A DNA stretch of 64,000 bases from Gammaproteobacteria bacterium (GCA_965277715.1 OZ255836.1:480001-544000); one strand, 5' to 3'. Counted from the first letter of the stretch, positions 1 through 64,000 are shown. A program made the numbers and translations. The notes: a model not told the origin generated them from the letters alone.

Positions 1-409
1 TGCGGATAGCTTCAAATCGATACCGCCAAGCAAACCATCTAACGCCGTTTAGAACCGACTGAATATCCTCTCTGCACAGGCAACGCGGTAATCGCTGGGG
101 AAGTTTGGGTTTTTCTATGCCATCAATCGGATTGATTTTAATCAATTGTTGTTTAACGCACCAACTGAAAAATGATCGTAAATATTGCCAGTTATTGCGA
201 AAGGTTCGCGCTTCCCATGCCCGTTCTTCTTTACCCCAGTAAAGAAAAGCCCGCACTGTTCCACAATCTAGTTGCGTAATTTCTACCGTATCCGCCCACA
301 CGCAAAGTGCGTTTACCGTAGCCATGATGCTGCGAAAACTTTTAGGTCGCATCCCGCGTTCGTGCAGGGCATAACGTTTAAAGGCATACACCACATCATT
401 TACTTTCAT
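1..409 (-). CDS. XerC/XerD-like tyrosine recombinase, N-terminal part (runs off left edge)
   Basis: Manual translation from ATG 409: MKVNDVVYAFKRYALHERG...TFRNNWQYLRSFFSWCVKQQLIKINPIDGIEKPKLPQRLPRCL; LRSFF-W, NP and PK..LP..L are typical of the Xer core-binding domain and linker. Confidence 0.85.
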   Translation of the reverse strand, partial: MKVNDVVYAFKRYALHERGMRPKSFRSIMATVNALCVWADTVEITQLDCGTVRAFLYWGKEERAWEARTFRNNWQYLRSFFSWCVKQQLIKINPIDGIEKPKLPQRLPRCLCREDIQSVLNGVRWFAWRYRFEAIR

Positions 410-1262
410 TACTGGTGGGGGTAGGAAGCGGAAAAGGATTAGCAGGCGTATTGTCGGCAAAATGCCAGCCTCCCGAAAAATTTGTGTTCAGATCATCTAA
501 GGCACGAAACACAAAATTGTGTTTAAAAGGAGCAAACTCTGGATGTGCGTTTAGCCGCGTTTTAACGCTGGCTAGCACGCTGGCTTGATGGTGTACCGAA
601 CAGATAATGGGGTGGCCTGCATAACCAAACTGCTGTTGAACCACGCCACTTTTGATGACTTCACAATACCGATTCAGTTGCTCGGTGACGGCTTTGCTTT
701 GGGTCGAGCGATGAATCTCTACCAAGTACACCGCTGTCTGACCTGTATTCAAGCCAACGGCAAATACTCCATCAGGAATGACCGTATTAATTAAACTGGA
801 CACCACCAGCTCTGTGGCTGATTTGCCGCGCCCTTGGCCAGCGTTTCCATGGCGGATAAAATCTTGCAGTTCCAGTAACACCTCAGCATCGCCTCGCTGT
901 TCTGTCCATTGCCTCAAACCAATCTGAAAGTCCACCTGTGCAAAGCGGTGACGGGCAAAAAGCGCGGAAAATGGCTGTTTTTTGTTTGAAGGTACAGGTT
1001 CGCTTTCTATCCGCTCGATTTCCTGCAAAATACTGCGTCCCCTGTTGGTCAAATGGTGAACGTCCGGCAAAAACGAACCTATTTTTTCTGAATGAATGTA
1101 CTTGTGGTGTCGGAGAGCGAACAAGGTTTTATCGCGTAATGACTTCGCATTCTTAGAAATACCTAATTGCAGCATTTGCTCTACGGTTAGAAACCGATAC
1201 AGGTGCAAGGCTTGCATTACGCGCCACTGTTGGGGACTCACAACCGAAAAAGCCGTAGTCAT
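396..1262 (-). CDS. Replication-relaxation family protein (MOBC-like relaxase) 1
   Basis: N-terminal wHTH (YRFLTVEQM), RHRFAQVDF, PD-(D/E)xK-type IPDGVF...YLVEIHRST; start moved from 1331 to ATG 1262 to avoid overlap with upstream gene. Confidence 0.8.
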   Translation of the reverse strand: MTTAFSVVSPQQWRVMQALHLYRFLTVEQMLQLGISKNAKSLRDKTLFALRHHKYIHSEKIGSFLPDVHHLTNRGRSILQEIERIESEPVPSNKKQPFSALFARHRFAQVDFQIGLRQWTEQRGDAEVLLELQDFIRHGNAGQGRGKSATELVVSSLINTVIPDGVFAVGLNTGQTAVYLVEIHRSTQSKAVTEQLNRYCEVIKSGVVQQQFGYAGHPIICSVHHQASVLASVKTRLNAHPEFAPFKHNFVFRALDDLNTNFSGGWHFADNTPANPFPLPTPTSNESK

Positions 1263-1275
1263 AAGAAAAATACAA

Positions 1276-2682
1276 TTAGAAAAAGTACGGCGTCCAATCC
1301 GTTTCAGAATGGAGTTTTTGCTCGCTATCACTTTGGGGGGAGGGTTTGCGATAGTAATCTTTGACCTGCTGTCGCGTCACTTTTCCCCACTCTTTGGGTG
1401 TCATAGCGAATCGGCGACCGATAAAACGAAGGCGCTGGCGAACGGTGGGCTTATCACCAACCACTCGAAAAAAAGATAAATTAGGTAGGGTACGAATCTG
1501 TGCCGTCCCTAAATCGGTTTCCTTCGCTAGTTTTTCGGCGGTGGTGTGACGCGAAGCCCCCACCCAAATAGTACCAACGTTGCCTAAAATGGCGTCTTGC
1601 AAATCGGGATCAAGCCGTTCGACCCGCTGGGTGGCCAACGTGGCATAAAGCCCAAACTTTCGGCTTTCGCCCAATATGTCGGCAATGGTCGGACTAACGA
1701 AATACTGGCATTCATCCACAAATAAATGAATCGGCTGCCGCTTGTAAGGCGTCCGTCCCAGCACATGGCTCAAAATGGCGGCATTGAGTAACTGACCAAT
1801 AGCGCGGATAGTGTCGGCACTTTGTTTTGACGGGTCAAAACACACCACTAACACCTTGCCAGAATCCAACACTTTTCCCAGATCAAAACTGCTTCTATGA
1901 CAGGTAAAGCGTCGCACAAAGGGATCACGCACCACATCAGTCAAGCGAGCCACTAAAGCTTGTTTGGTGGCGCGGTAGTGCGACTTGGCAAAGGTGGCGA
2001 TAAAGAACTGTCGGTCAATAATATTAGGCAAGTTCTCTTTTCCGTAGCGCACCAGATCAACATTTTGCTCGTCTTGCAGCAAGCGCACCAAATCCACCAA
2101 GGTCATATCGGGTTTGTGAAGCATGACCCCCAAACACGCTCGCATCAGTGTTCTCTGGATCGGCGTAAATGACTGGCCGATGATTTGTTCTATAGCACCG
2201 GAAAACTGCAACTGGGCGCGATTAAGTTTTTGCTCGGTGGGATGGGCTAAATCGAACGGGTTGAGGTGCACATGCTGGCCAGCAATGCCATTAAAGTTGA
2301 GATAGACCAACCGGTTATTTTTACGGTTTACCCGATCACGCACGATAGATCGGGCTAAGTCTCCGTGTGGATCAAGCACTACCAAAGATGGTTTTTTGTT
2401 CCACACCAAATAATGACGGATGAGGTTGTGCAGTAATACAGATTTACCCACACCTGTGCGCCCGACGATAAAGGTGTGTAGCCTCCGAAGATGTTCATTG
2501 ACGAAAAACCAGATAGGTAACATGGCTCCAAGTAACTGGCCGAACCAAAGCAGGATACGAAAAAAACCAGTGGTAATAAGCCACCAAATACTGTCAAAAC
2601 ATAGCGTCATTAATCGCACCGATAAGGCGTGTCGATAGAAAAAATTTCTAACGTGTTTGGGGTCTTGTTTTTGTCTTTGCAT
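1276..2682 (-). CDS. VirD4/TraD-like coupling-protein ATPase 1
   Basis: Walker A GRTGVGKS, VLDPHGD, Walker B LFVDECQ, ESRKFGL..TLATQ; N-terminal hydrophobic segment; ATG 2682 more plausible than 2988. Confidence 0.8.
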   Translation of the reverse strand: MQRQKQDPKHVRNFFYRHALSVRLMTLCFDSIWWLITTGFFRILLWFGQLLGAMLPIWFFVNEHLRRLHTFIVGRTGVGKSVLLHNLIRHYLVWNKKPSLVVLDPHGDLARSIVRDRVNRKNNRLVYLNFNGIAGQHVHLNPFDLAHPTEQKLNRAQLQFSGAIEQIIGQSFTPIQRTLMRACLGVMLHKPDMTLVDLVRLLQDEQNVDLVRYGKENLPNIIDRQFFIATFAKSHYRATKQALVARLTDVVRDPFVRRFTCHRSSFDLGKVLDSGKVLVVCFDPSKQSADTIRAIGQLLNAAILSHVLGRTPYKRQPIHLFVDECQYFVSPTIADILGESRKFGLYATLATQRVERLDPDLQDAILGNVGTIWVGASRHTTAEKLAKETDLGTAQIRTLPNLSFFRVVGDKPTVRQRLRFIGRRFAMTPKEWGKVTRQQVKDYYRKPSPQSDSEQKLHSETDWTPYFF

Positions 2683-3253
2683 GGCTTCCAGAATAACGGA
2701 GGAACACACGACTTGTGAAACATTACGACTAGCGTTAACCCCTTTGAAATGGGAGTGTAGGGCGTTTTGAAAGGGGTATCGATTGAGACTTGCAAAGTGG
2801 TTTTTCAGGTGGTTTAGAAAGTGGTTACAAGAGAGATTTTTAACGGTGGTGTAAAGTATGTTTTGATATACGTATTCGAGGTAGCCCCGATGCCTTGCAA
2901 AAACCGTTTGCCAAAGCAAAAAAGTTCCCCATTCTCGGTGTAAAAATATCTGAATCAGTAGATAGGGGGATAAAAAAATCGATGCCATAAAAGAATTAAA
3001 AAATAAAATATGTCAGTAGTTTATGATAAAAATTGGTAGAGACTGAGCTTTGGGTATGACGTAAGAAGCCAGATTTTATTGACAGCCGATTTTAACGTAA
3101 ATCTCAGGTAACAAGGCCACTTCCTTATTTAAAATTAATAAAACAACAGTAAGTACATACTGATTCACCGCAAATAATGAAAATTTGATGAAGTTGTGGT
3201 ATCACATCGAAGTGTAATTTCGTTAAAGTGCTGGCTCTTAACCCTTTTCACTT

Positions 3254-3703
3254 ATGGACGATACCGAATTGCAATACTGGTATAAATATCAAACGCAGCT
3301 AGATCAAAACGGTTATGACGAGCTAGCCTCGCGGGTAGAGTTAATCACCAAGGTAGCAGCACCGGCGGCGACCGAAATAGAAAAAACAATCCGCATCTGT
3401 ACGCTTAACGATGTCTTACGGATTACCGGTATTGGCGGCGAAATTTATATGACTACAGGCATACAAGCTCTTTCTGAAAATACCCAAAATAGTGTCCTGC
3501 TTGCTATCCGTACATTTGTCGATTTTAACAACGACAATGACCCCTACAAAAAGCATGATTGCGCGATCCTTCAGTCAACAAATCCCCGTTCAATGTTCAA
3601 GATTGATTATTACGACAAGACCAAGACCTATGGATCAGAAGCACCGGAAAACCCAAGTGTCACGAGCCGCGTAATGACGATGATGACACCAGGCGAGTAT
3701 TAA
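3254..3703 (+). CDS. DUF3768 domain protein
   Basis: LND..R, FNNDNDPY..HD, FKIDYYD...GSE.P.NP.VT.RVMT...EY signature. Confidence 0.8.
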   Translation: MDDTELQYWYKYQTQLDQNGYDELASRVELITKVAAPAATEIEKTIRICTLNDVLRITGIGGEIYMTTGIQALSENTQNSVLLAIRTFVDFNNDNDPYKKHDCAILQSTNPRSMFKIDYYDKTKTYGSEAPENPSVTSRVMTMMTPGEY

Positions 3704-4188
3704 ACAGGCGAAAAAAGCATCATTTTTTTAATTTTTCCTGTGATTCTTTGTAGCGCCGTCTGCTCAACTCAACTGTTTTCAGGTGTAGCCGCAAATGGGT
3801 TGGTGCTGGCTTGAAACTGTTCCTGTTTTCTCTATTTGGTCGTTTTTTGGCACTCCCGTCGACTTTTTCGCCGATATCTTGCTCTGTTCACTATTACTAT
3901 AGTACAAAATATAAAAAAAACATGGGTTTTTTATCATATATGATATGCATACCTCTAAATGATAATAGACAAATTCATGCATAATACAGTCGTTTTAAGG
4001 TATGAATATTGATATAAAAGACAGTTCTGGAAACTGGGAGAATGTTTGTGTTTAGATTTTTTCGACTTGGATTTTTAGTAATTAAGTATTGACTTTGATA
4101 CCCGCAGTACATGGGCTTTACGTCTTAACCTTCCTAATCTACTGGTGGAAGGTGTTGTGCAATATAAAAATAAGAGATTGAATTGTGA

Positions 4189-4569
4189 TTAAAGGCATTG
4201 GTTTGATAATAAAGAAGTTTTTCTGCGCATTTTTTCTATTAGTAATACTCGTTGCAGGGCTTGCGCCACTTCGTGCGGAGTGAAGTATTGGCCGAGGGAT
4301 TTTCGACCGTAGTTGGTGGCTAAGGCTTGGTATGTTTCGCCCAGAATATCGGCAAACGGTTGGGCTATTATTTGCTGGGCGTAAAGCCTTCCTAACTCGA
4401 ATAGGTGCGTGTTGGTAGGTTCGTCCCACGGGGTGTTTAGTTTGTGGCTAAAACTGGCCATGTTGTCGTCTAAAAAGTGCTCAAACCACTGCGTGGCGGT
4501 TTTGCCTTGGTGGTTATGCGATTTGATGATTTCGGTGGTCAGGGACTCGGTGGGGCTGGTTTTTGCCAT
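4189..4569 (-). pseudogene. Truncated N-6 DNA methylase
   Basis: DILGETYQAL...LGQYFTP motif, then abrupt change to AT-rich sequence with no SAM-binding or NPPY/F motifs. Confidence 0.6.
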
Positions 4570-5261
4570 TGGCTCCCACGGTAGAGAGTGGGGCTAAAAA
4601 GGCAAATTTACAACCGAGACACAAAATCCATGTTCCCGCACAAAATGGCAATAACTGAGACAGTCAATGTGTGATCGTGAACCTGATTTGGTGTCGATAG
4701 CGCCGTATAATATGGCCAGCTTAGCTTGATTTTTCAGTTGTAAGCCCATATTAAGTCTCTCTAGTAAACGAACTGTGTTTAATTGAAGAACAATAAACAC
4801 AAACATTGCTTTTTTGTAATATATTAGAAAAATTCTTATATATCAAATAGATAATGATTCTCGGTGATTTGTAGGTTGCTTTTGGCCAATTTGTGCAAAA
4901 AAGCTAATATTTACAGAAGGTTATATCTTTTCTGTGCAAGAGTTTTATTTGAATTTTGACGTTTGTGAAGGTTGCGTGAGTGATAATTGCTAGACAACTG
5001 CATGGCGGCTTCTATAATTATCTCTCAAGCGGGTTCAAAAGCCTGCTTATCGGTGGGAGCGCTTTTTGCTACCTTGTTGAAGCCAGTTCCCAGACAAGCA
5101 GCCTATCCAGGCATTCCATGGTATCTTCATCTTATGCTAAAGATATGCCCAAATTGGTCGATATCTAAGGAGCCTCTTATGCTTTTTGGCAGTTCTATTT
5201 GCAAACTTCTCTCAGTGAGTAAACTGAGAGTGTCTCAATTAATTACTAATTTCTTAACACG

Positions 5262-6011
5262 ATGGAAAATGAATTTAACAAGCAAAAGGAGCCAGATGTG
5301 AACAATTTCACCATACTTGATCATATCATAGTAGATAGAATAGATCGTTTAAAACCAAATCCAAAGTACAGAAAATTTGTGGCTAGGATTGAAGACGCAA
5401 GAAATAATGATGAAAATATCAATATTCAAATATCTGATGTAGAAAACCATTTGATATATAAGTTATTTGCCTTTCAAGAGCTAATAAAAAACGCTAAAGA
5501 AAATATAAATATATTTAGTCGGAATTTACCCTCTCAAATATATGATAACCCTCATATACTTTATCATCTCTCTGAATGGTTAAAAGCTGGTGAAGATAGA
5601 AAAATAAAAGTGCTGCTTAAAGAATCAGTTGATTTGAAGGGAAGATCTATTGGCGCTATTTTGTGTTCAGAATATTTTAAAGATAGAATTTCAATAGAAG
5701 TATCTAACCTTCGAGAAATTGACCAGTGCTATCGTAGCTGTGTTCTTTTTGATGATAATGCCTTTATGGCTGGTGAAGCGAATCCGTCAGGTGATATTGA
5801 AATTGCTATTTTTAATTTTCATGACAAGAAGGCTGTCAACTCTTTAAGTCGAGTTTACAATGCAGCTTATAATTTATCTAAGGAAACGAATCCGATTCAA
5901 AGCGAAGAAAATATAGTTGAGAGTAAGATTAATGAAATAATCCACTCGTCAGATCCTGTATCTATACCTCCTTATTTTGTTGCCCATAATATATATCAAC
6001 CGCATGGATAG
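5262..6011 (+). CDS. Hypothetical low-GC protein, possible PLD-like fold without HKD
   Basis: 249-aa ORF; LIKNAKENINIFS...IKVLL...VLFDD...AIFNF pattern resembles the PLD scaffold; no HxK motif. Confidence 0.55.
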   Translation: MENEFNKQKEPDVNNFTILDHIIVDRIDRLKPNPKYRKFVARIEDARNNDENINIQISDVENHLIYKLFAFQELIKNAKENINIFSRNLPSQIYDNPHILYHLSEWLKAGEDRKIKVLLKESVDLKGRSIGAILCSEYFKDRISIEVSNLREIDQCYRSCVLFDDNAFMAGEANPSGDIEIAIFNFHDKKAVNSLSRVYNAAYNLSKETNPIQSEENIVESKINEIIHSSDPVSIPPYFVAHNIYQPHG

Positions 6012-6120
6012 AATTAAGTATTAGAAGTTGAATGAGTAATATTTTAGTTTATATCTATAATAGTCGTTTTGGTCAACCTTGTAAGCATAATATTCTACAA
6101 TAAAGTAAATAAAGGGCGGA

Positions 6121-6669
6121 ATGACAGATATAATTCCTTTAGCGAGTCTGATACTGGGGGTTGTTGGTGCAGTAGGTGTTTTTGCTTTTTTGCAGAGCTG
6201 TAGAGATATTCCTATTGTGGTAACAAAAAAGATAATTGATGGATATGGACTGCAAGAAAAAATATACAAGAAAAAATATTATGCTGCCTTAGCCGATGGA
6301 TTATCTGAGGGAGTATATGTTAGTGGGAGAGGTATTGACAAAAAAGGATCCGATTCTGATTTATTAAGGTTTCACAACAAAAAGTATTTTGAAGACTATA
6401 TAAACTCTGTGAAAAGAGCCCTTCGTCTAACTGCTTTTATATGTTTTTTTACTTCATTTGGTGTGTTGCTTATAGCGAGTATAGTGTTGTTGCCTTTTAA
6501 AATATCGACCAGTCCAATTTTCCTTCAATTTAAATTGGTTTTTATTTTTACTATGCTAACTGTTTTTTTCTTTCAGTCAATTGAAGCTATTTTTCTAAGG
6601 CCGAAGCGTCAAGGGAAAGCGATGATTGAACGCATAAAAGATGAGATAAACAAAGTAGAGGGCATGTGA
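6121..6669 (+). CDS. Hypothetical membrane protein
   Basis: 182 aa, one N-terminal and two C-terminal hydrophobic segments. Confidence 0.65.
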   Translation: MTDIIPLASLILGVVGAVGVFAFLQSCRDIPIVVTKKIIDGYGLQEKIYKKKYYAALADGLSEGVYVSGRGIDKKGSDSDLLRFHNKKYFEDYINSVKRALRLTAFICFFTSFGVLLIASIVLLPFKISTSPIFLQFKLVFIFTMLTVFFFQSIEAIFLRPKRQGKAMIERIKDEINKVEGM

Positions 6670-6750
6670 TAAAGATATCAAAAGAACATCGTCCCTAAGA
6701 AGCTGAGCTATGGCTTACCCTGTGCTCAATATATATAGAATAACAAGCAA

Positions 6751-6811
6751 GTAGTTGTGGCAAGCACCGCTTTCATCAGACTATTAAAGCTAACTCTTTA
6801 ATCAGTCGTTC
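6751..6811. repeat. 61-bp perfect direct repeat, copy 1
   Basis: gtagttgtggcaagcaccgctttcatcagactattaaagctaactctttaatcagtcgttc identical to 8327-8387. Confidence 0.95.
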
Positions 6812-6849
6812 CATTCTTTTGGCACACTCTTTCAAATTTGAGTCATATC

Positions 6850-7137
6850 TAAGGCGGTGGTAACTTTGGTGGCCAGTATGCCAATCGCTATTTTATCGCT
6901 TAGTTGAATTCTGTTCATTTCATCTTGGATTTGATCGAATCGGCTTTGCACCAAATTGGCTTATTTTTCCAGATTCATCATTCGTTCTTGCAAGCTCTCG
7001 GTTGAACGTCGCATAGCTCTCTGTTCTTCCCGAATTTTGAAAAATTGCCGATTGGTATAGGTTTTGAAACCCTTGGATTCTTCCTTGAAGGATTTGAGTA
7101 ATTCGTAGAGTTGTTCGTTGGTAATCTTTTTGTCCAT
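6850..7137 (-). pseudogene. Third paralog of the coiled-coil/C-terminal TM proteins, with in-frame stop
   Basis: MDKKITNEQLYELLKSFKE...TNRQF...MMNLEK*ANLVQSRFDQIQDEMNRIQLSDKIAIGILATKVTTAL; aligns with 9660 and 10023 products on both sides of TAA at 6961-6963. Confidence 0.8.
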
Positions 7138-7385
7138 CAGAAGTAGGTTATACCTGTCCTTAATTTCTGATAATTTTTACGTTTTCGTCAAATTTTGCTA
7201 CATTGCAGGGTCAATTTTACGTTTTGTAGAAGGTGAGGATTTGTAGTTTTTAGAAAAGATTAAGCTTTTTATAAAAAAAGACTATATCTTTTTTAATTTA
7301 GGAAAAATAGTTGTTTTTTAAAATTTATTATTTAAAAAAAAATTTTCTCTAGATTTAAATATGAATTTAATTACCTTTCTATTTA

Positions 7386-8165
7386 ATGACTCATCTTTTA
7401 CGAAACTCAAAGAAACTTTTATTATTAATTCTATTTTCTTCATTTTTCGCTACCAGTGCTTTTTCACACTCTGGAAGAACTAACTCATCAGGTTGTCATA
7501 ACAACAATAAAACTGGTGGATATCACTGTCATAATAGTGGTTCAAGTTCTAGCACTTCCTCTAGTAGTTTATATAATTCATACAAGCCGTCATCAACATA
7601 TAGCTTTAAGCCTGCTCAAATTTCCAGTTCTGATGTTTGGGTTAATGGTTATTACAGATCAAATGGAACTTACGTAAACGGACATTATAGATCTAAGCCA
7701 GATGGTGTATTTTCAAATAATTGGTCTACGTTCGGTAATGTTAACCTTTATACAGGTAAATTAGGAACTAAAGTGGCTCCTAGTACTAATTCAAGATATA
7801 ACTACAATAGATCTTCTTCAAAAACAAACTCTATCTCTACATACTCTAACGTAGATAAGTCATTGCCTATAGTTAACACTGTAAAAAAACCTCAAAAAAA
7901 ATTGCACACTCCCAGATCCCACAAGAGGCCAACTTTAATATCAGCTAACCGAAATAGAAAAAATTCATCGGTAAAAGCCGTTCAGTCGACCAATTGGGAA
8001 GATTTTATCAGTTCAAGAAAAGCTATTTGTAGAAATAATGGTATTAGCATTTTAGCCTCTATTTATTATGAAAAAATAATGTTAGATGAATCAGTCATTA
8101 ACTCAATTCCAGCCAGAATAAAGCCTGAAGTTGCTAAATGTTTAGATTTTCTTCAGGACTTATAA
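7386..8165 (+). CDS. Secreted YHYH-domain protein
   Basis: Signal peptide ending AFS, HSGRTNSSGCHNNNKTGGYHCHN motif, V.GYYRSNGTYV.GHYRS.PDG motif. Confidence 0.8.
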   Translation: MTHLLRNSKKLLLLILFSSFFATSAFSHSGRTNSSGCHNNNKTGGYHCHNSGSSSSTSSSSLYNSYKPSSTYSFKPAQISSSDVWVNGYYRSNGTYVNGHYRSKPDGVFSNNWSTFGNVNLYTGKLGTKVAPSTNSRYNYNRSSSKTNSISTYSNVDKSLPIVNTVKKPQKKLHTPRSHKRPTLISANRNRKNSSVKAVQSTNWEDFISSRKAICRNNGISILASIYYEKIMLDESVINSIPARIKPEVAKCLDFLQDL

Positions 8166-8326
8166 TTTCTATGGAAGAAAAATAATTTACCTTTACTGAA
8201 AAAAAGTAATTTTCTGATAGATTAATTTTTAATAAATTTAAAAATAGTTAGATACAAATACCTATAATAAAAAATTCATTACTTGGTCTTTTTTGTCGGT
8301 TTTGGGCGGATTGCTATTCGTTGTAT

Positions 8327-8387
8327 GTAGTTGTGGCAAGCACCGCTTTCATCAGACTATTAAAGCTAACTCTTTAATCAGTCGTTC
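8327..8387. repeat. 61-bp perfect direct repeat, copy 2
   Basis: Identical to 6751-6811; covers the 3' end of the 8352 gene and 25 bp downstream. Confidence 0.95.
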
Positions 8388-8657
8388 TGCAATTTCGACG
8401 CACTCTTTCAATTTTGGGTCATACTCAAAACGGTTTTTTATTTCTGTCAGCAGTTCGCTGGCTTTTTTTTGCACTTGTTCGTGGCTCCACTCTGTGCCAG
8501 TATTTTTGCTTAATCTCATGGCTTCACCGGCTAGATCACAGTGATCTAATCCGTAGTTATTGACCGAGAGAACTACCAGTTTGATGCCTAAATTTTGAGC
8601 CAATTGATAAGCGATTTTTGATTGTTGCATGGAAAATTTGTTAAAGTTGCACTCCAA
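8352..8657 (-). CDS. Hypothetical protein (possibly frameshifted, true start perhaps ATG 8718)
   Basis: Its C-terminus (LKEC...ERLIKELALIV) is conserved in a diverged remnant at 6776-6850, supporting coding status. Confidence 0.55.
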   Translation of the reverse strand: MECNFNKFSMQQSKIAYQLAQNLGIKLVVLSVNNYGLDHCDLAGEAMRLSKNTGTEWSHEQVQKKASELLTEIKNRFEYDPKLKECVEIAERLIKELALIV

Positions 8658-8831
8658 ACATACTTGCTTTTTTGAAAAGCGAACCTAAAAAGCCCTTGTT
8701 TCTTAACGTAATTTTCATCTTTCCTCATACTATCCCCAATACTAAGCGCGTTAGCAGCCTCAGCGTAATTGAATAAAACTAATATAATACGTTCGCTTTT
8801 CAAATAAGCGCACTGATAGCTCCTAAACTCC

Positions 8832-9605
8832 ATGAAAAACGTGACGAGCCACAATGGTGGTGCTCAGATACAAAGTCAGTCAACGCCCTTGAACACCAAA
8901 AGAAAAAAGAAACGCGGTGGTGGCTGGAACAAAGGCAAAGCGCAAGGACAGAAAAGACCTTTCGAGCCCACAGAAACAGACATTTTATCCGAAATGTTCA
9001 TCAACGAGGAAAATTGGCACGATCTGGCTTTGCTATCCCTTGGCACCGACAGTTTTTTTCGGTCTGTCGATCTGCTTTCTTTGCGTTGCATCGATGTGTG
9101 CTATTCAACTGGGCAAGTCAAAGAGGTGTTACCCAAACAGCAAAAGAAAACATCGGGAGTGGTTTACCCTCCTTTAACCCCAGTAACACAAGCCAATTTG
9201 CAACACTGGATAGATGTTTCTGGCAAAAAATCAGCGGATTTTTTGTTCACTGGCACCAAGAAAAAGTCAAAAGGTCTGACACAACCTATTACCAGATACC
9301 ACTTGAGCCGCAAGGTAAAGACATGGGCGGAGTGGTTGGGGTATCCACCAGACGATTATGCTTCTCATTCATTGAGGCGTACCAAAGCCGCTTTGATGTA
9401 CAAAAAAGGCGAACCAATCGAGCATATATCGGAACTACTCGGTCACAAATCGACCAAGGTAACCCTGCGGTATTTAGGTATCACGCTGGAAGAAATCCAC
9501 GCTTCGGCGTTGCGGCATACCATGACCCGATCCTTCGACAGCCGCAAAACAGGCCGAACAAAACAGGAAATCCGGCGAGAATTTTTGACCAAGAAAAAGA
9601 AATAA
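8832..9605 (+). CDS. Small tyrosine recombinase (catalytic domain only)
   Basis: WNKGK..GQKRP N-terminus, FRSVDL (R), HSLRRT (HxxR), LLGH, TLRYLG (catalytic Y). Confidence 0.9.
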   Translation: MKNVTSHNGGAQIQSQSTPLNTKRKKKRGGGWNKGKAQGQKRPFEPTETDILSEMFINEENWHDLALLSLGTDSFFRSVDLLSLRCIDVCYSTGQVKEVLPKQQKKTSGVVYPPLTPVTQANLQHWIDVSGKKSADFLFTGTKKKSKGLTQPITRYHLSRKVKTWAEWLGYPPDDYASHSLRRTKAALMYKKGEPIEHISELLGHKSTKVTLRYLGITLEEIHASALRHTMTRSFDSRKTGRTKQEIRREFLTKKKK

Positions 9606-9659
9606 ATTTGACGAACTGTTTATTTTGGGTAGATATTAAAGATACAAAACCCTTTATTT

Positions 9660-10010
9660 TTGATGACGGCTCAAATTACCAACGACCAACTCAACCAAAA
9701 AATCGATCACCTCGACCAGAAATTAGGTCAATTATACGAATTGATGAAGGATTTCAAAGCCGACACCAATCGGCAATTCGACCGAATCGATACACGAATG
9801 GGTCGTATCGAGGAGGATGTGCGAGTGCTCGACCAGCGAACGCAGCGCCTCGAACAACAAACCAATCAAACCCAAAACGAGTTGGCTCAAGTCACGGCCA
9901 AAATCGGCCAAATACACGTTTCTTGGAACCACAAACTTGTAGGTGGTGTATTGGCTACCAGCGTGACCGCTTCGGCTTTGGTGGTTTTGTTAATTCATCA
10001 TGCTTTGTAA
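9660..10010 (+). CDS. Coiled-coil protein with C-terminal transmembrane anchor, paralog 1
   Basis: Heptad-rich body, HVSWNHKL neck, hydrophobic tail. Confidence 0.8.
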   Translation: MMTAQITNDQLNQKIDHLDQKLGQLYELMKDFKADTNRQFDRIDTRMGRIEEDVRVLDQRTQRLEQQTNQTQNELAQVTAKIGQIHVSWNHKLVGGVLATSVTASALVVLLIHHAL

Positions 10011-10022
10011 CTCTCTTTTACA

Positions 10023-10307
10023 ATGATGACCCAAGTTACCAACGACCAACTTTACGAACTCCTCAAGGAGTTCAAAGCCGATATGAATCAATTCAAAACC
10101 GAGATGTACCAGTTCAAATCGGATACGCAGAGAGGCTTGTCTCAGCTCGATTTCGACCTGCGAGCACTCGACCAGCGAACGCAACGCCTCGAAACCAAAG
10201 TCGATGGTATTCACGTTTCTTGGAACCACAAACTCGTGGGCAGTGTACTAGCTACCAGCGTGACCGCTTCGGCTTTGGTGGCTTTATTAATGCAACATGT
10301 TTCTTAA
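10023..10307 (+). CDS. Coiled-coil protein with C-terminal transmembrane anchor, paralog 2
   Basis: TNDQL, LDQRTQRLE and IHVSWNHKLVG.VLATSVTASALV shared with paralog 1. Confidence 0.8.
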   Translation: MMTQVTNDQLYELLKEFKADMNQFKTEMYQFKSDTQRGLSQLDFDLRALDQRTQRLETKVDGIHVSWNHKLVGSVLATSVTASALVALLMQHVS

Positions 10308-10327
10308 ACTTTTTAACCTTTTTAAAA

Positions 10328-10744
10328 ATGGCTTTAAACCAATTCGGTACCGGCGTGGCAGCAGCAGCATTGGCTCTTTCCGCCAATAATGCTTTGGCTG
10401 ATGAACCAGCCACGGGCTTAGAACACCTTGCCCCAGCCGTAGTAGAGCAAATCGCGGAGAACTATCGAGCGTGTATTGAGGAAAATATTTTAGCGTCTGA
10501 TTGGAATGGTGACGGAAAAATTTCTAACACCGGTTCACCCGATGGCTACGAAGAAGCAGACGCTTTAGCTGACTTAAACGACAGTTGTGATGAAAATGTT
10601 GAACAAGACATCACTCTGGCCGAACTGAAACAACGAATTGCTGTAGCAAAACAAGAGGGTGCTGAGGCTGACATAGCCATTGCTGCCATAACGACCAAGT
10701 TGATGGAGGAACTTAGAGTCAAATTCAATCAAGAAAATAACTAA
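10328..10744 (+). CDS. Secreted acidic protein with DxNxDG Ca-binding-like loop
   Basis: MALNQFGTGVAAAALALSANNALA signal peptide; DWNGDGKI; C-terminal coiled coil. Confidence 0.75.
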   Translation: MALNQFGTGVAAAALALSANNALADEPATGLEHLAPAVVEQIAENYRACIEENILASDWNGDGKISNTGSPDGYEEADALADLNDSCDENVEQDITLAELKQRIAVAKQEGAEADIAIAAITTKLMEELRVKFNQENN

Positions 10745-10758
10745 GCGGTTAACCTGCG

Positions 10759-12195
10759 ATGAATGACCAGCTATCGTCAGCCCCCAGCGAAGACCAGCAC
10801 GCTCTTGAAAAGCAAGCCTACTGCGCGGCCTGTACCACTGAGCGCGCCGCCTTACAGCAAGAGGTTGAGCCACCAGAAAACCGGGTAGCCGTGTTTGCAC
10901 AATTAACCATTGCCGGTGGCAAGTGGGAGAAGCTCGAACCCCAAGACCGGCAAGCCGAAGCCTGCCAAATTTTGTGTGACTACGAAATAGATAAACGTGA
11001 AAGAACGCCCGCATTTGACCTGACAAGTCGGCCTATTCAGTTTGTTCAAAGACTCGTTAATCAAAACCTCACCACGGTTAGTAAGGACACCGCAATCAAT
11101 GATGAAGAACAACAGGCGCAAAAAGAAGAAACGGTAAAACAAAAAAAACAATCTACGCAAGCCGACTATCAGAACTTTATAAGTGAACTAATCGCTACCC
11201 CCGAATGGCAAAAGCTATCATTCATCGAGCAAATGAATCAATTAGTCACCGAGCCAGCCGTGCCCGAAACAGAAAAAGCCAAACTGCGCCAGTTCCAAAA
11301 GATTTTGGATTTATCACAGGCCGTACCAGCCGACCAAGCCATTATCGAGCAGCGCTTAAACACGCTGGATTTTAGCCAAGGCATCCCCAGCCCCACGGCC
11401 TTTATCCAACAGGCTATTTTTAGTTCGCCAGAGTATGACAGCGGCATAAGTGCGGCCACCCAAAACGCCATTGCCACCGAGTTTAAACTGACCCCACGCT
11501 CGATTAAAACCGGCAGCGATTACACCGCCGCCATGAGCGCCACAAAAACGAATGCCAACGGCCAAGTGTCACCCGCGTTTCCCGAAAGCGCACCGCTCAA
11601 GTTTCGCCCCGGGTTGGAAGGGTTTACTTCCAATAACGGCCAAGATGAATTTATGCGAGCCACCACCTCGCACGGTGACCGCTGGCAAGTAGAAGTAACC
11701 GACTGGACTCCCAACGATAAAGCGCTCGCCGCTGAGTTATTGCAACTGTGGGCGATGACCGAAGAAGCCGGAGAAAGTGGTTATTTAATGTCGCTAACCC
11801 AACTAGATTGGGCGGCCACCAGCCGTATAGACCCACTCAAATTAAAAGACGCCGCCCAAATTATCAACGCCACTTTTGGCGGATTTTCGGGGTACAACGG
11901 CGAAATTTTTTACGGTGATGACGAACTCAACATGATTCGCTGGCAAGCCCAACTTAAAACCCCCAAAGGAGACGCAGCGCGTAGTGACCGCAATATGAGC
12001 ATGACCGACGACGCTTTAAAAGGCTTAAAAATTCGCGATAATGAAGGGAATGTAGATTTAGACGTATTGCGAGCCTTCGGTGAATATTCCAGAGACAACT
12101 GTTTTGTCACCCCCGACTATGAGGCGGTACAAACCCATTTGGCAACATTATTTCCAGAAAAATTCAAGAACGACAAAAACCGCCGGAACTTTTGA
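10759..12195 (+). CDS. Hypothetical protein (478 aa)
   Basis: Long ORF co-oriented 14 bp after previous gene; no motif recognised. Confidence 0.8.
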   Translation: MNDQLSSAPSEDQHALEKQAYCAACTTERAALQQEVEPPENRVAVFAQLTIAGGKWEKLEPQDRQAEACQILCDYEIDKRERTPAFDLTSRPIQFVQRLVNQNLTTVSKDTAINDEEQQAQKEETVKQKKQSTQADYQNFISELIATPEWQKLSFIEQMNQLVTEPAVPETEKAKLRQFQKILDLSQAVPADQAIIEQRLNTLDFSQGIPSPTAFIQQAIFSSPEYDSGISAATQNAIATEFKLTPRSIKTGSDYTAAMSATKTNANGQVSPAFPESAPLKFRPGLEGFTSNNGQDEFMRATTSHGDRWQVEVTDWTPNDKALAAELLQLWAMTEEAGESGYLMSLTQLDWAATSRIDPLKLKDAAQIINATFGGFSGYNGEIFYGDDELNMIRWQAQLKTPKGDAARSDRNMSMTDDALKGLKIRDNEGNVDLDVLRAFGEYSRDNCFVTPDYEAVQTHLATLFPEKFKNDKNRRNF

Positions 12196-12233
12196 CATTG
12201 GCATAATCATGTGTATGCTAATGACATACATAT
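12192..12233 (+). promoter_or_regulatory. Sigma70-like promoter with overlapping operator palindrome for the TA operon
   Basis: TTGACA (12192)-16 nt-TATGCT (12214); inverted repeat tgtatg-N7-cataca over the -10. Confidence 0.6.
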
Positions 12234-12248
12234 AACCGATCTAAAAAA

Positions 12249-12515
12249 ATGCCATCTAGTTCTATACTGAGCGTCCGAGTCAGCCCAGACGAAAAAATAA
12301 TGATCCAACACGCCGCCGAACGTACCCGCTCGTCCGTGGCCGAATTTATGCGCCGCAAAGCCTTAGAAGGGGCAGAATTAGAGTTGATGGAGCGTCGAGT
12401 GGTACAGATTGCCCCCGATCAGTGGGCAAACTTTGAAGCCATGCTGGCGGCACCTGCTACCGATATTCCAAACTTAAAAAAACTGTCTCAACGCCCGCCT
12501 GCATGGGAAAAATAA
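12249..12515 (+). CDS. DUF1778 RHH antitoxin (TacA/AtaR-like)
   Basis: LSVRVSPDEK...AA...SVAEFM...FEAML..P...L..L; overlaps GNAT gene. Confidence 0.9.
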   Translation: MPSSSILSVRVSPDEKIMIQHAAERTRSSVAEFMRRKALEGAELELMERRVVQIAPDQWANFEAMLAAPATDIPNLKKLSQRPPAWEK

Positions 12516-13009
12516 CCGCGCCACGCCCGCTGGCGCAAACCGACAACCGAGATAATTTTGATTGTGGCCACGAGAGCCTTAATCATTGGTTCAAACGCCA
12601 CGCGTGGGGTAATGAGCGCCAAAATGCGTCACGTACCTATGTGGTTTTTGATAAAGAAATCGACCAAGTAGCAGGCTATGTGACTTTGGCGACCGGACAG
12701 ATTGAGCGAGCGTACTTGCAAAAAACCAAGCAGCGAAACTTGCCCGACCCCGTACCGGTTTTGATATTAGGACGGCTCGCCATTGATATTAAATATCAGG
12801 GGCAAGGCCTCGGTGCCGACTTGCTCAAGTTCGCCCTGCAACTCACGGTTGCCATCTCACAGTCTGTGGGCATTGTTGGCGTGTTAACTCACCCGTTATA
12901 TGCAGATGTTAGACCCTTCTACGAACGACAAGGATTTTTGGCAGTGCCGGGAGACCCCAAAGGGAGTCTATTTTTGACCGTCAAGCAACTAAAGCAAAAT
13001 GGGTTTTGA
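12503..13009 (+). CDS. GNAT acetyltransferase toxin (TacT/AtaT-like)
   Basis: FDCG..SLN.W, LGRLAID..YQGQGLG, FYER.GF. Confidence 0.9.
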   Translation: MGKITAPRPLAQTDNRDNFDCGHESLNHWFKRHAWGNERQNASRTYVVFDKEIDQVAGYVTLATGQIERAYLQKTKQRNLPDPVPVLILGRLAIDIKYQGQGLGADLLKFALQLTVAISQSVGIVGVLTHPLYADVRPFYERQGFLAVPGDPKGSLFLTVKQLKQNGF

Positions 13010-13057
13010 CACCTCTATTGAGCACGCTAAAATAACCATAAACTAACATTACCCCTT

Positions 13058-14917
13058 ATGCCCCATCGCGCTGTTGGTGTTTACCCAGACCAAGACGGCG
13101 AAATATTCGTCAACTTTGAAAGCGGTCAAAAAGGGGTTCGGCTTAAAAATCTCATCCCAAAAAGTGCTCGGGGTGAGGCATTCGATGATTTTGATGTCAG
13201 CGGCTACTTTAGCTTGGCACAAATGGTTTTAGTCACCCCCGAAGACTTGGCCGTTTTTAACCACGACTCAAAAATTAAAGGATTAAGAGAAGCCCCTTTA
13301 CCCTCCATAAACACCGTTGGCCTTGGACTTTGTGAACCAAACGGAGACTTGAACCCCGACCGAACGGCCGAGCTTTTTAACGTAGTGGCGGCCTATTGGG
13401 AATACAAAGACAAAATGGGGCTAGAACTTGGCTATGTGGCGACCCTGTGGGAGCGTACCAATAATGCGGAAGAAATTATTAAGTTTATCAAAGACAACAC
13501 GCAACAAAACCCACAAACCGGAAAGCCTGAATTGGTTTTTCCAAAAGCCGCCCCAGAGGAAGCATTAGTTGCGGCACTATTACCACTCGATGCACCGTTT
13601 GCAGAAATAACCAAAGAAAAGCTGGAAGCCTTGACCGAATGGCTAAGCTCCGTCCCTCGTGGCCACGCTATCTACGAAAATCCTAAAAGCAGGGCTGCAG
13701 ATTTGGTCTTTTTAGGCTTGGTTGATGCTTCTAGCAAGATAGATAAAACCACCGCCGATGCCGCCAAAAACTACCTTTGGGAACGGCTCGACCAGCCACC
13801 AAACTATCCGGCACTATGGCGACACATACAAGCGACTAAAGGTCTCTATCCTGCCGATGATTTGGAGGCCGATTACAACGCGTATAACCTGCATTTGGCC
13901 GAACTAGCCGACAACGGTGTTAGTAATGTGGCTCTTGTAAAAGCCATTCTTGCGCTTGCCAAAACCAACGTAGCGATACCCACGGAACGACTGTATCGGG
14001 CTGCACGAGTAATGTGGGAACTGGAACAAGCCAAAGATCATCGCGGCACTATGGAAAAGACGCTTAATCAAGAAACACTAGAGGTGGGTAGTTGGTTATT
14101 TTTTGATAAGGCTATAAATTTTACGCGGACGGCACAAAAAATGGTGGTCTCTGGAGCGTCTAAGGTTGAATTGGAAGCTTACCTAGAGACCTCACTAAGC
14201 AAGGCCAGTTCGCCAGATTATATTCGCTCTTTTAAAAATTTTTACCAAAGACCGGAGTACCCCAAAACGTTGCAAGAGATTGGGGTGATAGATGAAAGGG
14301 GAAAGTGGTCTGAAGTGGGTTTTATACGGCAACAAATCTTAATAGCCGAAGCTGAACAGAAAGAGGTTTCACCGTCCTTGGAGTGGCTGAGATTGGCATT
14401 ACACCTTCGTTACCATCCCGAAGATACCATGCCGTTTGCGTGGGCGTTGCAGGATGGTAAATTAACCACAAAATCTTTAAAAAATGCACGTCTTTTGGCA
14501 AGTATGGCCTTATCTGGTGGAATGACCGGCTCAAAATTTCAGATTGGCGAAGTTATCACGCCAGAGCAGTTCCAACTACTCTGGAAATTTGGGGCTTGGT
14601 TGGCTGATGATGTAACGGTTTACCTCAACTATGAGTACCCTAGTTTGTGTTGGTTGGCAAAATATACCCAACACCCACGTTTTTGCGTAGAAGACTGGCA
14701 GGAGATTTGTGATTTTGTCTTTGGCAAGATCCATCAAGATCCAGATCCAAACTTGCTATGGGACTACTTAACACAAAAGGGAATAATCTCTCCAGATTGG
14801 CAAGAAGACGATTATCAGCAAAATTCAGCCTCGCCATTTAAAAACGCAAAAATTGGCCGCAATGACCCTTGTCCTTGTGGGTCAGAGAAAAAATATAAAA
14901 AATGTTGTGGGCGGTGA
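13058..14917 (+). CDS. Hypothetical protein with C-terminal SEC-C motif
   Basis: Ends KIGRNDPCPCGSEKKYKKCCG; own promoter-like TTGACA(13006)-16-TAAAAT(13028). Confidence 0.85.
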   Translation: MPHRAVGVYPDQDGEIFVNFESGQKGVRLKNLIPKSARGEAFDDFDVSGYFSLAQMVLVTPEDLAVFNHDSKIKGLREAPLPSINTVGLGLCEPNGDLNPDRTAELFNVVAAYWEYKDKMGLELGYVATLWERTNNAEEIIKFIKDNTQQNPQTGKPELVFPKAAPEEALVAALLPLDAPFAEITKEKLEALTEWLSSVPRGHAIYENPKSRAADLVFLGLVDASSKIDKTTADAAKNYLWERLDQPPNYPALWRHIQATKGLYPADDLEADYNAYNLHLAELADNGVSNVALVKAILALAKTNVAIPTERLYRAARVMWELEQAKDHRGTMEKTLNQETLEVGSWLFFDKAINFTRTAQKMVVSGASKVELEAYLETSLSKASSPDYIRSFKNFYQRPEYPKTLQEIGVIDERGKWSEVGFIRQQILIAEAEQKEVSPSLEWLRLALHLRYHPEDTMPFAWALQDGKLTTKSLKNARLLASMALSGGMTGSKFQIGEVITPEQFQLLWKFGAWLADDVTVYLNYEYPSLCWLAKYTQHPRFCVEDWQEICDFVFGKIHQDPDPNLLWDYLTQKGIISPDWQEDDYQQNSASPFKNAKIGRNDPCPCGSEKKYKKCCGR

Positions 14918-15070
14918 TGAGGGGCGTAAAAGGCTAAAGTTCTCATGCCAAGCGTAGAAAATGGAATCATCGGTTATCGTCACGACCTTCTCGAATCTCG
15001 GCTATAACGTCACGAATTTGACAAATAACCAGCCAGTGTTAGCATGAGGACTATACTAAAACCAGTATCT

Positions 15071-15340
15071 ATGAAAACAACCAATATGCACACTATTACA
15101 AAGCAAGTACCTGTTAGCGAAGTGCCTCAGCAGTGGCGTGCAGGGTTAAGCAACAGCGCATTGATTAAAGTGACATTAGAAACCGTTCCTGAAAAGCCGA
15201 GTTCTCGACAAGTAGACCGCCAGAAAATCATCCAACAAGTTGCGGGTATTTGGAAAGACCGCGAGGATATTTCTGCCTTGTACGAAGACATGCGGCAAGC
15301 AGATAAGACAAAACTCGATTCCACTATACCCAAAAATTAA
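15071..15340 (+). CDS. Putative VapB-type antitoxin
   Basis: Small gene abutting PIN toxin; AGIWKDREDI motif; promoter-like TTGACA(15018)-16-TAGCAT favours start at 15071 or 15086. Confidence 0.7.
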   Translation: MKTTNMHTITKQVPVSEVPQQWRAGLSNSALIKVTLETVPEKPSSRQVDRQKIIQQVAGIWKDREDISALYEDMRQADKTKLDSTIPKN

Positions 15341-15715
15341 ATGGCGGTGCCTCTGCTCGATACTTGTATCTTGATCGACATCTTGCGAGGCAAACCCTCC
15401 GCAGTTGATCTTTACAGCAACCTCGAAGCCGAAGCGGCTGTGTCTGTAGTATCAGTGCAAGAGCTACTTGCAGGCGCACGGCCTGCGGAGTTAAAAGACA
15501 TTCAAGCCTTGCTCGCCACCTTTACCCATGTACCGGTTGATTTTGACGTGGCTTACAAATCAGGCGAATACCTCAACCAGTATTTTCGGAGCCATGGCGT
15601 TGGCTCTAATGATAGTTTCATAGCGGCCACAGCCACCCTTTTTAACTACCAGTTGCTAACGCTAAATTTAAAACACTTCCCGATGATTCCTGACTTAAAA
15701 AAAGCTTATTTGTAA
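15341..15715 (+). CDS. vapC: VapC PIN-domain toxin
   Basis: LLDTCILID, SVVSVQEL, DSFIAATA, LLTLN.KHF. Confidence 0.9.
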   Translation: MAVPLLDTCILIDILRGKPSAVDLYSNLEAEAAVSVVSVQELLAGARPAELKDIQALLATFTHVPVDFDVAYKSGEYLNQYFRSHGVGSNDSFIAATATLFNYQLLTLNLKHFPMIPDLKKAYL

Positions 15716-15744
15716 TTTTTTTACGAAAAACTCATTGTTAAATA

Positions 15745-15888
15745 TCATGCAATTTTCCAAAGATCAAGCAGCGCTCTAGCATGATATAAATGATCGCCTT
15801 CGGGTATACCGAGTTGATTCAATAGTGCTGGCGGCAGTTTTACTGAGACATCTCTTTCGAGTACCGAACTTGATATGCTACCTCTTAT
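15745..15888 (-). pseudogene. Possible AbrB/MazE-like remnant
   Basis: Startless frame encoding VKLPPALLNQLGIPEGDHL. Confidence 0.3.
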
Positions 15889-15965
15889 GCATATTAGCTA
15901 GATACGTATTAAGACTACTTAAATATGCCAGAAGGTTCTATAGTGTGGTTAATTTTCAATAAAGT

Positions 15966-15997
15966 AAAAACCCGATGGATGAGAGTCCATCGGGTTT
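15966..15997 (-). terminator. Rho-independent terminator after methyltransferase
   Basis: aaacccgatgga-N6-tccatcgggttt stem with T-tract on minus strand. Confidence 0.75.
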
Positions 15998-16004
15998 GAC
16001 GAGG

Positions 16005-16619
16005 CTACCGAAACTGTTTGGTGGGTAACCACCAGAAAGTTGGGCGACCAGTATACCGAGGTGTCCAGATAGCCCAGTAATACTGTTGCTTGGCTATTCT
16101 GGCTTGCCGTGAGGTTGGTTTTCCCTCCGGCCAGCAGGTTAGATCATCCAAAGCATAAATAGCGCTGGGTGGGGTTTTAGTAAATTTTGGTGTCCTATCA
16201 GGATTACACAATGACCGTAGGTTTAAGAGCATGGCCACGGTGCCACCGGTTTTTTGGCAGTGCATGAGGGCTTTTCGGACAAAGGCATCGCCTAAACCGT
16301 GCATACCATAGGGCGGATTGGTAACGATATTTTTAGCCAACGGTTGCGTCGATTTTAGGAAATTTTGGTTGCCTTGACCATAGCCACGGTCGATAAGATC
16401 GGTAGAAACTACGCGGTAACCGGCATTTTCCAGTTCTTTGGAAATATCGCCTGTGCCACAAGCAGGTTCCCAAATATCACCAGAAAAATTTTCAACAGAC
16501 AGCAAGGCGCGCGTAGCTTCTGGCGGCGTTGGGTAGAACTCAAAAGGCGCACGACCAGTGTATTGGGAATGGTTTTTTGTGCTCGTAGCGCAACGTGAGC
16601 GGTAGTTTGGGGTGTTCAT
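16005..16619 (-). CDS. Orphan amino-DNA methyltransferase (phage/MGE type)
   Basis: FYPTP, WEPACGTG (motif I), IVTNPPY (motif IV). Confidence 0.8.
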   Translation of the reverse strand: MNTPNYRSRCATSTKNHSQYTGRAPFEFYPTPPEATRALLSVENFSGDIWEPACGTGDISKELENAGYRVVSTDLIDRGYGQGNQNFLKSTQPLAKNIVTNPPYGMHGLGDAFVRKALMHCQKTGGTVAMLLNLRSLCNPDRTPKFTKTPPSAIYALDDLTCWPEGKPTSRQARIAKQQYYWAIWTPRYTGRPTFWWLPTKQFR

Positions 16620-16868
16620 GATTTATAGGGTTAAGAAATAGTGAACACCTTGGCACTAAGCAAATGGTTTTAGCGGAACTGTCAAAGGAGGAACCCGTAG
16701 GGGCAAATCCTTGATAGTGTAGTGCCATTTGCAGGGTCAAAGGAGGGCAATTTTTCTGAACCCTATAACTGAAGACCATTGACGCTGGCGGTATGTCGCT
16801 ACCCAAAAAAACCAGCTTAATAGCTGACCAGCTCTGGTGTGGTAACTCACAATGATGCTCGGAATCTA

Positions 16869-17354
16869 CTACGCCTTGTTGTCCACGTTTTCCAAAATGG
16901 TATTGGTAACCTCTTGGGCAAGGTGCAAAGCCAATTCTGGTTTGGCCAATAGCCAAGCTTGATCTTCCGACACGGGAGTTTTAGTGTCTACCGACAACTT
17001 TCCCTTAAAATCAAACTCGGTCAAAAATGGCTGGCGCTGCGATTCCCACTGGGTATTTCGCCGTGAGTCCACTTTGTAATTAAAGGCCACGCTAGGGGCA
17101 ACATCACAGCCATTAGGGGCCATTTCGTAAGCTGAGTGGGTCATACCTACCAGAGCGTCAGCAGTGGCTTGTTCTACTTGGGTGCTGAGCAGCGCCATAA
17201 TTTCAGCGGTAGTCATATTTTCTAATGGTTTATCGCCATTAACTTTTACTGTTAAATCCCAGTCAATATCGTGCTGGCGGTGCTCGCCGTAATCTTGCGG
17301 TTTATAATGACCAGTCGGGCAGGTAACGCTAATGGGAACATAGTTTTCTTCCAT
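16869..17354 (-). CDS. Hypothetical protein
   Basis: 161-aa ORF co-oriented with operon. Confidence 0.7.
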   Translation of the reverse strand: MEENYVPISVTCPTGHYKPQDYGEHRQHDIDWDLTVKVNGDKPLENMTTAEIMALLSTQVEQATADALVGMTHSAYEMAPNGCDVAPSVAFNYKVDSRRNTQWESQRQPFLTEFDFKGKLSVDTKTPVSEDQAWLLAKPELALHLAQEVTNTILENVDNKA

Positions 17355-17411
17355 GAAATAAAATTACTAAGTCACTGTATTATAACATATTTATAGAAAA
17401 AACCTAATAAG

Positions 17412-18308
17412 TCACCGAATAAGGCTAATTATCTTTCCTTGTGAGGTTTGCCAAATGTCCCCTTTTAAGAGAGTTGTTGCTGTCACTTGTTTATGATCGG
17501 TTACTAGCGTAGTCGGTTTGCACTGCATTTCGTTAATCAGGCGTACCATGTTGGCCGCCCGACGGGGGCTATTGGTCTGAAATAGCACAATAAAGCGGTC
17601 AAAGTCACCATATTTAGAATAAAGTCTGTGGGTGGCGTAGAGGTGATAGGCGGCTATTTTCCGGCGGATGGTTTCTAACCCCTCCGTGCCCCGATCAATC
17701 TCAACAAAAAAGAGGCGTTTTGCTTCATTTTGAGGGCTTTCTAAAATAACGGCGGCGTCAGGAAAAAACACCGTGGTTTGCCCAGTAGCCGGATCACGAA
17801 TTTCCTCGTAAAGTCGATACCGTTTCAGGCCAGTAAGTGAAGTAGCGCCTTCTTTGAGGAGAAAGTCCGGCACAAACAGGCGTAGCGTCAAACTCTCCGC
17901 TTGTTGCAAAGCCAATTCTAAATTGACGCGAAACTCCGCTAAATCCAAGGCGTGAAGCTGGGGGTTATGTTTTAGTCGCTTTTTGGTGCGTGAAAAAACA
18001 AGACCAATACCATTCTCATTGAGGCACTTTGCTCCAGCCTGATCGAGAAAATAAGCAACTTCTGAATTTTGACCCTCGTTGCCATACTGTAAAAACGGAT
18101 GGGCGCGACCTAGATACTTATTGTGAAACAAGAGCTTTAGGCGTTTTTGGCAGCTTTGCGACGATTGATTTTCGGGAAAAATCAACCGTTTAATTTGGCC
18201 GGTGCGCATGTAACGATAGCGGTTCACCGCCTTGAGAATATCAATATCTCGCTCGGTTACTCGAAAAGCCACGCCTCCTTTTATACGCTGTGTCCGAGCG
18301 TTACTCAT
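17412..18308 (-). CDS. Replication-relaxation family protein (MOBC-like relaxase) 2
   Basis: TERDIDIL...YRYMRTGQI wHTH, LHALDLAEF, FPDAA...FFVEIDRGTE...K..AY. Confidence 0.9.
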   Translation of the reverse strand: MSNARTQRIKGGVAFRVTERDIDILKAVNRYRYMRTGQIKRLIFPENQSSQSCQKRLKLLFHNKYLGRAHPFLQYGNEGQNSEVAYFLDQAGAKCLNENGIGLVFSRTKKRLKHNPQLHALDLAEFRVNLELALQQAESLTLRLFVPDFLLKEGATSLTGLKRYRLYEEIRDPATGQTTVFFPDAAVILESPQNEAKRLFFVEIDRGTEGLETIRRKIAAYHLYATHRLYSKYGDFDRFIVLFQTNSPRRAANMVRLINEMQCKPTTLVTDHKQVTATTLLKGDIWQTSQGKIISLIR

Positions 18309-20764
18309 ACATTAAACAGACCGTCGGTGTCCCCATCATCTTCAATAAGGGGCATAGCCTCTAAATCCATTTCGTTAAGTTGTAGCGGCTCACCAAAAAA
18401 GGGGATTTGCCGGTTATGGGCTTCTTGTTCTATGGTTAATTTTGGAGCGTAATATCTGGGGTTGGCCGTTTGCAAACGGATTTTGGTTTGGGCTAGTTTT
18501 TTAGCGGAGGAACGCTCAGTAATCGCAATCGGTTTGACGTAAGGAATCTTGATATAGGCTGGTGTCCCCCCTTCATTGTTAAACAGGGCTATACCAGTAG
18601 GCAGGGTCATTAAATCACCTTGTTGCATGGCTTGGAGTTCTGGCAAACTCCAAAAGGTGGTACTAGAAATTTCTTGATATTCTTCTTTTTCGTCATAAGG
18701 GGCGGTGGTTTTCGACCGGCTGACAGCTTTGCTGTGACTCACGCTGTCACTGGTGCCTTGACTGCCGCCGGTGCTATGGCTTTGGGTGTGGGTGTTGGTA
18801 TGAGACTGACCACGAGCGTCGGCATAGCCAGTACCGCCGGAATGTCCTTCACTGTGAACTTGGCTTTTTCCCTGACCACCTCCACGGCTCGCACTGGTAC
18901 TGGAACTGCCGCCCCAATTGCTGCCGCTTGTCTTGGTGTCGGTGTAATTAGCACCAGAACTAAAGCCCTTCGTGTCGTTGGTGTTAGAGCCTGAACCGGT
19001 CGTAGCGCTTTCATTTTTGGTATGACTGTTTGACTTGGTTTTACTACGGCTTTCTGATTCGCTTTCACCAGAACTTGAGGTGCTGCTTTCGCTAAAAGCA
19101 TTTGCTACCGTTTGGCCGCCTGAATCGCTGTGTATAGCGGTAGTTGTGCCTACGCCGTCAGGGATGTATTGCGTATTTTTCCCCTGATTTTGGCTTTCGC
19201 TGTTAGTGCGTCCTGAGCTATAGCTGTAGTTGTTACTCCTAGAGCGGCTGACACCGTAAGTGTCGGCTTCGCTTTCTGTTTCTGAGGTGCCGTGTGTGAC
19301 GGAGTCGTTTTTACTCGTACCGTAGCTATGGCTTGCGTTCTTGCTTTGTGAAGTCCCATAGCTATCGGCTTGGCTGTTACTTTTCCCCCAGTTGTTGCCG
19401 CTATTTTGCCCTCTATTCCAAGTACTGTTTTGAGTCTGGCCGTGAGCGTTGGCGGTGTTCCAGCCTTCTTGCTCACTTTCGGTATGAGTCTGGGTTTCTC
19501 CGTCGCTGTAACCATCGCTAACACCATCAGAATAGTTTGTTCCCTCACTGTCGGTATGCGTTATACCATCGGCCACGGTGTGACCTTCGGAGATACTGGT
19601 TCGGGTGCTTTCTTTGGTACGAACTTTCGTTACCCACGTATTATGCTTCTCTTGCTTTAGATCATATTTGCCCGTCCAAATGAGCTTTGAAATTTGGTCG
19701 GCGTCATAAGGCGTTAACCCACCAAAGGCCACTTTAAGACGGCAGTTAGTCATAACCGAATTAAGGATTTGCTTGCCCATTTCGTCATTTTCCAACTGGG
19801 CTAAATGCTGGTGAGCCACGGTAAAAAAGATATTTTTTTTACGAATTTCATCGAGGGCGGCGGCCACTACTGGCGTTACATACTGGCCAAACTCGTCTAC
19901 GTACATATGAAATGGGGGATTGTCACGCCGTTCGTTGCGTTGCATGCCCACACGGTAAATTTCGCTCAAAAGCATGATCCCCAACATGCGTAAGTTAGCC
20001 GGATGAACACGGCCATAGTTACGTAAACTAACCAGCACAATTTTGCGCTCGGACATGATGCTGGCAAAGTCTAGGGCATTCTCTTGTTGCGACAAAACAA
20101 GCCGCATATGCTCGCTATTTAAGAGTCGAAACAACCGGTTTTGCACGCCTTCCAACATTTTGAGTTTTTCGGTACTAGAAAGCGTTTCAAAACTATCCCA
20201 AGCCGATCTAACTTGCATCGAGCTAACCCCAGACAACAATGCTTGTCGCTCGGCTTTGGCATATAAACTAATCATCGGTAGGGCTTCAACCAACGTTAGC
20301 TTATTGGCCAGTACCGGATAAAGCACATTGTAGAGCCACGATTTTAGGCGTGGAAAAGCTTCTTCCCCTTGTCCCCACGCAAACAAAATGCTTTCAATAA
20401 TGCCATCTACCGCATTGGGGAGACTGTCATAATCGCGTGGTATAGGATTAAATCCAGTGATTTGGTCGGTTTGAGCGGCTGGCTCAAATAAAATTATCCG
20501 GCTGGCCAAGTGGGGGGCTTTGTGGGCGACGTAGTCCATAATGTCATCGACTAACGCCCCGTGTGGGTCAATCACGCATGCGCCAACTTTGCGGTTTTTT
20601 AAGTCCTGCCGGATAAGCCGTTCCAAAAACTTAGATTTGCCTTTACCGGACGCACCAATAACGTGCATATGTGCTTTGCGGTCTTTGGCGTTTACCCGAA
20701 ACTCGGCACCGGTTTCGTCACGTCCAAACAGATAACTCTCTTTTTTGGAGGAGGCACTACTCAT
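18305..20764 (-). CDS. VirD4/TraD-like coupling-protein ATPase 2 with long Ser/Thr/Gly-rich insert
   Basis: HMHVIGASGKGKS, IDPHG, YVDEFGQY, EIRKK...VAHQ; about 300-aa low-complexity insert; overlaps relaxase start (ATGA). Confidence 0.85.
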   Translation of the reverse strand: MSSASSKKESYLFGRDETGAEFRVNAKDRKAHMHVIGASGKGKSKFLERLIRQDLKNRKVGACVIDPHGALVDDIMDYVAHKAPHLASRIILFEPAAQTDQITGFNPIPRDYDSLPNAVDGIIESILFAWGQGEEAFPRLKSWLYNVLYPVLANKLTLVEALPMISLYAKAERQALLSGVSSMQVRSAWDSFETLSSTEKLKMLEGVQNRLFRLLNSEHMRLVLSQQENALDFASIMSERKIVLVSLRNYGRVHPANLRMLGIMLLSEIYRVGMQRNERRDNPPFHMYVDEFGQYVTPVVAAALDEIRKKNIFFTVAHQHLAQLENDEMGKQILNSVMTNCRLKVAFGGLTPYDADQISKLIWTGKYDLKQEKHNTWVTKVRTKESTRTSISEGHTVADGITHTDSEGTNYSDGVSDGYSDGETQTHTESEQEGWNTANAHGQTQNSTWNRGQNSGNNWGKSNSQADSYGTSQSKNASHSYGTSKNDSVTHGTSETESEADTYGVSRSRSNNYSYSSGRTNSESQNQGKNTQYIPDGVGTTTAIHSDSGGQTVANAFSESSTSSSGESESESRSKTKSNSHTKNESATTGSGSNTNDTKGFSSGANYTDTKTSGSNWGGSSSTSASRGGGQGKSQVHSEGHSGGTGYADARGQSHTNTHTQSHSTGGSQGTSDSVSHSKAVSRSKTTAPYDEKEEYQEISSTTFWSLPELQAMQQGDLMTLPTGIALFNNEGGTPAYIKIPYVKPIAITERSSAKKLAQTKIRLQTANPRYYAPKLTIEQEAHNRQIPFFGEPLQLNEMDLEAMPLIEDDGDTDGLFNV

Positions 20765-22247
20765 TGGTTAAATCCTCGTCGGTTAAGGCGCCGGTTTTAA
20801 CTTCTGCTGACGACATCAACGCGTCTATGGCTCGTTCTTTTACTTCGTCTGGCCAGTTATCACGGGCATTAATGGTATTGATTTTTTGCGCCAGGACGTC
20901 ATACATGGCTTCTAACTCATCATACTTATTTTGCGTGTTAAGCAATGAGGCTGTTTCTGGTGCGGCTACGCCTTGAGAGTCCGTTACTAGCTGGTTGAGC
21001 TTGAAAGCCAAGGTTCGTAATTGTGGGCGTTCTAAAAGGGCTACTTTTGCACCACCCTCAACGAGGGTGTAAAGTCGTTGGGTAACGGCTTCTAGTTCCA
21101 GCTTTTCGGCGTTGTCTTTGATTTGTTGTAGCTGTTGGGTAGCTTCATCTTTGATAGCTTTGGCTTCTTTGTGGGCTGCGGCTTTGATATCGGCGGCGTC
21201 TTTGTGAGTGATCGCTATTATTTCTTGGGCTTTACTTTCAGCCGAACTGACTATTTGACTGGCTTCATCCTCCGCTTGTTTTTTAGCCTCTAGCGCTTCG
21301 CGTTCTTGCTGTTTTACACGTTCCAAAATAGCGTTTTTTTGAGTTCCAGCTTCCGTTTTAATTTTGGTCGCTACTTGGGTGGCCGCTTGTGCGCCGTGTG
21401 TTCTGGCTATTTCGATAAGGTTTTCGGCTGCTTTATTGGCCTTGGTGATAATTTCTTTAGCTGTCGTGTGTGCTTTATCAACTACCTTTTTGGCTTTTTG
21501 GGTAGCATTAGTAATGCTATCGGTGATCTGTTCCTGTTTTGCTTGGTCTTTTTTGATTAGCTTTTGCAAGGATTCAATTTCTTTCTCAAGCGTTTTTTTT
21601 TGCCCCCTAAGCACCTCTACATCATCTTTTAGTTTTGCTTCATCCGCCTCTTTTTTGAGTTTATTATCAAATCTTGTTGCCCACTCCTTCGGCATTAGTT
21701 CAACCAGGGGCTGATTACGCCTCACGTATGTACCTAGATTATCATCAGGTATTAGCCACCTAACAATCTTAAAGTTATGGAAGTCTAGTCCTTGAGTTGC
21801 GTAATATAATAACTCAGTTTTTGAATCAAAGCTTATTATCTTGCGATTATTTCGATAAGCTTTTTTATTAAACGGAGAAACAAGTGTAAATTGAAATAAA
21901 GACATATCCTCAACATCTACAAGGTCTTGTGCAATAGCTTCAGAGAGAGAAATATAGGACATAACATTGAGGCATCCACGACCATCGCTAATATCTACTA
22001 ATTCTCTCTTATTTTCTTCATTTTGATAGTGATAAATTCTCTCGCCATTCTCGTAATTGAGATGTGTTACGTACCCATCCCCGTAAGCTTTCAATGGTTC
22101 AAAATAACCATCGTTTCCCTCGATACATCCAATAATTTGATGTTTAAAAATCAAATCTTTAGGTTTAACAAAAAGGGTAATCGTACACTCCTCCTCATTG
22201 TATACACCTAGATCGGCCTGAATAAAAAACTTTTTTTGTAAGCTCAA
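20757..22247 (-). CDS. Protein with degenerate lipoyl/biotinyl-like N-terminus and long coiled coil
   Basis: See finding; A/K/E-rich helical repeats (A..I...A); overlaps ATPase 2 start. Confidence 0.75.
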   Translation of the reverse strand: MSLQKKFFIQADLGVYNEEECTITLFVKPKDLIFKHQIIGCIEGNDGYFEPLKAYGDGYVTHLNYENGERIYHYQNEENKRELVDISDGRGCLNVMSYISLSEAIAQDLVDVEDMSLFQFTLVSPFNKKAYRNNRKIISFDSKTELLYYATQGLDFHNFKIVRWLIPDDNLGTYVRRNQPLVELMPKEWATRFDNKLKKEADEAKLKDDVEVLRGQKKTLEKEIESLQKLIKKDQAKQEQITDSITNATQKAKKVVDKAHTTAKEIITKANKAAENLIEIARTHGAQAATQVATKIKTEAGTQKNAILERVKQQEREALEAKKQAEDEASQIVSSAESKAQEIIAITHKDAADIKAAAHKEAKAIKDEATQQLQQIKDNAEKLELEAVTQRLYTLVEGGAKVALLERPQLRTLAFKLNQLVTDSQGVAAPETASLLNTQNKYDELEAMYDVLAQKINTINARDNWPDEVKERAIDALMSSAEVKTGALTDEDLTNE

Positions 22248-22419
22248 TTTTCTATCACTCTTGCTATCGATATGAACACATCATATCCTTACCCTGCGAA
22301 CAAAAATTTGGCTGTCTAGTCTTACCCACAGATACCGGCTTATTTTTTGTGTAGTTTGCGTTGGTTGCTTGATTCGCTCAATTGACTAACAAAAAACCGC
22401 GTTTTTAGTTCTTAACCCC

Positions 22420-22895
22420 TTATTGGTTATGCAAAACCAAAAAACGGCTGCCGCACCGCTTCAAGGCGCACGGCTCTACTTTCCGGGCTATTTCCCAAAG
22501 GGAAACGCCCCGTATGTAGAGTTGGGAACGGGTTCTAGACCCCTACCCACTGATCGACGTTGGATCATTCCGCGTCCGATCTGTAATGCTCTTTGGGCAT
22601 TCTTGTTTGGGTTTCCACCTAAACAGTCGACTTCTCGTCGTCGTTAATCAGCGAAAAGCCAGTGTGTTAACCCACACTGGCTTACCTTTTATGGTCTCGT
22701 ATGCAACCAAGGCCAAATGCCGCACCCCTCACGATATACGCCTTCACTATTCCGTCAAGTTTTCACCCGAAGCACCAAGATCGAGCGCCCGAAAACAAGC
22801 AGAGGGCTTGCCTTACCTACTACAGGGTCTCATCAAAAAGCATTCCGATTATTGGGGGGCTTTTTCGCACGCGAAAAAGAGAGCCTTGAAGGGAT
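22420..22895. other. Dense hairpin array: candidate structured ncRNA or ssDNA origin element
   Basis: At least 8 consecutive stem-loops at 22423-22683 plus long-range complementarity cttcaaggc (22459) / gccttgaag (22883). Confidence 0.45.
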
Positions 22896-22982
22896 CGAAT
22901 ACCCAGATATTTTCATACCACAAAAAACGTTAAATATCGGATCAAAAACCGCTCCTGTCAAGGCGTCGGGTTGTTAGGGTGT

Positions 22983-23100
22983 ATCCCTGACCCCACCCCG
23001 CTTATGAAAAACTGTTAAAACGAGGGGTGGGGTCAGGGATTTATTGAGCCAATTATTTCTCCTTATCCACATTTACCCGACAGGGGAAGCGTGGATAAGG
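22983..23100. promoter_or_regulatory. Candidate oriT/oriV: 17-bp perfect inverted repeat plus inverted DnaA-box pair
   Basis: atccctgaccccacccc (22983-22999) / ggggtggggtcagggat (23024-23040); ccttatccac (23061) / gtggataagg (23091); TTATCCACA at 23063. Confidence 0.5.
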
Positions 23101-23575
23101 TACTGAAATAAAAGTGAAATAACAGACCTGACAACCCACCCCCCAATGTGGCCAATGCCGCGCTCCCTGTATAGTCTGACTTTATACCCTCTTTATGGGT
23201 AACTTTATAGGTAAGTGTATAGTCTTCCAGTAATATTTTTGCTTTTTTTGACCTACCACACTGATGGCCTGACTCGAAGGAGAAAACAAAGCTATGAAAT
23301 CATTGAGAAGCTTTAGACCCTGATACCCCCTATCACTAAAAACTCCCAGCTCAAGTGGAACCTTGAAAGCTATAGCGAAGTTATAGGCATTTTTTAATTT
23401 CGACATCCGCACCCAACTAGAGTAGGCATCAAAATATCATCAGGAAAGTGTAAGTGTTACTAATATGAAAGTTTTTCAGCGGATGAATTATAAGTTTTAC
23501 TTGCACAAAAACTTTCACAATTATTATTTTTGTAAATTTTTTATTATATAAAACAATTGGTTATATTATTTATAC

Positions 23576-23636
23576 GCGGTCTTGAAAACCGTTGAACCGT
23601 GAGGTTCCGGGGGTTCGAATCCCTCGCTCTCCGCCA
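23576..23636 (+). tRNA. 3' fragment of tRNA-Ser(TGA), att site duplication
   Basis: Anticodon arm gcggt-cttgaaa-accgt, long variable arm, GGTTCGAATCC, CCA end; acceptor 5' strand and D-arm absent, replaced by AT-rich DNA with IHF-like aaacaattggtta. Confidence 0.9.
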
Positions 23637-23737
23637 TTTGGTTTGGCCATGAGGCTTGTCAATTACAAACAAGGGATGAATAAAACGTAAAGGACAATAA
23701 GTACTTTCAAATAAACCTCATATCTGGGGTTGGTTAG

Positions 23738-24994
23738 TTATAGGCGATGCATACCATCCAGTGCAGTTACAGCCTGGGCAAACGGCCCCATCGGCATGTC
23801 AAAAATCCCGCCACCGATACGCCCTGCCTGGCCCTGGCAATCGAGTATGCCGAGGCTAACCAAGGGTGTGCTCGCCTGATCAACTACACGGTGAGCAGTT
23901 AAGCCGGTGAGGAAATTCAATGTGCCGAATCCGGGGTGAGTGCGTGCAAATAATTCACCGGGCCGCTGCATACCTTTGTCTGGCATAAATGCACCCAGCA
24001 GGGATTGCTGCGTTGTTGAATAATGCATGGCCATTGCGCCAAAGCCGCAGATATCGACAATCGCACTGTCGCCAATGGCGCCGAGCGCACGTTCAGCCGG
24101 GTATCCGGGGGTGTCACCACGCGGCGGGGTTGCGGTGTCCTCGAACCATTGGCCGGTCAGTCCGGCAAGCTGAATACCAACCCGTAGGCCATTGCCACCA
24201 GCGGCGGTGATAACGCTGCTGCCCGGTATCCCTGTCGCGGCACTTAATTGGCACTTACACGCGGCCATCCACAGGTTTAAAAAGAAACTGGGGCTGTCCT
24301 GTAAAAAAGCCAGTGCCTGCTGGTGCTCACCCATACCGGGTTGTAGGGCGTTGATGGTTTCACGTGTGCCCACAGGTGTGCGACCGTGGCAGTCGTCGTC
24401 TTCGGTGAGTGCGGTGGCGGCAATATCAATCAGATCGATGGGGGTGCGGTGGGCATCCACTAATGCCTCAGCAAATTCTCCGTTTAACCATTGTATATGA
24501 TGTAATACTGCCTGGTTGCATAAGCCCAGACGCATAGCCGCGCCGTTACCGCCATTAATCGGCGTATAGGTGCAGTGCGTTGGGGCGTGGCTATCGATCA
24601 CTTCGTGTACCCACATACTGGCTGATACTACGGCGGCGAGCGGTGTCACCAGATTGAAATCCTGTGCGGCTTTTAGCTGGATTTCACCGTGGCGGATTTT
24701 CGCCTCGGCTTGCGCAAAATTATCTGCCAGGCCTTCAAATACTGAGGCGATGCAGGCGGAATTCAGGATCGGTTGAGTAATTTCCCGGGGGGATGAAAAG
24801 GGTGGCCCGGCGTGTAATAACACGTTTGCCGGAAGATCAACCACATCGGCCAGTTTTTTTGAACTGCGCCAGACGGGCCGTACAGCGAGGATTGCGTCCA
24901 GCGCTTTTTCATCGGCCAATAGTTTATTCTCATGCATGTCGTTTGCTCTTTGCGCACTATTGAGGAGAAAAGAACGCATGGAACGTTCTTTCAC
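23738..24994 (-). CDS. DUF1116 / AllG (YlbE/YahG)-like protein
   Basis: LLHAGPP, DDCHGRT, FFLNLWMAACK, GGNG...GI, GAIGDSAIVD; start may be near 24937. Confidence 0.75.
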   Translation of the reverse strand: MKERSMRSFLLNSAQRANDMHENKLLADEKALDAILAVRPVWRSSKKLADVVDLPANVLLHAGPPFSSPREITQPILNSACIASVFEGLADNFAQAEAKIRHGEIQLKAAQDFNLVTPLAAVVSASMWVHEVIDSHAPTHCTYTPINGGNGAAMRLGLCNQAVLHHIQWLNGEFAEALVDAHRTPIDLIDIAATALTEDDDCHGRTPVGTRETINALQPGMGEHQQALAFLQDSPSFFLNLWMAACKCQLSAATGIPGSSVITAAGGNGLRVGIQLAGLTGQWFEDTATPPRGDTPGYPAERALGAIGDSAIVDICGFGAMAMHYSTTQQSLLGAFMPDKGMQRPGELFARTHPGFGTLNFLTGLTAHRVVDQASTPLVSLGILDCQGQAGRIGGGIFDMPMGPFAQAVTALDGMHRL

Positions 24995-25042
24995 GCCAGC
25001 CTTGGAAGGGGCAGGTATAAGGGTATACCTGACAATAGTGGC

Positions 25043-25669
25043 TCAACTGAGGCATTCGGGTTTAATCCAGGTTTCCGCAAAGTAGAGGAACGCTGTGGTG
25101 GTTTCGATGCCCGCCTGTACGCGGGGCACTGGCACGCCGGGCAATGCCTCGCCATCAATACGAATTGTGGCTTTTTGGGATTCGACCAGTAGGGTGTACA
25201 TCTCCCGGTCTTTTGGGCCAGTGAGTTCGGGCGGTAATTCCAGAGCGACGGGTTTGCCCAGCTCGCGCCACTCCAGCTCGACGGTAAACGTGTCGGTTTC
25301 GATGGTTTCACTGTAAACACTGCGATGATCACCGGCGGTGGTTATCGCGTTGGCCGTAATATAGCGTAGGTTGGCAAACGCTGGCGCGCCGCTAAACGTG
25401 GCCAGTTTGGCAATAAAGTGTTCGACCAGGTAGTGCGCCATCGCTTGATTGTCGCTGATCATGACATTGCGTATGGTGGGCAGACTGAGGGTGCTTTGCG
25501 GGTCTTCATACAACAGCAGTGCCTGACCCCGACCGGCAGGGGAATAGGCGATACGGAAAAATAAAGCCATCGCAGTAAAGGGGCCATCGGGGTCGGTTTT
25601 TAATAAAATGCCGGGGTTTTCGCCAGACCAGTCGATATCACCGGGATTGATTGTAGGTTGAATAGGCAT
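25043..25669 (-). CDS. Hypothetical protein, paralog of 25671-26336
   Basis: MPIQPTINPGDIDWSGENPGI.LK...SPAGRG...AF...ETWIKP; GGAGA RBS before ATG 25669. Confidence 0.8.
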   Translation of the reverse strand: MPIQPTINPGDIDWSGENPGILLKTDPDGPFTAMALFFRIAYSPAGRGQALLLYEDPQSTLSLPTIRNVMISDNQAMAHYLVEHFIAKLATFSGAPAFANLRYITANAITTAGDHRSVYSETIETDTFTVELEWRELGKPVALELPPELTGPKDREMYTLLVESQKATIRIDGEALPGVPVPRVQAGIETTTAFLYFAETWIKPECLS

Positions 25670-25670
25670 A

Positions 25671-26336
25671 TTAATCTCCCTGTGGAATGGGCTTGACCCA
25701 GGTTTCCGACATAGCGAGAAAAGCTGAGCGCATGCTAATCCCGAAGAAGGGGCGGTCGACGACCTGCCCTGTGAGTGGCTGGCCGTTAATCGCGATAGAG
25801 GCATCCTCCGCCTGCATAAAAAAACTGTACATATCGTGCTCACCGGTAGCCGATTGTTCTGGCGATGCCTCGACGGCAAAGGGTTCGCCAATCTGTTTCC
25901 AGTGCATTGTCAGGCTGGTTGTCTTGTTGTTTTGGTTGCTGATAAGCGTTTCACTGTATTCACCGCCCGGTATCGGATTGCCGGTGGAGTGGTGTTGGTC
26001 CATCGGTAGTTGGGTCATGTGTTGCAGGCCAACCCGACCCCGAAAGGTGGGGAATTTGCAGAGAAACGTCTCAACCAGGTAGTGCACCATCGCCGGGTTA
26101 TCGCTGATACACAAGTTGCCTGCCTGTTGGCCAGCGGCTTGGTCTGGCTCGCCGAGCACCAGCATTGCCTTGCCCCGGCCGTGTGGTGATAGCACGATAT
26201 TGAAGTACAGGGCCAGCCGCCGCCAATCGCTATTATTTGTGCCCTCTCTATTGCCATCCTTCAGGTAAATGCCGGGATTATCGCCGGACCACTCTACTGT
26301 TCCGGGGTTGACCGGTGTTCGCTGACGTTGTTGCAT
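25671..26336 (-). CDS. Hypothetical protein, paralog of 25043-25669
   Basis: VNPGTVEWSGDNPGIYLK...SPHGRG...AF...ETWVKP. Confidence 0.8.
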   Translation of the reverse strand: MQQRQRTPVNPGTVEWSGDNPGIYLKDGNREGTNNSDWRRLALYFNIVLSPHGRGKAMLVLGEPDQAAGQQAGNLCISDNPAMVHYLVETFLCKFPTFRGRVGLQHMTQLPMDQHHSTGNPIPGGEYSETLISNQNNKTTSLTMHWKQIGEPFAVEASPEQSATGEHDMYSFFMQAEDASIAINGQPLTGQVVDRPFFGISMRSAFLAMSETWVKPIPQGD

Positions 26337-26566
26337 AGTGTTTACCGAAAACCTGGTGATGAATATTCACTGTATATTCGATGCCTGCCTGTGCTCCGTC
26401 AAGTAACAAAATAGAGTGGATAAATAACCAGGTGTTATGTTGAGCCTGGAGGGGCTAATTAAATATATGATATTTGAATATGCATCGATAAAAATAAATC
26501 ACTATAATTTATGTTAACGCTACTTATACTGAAGTCACTTAATTGCGCGGGAGGTATAAAAATAGC

Positions 26567-27928
26567 ATGTCTGATGAGATCAGGTGGTGTGAGAAACCTT
26601 ATAGCGGCTACGCTATCCGCAATCCGATAGCCCCCGATTTTGATTTTCTGCGCGTAGGACCTGCCACGCCGGGTGGTGAGTATCTACGCCGTTTTTGGCA
26701 CCCGGTTGCGATGTCAGAGCAACTGGGTGATAAACCGCTGGCCATCCGTGTGCTCGGTGAAGACCTGGTTGTTTTCCGCGATCTATCCGGTCGTGTTGGC
26801 CTGTTGCACAGGCATTGTGCACACCGGCGGGCGTCGCTGGAGTTTGGCCGTATCGCCGAACATGGGTTGCGTTGTTGCTATCACGGCTGGCACTTCGATG
26901 TTGACGGCACTATTCTGGAAACGCCCGGTGAGCCGGTGAACAGCCCCATCCGTCACAAAATCTGCCAGGGTGCATACCCCGTGCACGAGTTTAAAGGCCT
27001 GGTCTTTGCCTATATGGGGCCACCTGAGGAAAAACCAGCGTTTCCCTGCCTGGATTCGATGGATATCCCCGACCACGAAATGTTGCCGTATTCGATTCAC
27101 TCGCCGAATAACTGGCTACAAGAAACTGAAAACGCCATTGATCCTTTTCACAGCGTCTTTTTACACGGGCGAATCAATGGACCACAGTTTCCTGGGCTGG
27201 AGCATTTTGTCGAGTTGCCCGTGGTGCGTTATTTTCAACGCGATGAGGGGTTTGTCTACGCCCATGCGCGGCGTACCGGGGATTTGGTGTTGCTGCGGTT
27301 TCACGATTACCTACTGCCTAATCTGGCGCAAAATGGTGGCATGTTTCAAGTGCTCGACCACCCCAATACCTTTGGCCGCACCAGCCTGACCAAGTGGGTG
27401 GTGCCCGTTGATGATGTGAATAGCCGCAAATTTGGCTGGCGTCATTTTAATGAAAAGGACGAAGTATTGCGCCAGGGGGAGCGGGATCAGATCGGTTGGG
27501 AAAAAGTCGATTTTTATGGCCAGACAAGCCATCGCAGTTATCAGGAAATGCAAAATAACCCCGGTGACTGGGAAGCGTGGAGTAGTCAGGGGGCAATGAA
27601 TGTGCACCAGCGTGAATACCTTGGCACCACCGATCAGGGGGTGGCCATGCTGCGTTCGCGGCTGAAGAAAGACATACGTGCAGTTGCTGAAGGGCAATCG
27701 ATTGCCACGATGGCCGGTAGTATGGCTGGTAGCGCAGCCAGGCCGTATCACACTTACGGTGGTGATACGATTCTGCGCATACCCAAAAGTGACGATGACA
27801 AAGCCGTTCAGCAGCGTTTGATGCAGGAGGTTATGGCCATTTACTTTGCCGCAGATCAATACGAAGCGGATGAGCGCAGTGACTTTATCCGCCGTGAGGT
27901 GGCGGCAAAGTACCCGCAGGCCTTGTAG
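26567..27928 (+). CDS. Rieske non-heme iron oxygenase alpha subunit (LigX/phthalate-dioxygenase-like)
   Basis: CAH...CCYHGW Rieske motif, ENAIDPFHSVFLH iron motif, VGP.TPGG..LRRFWHP; GGAGG RBS. Confidence 0.9.
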   Translation: MSDEIRWCEKPYSGYAIRNPIAPDFDFLRVGPATPGGEYLRRFWHPVAMSEQLGDKPLAIRVLGEDLVVFRDLSGRVGLLHRHCAHRRASLEFGRIAEHGLRCCYHGWHFDVDGTILETPGEPVNSPIRHKICQGAYPVHEFKGLVFAYMGPPEEKPAFPCLDSMDIPDHEMLPYSIHSPNNWLQETENAIDPFHSVFLHGRINGPQFPGLEHFVELPVVRYFQRDEGFVYAHARRTGDLVLLRFHDYLLPNLAQNGGMFQVLDHPNTFGRTSLTKWVVPVDDVNSRKFGWRHFNEKDEVLRQGERDQIGWEKVDFYGQTSHRSYQEMQNNPGDWEAWSSQGAMNVHQREYLGTTDQGVAMLRSRLKKDIRAVAEGQSIATMAGSMAGSAARPYHTYGGDTILRIPKSDDDKAVQQRLMQEVMAIYFAADQYEADERSDFIRREVAAKYPQAL

Positions 27929-27940
27929 GGGGTGCGGCGT

Positions 27941-29062
27941 ATGAATGAGCCAAACCGACCTCAACCACGTGCAGGTATCCTGCGCATCAAACCGCATATG
28001 TTGGTTGCGGATGCACTGCCTATAGATCAATCACCCACAAACCACCCGCCTATTAATATTGCCTCAAATGAAAGTGCCTACGGGCCAAGCCCACATGCGC
28101 TAGGCGCTGCACAAGGGGCAATAAATTCAATACAGCGCTATGCCGAAACGGCGCAACAGCAACTGGCCAACGCGATTGCCAGGCAATTTAACCTGAACCC
28201 GGAGGGTGTCGTGTGTGGGCACGGTTCGGATGACTTACTGGCGCGGATTGCGCGCACGTATCTGTCGCCGGGGGATGAGTTGATTTTTAGCTGCAATGGC
28301 TATCAAAAAATACCCAACTACGCCTACGCCAACGACGCCGAGGCAATCGCTGCCAGTGATAATGACTTTACCGTCGATGTCGATGCGATTCTCGCCTGTG
28401 TCAGTGATCGCACCCGGATAGTGATGATTGCCAACCCGGACAACCCGACCGGAACATATATACCATCGTCTGAAATACGGCGTTTACACGCCCACCTGGC
28501 GCCGCATATTTTGCTGGTGCTGGATTCGGCCTACCTGGAATACGTCGATGCCGACGACTACGAAACACCTCAACACCTGATTGAAAACCACCACAATGTG
28601 TTGATGACGCGTACCTTTTCAAAAGTCTATGGCCTGGCCGGTGCGCGTTTGGGATGGCTGTATGCCCCCGTGGAAACCGCCGATGTGTTACGCCGTATCG
28701 GTATTACCTTTCCCGTGTCGTCGCCTGCGCTGGCAGCGGGTGTTGCCGCGTTGCAGGATCGTGCGCACACACAGTGGGTGCTCGAACAAAACAGGCGGGT
28801 GCGCCAGCAGTTTGCCCAGGTATTGACGCAACTGGGTGCCAGGGTCTACCCCAGCCAAACCAATTTCTTACTGGTGCAATTTACAGATAAAGCCTCAACA
28901 GCGTCTGAGGTCTACAATTACCTTGAGGCCAATGGGGTTGTCGCACGTCGTTTTGCCGCACAGGCGTTTTCTGACTGTGTGCGCTTCACAATTGGCCTCG
29001 AAGCAGAAATGCACCGCGCCGGTGATTTACTGACTGCATTTTTTAACTTACGTGAGCACTGA
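27941..29062 (+). CDS. HisC-like PLP aminotransferase (class I/II)
   Basis: SNES, G.GSDD, ANPDNPTG, LDSAY.EY, RTFSKVYGLAGARLG. Confidence 0.85.
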   Translation: MNEPNRPQPRAGILRIKPHMLVADALPIDQSPTNHPPINIASNESAYGPSPHALGAAQGAINSIQRYAETAQQQLANAIARQFNLNPEGVVCGHGSDDLLARIARTYLSPGDELIFSCNGYQKIPNYAYANDAEAIAASDNDFTVDVDAILACVSDRTRIVMIANPDNPTGTYIPSSEIRRLHAHLAPHILLVLDSAYLEYVDADDYETPQHLIENHHNVLMTRTFSKVYGLAGARLGWLYAPVETADVLRRIGITFPVSSPALAAGVAALQDRAHTQWVLEQNRRVRQQFAQVLTQLGARVYPSQTNFLLVQFTDKASTASEVYNYLEANGVVARRFAAQAFSDCVRFTIGLEAEMHRAGDLLTAFFNLREH

Positions 29063-29594
29063 TATGGCGGTGAACCTTCATCCACACCGGCTCCAGGGCG
29101 GTGCAATTGTCCACGCTATCAAGCAGGCGAAGGTAAACACTGTCGTGGCTCTGCCGGATATCGTCACCTGTGAAAGCACCTTGTGGCCAATCTCCGGTGA
29201 CCCGGATTTAACCCTGGTGCCGGTGTGTAAGGAAGATGAAGGGGTGTCGATTTGTGCGGGGTTGTCCTATTGTGAGCAGCGTGCCGTATTGTTGATTCAA
29301 CACACCGGTTTTCTCGATTCGATCAACGCGATTCGGGCTATTGCCATCGAGTACGCGTTGCCCGTTGTAATGATCGTCGGTTTGCAGGGTATGGAAGCTG
29401 ATCGCCTGCCAGCCGATTCAGAAAAATATGGCTTGAAAATCCTGCAACCTATTTGCCAGGCAATGGCGCTCGACTATCACTGGTTGGTTGATGAATCCGA
29501 CACAGCGACAATTACCCACACCATAGAGCAGGCTTACCAGCATTCACGGCCGGTCGTGATGTTTGTCGTGCACAGCCCGGAGTGTTCGCAATGA
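29052..29594 (+). CDS. ThDP decarboxylase alpha subunit (ComD/sulfopyruvate-decarboxylase-like)
   Basis: KEDEGVSICAG catalytic Glu region, IQHTGF. Confidence 0.8.
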   Translation: MSTDMAVNLHPHRLQGGAIVHAIKQAKVNTVVALPDIVTCESTLWPISGDPDLTLVPVCKEDEGVSICAGLSYCEQRAVLLIQHTGFLDSINAIRAIAIEYALPVVMIVGLQGMEADRLPADSEKYGLKILQPICQAMALDYHWLVDESDTATITHTIEQAYQHSRPVVMFVVHSPECSQ

Positions 29595-30166
29595 TGAAAC
29601 GCGATCAGGCATTGCGTGTATTGGCACGGCACTACCCTGACGGCATCGTCGTGCCGGTCTACCAATCGGCCTTCGACTGGATGGCGATTCGACCGCATCC
29701 ATTAAACTATTTGTGTACCGGTGCGATGGGACAGGCATCATCGCACGCACTGGGGCTGGCGCTGGGGGCGCCCAGCGAAAAAGTGGTCGTGTTAGACGGT
29801 GATGGCAGCTTGCTGATGAACCTCGGCAGTCTGGTGACGATTGCCAATATGGCGCCAAAAAACCTTGTGCACTTTGTTAGCCACAACGGCATTTACGAGG
29901 TGAATGGAAGGTTTCCGATACCGGGTGGGTGTGCATTGCGGTTTGATGGTATGGCGCGTGAGGCGGGGTATGCCAGCACCTGGTCATTTGATGATATTGA
30001 TGACTTCGAGCGGGATATTGAGCAAGTGTTGAATACACAGGGGCCGGTATTTGTTAGCTTGCAGGTAGAGGCGGGGGAGTACCACCCCTGGGATTATGTG
30101 GCTATTCACAGCGCTGAGTCGCGTGCGATATTTCGGGCCGCTTTGCGGGAGCGTTTGTCGGTTTAA
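29591..30166 (+). CDS. ThDP decarboxylase beta subunit (ComE-like)
   Basis: GAMGQASS..LGLALG, DGDGSLLMN...HNG ThDP-binding motif; ATGA overlap. Confidence 0.85.
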   Translation: MMKRDQALRVLARHYPDGIVVPVYQSAFDWMAIRPHPLNYLCTGAMGQASSHALGLALGAPSEKVVVLDGDGSLLMNLGSLVTIANMAPKNLVHFVSHNGIYEVNGRFPIPGGCALRFDGMAREAGYASTWSFDDIDDFERDIEQVLNTQGPVFVSLQVEAGEYHPWDYVAIHSAESRAIFRAALRERLSV

Positions 30167-30491
30167 GCTAACGGGGCACAATAATGTGTTTTTTGGCAAG
30201 GTGCTAATCTGGTCATACCAATCCGTGAGTGTTGAGATAAAGATTAGCAGGGTACTTTTATGCAGATAGACGGTGTACTAGGTTTTTAGATTGGAAAGTA
30301 GTGCCATGTGTGTATCATAAGCTAAGCAGCTAATGACCGCCGTTTAACGCCAGCACTTACAAACCGTGATCACCCATTACCAGCAAAAAGCGCGTGAGGA
30401 ATTGCAAGCGATGAGAGAAACGGTATTTTCCAAGTTGCCGGATAAAAATATTCCTCAATATCAAAATGAGTCTGATCGCAATGGCACTAAG

Positions 30492-31269
30492 TTAAGCCGC
30501 TTTAGCTTGCCAATATTCAGTTTTTAAAACGTTCCTTGGTCGAGTCATTAATGCCCGTGGTTTAGGTCGCCTTTTTACCACTCTTGGTTCAAATCTAAAA
30601 GGTCGATGAAGCACACGATCATCCGCAATCGCTGCATATAAATAATCAAGATATTGCCGTCTTTTTTGTGCTGGACTCTGCCCACTACCAAGTGATGAAG
30701 TGCTTTGTCGGAGTGTTTGCAAAACACCTTTAAGACTTAGCCGATCAACCGGTGTGTCATGTCGGCATGAAGCGACACACATGATGTGCCTGATTGTGTT
30801 GTAAACAATCATGTGTATGATGATTTCCTTACGAACCATATCAGGTGTTTTACAGCGTAATATATCCATACCCATGGTGGTTTTAATATCGCGAAAATAC
30901 AGCTCCACATTCCAGCGCTGTGCATAGAGATCAATAATTTCTATAGCGGGATATTGCTGAGCATCAAGTAGTGTCGTGATGATATAAAAATGGTTCGTCC
31001 TAAATCCTTTTCGTACAATACTGACGTGTATTTGTCGTAAAGTTAAGGTCTTTGGAAGGTCGCTATGCTGCTCTTTTGTGTAACGGGTCGCTTTTGTGTG
31101 TCTAGGTTTTTGCCATTCGATATGAAGGTCATTATCGGCTATCTTCTTTTTGGCCTGGGAGGCAGTGCTGGGTGTTCTCCGGGCCAATGTAACGACACTG
31201 TCAACCGTTCGTCGAGAGAGGCAGTCAATATCGTAGAAGCTGCAAAAACCTTTATCACCTAAGAAAATG
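30492..31269 (-). pseudogene. IS4 transposase, C-terminal part
   Basis: FLGDKGF, Y..RW.VE..FR.IK (YREK), RFEPRVVKRRPK. Confidence 0.9.
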
Positions 31270-32532
31270 GGTTCCTCCCCGGTTTGTGTGAGGTTATAGT
31301 ATTTCATCCCCCTTTGCTATTGAGAGGCTCCGGTGCTATCGAGCCTTGAAGAACACTACAGCCAGCTCCTGGGCCTGACAGATGATTGGTCAGTGACATC
31401 AGTTGATTTAGACCCTTCAGGGTTAAAAGTATCCATTTCGTTTGAGTTTAGCGGCAACCACGGCCCTTGTTCGCACTGTGGAGAAGTGAGTCCGTTCTAT
31501 GATCACCGTTCACAAGAGCGATCCTGGAGACACCTGGATACTATGCAGTTTGAAACGCGCCTACACAGTCGCATTCCCCGAGTAAATTGTCTGGAGCATG
31601 GTGTTAAAAGTATGGTGTTACCCTGGGCAAGCAAGCGCAGTCGTTTTACGTTGTTGTTTGAATTATTTTCCATCAGGGTGTTGCAAGCCTCACGTAGCGT
31701 CGAAGAGACGCGTAAGTTACTGGGACTTAGCTGGAACGCAGTGGAAGCCATCAAAGCCCGCGCTGTCGAACGGGGACTTTCGCGTCGGGAATTGGTGACA
31801 ATTGAGTACCTGGGTATTGATGAGAAGTCCCACCGTAAAGGGCATGACTATGTGACGCTCATCAATGATATCGATGGAGGGCGAGTATTGGATGGAGTGA
31901 AAGATCACACCCAGGCAGCCTGTGAGGAGGCGTTGGAGGTTGCGCTGACGGATAACCAGCGAGAACAGGTGAAAGCCGTTGCGATTGATATGTGGCCTGC
32001 GTTCATTTTAGCCAACACCTGAATAAGGCGGTGGATCAGGTCCGTCGTGACGAACATAGAGACCTTTTGTCACAAGGTGATACCCGGTTGAAAAAGAGTC
32101 GTTATCACTGGTTAAAAAACGAAGAAAATTTGTCTGACAAAGCAGCCGAGCACTTTGAGTCACTCAAGCATGATCAGTTATTGACAGCCCGAGCTTGGGC
32201 GATAAAAGAACTGTTTCGTGATTTCTGGATGTATAAGACAGCGGGTTGGGCAAAGCGTTTCTTTGACGAGTGGTATTCATGGGCAAGTCGGTGCCGATTG
32301 GACAGCATAAAGAAAGTGGCCAAGATGATAAAAACGCACATGCCGAACATATTGACATGGTTTAAGCACATAATAAGTAATGCCGTGTCAGAGGGTTTGA
32401 ATTCAAAAATTCAGACAGTCAAATCGAATGCAAGAGGGTTTCGTTCGTTTGAAAGTTACCGGCGGAGTATTTTGTTTTACTGCGGAAAGCTGGATAGGGA
32501 ACCGGTGGCTTCACAATAATCGGGGAAGAACC
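31270..32532 (+). mobile_element. ISL3-family element
   Basis: Imperfect 22-bp TIRs ggttcctccccggtttgtgtga / tcacaataatcggggaagaacc. Confidence 0.9.
31333..32519 (+). pseudogene. ISL3 transposase with frameshifting internal deletion
   Basis: Zn finger, GIDEKS, IDMWPAF then shift to HF.QHLNKAVD...SNAVSEGLNSKI; the usual IVxDRFH segment is missing. Confidence 0.85.
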
Positions 32533-33176
32533 TCTAAAAGTCTTAGCTCATGACTTTTTTTGTTTCCCAGTGCATAGCTCAGAATTAAGCCGCTGTAAAG
32601 ATTAAAACAAGCTAAAAGCCGTGCTTGAGGAAATCCGCATCCCTGTGTTTGTGATTTCGGTTGTGGGTAAGTTTGTTGATTCGCGGGCGTATCGGGCATG
32701 GATAGGCCCGTGCCATCGGCAACGATAACCGGTCGGCCTTGGAGCGCTTTGGGTTGAGGTGGCGATAATCGACACATCCCTGAAAATAGATTTTTAAGAT
32801 CGTCCATGGGTAGTTTTCTACGTGCTTGGCAGTAGGCGGAGGTGGATGATGAAGGTATGGGAATGCCTTGGTTGTGGGCGACATTTTGCAGTTGTCTAAC
32901 GACTTCTTTACAGCCACCATCGGCGTTCATTATTTGTGAAAAAAACAACCAGAAAGTATTTTCTTTACTGAAAATACGTCGACGACTATTCACACCACAA
33001 TCATTCGGTTTAAGAATATTCGTGGGTATGATATCGCCAAGAAAAACAGATAGTTCACTCAGTGATTTGTGACGTATTTTTGCTATCTTATCGTGCAAGA
33101 TTTGAATGGCTGAACGGGGTGTTTTGCGGAGTGTTTGGATGTTAAATTCGGGTAGAAATAAGGTTGTATTTTTCAT
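32533..33176 (-). pseudogene. IS4 transposase, N-terminal part
   Basis: RRRIFS, SAYCQAR.KLP, ADGTGLSMPDT..NQ..YPQ. Confidence 0.9.
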
Positions 33177-33272
33177 ACAAAATTATAACACTTCAACCTG
33201 TTTTCTTGGGTTTATTACAGTTATTTTTTCGTTTATTTTACCCGCTAAAACCGCTTAACTTAGTGCCATTGG

Positions 33273-33560
33273 GAACTGATCCAGAATACCCTAGATAGCT
33301 ACCAGGAAGAAAAGCGTATACCAGCGAGTGTTCTTCATGCAGAAGGAAAGGCAGAGCATGGAGATTACTACCGAACACCGGGCTATTACTTGCGCTTATA
33401 CCGCCAACGTTTAGACATGCCACAAGTGTTGTTATCAAAAGCATCAGGAATTCCTCAGCGCCATGTGTCTGAAATGGAAAATAATAAACGGGCATTGGGA
33501 AAAGCGGCAGCGAAAAAGCTGGCGGCGATCTTGAAGATTGATTATCGAAAGTTGTTGTAA
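33273..33560 (+). pseudogene. XRE/HigA-like HTH protein truncated at 5' end by IS4
   Basis: ...TPGYYLRLYRQRLDMPQVLLSKASGIPQRHVSEMENNKRALGKAAAKKLAAILKIDYRKLL*; frame open up to IS end. Confidence 0.75.
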
Positions 33561-33638
33561 AGCCGGACGCGCTGCGCAGTAGCGGACAAAGTGGTAGTCA
33601 GCCCGCCGGTCACGGTGCTTGCATCGCCAGGCAAGTAT

Positions 33639-33744
33639 GGCCATCCGTGGCCGGTTCCGTTCAGTTCTTGTTTTCTTTTTTACACGCTCGGCTCCTCGGC
33701 TTTAGCTTCCTGCGTCGCTCTACCTCCCCCATCCATGGGGTCGT
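33639..33744. repeat. REP-like palindromic intergenic element
   Basis: ggccatccgtggcc and ccccatccatgggg hairpins with cttcctgcgtcgctctacctcc; resembles gammaproteobacterial REP-type repeats; single copy here. Confidence 0.4.
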
Positions 33745-33908
33745 GCGCTCGATGCACGGGAAAGGCAGCCCCAGGAACCCCTCCGGGATTAGCAGGAGAA
33801 AAAGATAAACAATCTACACCACACCATCCAAAAGATCATAGATGTAGCAAACGAGTTACAGCCAGAGGTAAAACGGGCGCGAGTACGGGGGAGATAATTG
33901 CAGCAGCG

Positions 33909-35036
33909 TTAGCGAATTTGTGTACCTGCGACCTGCTTGGGAAAATAATCCTGGCAAGCCCCTTCACGCAACACATCGGCCGTCGCGCAATGTATACCAC
34001 CGCCAAATGGGTAGGCATCGCGAAATTCAATGGGAATCACTTCCATACCCAGCTTGTCCATCTGCTCGCACTGGTGCACTTCGCTGGCTTCGACAATCAC
34101 GGTTTTGTGGTCGATAACCAAACAATTCATCGACAGCCAAACACTGGAATAACACAAAGGTGGCGGTGAATCGTTCGCTGGTTGTGCGGCGTCGATGATC
34201 TCCCAATCGTTGGCGGCAAAGATCTTGCGTTGTGTCTCGGGCAGGCGGCGATTGGGGTTGTTGATAATTAACCCAGGGCGTAGCGGTACAAACGTCGCAT
34301 CAATATGGATGGGGTAGGGGTCACCCGGAAAGTTGACAGCGTGTACTCGGTGGTCTGAATAATGGCGTTGCAACCACTCCATCGCCCGTCGATTGGTCGT
34401 CAGGCCGTGCTGGCAAAACAAATCCTTGCCGATACGGCAGACATCGGCGGCGTCAAACAAAGGCTCGTGCTCGTTGGTGACGAAATCGAGTGCGGCGGTG
34501 CGCGCCAGCCTGTCTTCAATGGTTATTTCATCGAAATAACCTGTCTTATATGAGCGGTCAGTGAGCCGTGGACGGGGAGCCTGTTCCCAGCGGAAGTTAG
34601 GGTCTTCATCAAAATACTGTTGCATTAGTGGTTCGTAGGCGAGGTACTCCCAAAAACGGCAGCGAAATGACATCGGTGCCATCAGAATCTCACTGCCGAT
34701 TGTCAGTAATACATCGCGTGGGGGCATGCAACCAAACTGTGTGCCTGTACTAAAATCTGGCGTGATAACCGATTGATTCCACTGTATCGGTGTTGGGCGA
34801 TCAACGCGAATGCCTCTGGCTTCGAGGATACGCGCCAGGTTATCGAGCTGCACATTGGCTTTTTCCACCGTTTCCAGTGGCCGTGGCCCCCACATGCCGC
34901 GCATATCACTGTCTTCCGGTACTTTAGCCTCAGTGGCAGGTTCGTTGGGGGGAATACACGTGTGGTCGGCCCGACCTACAATAGCGTGCTTGAGTGGGTC
35001 AAAATCATTCCACGAATTGACGGTTGTTATTGGCAT
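33909..35036 (-). CDS. Amidinotransferase (glycine/inosamine-phosphate amidinotransferase family)
   Basis: VNSWN..DPL, MPPRD, FDAAD, HIDAT, GGGIHCAT. Confidence 0.9.
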   Translation of the reverse strand: MPITTVNSWNDFDPLKHAIVGRADHTCIPPNEPATEAKVPEDSDMRGMWGPRPLETVEKANVQLDNLARILEARGIRVDRPTPIQWNQSVITPDFSTGTQFGCMPPRDVLLTIGSEILMAPMSFRCRFWEYLAYEPLMQQYFDEDPNFRWEQAPRPRLTDRSYKTGYFDEITIEDRLARTAALDFVTNEHEPLFDAADVCRIGKDLFCQHGLTTNRRAMEWLQRHYSDHRVHAVNFPGDPYPIHIDATFVPLRPGLIINNPNRRLPETQRKIFAANDWEIIDAAQPANDSPPPLCYSSVWLSMNCLVIDHKTVIVEASEVHQCEQMDKLGMEVIPIEFRDAYPFGGGIHCATADVLREGACQDYFPKQVAGTQIR

Positions 35037-35131
35037 GGTAGTGGTTCCGTATGGATGGTGTGGTTGTTATGAAGCATTCGGGTTAAAACCGGCGATTATA
35101 AGCAAGCAGTGTGTGTGGGCAAATTTAATTG

Positions 35132-35674
35132 TCAAGTGGTGTTGGTAGGCGAATCGACTACCGTGTTTCCCGACACCCTCTTTAAGTATTGGAAGAGTGC
35201 CCGTGCTGACTTTGGGGGTGATTGCCTGCTCTGTTCGCGGTGTGTATTGCGCACCAGTTGCCTGATTGTCTGACGCTCGGCGTGCGGCCATTGTGCCAAT
35301 AATTCGGTGAGTGCGTTGTCGCCTTCATCGATCAGCCGCTCGCGCCACTGTTCGAGTTGTTTGTGGTGTTTTCGGCTGATTTCTGCGTGATCTTCGATTG
35401 CCTGTAACTGGGTATAGATACCATCGATATCCGTATTGCGCATCAGCTTCCCAAGGTAGTGAATCTGCCGTTTGCGACCAATATGTGCGTTGATACTCCT
35501 CGCCAGTACAGCCGCTTCACGTATCGGCTCGGGAAGCGTAAGGCTTTTGAATAACTTATCGCCTAAAGTGACCAGGGTTTTGGCCAGGTCGAGCACCCGT
35601 TGAGCATCACGCTTACGCTGGCTCTTGCTGACGATCGTATCGTCTTCGTGCGTGTTGTCGCTTTGTTCGCTCAT
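35132..35674 (-). CDS. yjgA: Ribosome biogenesis factor YjgA/DarP
   Basis: SKSQRKRD, RQ..YLGKLMR, LEQWRERL; divergent from pmbA. Confidence 0.92.
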   Translation of the reverse strand: MSEQSDNTHEDDTIVSKSQRKRDAQRVLDLAKTLVTLGDKLFKSLTLPEPIREAAVLARSINAHIGRKRQIHYLGKLMRNTDIDGIYTQLQAIEDHAEISRKHHKQLEQWRERLIDEGDNALTELLAQWPHAERQTIRQLVRNTHREQSRQSPPKSARALFQYLKRVSGNTVVDSPTNTT

Positions 35675-35835
35675 GTTGTCTCAGTTGGGTGGTAGTATGC
35701 TGATTAGGATTATATCCTTTCGTTAATTGTGGCTGCATACTGGCATGGCTACAATTTATATTTCTTATCATACTAGAGGGTGCCGGAAAGCACGGTTATT
35801 TTCCGGCATCATCATAACGGGTGCTAACTTACGCA

Positions 35836-37188
35836 ATGTCTATTAATACCGCCTCCAGCAAACCTCAGCTGAACGATGTAGAGCTTGAAACACTTTGTCA
35901 ACTTGCACTGGATGAGGCAAAAAGCCTGGGTGCAACGCAGGCCGATGTTGACGTTAGCCAAGAATCCGGACTAAGCGTCAGTGTGCGTTTGGGTGAGGTC
36001 GAAACCATCGAGCACAACCGTGATAAAGGGCTGGGTGTCACTGTTTACTTTGGCCAGCACAAGGGTTCATCGAATACCACCGACTTTAGCGAAGCGGCGG
36101 TTCGCCAATCGGTTCAGGCGGCCTGTTCGATTGCAAAATACACCACAGAAGACGCATGCGCGGGCCTGGCCGATGCGGAATTGATGGCAACAGAAATACC
36201 CGATCTCGACTTATTACACCCCTGGGATACCAACGCTGAACAAATGATCGAGATGGCAGCGGAGTGCGAGCAGGCTGCACGCGATTACGATGCAAAAATC
36301 AGCAACTCGGATGGCGCCACTATTTCAACGCATTCGGGTGTCAGTGTGTACGCTAATACACACGGGTTTTTTGGGCGTGTCGATAGCTCCCGACACAGTA
36401 ATAGCTGCTCAGTCATAGGTGGCGAGGGTGACGCTATGCAGCGCGACTACTGGTACAGCGCAGCACGCAATGCACAAAACCTGGAGAGCGCGGCATCGGT
36501 TGGCCAGCAGGCCGCTGAGCGCACATTGCGCCGCCTCGGTGCCAGAAGTATCAACACAGGTGTCTACCCTGTGCTGTATTCACCGGAAATGGCGCGGAGC
36601 CTGCTGGGTTCATTTTCCAGCGCGATCAGTGGTGGCTCCCTATACCGTAAGACGACATTTTTACTCGATAAACTCGGCGAACCCGTTTTTTCGCCACTGG
36701 TTAACATTGATGAACAACCACTGCTTATCGGTGAACTGGGCAGCTCGCCGTTCGATGGCGAGGGCGTTGCGCGCCAAAACCGCCATATCGTGCAGGATGG
36801 CGTATTACAGGGGCACTTTTTGAGCAGTTATTCGGCGCGCAAACTCGGCGTGCAAACGACAGGTAATGCCGGTGGTGCACGCAATCTGGTGTTACAACCT
36901 GGCGCCTACACTCTAGAGCAACTACTCGAACAAATGGGCAGCGGGTTTTTAGTGACTGAAATGATGGGGTCAGGGGTCAACCTGACAACGGGTGATTACT
37001 CACGCGGTGCAGCGGGTTTCTGGGTTGAAAAGGGTGAAATTGCCTACCCTGTCGAAGAGGTAACGGTGGCGGGTAATTTGCGCGAAATGTTTCTAAATAT
37101 TCGCGCACTGGGTAATGATGTTGATAAGTGCGGCAATATACATACGGGGTCATTGTTAATTGAACAACTGACCGTTGCCGGGGGGTAA
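35836..37188 (+). CDS. pmbA: Metalloprotease PmbA/TldE
   Basis: VETIEHNRDK, MQRDYWY, PFDGEG, TTGNAGG, TGDYSRGAAGFWVE; start approximate. Confidence 0.95.
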   Translation: MSINTASSKPQLNDVELETLCQLALDEAKSLGATQADVDVSQESGLSVSVRLGEVETIEHNRDKGLGVTVYFGQHKGSSNTTDFSEAAVRQSVQAACSIAKYTTEDACAGLADAELMATEIPDLDLLHPWDTNAEQMIEMAAECEQAARDYDAKISNSDGATISTHSGVSVYANTHGFFGRVDSSRHSNSCSVIGGEGDAMQRDYWYSAARNAQNLESAASVGQQAAERTLRRLGARSINTGVYPVLYSPEMARSLLGSFSSAISGGSLYRKTTFLLDKLGEPVFSPLVNIDEQPLLIGELGSSPFDGEGVARQNRHIVQDGVLQGHFLSSYSARKLGVQTTGNAGGARNLVLQPGAYTLEQLLEQMGSGFLVTEMMGSGVNLTTGDYSRGAAGFWVEKGEIAYPVEEVTVAGNLREMFLNIRALGNDVDKCGNIHTGSLLIEQLTVAGG

Positions 37189-37203
37189 GTTGCTCTACGC
37201 TCC

Positions 37204-37515
37204 TTACTTACTGCCCTGTAGGCAGGGCGGTGACTGAGCAACCTTGCCATTGCGCGCCTCCCATTCGCTGGGTGTTGTCGTGTGTAACGAGAGCGCGTGT
37301 ACCCCGCTGTTTAATTCGTCAGCCAACAGGTTGTTTATACTGCGATGCCTGGCGATAAGTGCCTTCCCCTGAAACTGCGCTGACACAACGATCACTTTAA
37401 AGTGCGATTCAGACCCTGGTGGTACATTATGCTTATGGCTTTCATTCACCACCTCCAGGTGAATGGGGGATAAAGCATGGCTGAGTTTTGAATAAATTGT
37501 GTCTTGGGTGGTCAT
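37204..37515 (-). CDS. bolA: BolA family regulator
   Basis: NESHKHNVP.GSESHFKV, RHR, GVHAL, SPPC. Confidence 0.93.
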   Translation of the reverse strand: MTTQDTIYSKLSHALSPIHLEVVNESHKHNVPPGSESHFKVIVVSAQFQGKALIARHRSINNLLADELNSGVHALSLHTTTPSEWEARNGKVAQSPPCLQGSK

Positions 37516-37636
37516 TTGTCGATATTTTGGCCTTGAGCGATGGTAAATTATCCGCCTTAATGAAACCAAATGCCAACAGGATAAGCGCAATACCCTTAAT
37601 CCCTGTGCTTTTTACCTGTCTACAAAGAAATAACCT

Positions 37637-38416
37637 ATGTGTCTGATTCTACTGGCATACCGCGTTCATCCTGAATTTCCACTTATCGTGGTGGCTAACC
37701 GTGATGAATTTTATGCACGCCCTACGGCGGTTGCGTCTATCTGGCCAGAGCCAGGTGGCATATTGGCTGGCCGGGATTTGCAAGCCCAAGGCACCTGGCT
37801 AGGCGTGACTGGCTCTGGAAAATTTGCCGCAATCACTAACTACCGCAGTGACGAGAAACCAGTAGCGACCGGCACATCCCGTGGCGACCTGGTGGCCGGG
37901 TATCTGCGCAGCAGTAAAAATGCACAGTGCTGGTCATCAGAACTGATTGATAGTTCTGACGAATATCAGGGGTATAACCTGCTGACATTTGATGGTGAGC
38001 ACTTGGTTTACGCCTCAAATAGAGGCAGTGAACGCCTGCAGTCACTAACGCCAGGTATTCATGGGCTCAGTAACAAACACCTAAACACCCCTTGGCCAAA
38101 GGTTAGGCAAGGTTGCGAGGCTTTGCAGTCATTAGTAAATGAGGATGCCGTTTCAACCGGGCAGCTAATCGACTTGATGGCAGATAACCAACAAGCGCCC
38201 GACAATCAATTGCCAGACACGGGCGTATCCCTGCAATGGGAACGGTTGTTATCTTCAACGTTCATTCACTCAGAATACTACGGCACGCGCTGCACCACTG
38301 TGGTCAAGTTCTCGGTTGAAAAAAACATTGAATTTATTGAGCGAACCTACCGTGACGATGGCAGGCAACTTATTACCAATCAGTTCCAGTTTAAAATCAG
38401 TCCCTGTTTAGTATGA
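37637..38416 (+). CDS. NRDE/TANGO2 family protein
   Basis: MCLI...ANRDEFY.RPT, GTWLG, YGTR. Confidence 0.93.
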   Translation: MCLILLAYRVHPEFPLIVVANRDEFYARPTAVASIWPEPGGILAGRDLQAQGTWLGVTGSGKFAAITNYRSDEKPVATGTSRGDLVAGYLRSSKNAQCWSSELIDSSDEYQGYNLLTFDGEHLVYASNRGSERLQSLTPGIHGLSNKHLNTPWPKVRQGCEALQSLVNEDAVSTGQLIDLMADNQQAPDNQLPDTGVSLQWERLLSSTFIHSEYYGTRCTTVVKFSVEKNIEFIERTYRDDGRQLITNQFQFKISPCLV

Positions 38417-38424
38417 ATGATAAA

Positions 38425-39900
38425 TCAACGTAATGTGCCGTGGCACTGTTTGAATTTTTTGCCTGAGTTACAGGGGCAGGGTGCGTTGCGACTAACGATT
38501 TTGCCATCGTAGGTAGGCGAGGCAGCACCGGGTTCTATCTTTGTTTCGGCAATAGGGTTTTTATCTTCGGGGCGCACAGTAGCGTTTGGTACCCAGTCGA
38601 TAATAAGGTGGATGCGTTCTTCATCACTCTGGTTTTCTACTGAATGTATGGTCGCGTTATTAATTTCCCATACCTCGCCTGTGCGCATTACTTTTTCTTC
38701 ACCGCCTACCATAAACATATTCTTGTCATTCGTTATGATAGGTATATGAATACGGTGGCAGTTCAATAAGGAATAGAGCCCATCAGTGTGTACGGGTATT
38801 TTTCCATTGCCAAACAACTTTGCGAAAATTATTCTTACTACAAACCCATCGTGCTTGTAGTAGTCATTGATTCGATCAATCAAGGGCTTTAAAACTGTCT
38901 CAAACTGGGTGTAAATATCGTGATAAGTCGGGTTGAAATGACGAAAGTCTTCATCGTATATCAACATCAATGCCTGGGTTTGCTTATGCACTTCATAGCG
39001 ATTCTCGCGCCCGGATAGCTTCCATGCACTCTCTGGAATTTTAGCGAGTTGGTTTTTAATAGGCTCTACATCAAAATCAGTATGCAACAATAAATAATTG
39101 CTTTGTTTTCCCAACAACTTTTGAAACGGGTTAGAACCTTGATGCATTTGTGGGTTTGAAAGCGCGATGGTTTTTTCCGGGGCGTCACTACTTTCAAATG
39201 TATAATCAAATTTATGGATTAGCGCCGCTTCTTTTTCAGCGATAAGTTCGCGCAGTTCATCATTGTAGTAGCATGAATAATGGCTGTGATGGGACGCGTT
39301 TATTCGGTGCCTATTGCCAAATTCAGATTGAATTGCATCGATTTGCTTGACAGAGAGTTGCCGCATAATAGACAGAAAATCTTCTTCCAAGTGCTCGAAC
39401 CGGCCAATAAACAGTGATGCACCATCAAAGCCGCCATGCATACGTTTAAATAACCACGAGTAATAGCCCGTGTTATCGTCGTTAAAATTCCGCACACAAT
39501 TTTTTGATAAACCTAGCCCCTGGTTACCTTGTAAAGAGTCGGGTAGTATCGAAACAAGCGCTTTTCTGTGATTTTGGCTTTTTTGCGTATCTGAGCCCAA
39601 ATTTACCAGGTTTTTTATCGTCGTTTTAAAATCAGCCTGACAGCCATCTGAAAGAATAAAAAATAAAGGGTTGCCAGCATTAGGCCGGATATTGAAAGCG
39701 TACCAGGATATATACCAGTCCCAGGGGTTACGAACGATACCGACCAGAGGTAAATCTGCACACTCAGGTGGGAGGAGATGACAGGGGTAATGGTAACCAA
39801 TAGGGCGATAGCCTGGAATGCACCGTTCAATAATATGGTTTAGTGTCTGGCCACCTGTTTTGTGCATATGAATGAACACAAACTGCTCAGTGGTTATCAT
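38425..39900 (-). CDS. Sulfotransferase-like / Asp-Asn beta-hydroxylase-like / SEC-C fusion
   Basis: FIHMHKTGG and VRNPWDWYISWY (PAPS motifs); IPVHTD...HSVEN...RIHLI (2OG-Fe); RNAPCPCNSGKKFKQCHG. Confidence 0.8.
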   Translation of the reverse strand: MITTEQFVFIHMHKTGGQTLNHIIERCIPGYRPIGYHYPCHLLPPECADLPLVGIVRNPWDWYISWYAFNIRPNAGNPLFFILSDGCQADFKTTIKNLVNLGSDTQKSQNHRKALVSILPDSLQGNQGLGLSKNCVRNFNDDNTGYYSWLFKRMHGGFDGASLFIGRFEHLEEDFLSIMRQLSVKQIDAIQSEFGNRHRINASHHSHYSCYYNDELRELIAEKEAALIHKFDYTFESSDAPEKTIALSNPQMHQGSNPFQKLLGKQSNYLLLHTDFDVEPIKNQLAKIPESAWKLSGRENRYEVHKQTQALMLIYDEDFRHFNPTYHDIYTQFETVLKPLIDRINDYYKHDGFVVRIIFAKLFGNGKIPVHTDGLYSLLNCHRIHIPIITNDKNMFMVGGEEKVMRTGEVWEINNATIHSVENQSDEERIHLIIDWVPNATVRPEDKNPIAETKIEPGAASPTYDGKIVSRNAPCPCNSGKKFKQCHGTLR

Positions 39901-40038
39901 CGATTCACTCCTGCGCACGCTGGAAAAAAATGACGATTATCATACGTTTTTCTCAAGTGTCTGCAAGCTGAACAACGCAGCGTTGAGGATGTGTTGGTTG
40001 CTTATTCTTGGTGGTAATTAGGGGTTCTTAATAATATT

Positions 40039-40869
40039 TCACTCCAGAAAGGGAGCCATCTGCATACTGTCGGCGATTGGTGCACCAATGCGCTGTAATA
40101 CAGTGGGGGCTATTTGTAATTGATCCAGTACCTGCGAGGTATCCGGCCCGCTGGCATCGCCGAAATAATACAGTGGCACCTCGCGCATGACTGCTTCGGT
40201 GCCGCCGTGGTGGCCGCGATCAGTTTGCCCGTGGTCGGCGGTAATCATTACTTCGTAGCCGTTGTTGCGCCAGCGGGGCAGGTAGCGCGCCAGTGCAGCG
40301 TCGACGGTGTAGGTGTTCTTGTCCATTTGGATCGATTGCTGCCCGTAGCGGTGACCAACACTGTCGGTCGAGCTGATGTGGTTCAAGATGTAATGCGGCG
40401 TGAAGCGCTCGGCTAACAGGGTGGTCTGGGCAAATAAGTCATAGTCTGAGGGCACGGCCAGGTTGCCGCTGCTCTCACCCAGCATTGAATAAAACCGGGC
40501 GTGCTGAATGGGCATATTTTCGTCGTCGATTTCCATATCGCGCACTGTGTCGTAAGGTGCGCGTTGAAAGTAAGTGGAAAAAAATGAATGGGCAACCGCG
40601 CCAGTACCACGTTGTGCCTGACGTGCCTGGGAAAAAATATCCGCCTGCGTTACGTTGATTAGATGGTCATTGCTCAGGACACCGTGCTGCTGAGGTGCCA
40701 CGCCAGTGTGAATGCTGGCGTAGCAAGGGCCAGAGGTGGTCGGTAGCACCGCTAACATTTTCCACACCTGTGCGTCGCCACGGGCAACCCAGCCCTCGAT
40801 ATTGCCCAGTAGCCTGCGCGCCTGTGCGTAGCCCAGCCCATCGAGAATGACTAAAACCAGTTTGCCCAT
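40039..40869 (-). CDS. Alkaline phosphatase superfamily (nucleotide pyrophosphatase-like) protein
   Basis: ILDGLG, PTTSGP, D..GH..G, ITADHG. Confidence 0.85.
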   Translation of the reverse strand: MGKLVLVILDGLGYAQARRLLGNIEGWVARGDAQVWKMLAVLPTTSGPCYASIHTGVAPQQHGVLSNDHLINVTQADIFSQARQAQRGTGAVAHSFFSTYFQRAPYDTVRDMEIDDENMPIQHARFYSMLGESSGNLAVPSDYDLFAQTTLLAERFTPHYILNHISSTDSVGHRYGQQSIQMDKNTYTVDAALARYLPRWRNNGYEVMITADHGQTDRGHHGGTEAVMREVPLYYFGDASGPDTSQVLDQLQIAPTVLQRIGAPIADSMQMAPFLE

Positions 40870-40956
40870 TACAACACCTACTCTCGTTAATGATTAATTC
40901 AGGATAAGGCGTGTGAGTGATTTACTCTCGCCCGCCACAACGTATATCATAAGTGA

Positions 40957-42255
<1,299 letters not shown>

Positions 42256-42259
42256 TTGA

Positions 42260-42913
42260 ATGAATAATCTGACCCTCGCCCTGGCCAAAGGGCGTATCTA
42301 CCAGGAAGTGTTGCCCCTTTTGCGGGCGGCGGGTGTCGTGCCCGTTGAAGACCCTGAAACCAGTCGAAAACTGATAATCGACACTAACCAGAAGGGCGTT
42401 AGGCTGGTGATTGTGCGCACCACCGATGTACCAACCTATGTGCAATACGGCGGTGCAGACCTGGGCGTGGTGGGCAAAGACGTGTTGATGGAGCACGGTG
42501 GTGAGGGGCTTTACGAGCCACTCGATTTAGAGATAGCGCGCTGCCGGTTGATGGTCGCTGGTGCGGCTGATTCCCCCGCTGAAAATGAGGCGCTGTATGC
42601 GCCCGCACGTTTGCGCGTCGCTACAAAATTTGCCAATTGCGCACGCCGCTACTATGCACGGCAAGGCCAACAGGTCGACATCATTAAACTTTATGGTTCA
42701 ATGGAGCTGGCACCGCTGGTGGGCATGGCGGATAAAATCGTCGATGTAGTAGATACCGGCAATACCCTGCGGGCTAATGGCCTGCAACCACAAGCAGTGA
42801 TAGCAGATATCTCCTCGCGCCTGATTGTTAACAAGGCGGCGATGAAAATGAAACACAAAAGGGTGTGCGCCCTGGTGGAAAAGCTGCGTAACGCTGTTAT
42901 CGCACGCCGTTAA
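42260..42913 (+). CDS. hisG: ATP phosphoribosyltransferase, short form
   Basis: KGRI, DVPTYV, GSMELAP, DVVDTG.TL; 217 aa, HisZ-dependent type. Confidence 0.97.
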
Positions 42914-42939
42914 ATGATTAATAAACCCGGAACCAACCC

Positions 42940-44004
42940 ATGAAACTTGCAACAGACGATCTGCGTATCCAGGAGATCAAAGAGCTGAACCCGCCGCAAC
43001 AGCTACTGGAAACCTATGTGCTGAGTGATGCCGCCTCACAAACAGTCCACAGTGCGCGTGAAACCCTGCACAATATCCTCAACCAGCGGGACAATAGGCT
43101 GGCAGTAGTGGTGGGGCCGTGCTCGATTCACGACCCCCGGGTGGCGCGTGAATACGCGGGCAAACTGATGCCATTGGCAAAATCACTGGCCGATGATCTG
43201 TTTATTATCATGCGCGTATATTTTGAAAAACCGCGCACCACGGTGGGTTGGAAAGGGCTGATAAACGACCCGGTGCTGGATGACAGCTTTGAGATCAATA
43301 AAGGCCTGGCGATGGCGCGCAGCCTGCTGCTCGACCTGGCGGAGATGGGGCTGCCCGCCGGCACCGAATACCTCGACCTGATTAGCCCGCAATATATCGC
43401 CGATCTGATCAGTTGGGGGGCGATTGGTGCACGCACCACCGAGAGCCAGTCACACCGTGAGCTGGCCTCGGGGCTTTCCTGCCCAATGGGGTTTAAAAAT
43501 GGCACCAATGGCAACCTGCAAATAGCGGTTGACGCGATTGCCTCAGCGAGCCACTCGCACCACTTTCTGTCGGTGACCAAGCAGGGCCACTCGGCCATTT
43601 TTGCCACCCGTGGCAATGAGGATTGCCATGTTATTTTACGCGGTGGTACACACACCAATTATGACTACGCCAGTGTCGAGGATGCCTGCCAATTATTGCA
43701 GAAAGTGGGTTTGCCCCAGCGTTTAATGATCGACTGTAGCCATGCCAATAGCCGCAAACAGCACCACCGGCAAAAACACGTGTGCCGCGATATTGGCAAC
43801 CAACTCGGCGATGGCGAACAACGCATTATCGGCGTAATGGTTGAGAGCAACCTGATCGAGGGGCGACAGAATCTGATCACCGGCCAAGAGCCCGTTTATG
43901 GGCAGAGCATTACCGATGCCTGCATTGGCTGGTCGGATACTGAGGCGGTGCTGAATAACCTGGCGAGCGCAGTGCGCGCCCGTCGTCAAAGCAGTCACCG
44001 CTGA
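42940..44004 (+). CDS. aroG: DAHP synthase class I-alpha
   Basis: [44 protein letters not shown]; feedback isoform (aroG/F/H) cannot be determined. Confidence 0.9.
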
Positions 44005-45299
44005 TGATGGAAATCACGCGCCTGGATACCCGCAATGGCAACTTTCAATCGTCACTGCAGGCACTGCTCGCCTGGGAGGCGGCGTCTGATGACGACGTGT
44101 CGAAAACCGTTAACCACATCCTTGCCGATGTGCGCGCACGCGGTGATGCGGCGGTGCTCGAATACACGCAACAACTGGATAACAACCCGGCGCAACAATT
44201 TTCAGACCTGATTATCCCGGCTTCACAGCTACAGGCAGCATTGCACGCTATCAATGCGCAACAGCGCGATGCGCTGTCGGTAGCGGCTGAACGCATTCGA
44301 CGTTATGCAACGCATCAAAAACTTGAATCCTGGCAATACACCGAAGCCGATGGCAGCGTGCTGGGTCAACAGATCACCGCGTTGGATCGCGTTGGTTTAT
44401 ACGTGCCCGGTGGCAAGGCCGCCTATCCCTCATCGGTACTGATGAACGCGCTACCCGCCAAAGTAGCGGGTGTGGGCGAGTTGCTGATGGTCGTGCCGAC
44501 GCCACAGGGCGAAACCAACCCCCTGGTGTTAGCCGCCGCTGCGATTGCCGGGGTCGACCAGGTGATTGCCATTGGTGGCGCCCAGGCGGTTGCCGCGCTG
44601 GCCTATGGCACTGAGTCGGTCGCCGCCGTGGATAAAATCGTCGGCCCCGGCAATAGCTATGTCGCCACGGCCAAACGCATGGTGTTCGGCACCGTGGGTA
44701 TCGACATCATTGCCGGTCCCTCGGAAATCTGCGTGGTTTGCGATGGTGGCACTGACCCAGAGTGGATCGCGATGGACCTGTTCTCCCAGGCCGAACATGA
44801 CGAAGATGCCCAGGCGATTTTACTGTGCTGGGATGATAACTTTATTGATAAAGTCCTGGCCGCCTGCCAGCGTCTGTTGCCGACAATGCCGCGTGCCGGG
44901 ACTATCCGCCAGTCAATGCAGGCACGCGGTGCAGTGATTCGCGTCGCCGATCTTAATGACGCCATTGATGTCGTTAACACCATCGCCCCGGAACACCTGG
45001 AACTGTCGGTTGAAAATGCCCAGCAAGTGGCACAAAGCGTGCGCCATGCCGGGGCAATTTTTGCCGGTCGTTACACCGCCGAGGCACTCGGCGATTATTG
45101 TGCGGGGCCTAACCACGTATTGCCAACCGCACGCACCGCACGTTTTTCATCACCGCTGGGGGTATACGATTTTCAAAAGCGCAGCAGCCTGATTGCCTGC
45201 TCGCCGCAGGGCGCGTCAACGCTGGGTAAAACAGCGACTATACTGGCACGTGGCGAGGGTTTGATTGCACATGCGGAGTCTGCGCGATACCGGATTTGA
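44004..45299 (+). CDS. hisD: Histidinol dehydrogenase
   Basis: [38 protein letters not shown]. Confidence 0.98.
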
Positions 45300-45362
45300 G
45301 CGGGAAAATGTTTTTTCTTAATGGGTGTCAAGCTTGAGCTAAGGTATGAAAATCGGTGGCCC

Positions 45363-46418
45363 CTACCCCAATCGACGCAACCTTGTTTCAGCGTCAAAAA
45401 GATGCGCTTTGCCAACCTGGATACCAAAGCTTAATACCGTATTGTCGGTTGGCAATAGGTGCACACCCTGTAAACTCACCGTGAAACGCTCTGTGGTGCC
45501 CGTGAGCACTCCATGCAATAGTGTGTTCGCGCCCAGTGGCTCGGCCACCTTTATCTTCACGCGGATTGGGCCGTTACTATCGGCGACTAAATGCTCTGGC
45601 CTAATACCTAATTTGACGGGGCCATCACCGCCAACCGCATCCGCGACGGGCTGGCCGTCCAGCAAGACCTGCCCACCCTCTACCTGCGCATCGACGATAT
45701 TCATCGCAGGGCTGCCAATGAACTGCGCAGCGAACAAAGTGCGCGGCGTCTCATAGACTTCTAGCGGCGTACCGATTTGTTCGGCGAAGCCTGCATTCAT
45801 AACGATCATGCGGTCCGCCATGGTCATCGCCTCGACCTGGTCGTGGGTCACGTAAAGGGAAGTGATTCCCAGTGTCGATTGCAGTGCTTTGATCTCAAGC
45901 CGCATCTGTACCCGCAGCTTGGCATCAAGGTTCGACAACGGTTCGTCAAATAAGAACACCGCCGGTTCGCGTACAATCGCACGACCCATCGCAACACGCT
46001 GGCGCTGACCGCCGGACAGTTGTTTGGGTTTGCGATCCAGCAAAGGCTCAAGCTGCAATAGCTTTGCAGCCTTGACCACTTTGGCGTTAATCTGAGCTTT
46101 TGGCAACCCCGCGATCTTCAGCCCATAGCCCATGTTTTGGCGCACGGACATATGCGGATAAAGCGCATAATTCTGGAACACCATGGCGATATCGCGATCC
46201 ATCGGCTCCTTGTCATTGGCCCGCTCGCCGCCGATGTTCACCTCGCCTGCTGAAACAGATTCCAAACCCGCGACCATGCGCAACAACGTTGATTTGCCGC
46301 AACCAGAAGGGCCGACAATCACGATGAACTCGCCATCAGAAATATCGGTGGTAATACCGTGAATCACGTCTGCCGTGCCGAAACTCTTCTTGACATCTAT
46401 AAGGGAAACCGCCGCCAT
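45363..46418 (-). CDS. ugpC: sn-glycerol-3-phosphate ABC ATP-binding subunit
   Basis: [21 protein letters not shown]; operon context. Confidence 0.9.
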
Positions 46419-46421
46419 ATT

Positions 46422-47258
46422 TTATTTCTCGCTATCGACAAGGCCGCGAATAAACAGCCGTTGCATGCTGATCACCACGATCACTGGAGGGATCATCGCA
46501 AGGATCGACGTCGCCATAATCACCGGCCATTCCGCCACATCGTCGCCAGACGGAAACATCTGCTTGATACCCATAACAACTGTGTTCATCTCGGGGTCGG
46601 TGGTAATCAGAAGTGGCCAGAGGTATTGGTTCCAGCCGTAGATAAAGAGGATCACAAACAGAGCCGCCACATTCGTCCGGCTCATTGGCACAACGATATC
46701 CCAGAAGAACCTCATAGGGCGCGCACCGTCGACGCGGGCGGCCTCGGCCAACTCATCCGGTATGGTTAAAAAGAACTGGCGGAACAGAAAAGTCGCCGTG
46801 GCCGAGGCGATCAACGGCAAGATCAGGCCGCCGTAGCTGTTGAGCATGCCAAAGCCCGCGACGACCTCATAAGTCGGAACAATGCGCACCTCGACGGGTA
46901 ACATCAGTGTCAGAAAAATCATCCAGAAAAAGATATTCCGCCCCGGAAAGCGGAAATAGACAATGGCAAAGGCGGAAAGTAGCGAGATGGCAATCTTGCC
47001 GACGGCGATGCCGATGGCCATTACAAAACTGTTGAACAGCATCGTTGTCACTGGAACGTTGACGCCGGAAAACAACGCTTTGGAATAGTTCTCCAGGAAA
47101 TGATCACCGGGCCAAAGCGGCATCGGTGGTTTTACAATTTCAGGCTGAGTTACAGTTGAGGCGACCAGGGCGAGCCAGATAGGGAAAAAGATCACCAACA
47201 CACCAAGGATCATCACGGCGTGGGTCAGCCAAAGGCCCGTGCCGCGTTTTTCGATCAT
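46422..47258 (-). CDS. ugpE: sn-glycerol-3-phosphate ABC permease
   Basis: [29 protein letters not shown]. Confidence 0.92.
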
Positions 47259-47277
47259 GCCATGTACCTCTTGGCCA

Positions 47278-48159
47278 TCAGTAATGCACCCTTTTCTCAA
47301 TAAACTTGAACTGGATAATGGTCAGCAATCCGACGACCAACAGCAGGATAACAGACTGCGCTGAAGATGAGCCAAGATCCTGGCCAACGAAGCCATCGGA
47401 AAAGACCTTGTAGACCAGTATGGTTGTGGATTGCTGTGGCCCACCTGAGGTAATAGTGTGGATCACGCCGAATGTCTCGAAGAAAGAATATACGATATTG
47501 ACCACCAGCAGGAAGAACGTGGTCGGTGATAACAGCGGCAGCACAATCGTCCAGAACCGCCGCCAGAAACGTGCGCCGTCAATCGCTGCCGCCTCGATAA
47601 CCGAACGCGGCACCGCTTGCAGCGCCGCAAAGAAGAACAGGAAGTTATAGCTGATACGGCCCCAAGCAGAGGCGACAACGACAAGCCCCATCGCCTCGCC
47701 ATCGTTCAGCACATGGTTCCAGTCGTACCCGAGGTTGCCCAGATACCACGACACCACGCCGACGCGGGTGTTGAACATAAACAGCCAAAGAACCCCGGCA
47801 ATCGCGGGTGCCACCGCGTAGGGCCAAATTAACATGGTGCGATAAACGCCGGAGCCTTTGATCAAGCGATCTGCCATTACCGCCAGCAATAGCGCAGGGA
47901 TCATAGAGCACAGTGTGACAAGGATAGAAAAGACCGCCGTGGTCACAAACGATGCGCGATAAAACCTATCGCTCAGAAGAAATTCAAAATTTCCGAGACC
48001 GACAAATTGAGAGGATAGCCCAAAAGGATCAGCGACAAAAAGTGACTGCCAGATCGCTTGGCCCGCAGGGTAGAAAAAGAAAACGGCTGAGATAATGACC
48101 TGGGGTGCGATTAGCAGAAGAGGTAGCAACCAGCCGCGAAAAATGACACGTTTTTCTAT
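47278..48159 (-). CDS. ugpA: sn-glycerol-3-phosphate ABC permease (apparent ATA start)
   Basis: [27 protein letters not shown]; AGGAGG 7 nt upstream of ATA-GAA-AAA-CGT. Confidence 0.9.
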
Positions 48160-48185
48160 GTGTGTGCCTCCTGGGGTCAAAGAGG

Positions 48186-48215
48186 AAAGACAGGCCGCAA
48201 ACCGAGCCTGTCTTT
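48186..48215 (-). terminator. Intercistronic hairpin after ugpB
   Basis: aaagacaggc-N10-gcctgtcttt. Confidence 0.6.
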
Positions 48216-48221
48216 GTGTGT

Positions 48222-49532
48222 TTAGCGGTTGGCCGCTTCAAAGCGGCGCAGCAATGCATCGCCGCGCTCCTTCGCGCTGTCCATCGCCTCTTGGGCTGTT
48301 TTATCGCCAGACCAGATGCCTTCAAGCTCCTCGTCGATGATGCCACGAATCTGATCGAAGGACCCAAGGCGTAAACCTTTGGAATTGGCCGTCGGCTCTT
48401 TGGCTGTCATTTGGATCACCGCCACGTCGGTGCCGGGGTTCTCTTTGTAAAAACCAGCAGCGCGTGTTGCCTCGCCTGCCTCTGTGGTGATTGGCAAGTA
48501 GCCCGTATTCTGGTGCCAGGCGGCTTGAACATCAGAGGAGGACAGGAAGCTCAGAAATTCGCCCGCGCCCTTGTATTCTTCGCTCTCGTGACCATCCATG
48601 ACCCACAAAGACGCGCCACCGATGATGGTATTCTGCGGTGAGTTGCCAACACCTTCCCAATACGGAAGTGGACGGACATCAAAGGCAAATTCAGCTTCAG
48701 AACTGATACCCGCGTAGCCAGCGGAGCTTTCGGTAAACAGCGCGCAATCACCCGCACGGAAGTTTGCACCACCCTCATTGCGACGACCGGTATAGATAAA
48801 TTTGCCGTCTTTTGCCCACTGCCCCATCGCGGTGAGATGCGCAACCTGTGCCTCACCATTCAACATCAGCTCTGTGTCGAGACCGGCAAAGCCGTTATCT
48901 TTTGAAGCAAATGGCACGTCGTGATAGGCCGAGAAGTTCTCCAGATGGATCCAGCTTTGCCACGCGGTCACAAGCGGGCACTCCTCGCCGCCTGCCTTCA
49001 ACGCATCCAGGGCTTCACCCACTTTTTGCCAGGTGGATAAATCTGTGTCGGGATCAACCCCCGCTGCTGTCATCGCATCACGGTTCACCCACAAAACAGG
49101 GGTGGACGAGTTGAAGGGCAGGGACAGCATATCGCCGTTTGCAGATGTGTAGTAACCCTTGACCGCACCAATATAGGCGTCTTGATCAAATGTTGCGCCG
49201 CTTTGCGCCATCACTTCGTGGATGGGGCGAACAGCGCCACCAGCGGCCATCATTGTCGCGGTGCCTACCTCGAACACCATCAGGATGTGCGGTTGCTCGC
49301 CGGCGCGGAATGCGGCGATGCCAGCGTTAAGTGTCTCAGAGTAATTGCCTTTGTGGCTTTCAACCACGGTATAGTCGCTTTGGCTGGCGTTGAACTCCTC
49401 AACCTGGGCTTTCACCAACTCGCCAAGGCGGCCTGTAAACGCGTGCCAAAACAGCACTTCGGTTTTTGCCATCGCTGTGGCTGATGTCAGTATTGTGGAT
49501 AGGGCAAGCGCACCGATTAACGATTTTTTCAT
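48222..49532 (-). CDS. ugpB: sn-glycerol-3-phosphate ABC substrate-binding protein
   Basis: Signal peptide, [32 protein letters not shown]. Confidence 0.93.
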
Positions 49533-49609
49533 AGTTCCTCTCATGCACCGTTTCGGTGCGTTTTTATTTGATGTGTTGGGCCAAGGCCCATGCTGATTGT
49601 TGTTCTTTA

Positions 49610-49788
49610 AACCTAAATTCCGCAGTTGAATCGTAGCGAGGGCGTCTAAGGTGCTGAAGATGAAGTGTTTTTACCAGAATTTTAGCAATTCTGTAGTCAT
49701 TCTACAGGTGAAGCTGAAATTCTGGTAAAAGCGCTTTAGATTCAGTGCATTAGATGGTCGCAGTAGATTCAACTGAGGAATTTAGGTT
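49610..49788. repeat. 179-bp palindromic MITE-like element
   Basis: Terminal IR aacctaaattcc(g/t)cagttgaatc; inner IRs ttttaccagaattt/aaattctggtaaaa and ctgtag/ctacag; partial copy at 56907. Confidence 0.85.
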
Positions 49789-49927
49789 ATAAAGAATACA
49801 CGCCCATTTGCATAATGCAAGGCCGCATCGTGTTTATGATCGGGGAGGTCAGTGAGGGCTGGTTTGTTAGAAGGGCATAGGAATAACGGAACCACATAAA
49901 CCAGTGCTGATTTAGGTGGGTGGCAGG

Positions 49928-50743
49928 TTATTTCTGACGCGTCCCAATAAACTGTGTCGCCAGTAAAAGTATGGTTGAAATAATAATCATAATAGTGGAA
50001 ATGGCGGCTATCGTGGGGTCGATGAAGTCGCGTAAAGCTGCAAACATGTGTTTCGTCAGGGTTGCGTTTAATCCGCCGGATACAAATATCGCGATGATAA
50101 CCTCATCAAATGAGGTGAGAAATGACAATAAAGCCGCCGTCACAATTGAAAATTTAATTTGTGGCAGGGTGATGACAAAAAATGCTTTGAGCCGGGTTGC
50201 ACCAAGGCTTCTGGCGACGCGTTCCTGGTTCAGGTCGTAGTTGCGAAGGGCGGCGGTGATAACGATCATAACCAGCGGTGAAGCCAGTACTGTGTGCGCG
50301 AGCACTATGCCTGTAATGGTGTTGTTCAGGCCAACGCGACCATAGGCGTAAAAAGTACCAATGGCGATTAAAATAACCGGCACGATCATCGGTGTAATCA
50401 GAAAGGCAAAAATTGCCCGGGCGGCCCGGTGCCCGGAGACGAAAAGAGCATAGGCTGCCATGGTGCCAAGCGGTGTTGCCAATAGCATTGTGAGCGTGCC
50501 TGTCTGGAATGAGGTGACGGTGGCCCGCATCCACTTTGACGATTCAAAATACACGCTATACCAGCGTAAAGACCAGGTTTCCGGTGGAAACTCCAGATAT
50601 TGTGAGTTGGAGAACGACATCGGAATGACGATGAAAGAGGGAATGACCAGCAGCAGCATGATAATCGCCGCGACAATATATAACCACAGTCGGTCACCGT
50701 GGGTGATCTGGGTGTCAGACGCCGGTTTTTTTAACCATCTCAT
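49928..50743 (-). CDS. PotC-like ABC permease
   Basis: SLRWY, ARSLGA, SFDE. Confidence 0.9.
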   Translation of the reverse strand: MRWLKKPASDTQITHGDRLWLYIVAAIIMLLLVIPSFIVIPMSFSNSQYLEFPPETWSLRWYSVYFESSKWMRATVTSFQTGTLTMLLATPLGTMAAYALFVSGHRAARAIFAFLITPMIVPVILIAIGTFYAYGRVGLNNTITGIVLAHTVLASPLVMIVITAALRNYDLNQERVARSLGATRLKAFFVITLPQIKFSIVTAALLSFLTSFDEVIIAIFVSGGLNATLTKHMFAALRDFIDPTIAAISTIMIIISTILLLATQFIGTRQK

Positions 50744-50744
50744 A

Positions 50745-51653
50745 CTAATGTTTACCGAAAAGCGCCGCGTCTAATTTGAGTAGCCGCGTTGCCGTGAATA
50801 AAACCAATAACGTAGCAATCAGTAGTACCACGCCGAGCGCGCTGGCCGCCCCCCAGTTGTATTGGTTTTCCAGTATTGAGGTGATTTGCGTGGCTACCAT
50901 TATCACGCGGCCCCCACCGAGCACGGCGGGTGTGACGTAAAATCCAAGGCAGAGTACGAATACGATGAGTGATCCGGCGACCATCCCGGGGAGCGATAAA
51001 GGAAAGTAAATCTGCCAGAAAGACTGCACCGGTGATGCCCCCAAATTGGCGGCGGCGTGTATCATATCGCGCTCGATTTTTTTCATGGAACCGTAAAGCG
51101 GCAGTACCAGAAACGGCAGCATGATATGCGCCATACCAATTAGCGTACCGGTCATATTGTGAACCAGCTTAACCGGCGTTTCCCAGATACCGGCGGAAAT
51201 GGCGAAATCATTTAATAGGCCATTTTTCTGTAACAGCACAAGCCAGGCATAGGTGCGCACCAACAATGATGTCCAGAAGGGCAGCAACACGGTCAACATG
51301 AAAATGCCCGCTAATCTTTGCGGTAACATCGCCAGAAAATAAGCCAGCGGGTAGCCAATCAAAATACAGATTACTGTGGTCAGAATACTCACCTGAAAGG
51401 TGGTTATAAATACCCGTGCATAGGATTTGTATTGGATCATTTTCTGGTAATTGGCCAGCGAAAACTGCCCACTGCTATCGACAAATGACAAATAAAATAA
51501 CCAGCCAACCGGAATAACGATAATCGCCACGATTGCCAGCGAAGCGGGCAGAGCGAGGCTGAGCAGCAGCCGTTTCTCGCGCACGCCCTGAACCTTGAGT
51601 ACTTTTTCGTTCAGGCCTTCCTGGTGGGCATCATTGGCGGTCGAAGCGCTCAC
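50745..51653 (-). CDS. PotB-like ABC permease
   Basis: PFWTSLLVRTYAW, AAANLGA, GFYVTP..LGG. Confidence 0.9.
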   Translation of the reverse strand: MSASTANDAHQEGLNEKVLKVQGVREKRLLLSLALPASLAIVAIIVIPVGWLFYLSFVDSSGQFSLANYQKMIQYKSYARVFITTFQVSILTTVICILIGYPLAYFLAMLPQRLAGIFMLTVLLPFWTSLLVRTYAWLVLLQKNGLLNDFAISAGIWETPVKLVHNMTGTLIGMAHIMLPFLVLPLYGSMKKIERDMIHAAANLGASPVQSFWQIYFPLSLPGMVAGSLIVFVLCLGFYVTPAVLGGGRVIMVATQITSILENQYNWGAASALGVVLLIATLLVLFTATRLLKLDAALFGKH

Positions 51654-52771
51654 TGCGCTTTACCCTGCGGGATAATGATCAGGTCATGCCGTTTTAAACC
51701 GAGTGAAACCTTATCACCTGGTTGCAGGCTGCTCTGTGATAATGCATTGGTGCCAAAGCGAAATGAAAGCACATGCCCACTGCCCAGCGACATCAATGCA
51801 AAAGCCGTTTCACCCTGAAACACAAATTCCCGCACCTCGCCGGAAAATACAATAACCTGGTTTGGGTCGACGTTGGCACCGTCTTTTATTATGAACAGTC
51901 GTTCGGGACGAATCACCAGTGACCATTCAGAGCCGGGGTCGGTTTTTAGATCGCTCTCGATAAGGTGGTCGGCAAAAAATAGTTTACCTGCACTATCGCA
52001 GGTTAAGGGCAGTATGGTCGATTCACCGATGAAATCGGCGACAAACGCGTTAGCCGGGTGATTATAAATGGCATGTGGCGTATCAATCTGCACCAGTTTC
52101 CCGTTGTTTATCACCGCGATGCGATCAGACATGGTTAAGGCTTCACGCTGATCATGGGTAACATACACCGTGGTGACGCCGAGCTGTTCGTGCAGGTGTT
52201 TAAGCTCAATTTGCATTTGTTCGCGCAGCTTTTTATCGAGCGCGGAAAGCGGTTCGTCCATCAACAGAATACGAGGGCGAAACACGAAGGCACGCGCCAG
52301 CGCAACGCGTTGACGCTGACCGCCAGACAATTGATCGATGCCACGGTCGCCAAGGCCGTCGAGTTGCACGGTCGCCAGGGCGGTTTTTACGCGCCCGGTG
52401 CTTTCCGTTGCGCTAACGCCCCGAAGCTTCAACGGGAAAGCAATATTTTCAGCGACGCTCATATGCGGGAATAGCGCGTAACTCTGAAACACCATACCGA
52501 CATTGCGTTTGTGCGGTGGTGTGAGTATTACCTCAGTGTCGCCAAACCGAATGCTACCGGCGTCGGGTCGGTTGAACCCGGCTATCGCCATAAGCAGTGT
52601 TGTTTTTCCCGAACCGGACGGGCCTAGCAGCGTGAGAAACTCGCCGCTCTTAATGTCCAGATCAACGCGATCCAGTGCGTAGAGCTGGTTGTACCGTTTG
52701 CTCAGGCCCTGGATATGAATGGGTAGTGCGGTCGTTGGTTCTGACGGCGGGTTCTCGATATGATCAACCAA
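51650..52771 (-). CDS. PotA-like ABC ATPase
   Basis: [25 protein letters not shown]-like tail. Confidence 0.9.
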   Translation of the reverse strand: MVDHIENPPSEPTTALPIHIQGLSKRYNQLYALDRVDLDIKSGEFLTLLGPSGSGKTTLLMAIAGFNRPDAGSIRFGDTEVILTPPHKRNVGMVFQSYALFPHMSVAENIAFPLKLRGVSATESTGRVKTALATVQLDGLGDRGIDQLSGGQRQRVALARAFVFRPRILLMDEPLSALDKKLREQMQIELKHLHEQLGVTTVYVTHDQREALTMSDRIAVINNGKLVQIDTPHAIYNHPANAFVADFIGESTILPLTCDSAGKLFFADHLIESDLKTDPGSEWSLVIRPERLFIIKDGANVDPNQVIVFSGEVREFVFQGETAFALMSLGSGHVLSFRFGTNALSQSSLQPGDKVSLGLKRHDLIIIPQGKAQ

Positions 52772-52805
52772 AAAGATAACCTCTACAGAGCGTATATCAA
52801 TAGGG

Positions 52806-52832
52806 TTGCCGGGCAGAAAACCTGCCCGGCAA
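52806..52832 (-). terminator. Intercistronic hairpin after substrate-binding gene
   Basis: ttgccgggcag-N5-ctgcccggcaa. Confidence 0.6.
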
Positions 52833-52857
52833 TTTTAACAAGTGCTTTAAAACGTCA

Positions 52858-53946
52858 CTATTCGCTCATCAATTCCAGGTACATTTCAAGTGCTTCAGTG
52901 CGGTGCTTGGCGTAAAAGTCCAGGCTTACAGGCAGCATTAACGGCACATTCTTAGGGTGAGACGGCAGCGATTCAATCAATTCTTTCGGCGCTGTAGTTA
53001 CCTCGTAAGCCTTTTTGTTGGTTGGGCCATAGGTGATATGAAAGGGTAGGTTAGCCTGGTATTCCGGTTTGGAAATCTCGGCCAGAAACTTCATCGCGGC
53101 GTCCTTATTTGGCGCGCCTTTTACCATGGCCATGCAGTCAAAATCATACAGCGCCTGGTTGAAGGTATAGCCGACTTTGGCACCGTCTTTTTTGGCATTG
53201 TCAAAGCGACCGTTCCAGCCGGTGCTCATATCCACTTCGGCATCTTTCATTAGCTGAGCCTGTTGTGCGCCAGAACCCCAGAAAACGGCAATATGGGGTT
53301 TTAACTCGCGAATCTTGTCAATTGCGCGCTGCATACCGGCTCTGGTCGAAAGTACTTCGTATACCTTCTCGGGCGGAACACCGTCTGCCATCAGGGCCGG
53401 TTCGAGTGCCCCATCGACGTTATTGGCCCGGTAGGCGCGTGTGCCCGGGAATTTTTCCACATCCCAGAAATCAGCCCACGAACTGGGTGCGCCGGGGCTG
53501 CCAGGCTCGCCGTATTTGTCCGTGTTCCAGGACATGACGGTCGCAAAAACATCGGTGCCGACACAGTAATCGGTATACATACCCGGAATAAAATCTGAAA
53601 CATCGACGACGCTGTAATCGATTTTTTCCAGGCAGCCTTTTGCCGCAGCAGAAGCGGAGCCACCGGAGCCGGTGACGACCAGATCCCAGGAGACCGATTC
53701 AGATTCAACCTGCAAACAGGCTTTTGACATGCTGGCACCTGATTCCCGGGTAATGGCGATACCCGAGTTCTTTGATGCATCGTTAAACAGCGCGGCGTCC
53801 TGCGCGGCGCCGTAACTCCCACCCCAGGAAACAACGGTAACGGGATCGGCGGCGGACGCTGTGCCCACCATTGTGACGCTGGCCACCAGACTGGCGGCGA
53901 GCAAGACTGAACAATTATGACGCGTTGGTTTTTCTACATATGACAT
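52858..53946 (-). CDS. PotD-like ABC substrate-binding protein
   Basis: Signal peptide, VSWGG.Y, WADFWDVEKFPG.R, ALMADGV, WNGR. Confidence 0.9.
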   Translation of the reverse strand: MSYVEKPTRHNCSVLLAASLVASVTMVGTASAADPVTVVSWGGSYGAAQDAALFNDASKNSGIAITRESGASMSKACLQVESESVSWDLVVTGSGGSASAAAKGCLEKIDYSVVDVSDFIPGMYTDYCVGTDVFATVMSWNTDKYGEPGSPGAPSSWADFWDVEKFPGTRAYRANNVDGALEPALMADGVPPEKVYEVLSTRAGMQRAIDKIRELKPHIAVFWGSGAQQAQLMKDAEVDMSTGWNGRFDNAKKDGAKVGYTFNQALYDFDCMAMVKGAPNKDAAMKFLAEISKPEYQANLPFHITYGPTNKKAYEVTTAPKELIESLPSHPKNVPLMLPVSLDFYAKHRTEALEMYLELMSE

Positions 53947-54037
53947 GATGACTCCTCACTTCGGCTTTCATTGTGGATCGTTGGTTTAAACCTATCTTAT
54001 TTCTAGCTTACTTATGGCTGATTACCAAGGTATTTCA

Positions 54038-55144
54038 TTAGCACTCGCTAATGCGATAATCCGCTTGTTCCAGCCAGGATGAGCAGATATCAACCCCCCA
54101 GCCAGGCCCCTCGGGAATTTGTACCTTGCCCTCTTTGGCAACCGGGAACGCTTCATAGAGTCCGTATTGCCAGGGATAATATTCGTCGTCTTCAATCGAA
54201 AACTCCACGTACGGACCGGCATTTTCAATGGCGCCCATCAGGTGAAGCGTAAACACAGTGACCAGGGAGAGATTGGCCGCGTGTGGGGTGATAATCTTCC
54301 CGGCATCGGCGGCCATTTTGACAACCCGTAAACTGCGTTCCATACCGCCCAGGTAACAAATATCCGGCTGGTAAATATTCACCGTGTCATTGTCAATCAT
54401 GTGTTTCCAAAGGGCCAGGTTATTATCCTGCTCCCCGCCAGACACATTGATGGGCAAGGCGTCGGTGACCTGTTTCGTCCACTCGTATTCCCAATAAGGG
54501 CAGGGTTCTTCAAAGTGGCAGATGCCATAATCGCCCAGGACTTTGCCCAGTTCAATGGCTGTCTCGGGTCGGTAACAGCTATTGCCGTCCACCATCAAAT
54601 CGACGTCACTGCCGAGTGCCTCGCGCACGGTTTTCACAATTTCTTCGCTGCGGCCCGGCCACTGATCCTGATTGCGCCCGCATTCGGCGCCGACGCGAAA
54701 CTTGAAAGCATCGTAACCATGCTTTTCTCTTAGCTGGAGAAACCGGCTGGCCTCATCCTGGGGGGTAATATCCCGGCGCATACTGGAGGCATAAACACGG
54801 ATAGGCCGTGGGGTGCCGCCGAGCAGTTCGCAAACAGACTTTTGCTCAATTTTGCCGTGTAAATCCCACAGCGCGGTATCGACACCACAAACGGCACGGC
54901 AGAGATAAGAGCCTGGAAATTTGTGTTCTTTCTCGAAAACAAAATCAAACAGATCACCGAGTTGCGACAGCATTGAAACGTCTCGCCCCAACACCCAGGG
55001 CGCAACCTGGCGATGCAAAATAGTGCAGGTGATATCGGCGTGGTAGGTGGAGACCTGCCCCCAACCCTGGTCACCGGTATCAGTCGTGACCCGCACGAGG
55101 CCGACATCAGCGGTGGAAAAGGATTCGATACGGTTAATTTTCAT
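54038..55144 (-). CDS. Mandelate racemase/muconate-lactonizing enzyme family protein
   Basis: DTALWD, FKFR, VDGN, FEEP, GGEQ, QPD, TPH, GPGWG. Confidence 0.9.
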
Positions 55145-55229
55145 CGGGATTGACAGTGATTGCTCTTGTATTTATGTCGAGGTATTTATATCGGGGCATT
55201 CAATGAGAAAAGCGTCGTTATCAGTCAGT

Positions 55230-55287
55230 ATTGGTGTTTTAATGGCATTAGATAAATAACCAATATGAAATAAATGCACATACCAAT
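55230..55287. promoter_or_regulatory. Putative MocR/GabR-type operator
   Basis: ACCAAT at 55259 and 55282 plus inverted ATTGGT at 55230, between divergent genes. Confidence 0.5.
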
Positions 55288-55311
55288 TTTTTCTGAGCGG
55301 GGGCATTTCGC

Positions 55312-56796
55312 GTGGTTAAAAGCGTAGCGGGAACGCTATTTGGTTCCATCGACTTAAAGCGCGGAGGCCCGGTTCACCTACATACCCAGTTGTACAATTC
55401 GCTGCGCACGCTGATACTGGATGGTGTGTTAAAAAGTGAGCAGAGGCTGCCTTCGACGCGGGTGCTGGCAGACGAGCTCGTCATTTCGCGAACCACCGTA
55501 TTGACGGTGTACGATCGCCTGATAAGTGAAGGGCTTTTGTACTCAAAAACGGGGGCGGGCAGCTTTGTCAGCAGTATTTTAAAGCAACGCCAGCGCGCAT
55601 TGGATGGGGTGGTCACGGTAAACACCGTCTCAGGTAACGATTCGCCGCCGCTATCGCGGGCCTTCCGGGAAATGTATAAACGCTTACCGATTCGCGTCGA
55701 GACCAGCAACCCGCAGGCCTTCTCCACCGCCATCCCCGCGATTGACGTATTTCCGATGGCACTGTGGAGCCGTTTGGTTGCACGCTATAGCCGTCGGCCC
55801 GATCTGGTTCGCTATATCCCGAGTAAAGGTTATCCACCACTGCTAAGCGCCATAGCGGCGCACTTGCGTACCGAACGCGGCCTGGAGTGCCACCCGGAGC
55901 AGATCTACATCACCAACGGTGCACAGCAGGCATTGTTTTTCCTGGGAGAGATTCTGCTCGATCCGGGCGATACCGTGTGGTTTGAAAACCCCGGTTCGCG
56001 GGTTGCGCGCAATGGTTTTAGTGCGCGTGGCGCAACGTTGGTGCCGGTGCCGGTTGACAATCAGGGCCTCGATGTAAACAGAGCCATTGCCACCGCGCCT
56101 AATTTCAAATTGGCATCTGTGACGCCTTCACACCAACAGCCAAGGGGGTCGATTATGAGTCTGTCCAGGCGCCTCGAACTGTTAAATGCGGCGGATAAGG
56201 CGAATGCCTGGATCATTGAAGATGATTTCGACGGGGAGTTTTTTTACGCGAAGCGACCCTTGCCTACGCTGTTCAGCATCGCCCGAAACAAGCGTGTTAT
56301 TTATGTCGGCACTTTTAGCAAATCAATGTTTCCATCATTGCGGTTGGGTTATTTTGTCATCCCGGATACTCTGGTGGAAAGGCTCGACCAATCGGTTGGC
56401 AGCTATTTACCCGCCGTGCCGTTGCTGATTCAGGCGGCGGTGGCTGAGTTTATCGAAAAGGGTCACTTTGCAACCCATATTCGCAAAGCCAAGAAGGTGT
56501 ACATTGAACGCTACGGTGCGCTTACAGCGTCAATCCAGCGGCATCTTGATGAATACCTGGCATTAATCCCGACCGAAACCGGGTTTCACGCGCTGGCCTT
56601 GTTTAAAAAGGATTTTGACGAGCGCCAGGTAGCCGATAGGGCGATGAAAGTGGGTATATTGGTTCGTCCATTGAGTAATTACTGCATAGAACCAATGGCT
56701 GGTGTAAAAGGCATTGCGCTGGGGTATGGGTGTGTGGCACCGGCTGAAATCGACGCATCGATAATGGCATTAAAGCAGGTGTTTGAATCGTTTTAA
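55312..56796 (+). CDS. MocR/GabR family regulator (GntR wHTH + PLP domain)
   Basis: RLPSTR.LA..L.ISR.TV, TPSHQ.P.G, IIEDDFD, GTFSK. Confidence 0.93.
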   Translation: MVKSVAGTLFGSIDLKRGGPVHLHTQLYNSLRTLILDGVLKSEQRLPSTRVLADELVISRTTVLTVYDRLISEGLLYSKTGAGSFVSSILKQRQRALDGVVTVNTVSGNDSPPLSRAFREMYKRLPIRVETSNPQAFSTAIPAIDVFPMALWSRLVARYSRRPDLVRYIPSKGYPPLLSAIAAHLRTERGLECHPEQIYITNGAQQALFFLGEILLDPGDTVWFENPGSRVARNGFSARGATLVPVPVDNQGLDVNRAIATAPNFKLASVTPSHQQPRGSIMSLSRRLELLNAADKANAWIIEDDFDGEFFYAKRPLPTLFSIARNKRVIYVGTFSKSMFPSLRLGYFVIPDTLVERLDQSVGSYLPAVPLLIQAAVAEFIEKGHFATHIRKAKKVYIERYGALTASIQRHLDEYLALIPTETGFHALALFKKDFDERQVADRAMKVGILVRPLSNYCIEPMAGVKGIALGYGCVAPAEIDASIMALKQVFESF

Positions 56797-56906
56797 AACG
56801 GTTCGGTAAGGGGCGTGTACGAAATAAATTCCGGGATTCGCCAATGCATTGATTGATCTTGTAGCTGAGTTGGCTGAACGTGTTATTAACACATAGCGCA
56901 TTGTTT

Positions 56907-56960
56907 AACCTAAATTCCGCAGTTGAATCTACTGCGACCACCTAATGCACTGAATCTAAA
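56907..56960. repeat. Truncated copy of MITE-like element
   Basis: Matches reverse complement of 49735-49788 with 2 mismatches. Confidence 0.85.
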
Positions 56961-57059
56961 CCAAAACATCATGGCTAACCACGTAGCCATGAATGCGTGT
57001 ACCATCAGTTATACGGTATTCCCGTGCATACCATTACCGGCGCCCGGGGTCTACAACCC

Positions 57060-59234
57060 CTATGGCTGATTGGGCCTGGGGTTACTGCCAATAACCCAGC
57101 CTAAATCCTGGATAAAACCTATCAATACAGGCGTAAAAAGAGTCCCGTTCGCCATAAGCTCAGTCTCCAGGCTGGGCAGCACCATACCGTTAAATGACCG
57201 TGTTGATCCCGAGGGTGTATTTTGCTCGTTGGAATACAGATGCCCGGAGTTCACCGGCGCAAAGTCAAAACTCGAACCCGTAGCGCTATTATAAGCAGCG
57301 ACCCCCGCCGCCTGGCGATAGATCAATCCCTGGTGCGCAGTGCTATTACTCACGTAATTACGGAAACTACCACTGCCGGGATCCACCGGTAAATAGCGTG
57401 TGGCATTCGCCGTGGTATCCAGATTCCACAGAGACCCAATACCAAAAATATGCCCCATTTCATGGTGGATATTGGCATTGAACTCCGCTATTCGAGCGCT
57501 CCCGGTCAATACGTTGGGGCAGGTTGTGCTGGTGACTTCCACATACAAACACTGGTTTACCGCAAACATACCCTGGCTGGGAAATATATTACCGCCACTA
57601 ACATACATATTATCCAATGAAGGGGAGGCGACACCATTGCCACCGGTGTTAGCCGATTCATTAACCGAGATATTCATCTCTAACATATATTGAGTCAATG
57701 ACCCCGCCCGGCTCAAAACCTCTAACCAACGAGTGGCGCCCGCAATATAAGGTGCCTGCTCTGTTGTTGTCCATGTCCGCGTTGTACCGTCCGGCAGTGG
57801 TATAGTGCCCCGAAAGTTGAGCTGAAACGTTATATTCCCACCACTGGCAGTATTATTGACTAACGCTTGAGCACTAATTGGCAAATCCAATAAATTCAGG
57901 AAAGGGTCCATTTCAGCCGTCACACCATTACCGTTAGGCGTGGCCGATCGATCGGCAAAACGCAAGGTTTCAATATTGCGCAATGTAGTCGTGCCATCCC
58001 GGTTTAACATGGAATCCACTACTGTAATTTCAGTGCCATTTTGGGTGATGGTGTATTGGCTGAAATTACCGCGAAAGAGCGCGGTATCATTGCCCGCCAA
58101 ACCATCGAGAATGTTATTGCCCGCATTGCCCCCCAGCGTATTATCCTGTTGATTACCGGTTAAATTACTATTATTGACACCGGTTAAACGTGCGTTTAAC
58201 AGATACTGTGATCGATTGGTATAGATCTGGTTAGCGTCATACGTCAGCGTAAAAGTGCCATTAAATGTGCTGTCAATACGCGCCAGATAAGTAACAAACT
58301 CATTAAAGTATTGTCTTGGGTTAGCCTCCCCTACCAACGCCCAGCCCATCGGATCCATGGTGCGAATTTGATCGCGGGTTTGAGGCGTATATTCAAGGTT
58401 TTGCCCAGATAAGGCGGCTGAAAGCCCATAATATGTATCAATAATCTGTGCCAGATATTCCTGAGTCAGGCTATTTTCTTCAGACAACTCATTGAGAAAT
58501 GTGATGTCGCTTCCCCCCCAGATACCCAGTTGAGCGGCACCTGTAGAAACACCATTGACCCCCATGGTTATGGCGTTTTCTGTCGCTGCTCTCAATGCCG
58601 TTTGATAAGGCGCGAGTGATGTAACACCGGGTGATGTATTATTTGTACCATCTACACCAATCCCGGTGTCGTGCATCAAATGAAGAATCTCTTCAAAAGC
58701 GGCATCTCTGAATTGCGGGTCACCAGACAAATAAGCGGCTGAACCTTCTATCGGATTTTCATTTTGAAACAGTGATTGTCCAGTGACACCGCTGGGTGGC
58801 ATAGTGGTGTTATTGTCTGAACCGTTGAGCATAACCAGGGTGGCATTATTTATCGCCATTTGGTTGGCGACCAACACTTTGTTGGTGCCGTAAACTGACA
58901 GTGGCACGTTTTCCAGGTAAAAGTTTAGAATGTTGCGCGCGCGCGCCATTTGTTCATTGCTCACCAGATTTTGAGCGTAAAAGTGAATGGGCATACCGTT
59001 AGGCGCAGTGATACTGGTGTACTTAACAAAGTTATTCCTAAAAGCCTGTGGGGCCGATGTGGGAATGGTACTAATGCCCAATTCCACTGCATCTGGGCCT
59101 AAACTGCTTATTGTTGGTGTTGGTGTTGTCGTTGTCGTGTTCGATGAGCCGCCGCCACAAGCAGATAAAGCGGTAACGACGAAGCCTGTTACCGCCAGTT
59201 TTACAGATTTTGAAAAAACAGATTTTATACACAT
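57060..59234 (-). CDS. Secreted lipoprotein metalloprotease with RTX-like Ca-binding repeats
   Basis: Lipobox LSAC-GGG, FEEILHLMHD, GGNAGNNILDGLAGND, HEMGHIFGIG...H...ELM. Confidence 0.75.
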   Translation of the reverse strand: MCIKSVFSKSVKLAVTGFVVTALSACGGGSSNTTTTTPTPTISSLGPDAVELGISTIPTSAPQAFRNNFVKYTSITAPNGMPIHFYAQNLVSNEQMARARNILNFYLENVPLSVYGTNKVLVANQMAINNATLVMLNGSDNNTTMPPSGVTGQSLFQNENPIEGSAAYLSGDPQFRDAAFEEILHLMHDTGIGVDGTNNTSPGVTSLAPYQTALRAATENAITMGVNGVSTGAAQLGIWGGSDITFLNELSEENSLTQEYLAQIIDTYYGLSAALSGQNLEYTPQTRDQIRTMDPMGWALVGEANPRQYFNEFVTYLARIDSTFNGTFTLTYDANQIYTNRSQYLLNARLTGVNNSNLTGNQQDNTLGGNAGNNILDGLAGNDTALFRGNFSQYTITQNGTEITVVDSMLNRDGTTTLRNIETLRFADRSATPNGNGVTAEMDPFLNLLDLPISAQALVNNTASGGNITFQLNFRGTIPLPDGTTRTWTTTEQAPYIAGATRWLEVLSRAGSLTQYMLEMNISVNESANTGGNGVASPSLDNMYVSGGNIFPSQGMFAVNQCLYVEVTSTTCPNVLTGSARIAEFNANIHHEMGHIFGIGSLWNLDTTANATRYLPVDPGSGSFRNYVSNSTAHQGLIYRQAAGVAAYNSATGSSFDFAPVNSGHLYSNEQNTPSGSTRSFNGMVLPSLETELMANGTLFTPVLIGFIQDLGWVIGSNPRPNQP

Positions 59235-59511
59235 AATTAGGGCCTCAGTGTTGGTGATAAACAGCATGTCAGGAAAAGTGCATACGAAGCTCACCGTTGA
59301 ATTAATCACTATCGGCCAGTGTTTTAATTCCTGAATAAATTCTGTGTTAAGTGGTGTTTTCTTGGCTTTGAATTGATGGGGTACTCGTTTTAACAAGCAA
59401 GTTGGCTTCTATGGCTTTGCTTGTGGGGTGTGTGCATAGGGTTTCGCCCGTGGTGTTTCAGTGTATTTCTCTATCTTTTTACAAGCTAAGCTACCGCTCC
59501 CCGGCATATGC

Positions 59512-60081
59512 CTAAACAATTTCCAGACCAAACTGCCTTGCCGATTCGACAAATCCCTCCCAGAGTGACAGCGCAAATCCCCGTGGCATGAATAATTCAT
59601 ACCCCTTATCCGATCGCCAGAGTGTCACACCAACGTGGTGGGTGGCAGTGGATGCAACCGAGCCGACAGGAAAGGATTGCTCGCGTAAATCGAGCGATAA
59701 GTGCCGGTTTAAAAACGCGCTGGCTTGTGCGCCATTGATGCGTATCTGTGTCCGGGAGTGTGATATATCCAGCGTGGTGCCCTGGTCGGCGTCGAGTGCA
59801 GGGGCTGTTGTGCCATACAACCACCACGTTAGTGGTTCAATGCGAAGTGCCGCAGCCTGTTTGCCGGCTTCTGCCTTGCAGGGCGCCGGTGCGCTGCCGC
59901 AACCCACTGCCTGGGCAAGCTGCCCGCCCACGGAGGTCACGCTACCCGGCCAGGCGGCAACCTGGTACAACACAAGCCCCTCAATCACCTGGAGGCTAAC
60001 GCCCGCGATGTTCTCTTTACCCAATAAGCCGGATTTGCCCGGCTGGTAGTGGCCAGCCAACGCTGATATTCGATCAACCAT
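59512..60081 (-). CDS. soxG: Sarcosine oxidase gamma subunit
   Basis: DISHSRT.I...G, LDLR...F..G, RGFA.SLW; operon order. Confidence 0.88.
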   Translation of the reverse strand: MVDRISALAGHYQPGKSGLLGKENIAGVSLQVIEGLVLYQVAAWPGSVTSVGGQLAQAVGCGSAPAPCKAEAGKQAAALRIEPLTWWLYGTTAPALDADQGTTLDISHSRTQIRINGAQASAFLNRHLSLDLREQSFPVGSVASTATHHVGVTLWRSDKGYELFMPRGFALSLWEGFVESARQFGLEIV

Positions 60082-63067
60082 ACATTTTCTCCCCACTTGG
60101 GTCATACATGTGAGGCGAAATAATCTCAACCTCAATATTGCCTTTGCGCACCGGGTCCGCAGCGATTACCGTCTTGCCCGCCCAGGCTTCGTGGCCACTG
60201 GATATAAACCCAAGCCCAATCCAATGACCGAGTGCCGGTGAATGCGTCACAGCGGTAATCCAGCCTTCGCCCAGTCCAGATACATTATTCTGAGCACACA
60301 ATAGAGCACCGGCATTAAACGTCTGGTCAGTGTTTTTCGGTTTAATGCCGACCAGTCGCGGCCTGTCTTTGCGCATCAGCTCCGGGCGGTTGCGCATGGT
60401 ACTGCCGATAAATGATTTGTTCGGTGACGCCATTTTACCCAGCCCGGCATCATCTATCGTGACACGGCCATCGAGCTCTGCGCCGGTGACATGGCCTTTT
60501 TCAATGCGTAACGCACCCAGCGCTTCAAGGCCGTAAAAGCAACCATCCAGAGGTTCCGCTGCGGACCATAGCAAGTCCATCATCGCGTTGGCGTAATCAG
60601 ACGGCACATAGGCCTCGAATGCCATTTCACCGGAGAAGCTGATACGCGCAATGCGCACCGGGATACCGCCTTTTAAGGTGGTTTCGATCACACCCATAAA
60701 CGGAAACACATCATTCGACATCACCGCCGCATCGTCCACACAGGCCTCCAGCACGGCGCGGGACTGTGGACCGGCAACCGCACAGCCCGCCCACTGCTCG
60801 GAAACCGAGGTGACGTGCACACGCAGATTCTGCCAGCGCGTTTGCAGTAGCTCTTCCAGCCAGACCATGACCTTACCGGCGTGGGCGGTTGTCGTCGTCA
60901 TAAAGTAATCGGTCTCAGATAAACGCCAGGTCGTGCCATCGTCCATAACGATGCCATCGTCGCGCAGCATAATGCCGTATCGCGCCTTGCCAATCGGCAG
61001 TTTGGCAAAGGGGTTGGTATAGATACGGTTGAGAAATTCGGTGGTGTCCGGCCCCTGAATGGCAATTTTTCCCAGTGATGTCACGTCGCATAAACCCACC
61101 GTGCGCCGCACGGTTTCAGCCTCGCGCACGTAAGCCTCGCTAATGCCCTCACCACTGCGGGCAAAATACCAGGGGCGATGCCATAGCCCGGCCATCGTCA
61201 TTGTCGCGCCGTGGTCGAGGTTCCAGTCGTGCATGGGGGTGCGCCGTAACGGGCGGAAGTGTTGATCGACATTGCGGCCTTTCAATGCCCCGATTGAGAT
61301 CGGCGTATACGGTGGCCTGAACGTCGTGGTGCCGACCTCGGGAATCTCCTTGCCCTGTGCTTTGGCCATCAGCGCCAGGCCGATGATGTTGCCGACCTTG
61401 CCGCCATCGGTGGCCATGCCCAGGGTGGTATAGCGTTTTAGGTGCTCGACCGAGACAAAACCTTCGCGGTGTGCGAGGTGCACGTCGTCGGTGGTGACAT
61501 CGTGTTGCGGGTCGACAAAGCTTTTCAACTTGCGCCCAGGCACGGTGACCTCGTACAGTGGCTGGATGGGGTTTTCCCAACCGCCGACACCCGGCGCCTT
61601 CTTTTGACGAATAGTCCCACCGAGTGCCTTTACCGCTTTGGCCGCCGCAGACTGGCCTGAGCTAATGCAGTCTGCGGTATTCCAGCGTGCCGCCGCCGAA
61701 CCCGCCATATAAATCGGTTCATCAATGGATTCCGGTGCGACGAAACAGGCCTGTTCAGCGTCCCACACCGGCTTAATGCCGCGATGTGATAACAAATGCA
61801 CAACCGGGGACCACCCCCCTGAGACCAACACCAGATCGCACGGCTCCGTGCCATGCGCCGACCAGCCAGCGCTGTCGGCAACGGCAAAATCGAGGCCGCT
61901 TACCGTGCGCCAGCCCCGGCTCTGTAGCGGTGCTGATCGCGTGTGCACATTCACCCCGTTCTCACCGACGAGGCGCAGCAACGATTCCGCTATCACCGTT
62001 CTGGCGTCCAGCAAACTGACATCGGCCCCCGCACCGGCGAGCGCCGCCGCCGTCGCATAGGCCGAATCGTTATTCGTGGCAACGACGATATTCTGGCCCG
62101 CCAGCACGGCGTAACGGTTCAGATAAGCCAAACCGGCAGAGGCATTCATCACCCCTGGGCGGTCATTGTTGCCAAAGGCGATTTGCCGCTCTAATGCACC
62201 CGTTGCCAGAATTGTTTGTTTGGCGCGAATCGTCCAGAAACGGTGCCGGGGCAGGTGCCTGTCCGCATGTGGCATATGGTCGGTAACGCGTTCGAGCAGA
62301 CCGGCGACACCACAATCGTAAAGCCCAAAAGCCGTGGTGTGCGTCATTGTGCGCGCCCCGGCTTTTTCCAGTTGCGCAATCGTATCCAGGCGTTGCTTTT
62401 CCGATGCCGCGTCGGACTGGTTCAACCAGTCACCGCCGAGCATATGATCCTGTTCGACCAGCAAAACATCCAAACCGGTTTCCGCCGCTGTCAACGCGGC
62501 CGACAAACCCGCCGGGCCGGAACCCACCACCAGCAGGTCGCAAAACCCCTGCGCATGATCGTAGATATCCGGGTCGGCCTCTCGCGACGCCTCGCCCATA
62601 CCGGCGGCCTTGCGGATGATGCTTTCGTACTTCATCCATAAGCCGGTGCCCTTACCCCATTCCATCGGTGGCAGACCCATAAAGGTCTTGTAATAGAAAC
62701 CCGCCGAAAAGAAACGGCTGAATAAACCACTCACCGCGCCGCAGTCAAAGCGCACATTCGGCCAGGCATTCTGGCCACTGGCCACCAGGCCGGGGTAGAG
62801 CGCCTGCAGCGTCGCCTTCACATTCGGGTCGCGCCGGTTGCCCTCGCCAACCGTTACCATGGCACCCGACTCCTCGACCCCCGCCGACATAATCCCGCGT
62901 GGCCGGTGGTATTTAAAACTGCGTCCCAGCACGGTTTCGCCATTTGCCATCAATGCCGATGCCAGCGAGTCACCTTCGTAACCGCTCATGCTGTTGCCGT
63001 CCCAGCTAAATCGGATAGCTTTATCCCGGTTAATGCGGCCCCCCTGGCGTAAGCGTTTTGCGCTCAT
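60074..63067 (-). CDS. soxA: Sarcosine oxidase alpha subunit
   Basis: GRSFKYHRPRG, AGFYYKTFM, EHLKRYTTLGMATD.GK, GcvT-like C-terminus. Confidence 0.95.
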   Translation of the reverse strand: MSAKRLRQGGRINRDKAIRFSWDGNSMSGYEGDSLASALMANGETVLGRSFKYHRPRGIMSAGVEESGAMVTVGEGNRRDPNVKATLQALYPGLVASGQNAWPNVRFDCGAVSGLFSRFFSAGFYYKTFMGLPPMEWGKGTGLWMKYESIIRKAAGMGEASREADPDIYDHAQGFCDLLVVGSGPAGLSAALTAAETGLDVLLVEQDHMLGGDWLNQSDAASEKQRLDTIAQLEKAGARTMTHTTAFGLYDCGVAGLLERVTDHMPHADRHLPRHRFWTIRAKQTILATGALERQIAFGNNDRPGVMNASAGLAYLNRYAVLAGQNIVVATNNDSAYATAAALAGAGADVSLLDARTVIAESLLRLVGENGVNVHTRSAPLQSRGWRTVSGLDFAVADSAGWSAHGTEPCDLVLVSGGWSPVVHLLSHRGIKPVWDAEQACFVAPESIDEPIYMAGSAAARWNTADCISSGQSAAAKAVKALGGTIRQKKAPGVGGWENPIQPLYEVTVPGRKLKSFVDPQHDVTTDDVHLAHREGFVSVEHLKRYTTLGMATDGGKVGNIIGLALMAKAQGKEIPEVGTTTFRPPYTPISIGALKGRNVDQHFRPLRRTPMHDWNLDHGATMTMAGLWHRPWYFARSGEGISEAYVREAETVRRTVGLCDVTSLGKIAIQGPDTTEFLNRIYTNPFAKLPIGKARYGIMLRDDGIVMDDGTTWRLSETDYFMTTTTAHAGKVMVWLEELLQTRWQNLRVHVTSVSEQWAGCAVAGPQSRAVLEACVDDAAVMSNDVFPFMGVIETTLKGGIPVRIARISFSGEMAFEAYVPSDYANAMMDLLWSAAEPLDGCFYGLEALGALRIEKGHVTGAELDGRVTIDDAGLGKMASPNKSFIGSTMRNRPELMRKDRPRLVGIKPKNTDQTFNAGALLCAQNNVSGLGEGWITAVTHSPALGHWIGLGFISSGHEAWAGKTVIAADPVRKGNIEVEIISPHMYDPSGEKMYG

Positions 63068-63363
63068 TGTTCACCTCCTGCAGGCTGCGCCGATAGCACT
63101 GATGCATTGCCGTCGTGCGCCGGGCGCACCGATTTAATGTCATGCGACAGCGTGTCGCGCTCGACCACCAGCCACATGCGGCAACCACTGACGTGATGCC
63201 AGGTTTCCGATTGCATACCGCGAATATTTTCACGCATAAAAATCGCATCGTGCCACGCGTCTACATCGGCATCGAGTGCGGGATAAACAATTGAGGCATC
63301 GCCACCGTAACTGAATTCGGTGTGATCGCGCTCACCACAAAAAGGACAATTGATTCTAATCAT
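63064..63363 (-). CDS. soxD: Sarcosine oxidase delta subunit
   Basis: CPFCGERD..EF.YGG, W.H..GCR.W...RDT. Confidence 0.95.
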   Translation of the reverse strand: MIRINCPFCGERDHTEFSYGGDASIVYPALDADVDAWHDAIFMRENIRGMQSETWHHVSGCRMWLVVERDTLSHDIKSVRPAHDGNASVLSAQPAGGEQ

Positions 63364-63374
63364 GTCTATTCACC

Positions 63375-64000
63375 CTAACCGTGCAACTTGGGATCGGGTC
63401 CCGCACCGCGTTCATCGATGATAACGCCGCGTTTGAAACGGCCAAGATCAAACTGGTCGATCACCGGGTCCGGGCGATCATTGGCGATCAAATCGGCAAA
63501 ATACCACCCCGAACCCGGGCTGGCTTTAAACCCGCCATAGTTCCAACCGGCATTCAGATAGAGATTATCCAGCGGGGTTTTGCAAATAAACGCCGAGCCA
63601 TCCATCGACATATCCATCACCCCCGACCAGTGGCGCAACAGCCGCACCCGACCGAGGCAGGGCAGGATTGCCGTCGCGCATTCGGCGACATCCTGCACCA
63701 CCGGTAAATTGCCACGCTGTGCATAGGACTTGTAAAAATCGAGATCGCCACCGAACACCATGCCGCCCTTATCCGATTGTGAAATATAAAAATGCGCGCC
63801 ACCGATGCCATAGACAACAACGTGATCGAGGAGCGGCTTTAAAGGCTCAGAGACAAACGCCTGCAACTTATGGCTCTCAATCGGCAGGTTGCCAAGCCCG
63901 GCCATTTGCCACAGCCGGGAGGTATTGCCCGCCACCGCAAACCCGACTTTGTGCGCAGCGATCCGCCCACGGCTGGTTTCCAGTGCGGTCACCCTGCCAT
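63375..64000 (-). CDS. soxB: Sarcosine oxidase beta subunit, 3' part
   Basis: LPIESH.LQA.VSEPLKP, SQSDKGG, SYAQRG, GGFKA.PGSG. Confidence 0.93.
   Translation of the reverse strand, partial: GRVTALETSRGRIAAHKVGFAVAGNTSRLWQMAGLGNLPIESHKLQAFVSEPLKPLLDHVVVYGIGGAHFYISQSDKGGMVFGGDLDFYKSYAQRGNLPVVQDVAECATAILPCLGRVRLLRHWSGVMDMSMDGSAFICKTPLDNLYLNAGWNYGGFKASPGSGWYFADLIANDRPDPVIDQFDLGRFKRGVIIDERGAGPDPKLHG

What the first reader, a model, noticed from the sequence alone, without database searches (positions are those of the whole stretch)
22260..22960. Large hairpin-dense non-coding block upstream of the coiled-coil/ATPase/relaxase operon
Seen: back-to-back stems: ttggtt/aaccaa (22423-22440), gccg..cggc (22450-22474), nested ctctac-gggc-tttccc/gggaaa-gccc-gtagag (22474-22521), tggg-gggt/accc-ccca (22523-22549), gatcg../..cgatc (22552-22581), aatgctc/gggcatt (22585-22601), tgtttgggt/acctaaaca (22604-22625), an 11-bp stem (22656-22683) and ctttttcg/cgaaaaag (22860-22879). 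There is a 9-nt long-range match cttcaaggc (22459) / gccttgaag (22883), and a minus-strand TTGACA-17-GATATT promoter-like site near 22933-22961. GAGACC-N5/7-AGGTAAG occurs twice on the minus strand. I see no credible ORF. Wobble pairs favour different strands in different stems. Inference: an unclassified large ncRNA or leader, or a single-strand origin folding on transferred ssDNA.
Basis: partly seen in the sequence, partly recalled or inferred. Interest (0 to 1): 0.75.

Follow-up and report, generated by a model that had tools for sequence, protein, structure and literature searches.

The report
Hairpin cluster upstream of island transfer genes
A 300-base run of DNA hairpins lies in the non-coding end of a mobilisable genomic island, just upstream of its DNA-transfer genes; it is most likely part of the island's transfer or replication origin and not a new RNA gene, but no relatives could be found to prove this.

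Summary
The listed stems exist, but only 22395-22700 folds better than shuffles: z -5.4 to -6.7, equal on both strands and with RNA or DNA energies. 22700-22960 does not (z +0.7/+1.9), and the 9-nt long-range match is at chance level.

The block is part of about 1.3 kb of non-coding DNA at the end of an island integrated in tRNA-Ser(UGA); the att repeat is 23577-23637. It lies upstream of a minus-strand operon of a coiled-coil protein, a VirD4-type coupling protein and a MOBC (Replic_Relax) nickase.

There is no Rfam match, no credible protein homolog of its longest ORF, and no similar DNA in plasmids, phages, E. coli or 88 related loci. The island family is rare, and its closest coupling protein is 54% identical. 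Covariation therefore could not be tested, and no RNA run was listed.

Best reading (about 0.4): a cis-acting origin region, oriT plus ssDNA-folding signals. Rivals are a transcribed leader or terminator insulator, a stand-alone RNA, and functionless palindromes. Interest is moderate to low.

The parts
22395..22700 (.). Hairpin cluster: about 9-10 back-to-back local stem-loops, including a 3-tier hairpin at 22474-22521 and an 11-bp perfect stem at 22656-22683
   Evidence: z -5.85/-5.91 with 150 shuffles. DNA energies -5.52/-6.68 and RNA energies -5.39/-6.30 with 100 shuffles each. Helix list.
22248..22394 (.). Gene-proximal spacer with a 7-bp inverted repeat (22269-22287) and two CTTACCC copies (22288, 22321; 33 nt apart). 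Not significantly structured.
   Evidence: z -1.86/-0.39. Hairpin found. Motif positions.
22681..22831 (+). Two copies of (G/C)CTTACCT-N5/7-GGTCTC (22681-22698 and 22812-22831). With 22288, 22321 and 23210(-) they make 5 CTTACC sites in 1.33 kb. Candidate protein-binding repeats.
   Evidence: CTTACC occurs 15 times on both strands of the 64-kb window, 5 of them in 22248-23577. About 0.3 expected from the window-wide density (my arithmetic).
22700..22960 (.). It holds one 8-bp hairpin (22860-22879).
   Evidence: z +0.68/+1.86. Hairpin.
22933..22961 (-). Promoter-like TTGACA-17-GATATT reading towards the operon. A second, weaker one (TTGACG-16-TATCGT) lies at 22758..22731.
   Evidence: 10 of 12 and 9 of 12 matches, but the count of such sites equals that of shuffles.
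22883..22964 (.). ssDNA hairpin in which the -35 and -10 hexamers each pair with a complementary 7-mer (22883-22889/22958-22964 and 22906-22912/22932-22938). Frpo-like geometry, weak support.
   Evidence: It is the MFE and centroid with DNA energies, but z is only -1.55 to -2.00; 6-17 of 200 shuffles fold as well.
22968..23137 (.).
   Evidence: z -7.77/-5.15 for 22960-23180. Repeats I1, I3, I19 and D11. Paired SNPs 23069 A>G and 23092 T>C in the variant strain keep the pair.
23577..23637 (+). 3' 60 nt of a tRNA-Ser(UGA) gene (anticodon arm to CCA): att repeat marking the island's end
   Evidence: Aligns to the 3' part of genes that ARAGORN calls tRNA-Ser(tga) in L048 and L089. No whole tRNA in the window. 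The 61-nt Logan unitig 23576-23636 has depth 388, equal to island 224 plus flank 165. G+C steps from about 0.43 to 0.55 here.
20757..22247 (-). First operon gene, 496 aa, with a long coiled coil. Its start codon is uncertain.
   Evidence: Only sub-threshold DivIVA and FliH-type coiled-coil hits. Two non-synonymous SNPs fall in codons 14 and 18.
18305..20764 (-). VirD4/TrwB-type coupling protein (819 aa) with a serine-rich insert of about 300 aa
   Evidence: PF10412 and PF12696 above cut-off. Serine-rich stretch at residues 385-687.
17412..18308 (-). MOBC-type (Replic_Relax, PD-(D/E)XK-like) nickase; overlaps the coupling-protein gene by 4 nt
   Evidence: PF13814 E 2.1e-20. phrog_9381 'replication initiation by nicking' E 7.7e-21. 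PF13814 equals MobC in CONJscan according to PMC5357655 (passages).

Best explanation
The block is the cis-acting DNA 'origin' region of an integrative mobilisable element.

The island carries its own coupling protein and MOBC nickase but no mating-pore genes in the window, so it needs an oriT. In ssDNA form after transfer or rolling-circle displacement, it also needs a place where complementary-strand synthesis can start.

Proposed mechanism (inferred):
- The nickase, possibly with the coiled-coil protein, binds repeated sites such as the CTTACC repeats and nicks near one of the inverted repeats in the 22250-23180 intergenic DNA.
- The 22395-22700 hairpin cluster extrudes when single-stranded. 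It acts as a structure-defined single-strand initiation signal (sso/ssi-like), and possibly as the platform for an ssDNA promoter.

Shown: the position, the fold excess, its strand symmetry, the repeats, and the absence of any RNA-family or protein match.

Inferred: nicking, binding and priming.
For: 1. Context. The block lies directly upstream of the coiled-coil / VirD4 / MOBC operon, inside 1.33 kb of non-coding DNA at the att end of an island in tRNA-Ser.

2. No other room in the module. The coupling-protein and nickase genes overlap by 4 nt, so the pAD1-type position between these genes is not available here. In related modules the two genes overlap or lie <=32 nt apart in 16 of 25 loci.

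3. DNA-like fold signal. The fold excess is equal on both strands and as strong with DNA as with RNA energies: -5.52/-6.68 against -5.39/-6.30. Stems are mostly Watson-Crick: 91 of 101 and 96 of 102 pairs. This is the signature of DNA palindromes.

4. Repeats. Five CTTACC repeats, four in one orientation, occur in 1.33 kb against about 0.3 expected. The MOBC relaxase TraX of pAD1 binds 5 direct repeats 70-120 bp from nic (PMC12857230, passages).

5. Size and character. ICEBs1 sso1 is about 200 bp with three stem-loops next to the relaxase gene, and its function depends on structure more than on sequence (PMC4595007, passages).

6. Not a proliferating repeat. One Logan unitig spans 14000-23605 unbroken, so no 31-mer of the block recurs in that genome. 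There are no other copies in the window.

7. Weak analogy. ORF-poor gaps upstream of the coupling-protein gene in 6 distant loci gave z -1.6, +0.4, -3.1, -4.8, -2.1 and -3.0 (+ strand only, 25 shuffles).
Against: - No homolog of the block was found, so nothing shows that the hairpins are conserved or co-vary.
- Characterised oriTs usually hold one to three inverted repeats within a few hundred bp (recalled), not about ten hairpins.
- No nic motif can be named for MOBC systems from what I read.
- CTTACC repeats are absent from the two loci whose nickase is 41-42% identical (L002, L004).
- Within-species variation gives no sign of constraint on the cluster. 2 SNPs fall in its 306 nt, which equals the 0.57% average of the 6.4-kb contig (37 differences in 6436 nt). 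One SNP (22600 T>C) breaks a Watson-Crick pair.
- Against the whole window the cluster is top 1-2%, not unique.
- Two minus-strand promoter-like sites upstream mean the cluster may simply be transcribed.
Confidence: 0.4

Rival explanations
1. Transcribed 5' leader or insulator. The cluster is part of a 475-680-nt leader of the minus-strand operon, and its hairpins followed by U-runs terminate or attenuate transcription. This would shield the transfer genes from read-through coming from the host gene at 23738-24994 (also minus strand) or from an upstream island promoter, until an antitermination signal arrives.
For: - Minus-strand promoter-like sites lie at 22961..22933 (10 of 12) and 22758..22731 (9 of 12), upstream of the cluster.
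- Three minus-strand hairpins are followed by U-runs: 22683-22656 then UUUUCG; 22462-22441 then UUGGUUUUG; and the 22-pair hairpin 22449-22395 then UUUUUUGUU.
- The host gene beyond attR points into the island.
- A terminator acting as an insulator at the end of Tn916 is in print (PMC11658703; abstract seen in the listing).
- Minus-strand RNA z is -6.30.
Against: - Terminator-like sites are not significantly more frequent than in shuffles: 4 found against 1.9 +/- 1.5, and 2 of the 4 are on the + strand.
- Most of the hairpins have no U-run.
- No alternative (antiterminator) pairing was identified.
- The promoter count equals chance.
- No RNA data exist.
- This reading is compatible with the origin reading, so it is a partial rival only.
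Confidence: 0.25
2. A stand-alone structured non-coding RNA of an unclassified family, 300-700 nt long. It would be needed for mobilisation, or regulate it, in the way SGI1 needs its sgm-sRNA encoded between the mobilisation gene and oriT.
For: - For the whole 701-nt box the + strand scores better than the - strand: z -5.94 against -2.93.
- Hairpins 22585-22601 and 22603-22626 gain G-U pairs on the + strand only.
- A + strand terminator-like hairpin lies at 22656-22683 followed by ACCUUUUAUG.
- Precedent: SGI1 sgm-sRNA (PMC9299015; abstract read).
Against: - No Rfam family matches.
- No + strand promoter-like site was found in 22000-23800.
- In the core the two strands are equal.
- The extra + strand signal of the long box comes from weak long-range pairs, in a region whose right third is unstructured.
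- The left hairpin (22395-22449) prefers the - strand: 4 G-U pairs.
- The structure is a string of independent hairpins with no multi-helix core.
- There are no homologs, so no covariation.
Confidence: 0.1
3. Functionless palindromic clutter. The intergenic DNA at an island end has accumulated small palindromes, such as decayed hairpin repeats or quasi-palindrome correction products, with no role of its own.
For: - This genome carries several families of small hairpin repeats according to earlier notes of this scan (e1-784187 and e1-784196; AI notes, unchecked).
- A long hairpin of about 190 nt elsewhere in the window scores higher: 49501-49800, residual z -7.2.
- SNP density gives no sign of constraint on the cluster.
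- The paired change in the 23061-23100 palindrome could come from templated quasi-palindrome correction and not from selection (inference).
Against: - No hairpin of the block recurs in the window or as a 31-mer in the genome (unbroken unitig).
- None of the earlier notes matched the block by sequence.
- Ten different, non-repeated hairpins packed into 300 nt directly beside a transfer operon is not what decayed copies of one repeat family would give.
Confidence: 0.2

Closest known systems
oriT2 of Enterococcus faecalis plasmid pAD1 with relaxase TraX (MOBC) and the TraG-like protein TraW
   Same: Same relaxase superfamily (PF13814 equals MobC), paired with a VirD4-type coupling protein. Non-coding DNA beside the genes holds inverted repeats plus several short direct repeats. 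TraX binds 5 direct repeats 70-120 bp from nic (PMC12857230).
   Different: In pAD1 the origin lies between the two genes (recalled; Francia and Clewell 2002 was not held). Here the genes overlap and the only free DNA is upstream of the operon. No sequence similarity was tested because I held no pAD1 sequence. The host is a Gram-negative sponge-associated bacterium, the element is integrated, and there are far more hairpins.
sso1 of ICEBs1 and the sso's of rolling-circle plasmids (pTA1060, pBAA1)
   Same: Non-coding DNA of about 200-300 nt next to the relaxase gene of an integrated transferable element. It is predicted to form several stem-loops as ssDNA, and its function depends on structure (PMC4595007).
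   Different: sso1 was found by 76% identity to a plasmid sso and shown to work. Here there is no similarity to anything and no functional test. sso's are orientation-specific, whereas the fold signal here is strand-symmetric. They are known from Gram-positive elements.
Frpo/ssi single-stranded DNA promoters of plasmid leading regions
   Same: A hairpin (22883-22964) would make both the -35 (TTGACA) and the -10 (GATATT) hexamers double-stranded in ssDNA. This is the layout described for Frpo (PMC11541004).
   Different: The hairpin is not significantly more stable than shuffles (z -1.6 to -2.0). [quoted passage not shown] The transferred strand is unknown.
sgm-sRNA of Salmonella genomic island 1
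   Same: An integrative mobilisable element with an essential RNA encoded between its mobilisation gene and oriT, with a terminator-like element near the promoter (PMC9299015 abstract).
   Different: SGI1 uses tyrosine-recombinase-like MpsA, not a MOBC nickase. There is no transcript evidence here, no sequence relation was tested, and the sgm-sRNA is small.
Terminator insulator at the end of Tn916
   Same: Hairpin-plus-U-run signals at the end of an integrated transferable element, oriented against incoming host transcription (PMC11658703; abstract in the listing).
   Different: The Tn916 case is a single characterised terminator. Here there are about ten hairpins and only three have U-runs, and nothing has been tested.

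Membership tests
Any Rfam 15 RNA family | Covariance-model score at or above the family's gathering score | tested here: not met
   0 matches in the whole window at gathering score. With E<=10 on 22100-23800 there were 14 weak matches, none inside 22260-22960.
oriT of MOBC-relaxase systems | Lies in cis beside a MOBC relaxase gene (with a coupling-protein gene) | tested here: met
   PF13814 nickase and a VirD4-type protein sit in the operon directly downstream on the minus strand.
oriT of MOBC-relaxase systems | Relaxase-binding short direct repeats near an inverted repeat | tested here: inconclusive
   5 CTTACC sites against about 0.3 expected, and many inverted repeats. Spacing is irregular (33 nt, 360 nt, 131 nt), and the motif is absent from L002 and L004. 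Binding is untested.
oriT of MOBC-relaxase systems | Site- and strand-specific nick; supports mobilisation in cis | not testable with these tools
   Needs nicking and mating assays.
oriT of MOBC-relaxase systems | Sequence similarity to a characterised MOBC oriT (pAD1, pAM373, CloDF13) | not tested
   No reference oriT sequence was available from a tool. blastn of the block against 72,556 plasmid records gave no match. That collection probably includes such plasmids, but I did not check.
Single-strand origin / ssi signal | Extensive secondary structure of the single strand, beyond chance | tested here: met
   DNA-energy z -5.52 (+) and -6.68 (-); 0 of 100 shuffles each.
Single-strand origin / ssi signal | Orientation-specific conversion of ssDNA to dsDNA; primer RNA synthesis | not testable with these tools
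   Needs ssDNA accumulation or priming assays. The fold signal itself is strand-symmetric, so it does not name the active strand.
Single-strand origin / ssi signal | Similarity to ssoA/ssoT/ssoU/ssoW or G4/phiX-type ssi | not tested
   No library of these elements is on hand. There was no match in phage or plasmid records.
Frpo-type ssDNA promoter | -35 and -10 hexamers held in a stem of the folded single strand | tested here: inconclusive
   The geometry is present in the MFE and centroid, but z is -1.55 to -2.00, and 6-17 of 200 shuffles fold as well.
Intrinsic terminator / insulator | G+C-rich hairpin followed by a U-run on the transcribed strand | tested here: inconclusive
   4 pattern matches in 22000-23800 against 1.9 +/- 1.5 in shuffles. 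A third minus-strand candidate was read from the fold.
Repeat element (REP/MITE-like) family of this genome | Several copies in the genome | tested here: not met
   No second copy in the window. An unbroken 10.6-kb unitig means no shared 31-mer elsewhere in the assembly graph. No look-alike in earlier notes. Diverged copies cannot be excluded because the whole genome is not held.

The most novel reading that the evidence does not exclude
The 22395-22700 cluster is a new, structure-defined cis element of a rare family of Gram-negative mobilisable islands (MOBC nickase plus a serine-rich VirD4 protein). It would be either a single-strand origin or ssDNA-promoter platform that lets the incoming strand be primed and expressed without a primase, or a roughly 300-nt multi-hairpin RNA required for mobilisation. 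In both cases it has no sequence relative among described sso, ssi, Frpo or Rfam families.
Probability: 0.15. Interest if true: 0.6.

Novelty: new member of a known kind. Interest (0 to 1): 0.33.

Why it matters
Mobilisable islands outnumber self-transmissible ones, yet their origins of transfer are mostly unknown. That is why the mobility of most genomic islands cannot be predicted. MOBC relaxases are the least understood relaxase family: no covalent intermediate has been seen, and the binding site lies far from nic (PMC12857230).

A mapped oriT, or a single-strand origin, for a Gram-negative MOBC island would add a second reference point beside the enterococcal plasmids. As it stands, the finding is a plausible but unproven origin region in a rare island of a sponge-associated bacterium. 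It is useful for annotation, but not a surprise.

Tried and rejected
1. Rfam. Gathering mode on the window gave 0 hits. E-value mode gave only junk miRNA/snoRNA hits on the 22983-23040 hairpin and a tRNA/tmRNA-like 3' end at 23608-23625.

2. Similar DNA. No match in plasmids, phages or E. coli genomes.

3. Relatives through the coupling protein.
- Genome contigs: 1 locus, sharing only 157 nt.
- Metagenome contigs: 80 loci kept of 152 relatives, all <=36% identical.
- Viral contigs: 7 loci.
- 151 genomes of the family of G001: 3 weak N-terminal matches.
- 399 genomes of the class of G218: 0 at E<=1e-80.
- The 47-57% identical proteins come from contigs I could not fetch.

4. Block against loci. 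nhmmer and blastn against 88 loci (771 kb) matched only the tRNA-Ser piece. A single-sequence covariance model of 22474-22626 against 68 sources (767 kb) found only itself; other hits had E>=0.42.

5. Exact patterns of two hairpins in viral contigs gave 0 and 0 matches.

6. Host taxon. The PmbA protein is only 38% identical in G001 and at best 62% in 250 genomes of one class. The order of the best hit (12 genomes) gave nothing better. The genus was not found and no whole genome is held.

7. Sequencing runs. No RNA holder was listed, so expression is untested.

8. SNP density as a measure of constraint was rejected. Differences are patchy: 11 in 21689-21811 and 7 in 23069-23175. The cluster has the average density.

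9. Nickase and coiled-coil protein against plasmids: one 25% match and none.

10. Atlas look-up of the coiled-coil protein's N-terminal 195 residues scored <=0.84, which is chance level.

11. The L002 gap between the coupling-protein and nickase genes is coding (233-aa ORF) and not structured (z -1.9).

Full report
**What is there**

Window 22248-23577 is about 1.33 kb without a credible gene.
- On its left, on the minus strand, starts an operon of three genes:
  - a 496-aa coiled-coil protein (20757-22247);
  - an 819-aa VirD4/TrwB-type coupling protein with a serine-rich insert (18305-20764);
  - a 298-aa Replic_Relax protein (17412-18308). It scores PF13814 at E 2.1e-20 and phrog_9381 'replication initiation by nicking' at E 7.7e-21.
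- PF13814 is what CONJscan calls the MobC relaxase superfamily. Streptococcal mobilisable elements with it also carry a VirD4 protein (PMC5357655, passages).
- On its right lies the 3' 60 nt of a tRNA-Ser(UGA) gene (23577-23637).
  - It aligns to the 3' part of genes that ARAGORN calls tRNA-Ser(tga) in two fetched loci.
  - No whole tRNA is in the window.
  - The 61-nt assembly unitig over it has the summed depth of island and flank (388 = 224 + 165).
  - G+C steps from about 0.43 to about 0.55 just there.
- The block is therefore the non-coding end of an integrated, mobilisable island whose other end lies beyond the window.
- The small ORF 23182-23412 is probably not a gene. It has no family hit, and the variant strain has a 1-nt deletion inside it.

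**Checking the observation**

So are the promoter-like TTGACA-17-GATATT on the minus strand and the two CTTACCT-N5/7-GGTCTC copies.

The fold excess does not cover the whole box.
- Whole box 22260-22960: z -5.94 on the + strand and -2.93 on the - strand (20 shuffles each).
- Sub-windows with 150 shuffles each:

| Segment | z (+) | z (-) |
|---|---|---|
| 22260-22400 | -1.86 | -0.39 |
| 22395-22700 | -5.85 | -5.91 |
| 22700-22960 | +0.68 | +1.86 |
| 22960-23180 | -7.77 | -5.15 |
| 23180-23576 | -0.6 | -0.6 |

- The tool's own folds of 22395-22700 agree: DNA energies -5.52 and -6.68, RNA energies -5.39 and -6.30, with 0 of 100 shuffles as good in each.
- The 9-nt long-range complement is what chance gives (about 0.9 expected, my arithmetic).
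- Against the window as a whole the cluster is in the top 1-2% of 300-nt windows and is not the strongest. A 190-nt hairpin at about 49600-49790 scores much higher.
- Perfect hairpins are about three times denser here than the window average: 6 in 933 nt against 136 in 64 kb.

**What it is not**
- Not a known RNA family.
- Not detectably a decayed gene. The longest ORF has no Pfam hit. Its best E-value is 1.3e-4, through multi-stretch low-complexity matches, among 1.84 billion representatives.
- Not a copy of a repeat. It has no second copy in the window, and it lies in one unbroken unitig from 14000 to 23605 in the isolate's assembly graph. It has no look-alike in earlier notes.

**Strand and molecule**

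The core is symmetric.
- Both strands fold equally well, and DNA energies give the same significance as RNA energies.
- 91 of 101 (+) and 96 of 102 (-) predicted pairs are Watson-Crick.
- The few wobble pairs favour the + strand in two hairpins and the - strand in the leftmost one.
- This is what a set of DNA palindromes looks like. It neither needs nor excludes an RNA.
- No + strand promoter-like site was found; two lie on the - strand upstream of the cluster. If the cluster is transcribed, it is most likely as part of the operon's leader.
- On that strand three hairpins are followed by U-runs.

**Relatives**

This was the main effort and it failed.
- The coupling protein's family is rare. 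There are 95 proteins at E<=1e-20, the best non-self is 54% identical, and nearly all are metagenomic.
- I could fetch only distant loci (<=36% identity). A sample of 399 genomes of one class had none at E<=1e-80.
- The nickase gene follows the coupling-protein gene in 28 of the 88 loci.
- The two genes overlap or lie <=32 nt apart in 16 of the 25 loci measured. The pAD1-type position for an origin, between the two genes, is therefore often unavailable in this wider family, as it is here.
- Neither nhmmer or blastn nor a covariance model of five hairpins found anything like the block in these loci.
- Six ORF-poor gaps upstream of distant coupling-protein genes gave z from +0.4 to -4.8. That is a weak hint at best.

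**Within-species variation**

Sponge metagenomes hold a strain 0.57% different: 37 differences in 6436 nt.
- Both SNPs are in the cluster, which therefore has the average density.
- One SNP breaks a Watson-Crick pair near the base of a stem. That pair would remain a wobble pair on the minus-strand RNA only.
- Differences are patchy elsewhere, so I draw no conclusion on constraint.
- In the second cluster, the palindrome 23061-23100 carries 23069 A>G and 23092 T>C, the two sides of one pair, plus one unpaired change (23095 A>C). This fits either selection for the palindrome or templated correction.

**Interpretation**

- An island with its own coupling protein and nickase must have an origin of transfer.
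- The incoming single strand must be converted to duplex before it can integrate. ICEBs1 does this with an sso beside its relaxase gene (PMC4595007).
- The only sizeable non-coding DNA next to this module is 22248-23577. It holds strand-symmetric hairpin clusters, five CTTACC repeats where 0.3 are expected, a palindrome of two DnaA-box-like sequences (name recalled), tandem 11-mers and an A+T-rich stretch next to att.
- I therefore rate a cis-acting origin region (oriT plus ssDNA-folding signals) as the best reading, at about 0.4.
- A hairpin that would make the -35 and -10 hexamers double-stranded in ssDNA (22883-22964) has the Frpo layout (PMC11541004). It is not significantly stable, so I list it only as a lead.
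- The main rival, at about 0.25 and partly compatible, is a transcribed leader whose hairpins act as terminators. These would insulate the transfer genes from the host gene that reads into the island, as shown for Tn916 (PMC11658703, abstract only).
- A stand-alone RNA (about 0.1) has the SGI1 sgm-sRNA as precedent (PMC9299015, abstract) but no promoter, family or covariation.
- Functionless palindromes (about 0.2) cannot be excluded.

**Earlier notes of this scan**

Notes e1-818872, e1-1073985 and e1-1137718 reached similar readings for MOBC modules of Patescibacteria. They are unchecked AI notes and are not counted as evidence.

**Papers seen**
- Passages: PMC5357655, PMC11104534, PMC12857230, PMC6736028, PMC4595007 and PMC11541004.
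- Abstract and outline: PMC9299015.
- Abstract in a search listing: PMC11658703.
- Not held: PMC3746933.
- The layout of pAD1 oriT2 between traW and traX, and the usual size of oriTs, are recalled.
- The supplement with the known Frpo sequences was not opened, so similarity to Frpo remains untested.

Noticed in passing
window 23577-23637: The 3' 60 nt of a tRNA-Ser(UGA) gene, without the 5' half, mark the right end of a low-G+C island (att repeat). The intact tRNA and the island's other end lie outside the window. A tRNA-Ser(tga) gene also lies about 6 kb from a distantly related coupling-protein gene in locus L048.
   Followed up: partly
window 22960-23180: A second, stronger structured cluster (z -7.8/-5.2). 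It holds a hairpin with a 15-bp G+C core (22983-23040), a palindrome of two inverted TTATCCAC(A/G) sequences (23061-23100), tandem 11-mers (23104-23125) and a closing stem. In the variant strain both sides of one pair of the palindrome changed together (23069 A>G, 23092 T>C).
   Followed up: partly
window 49600-49790: A long imperfect hairpin of about 190 nt, in the intergenic DNA between ORFs ending at 49544 and 49928. It is the most stable 300-nt window of the whole 64 kb (residual z -7.2 on the + strand, -4.3 on the - strand). It looks MITE-like.
   Followed up: no
window 396-2988: A second coupling-protein-like gene (1276-2988, minus strand, 570 aa) is followed by a 311-aa ORF with faint similarity to a Replic_Relax-like ORF of L006. 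A DUF3768 gene (3254-3703) lies next to it. The island, or a neighbouring one, may carry two transfer modules.
   Followed up: no
window 16005-16956: A DNA methyltransferase appears split. ORF 16005-16619 matches only positions 193-383 of a 458-position PHROG profile, and an overlapping 138-aa ORF (16540-16956) lies upstream in another frame.
   Followed up: no
window 18305-20764: The coupling protein carries a serine-rich, low-complexity stretch of about 300 aa (residues about 385-687) between the ATPase core and a conserved C-terminal end. The stretch is shared by its relatives (consensus of alignment A1).
   Followed up: no
window 14000-26000 (runs X1, X4): In the isolate's run the island unitig has depth 224 against 165 for the chromosomal flank (ratio 1.36; 23.3 against 20.1 in a metagenome). 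This could mean extra excised copies or only G+C coverage bias.
   Followed up: no
window 21689-21811 and 22196-22207: Between the two strains, 11 SNPs cluster in 123 nt of the coiled-coil gene, which looks like a recombination patch. Two non-synonymous SNPs fall in codons 14 and 18 after the TTG start at 22247, so the true start may lie further downstream.
   Followed up: no
window 9660-10860: The ORFs 9014-10744 and 10759-12195 hold internal direct repeats of 35-113 nt at spacings of about 300-360 nt (81-91% identical), that is, repeated protein modules of unknown function beside an integrase-like gene (8832-9605).
   Followed up: no
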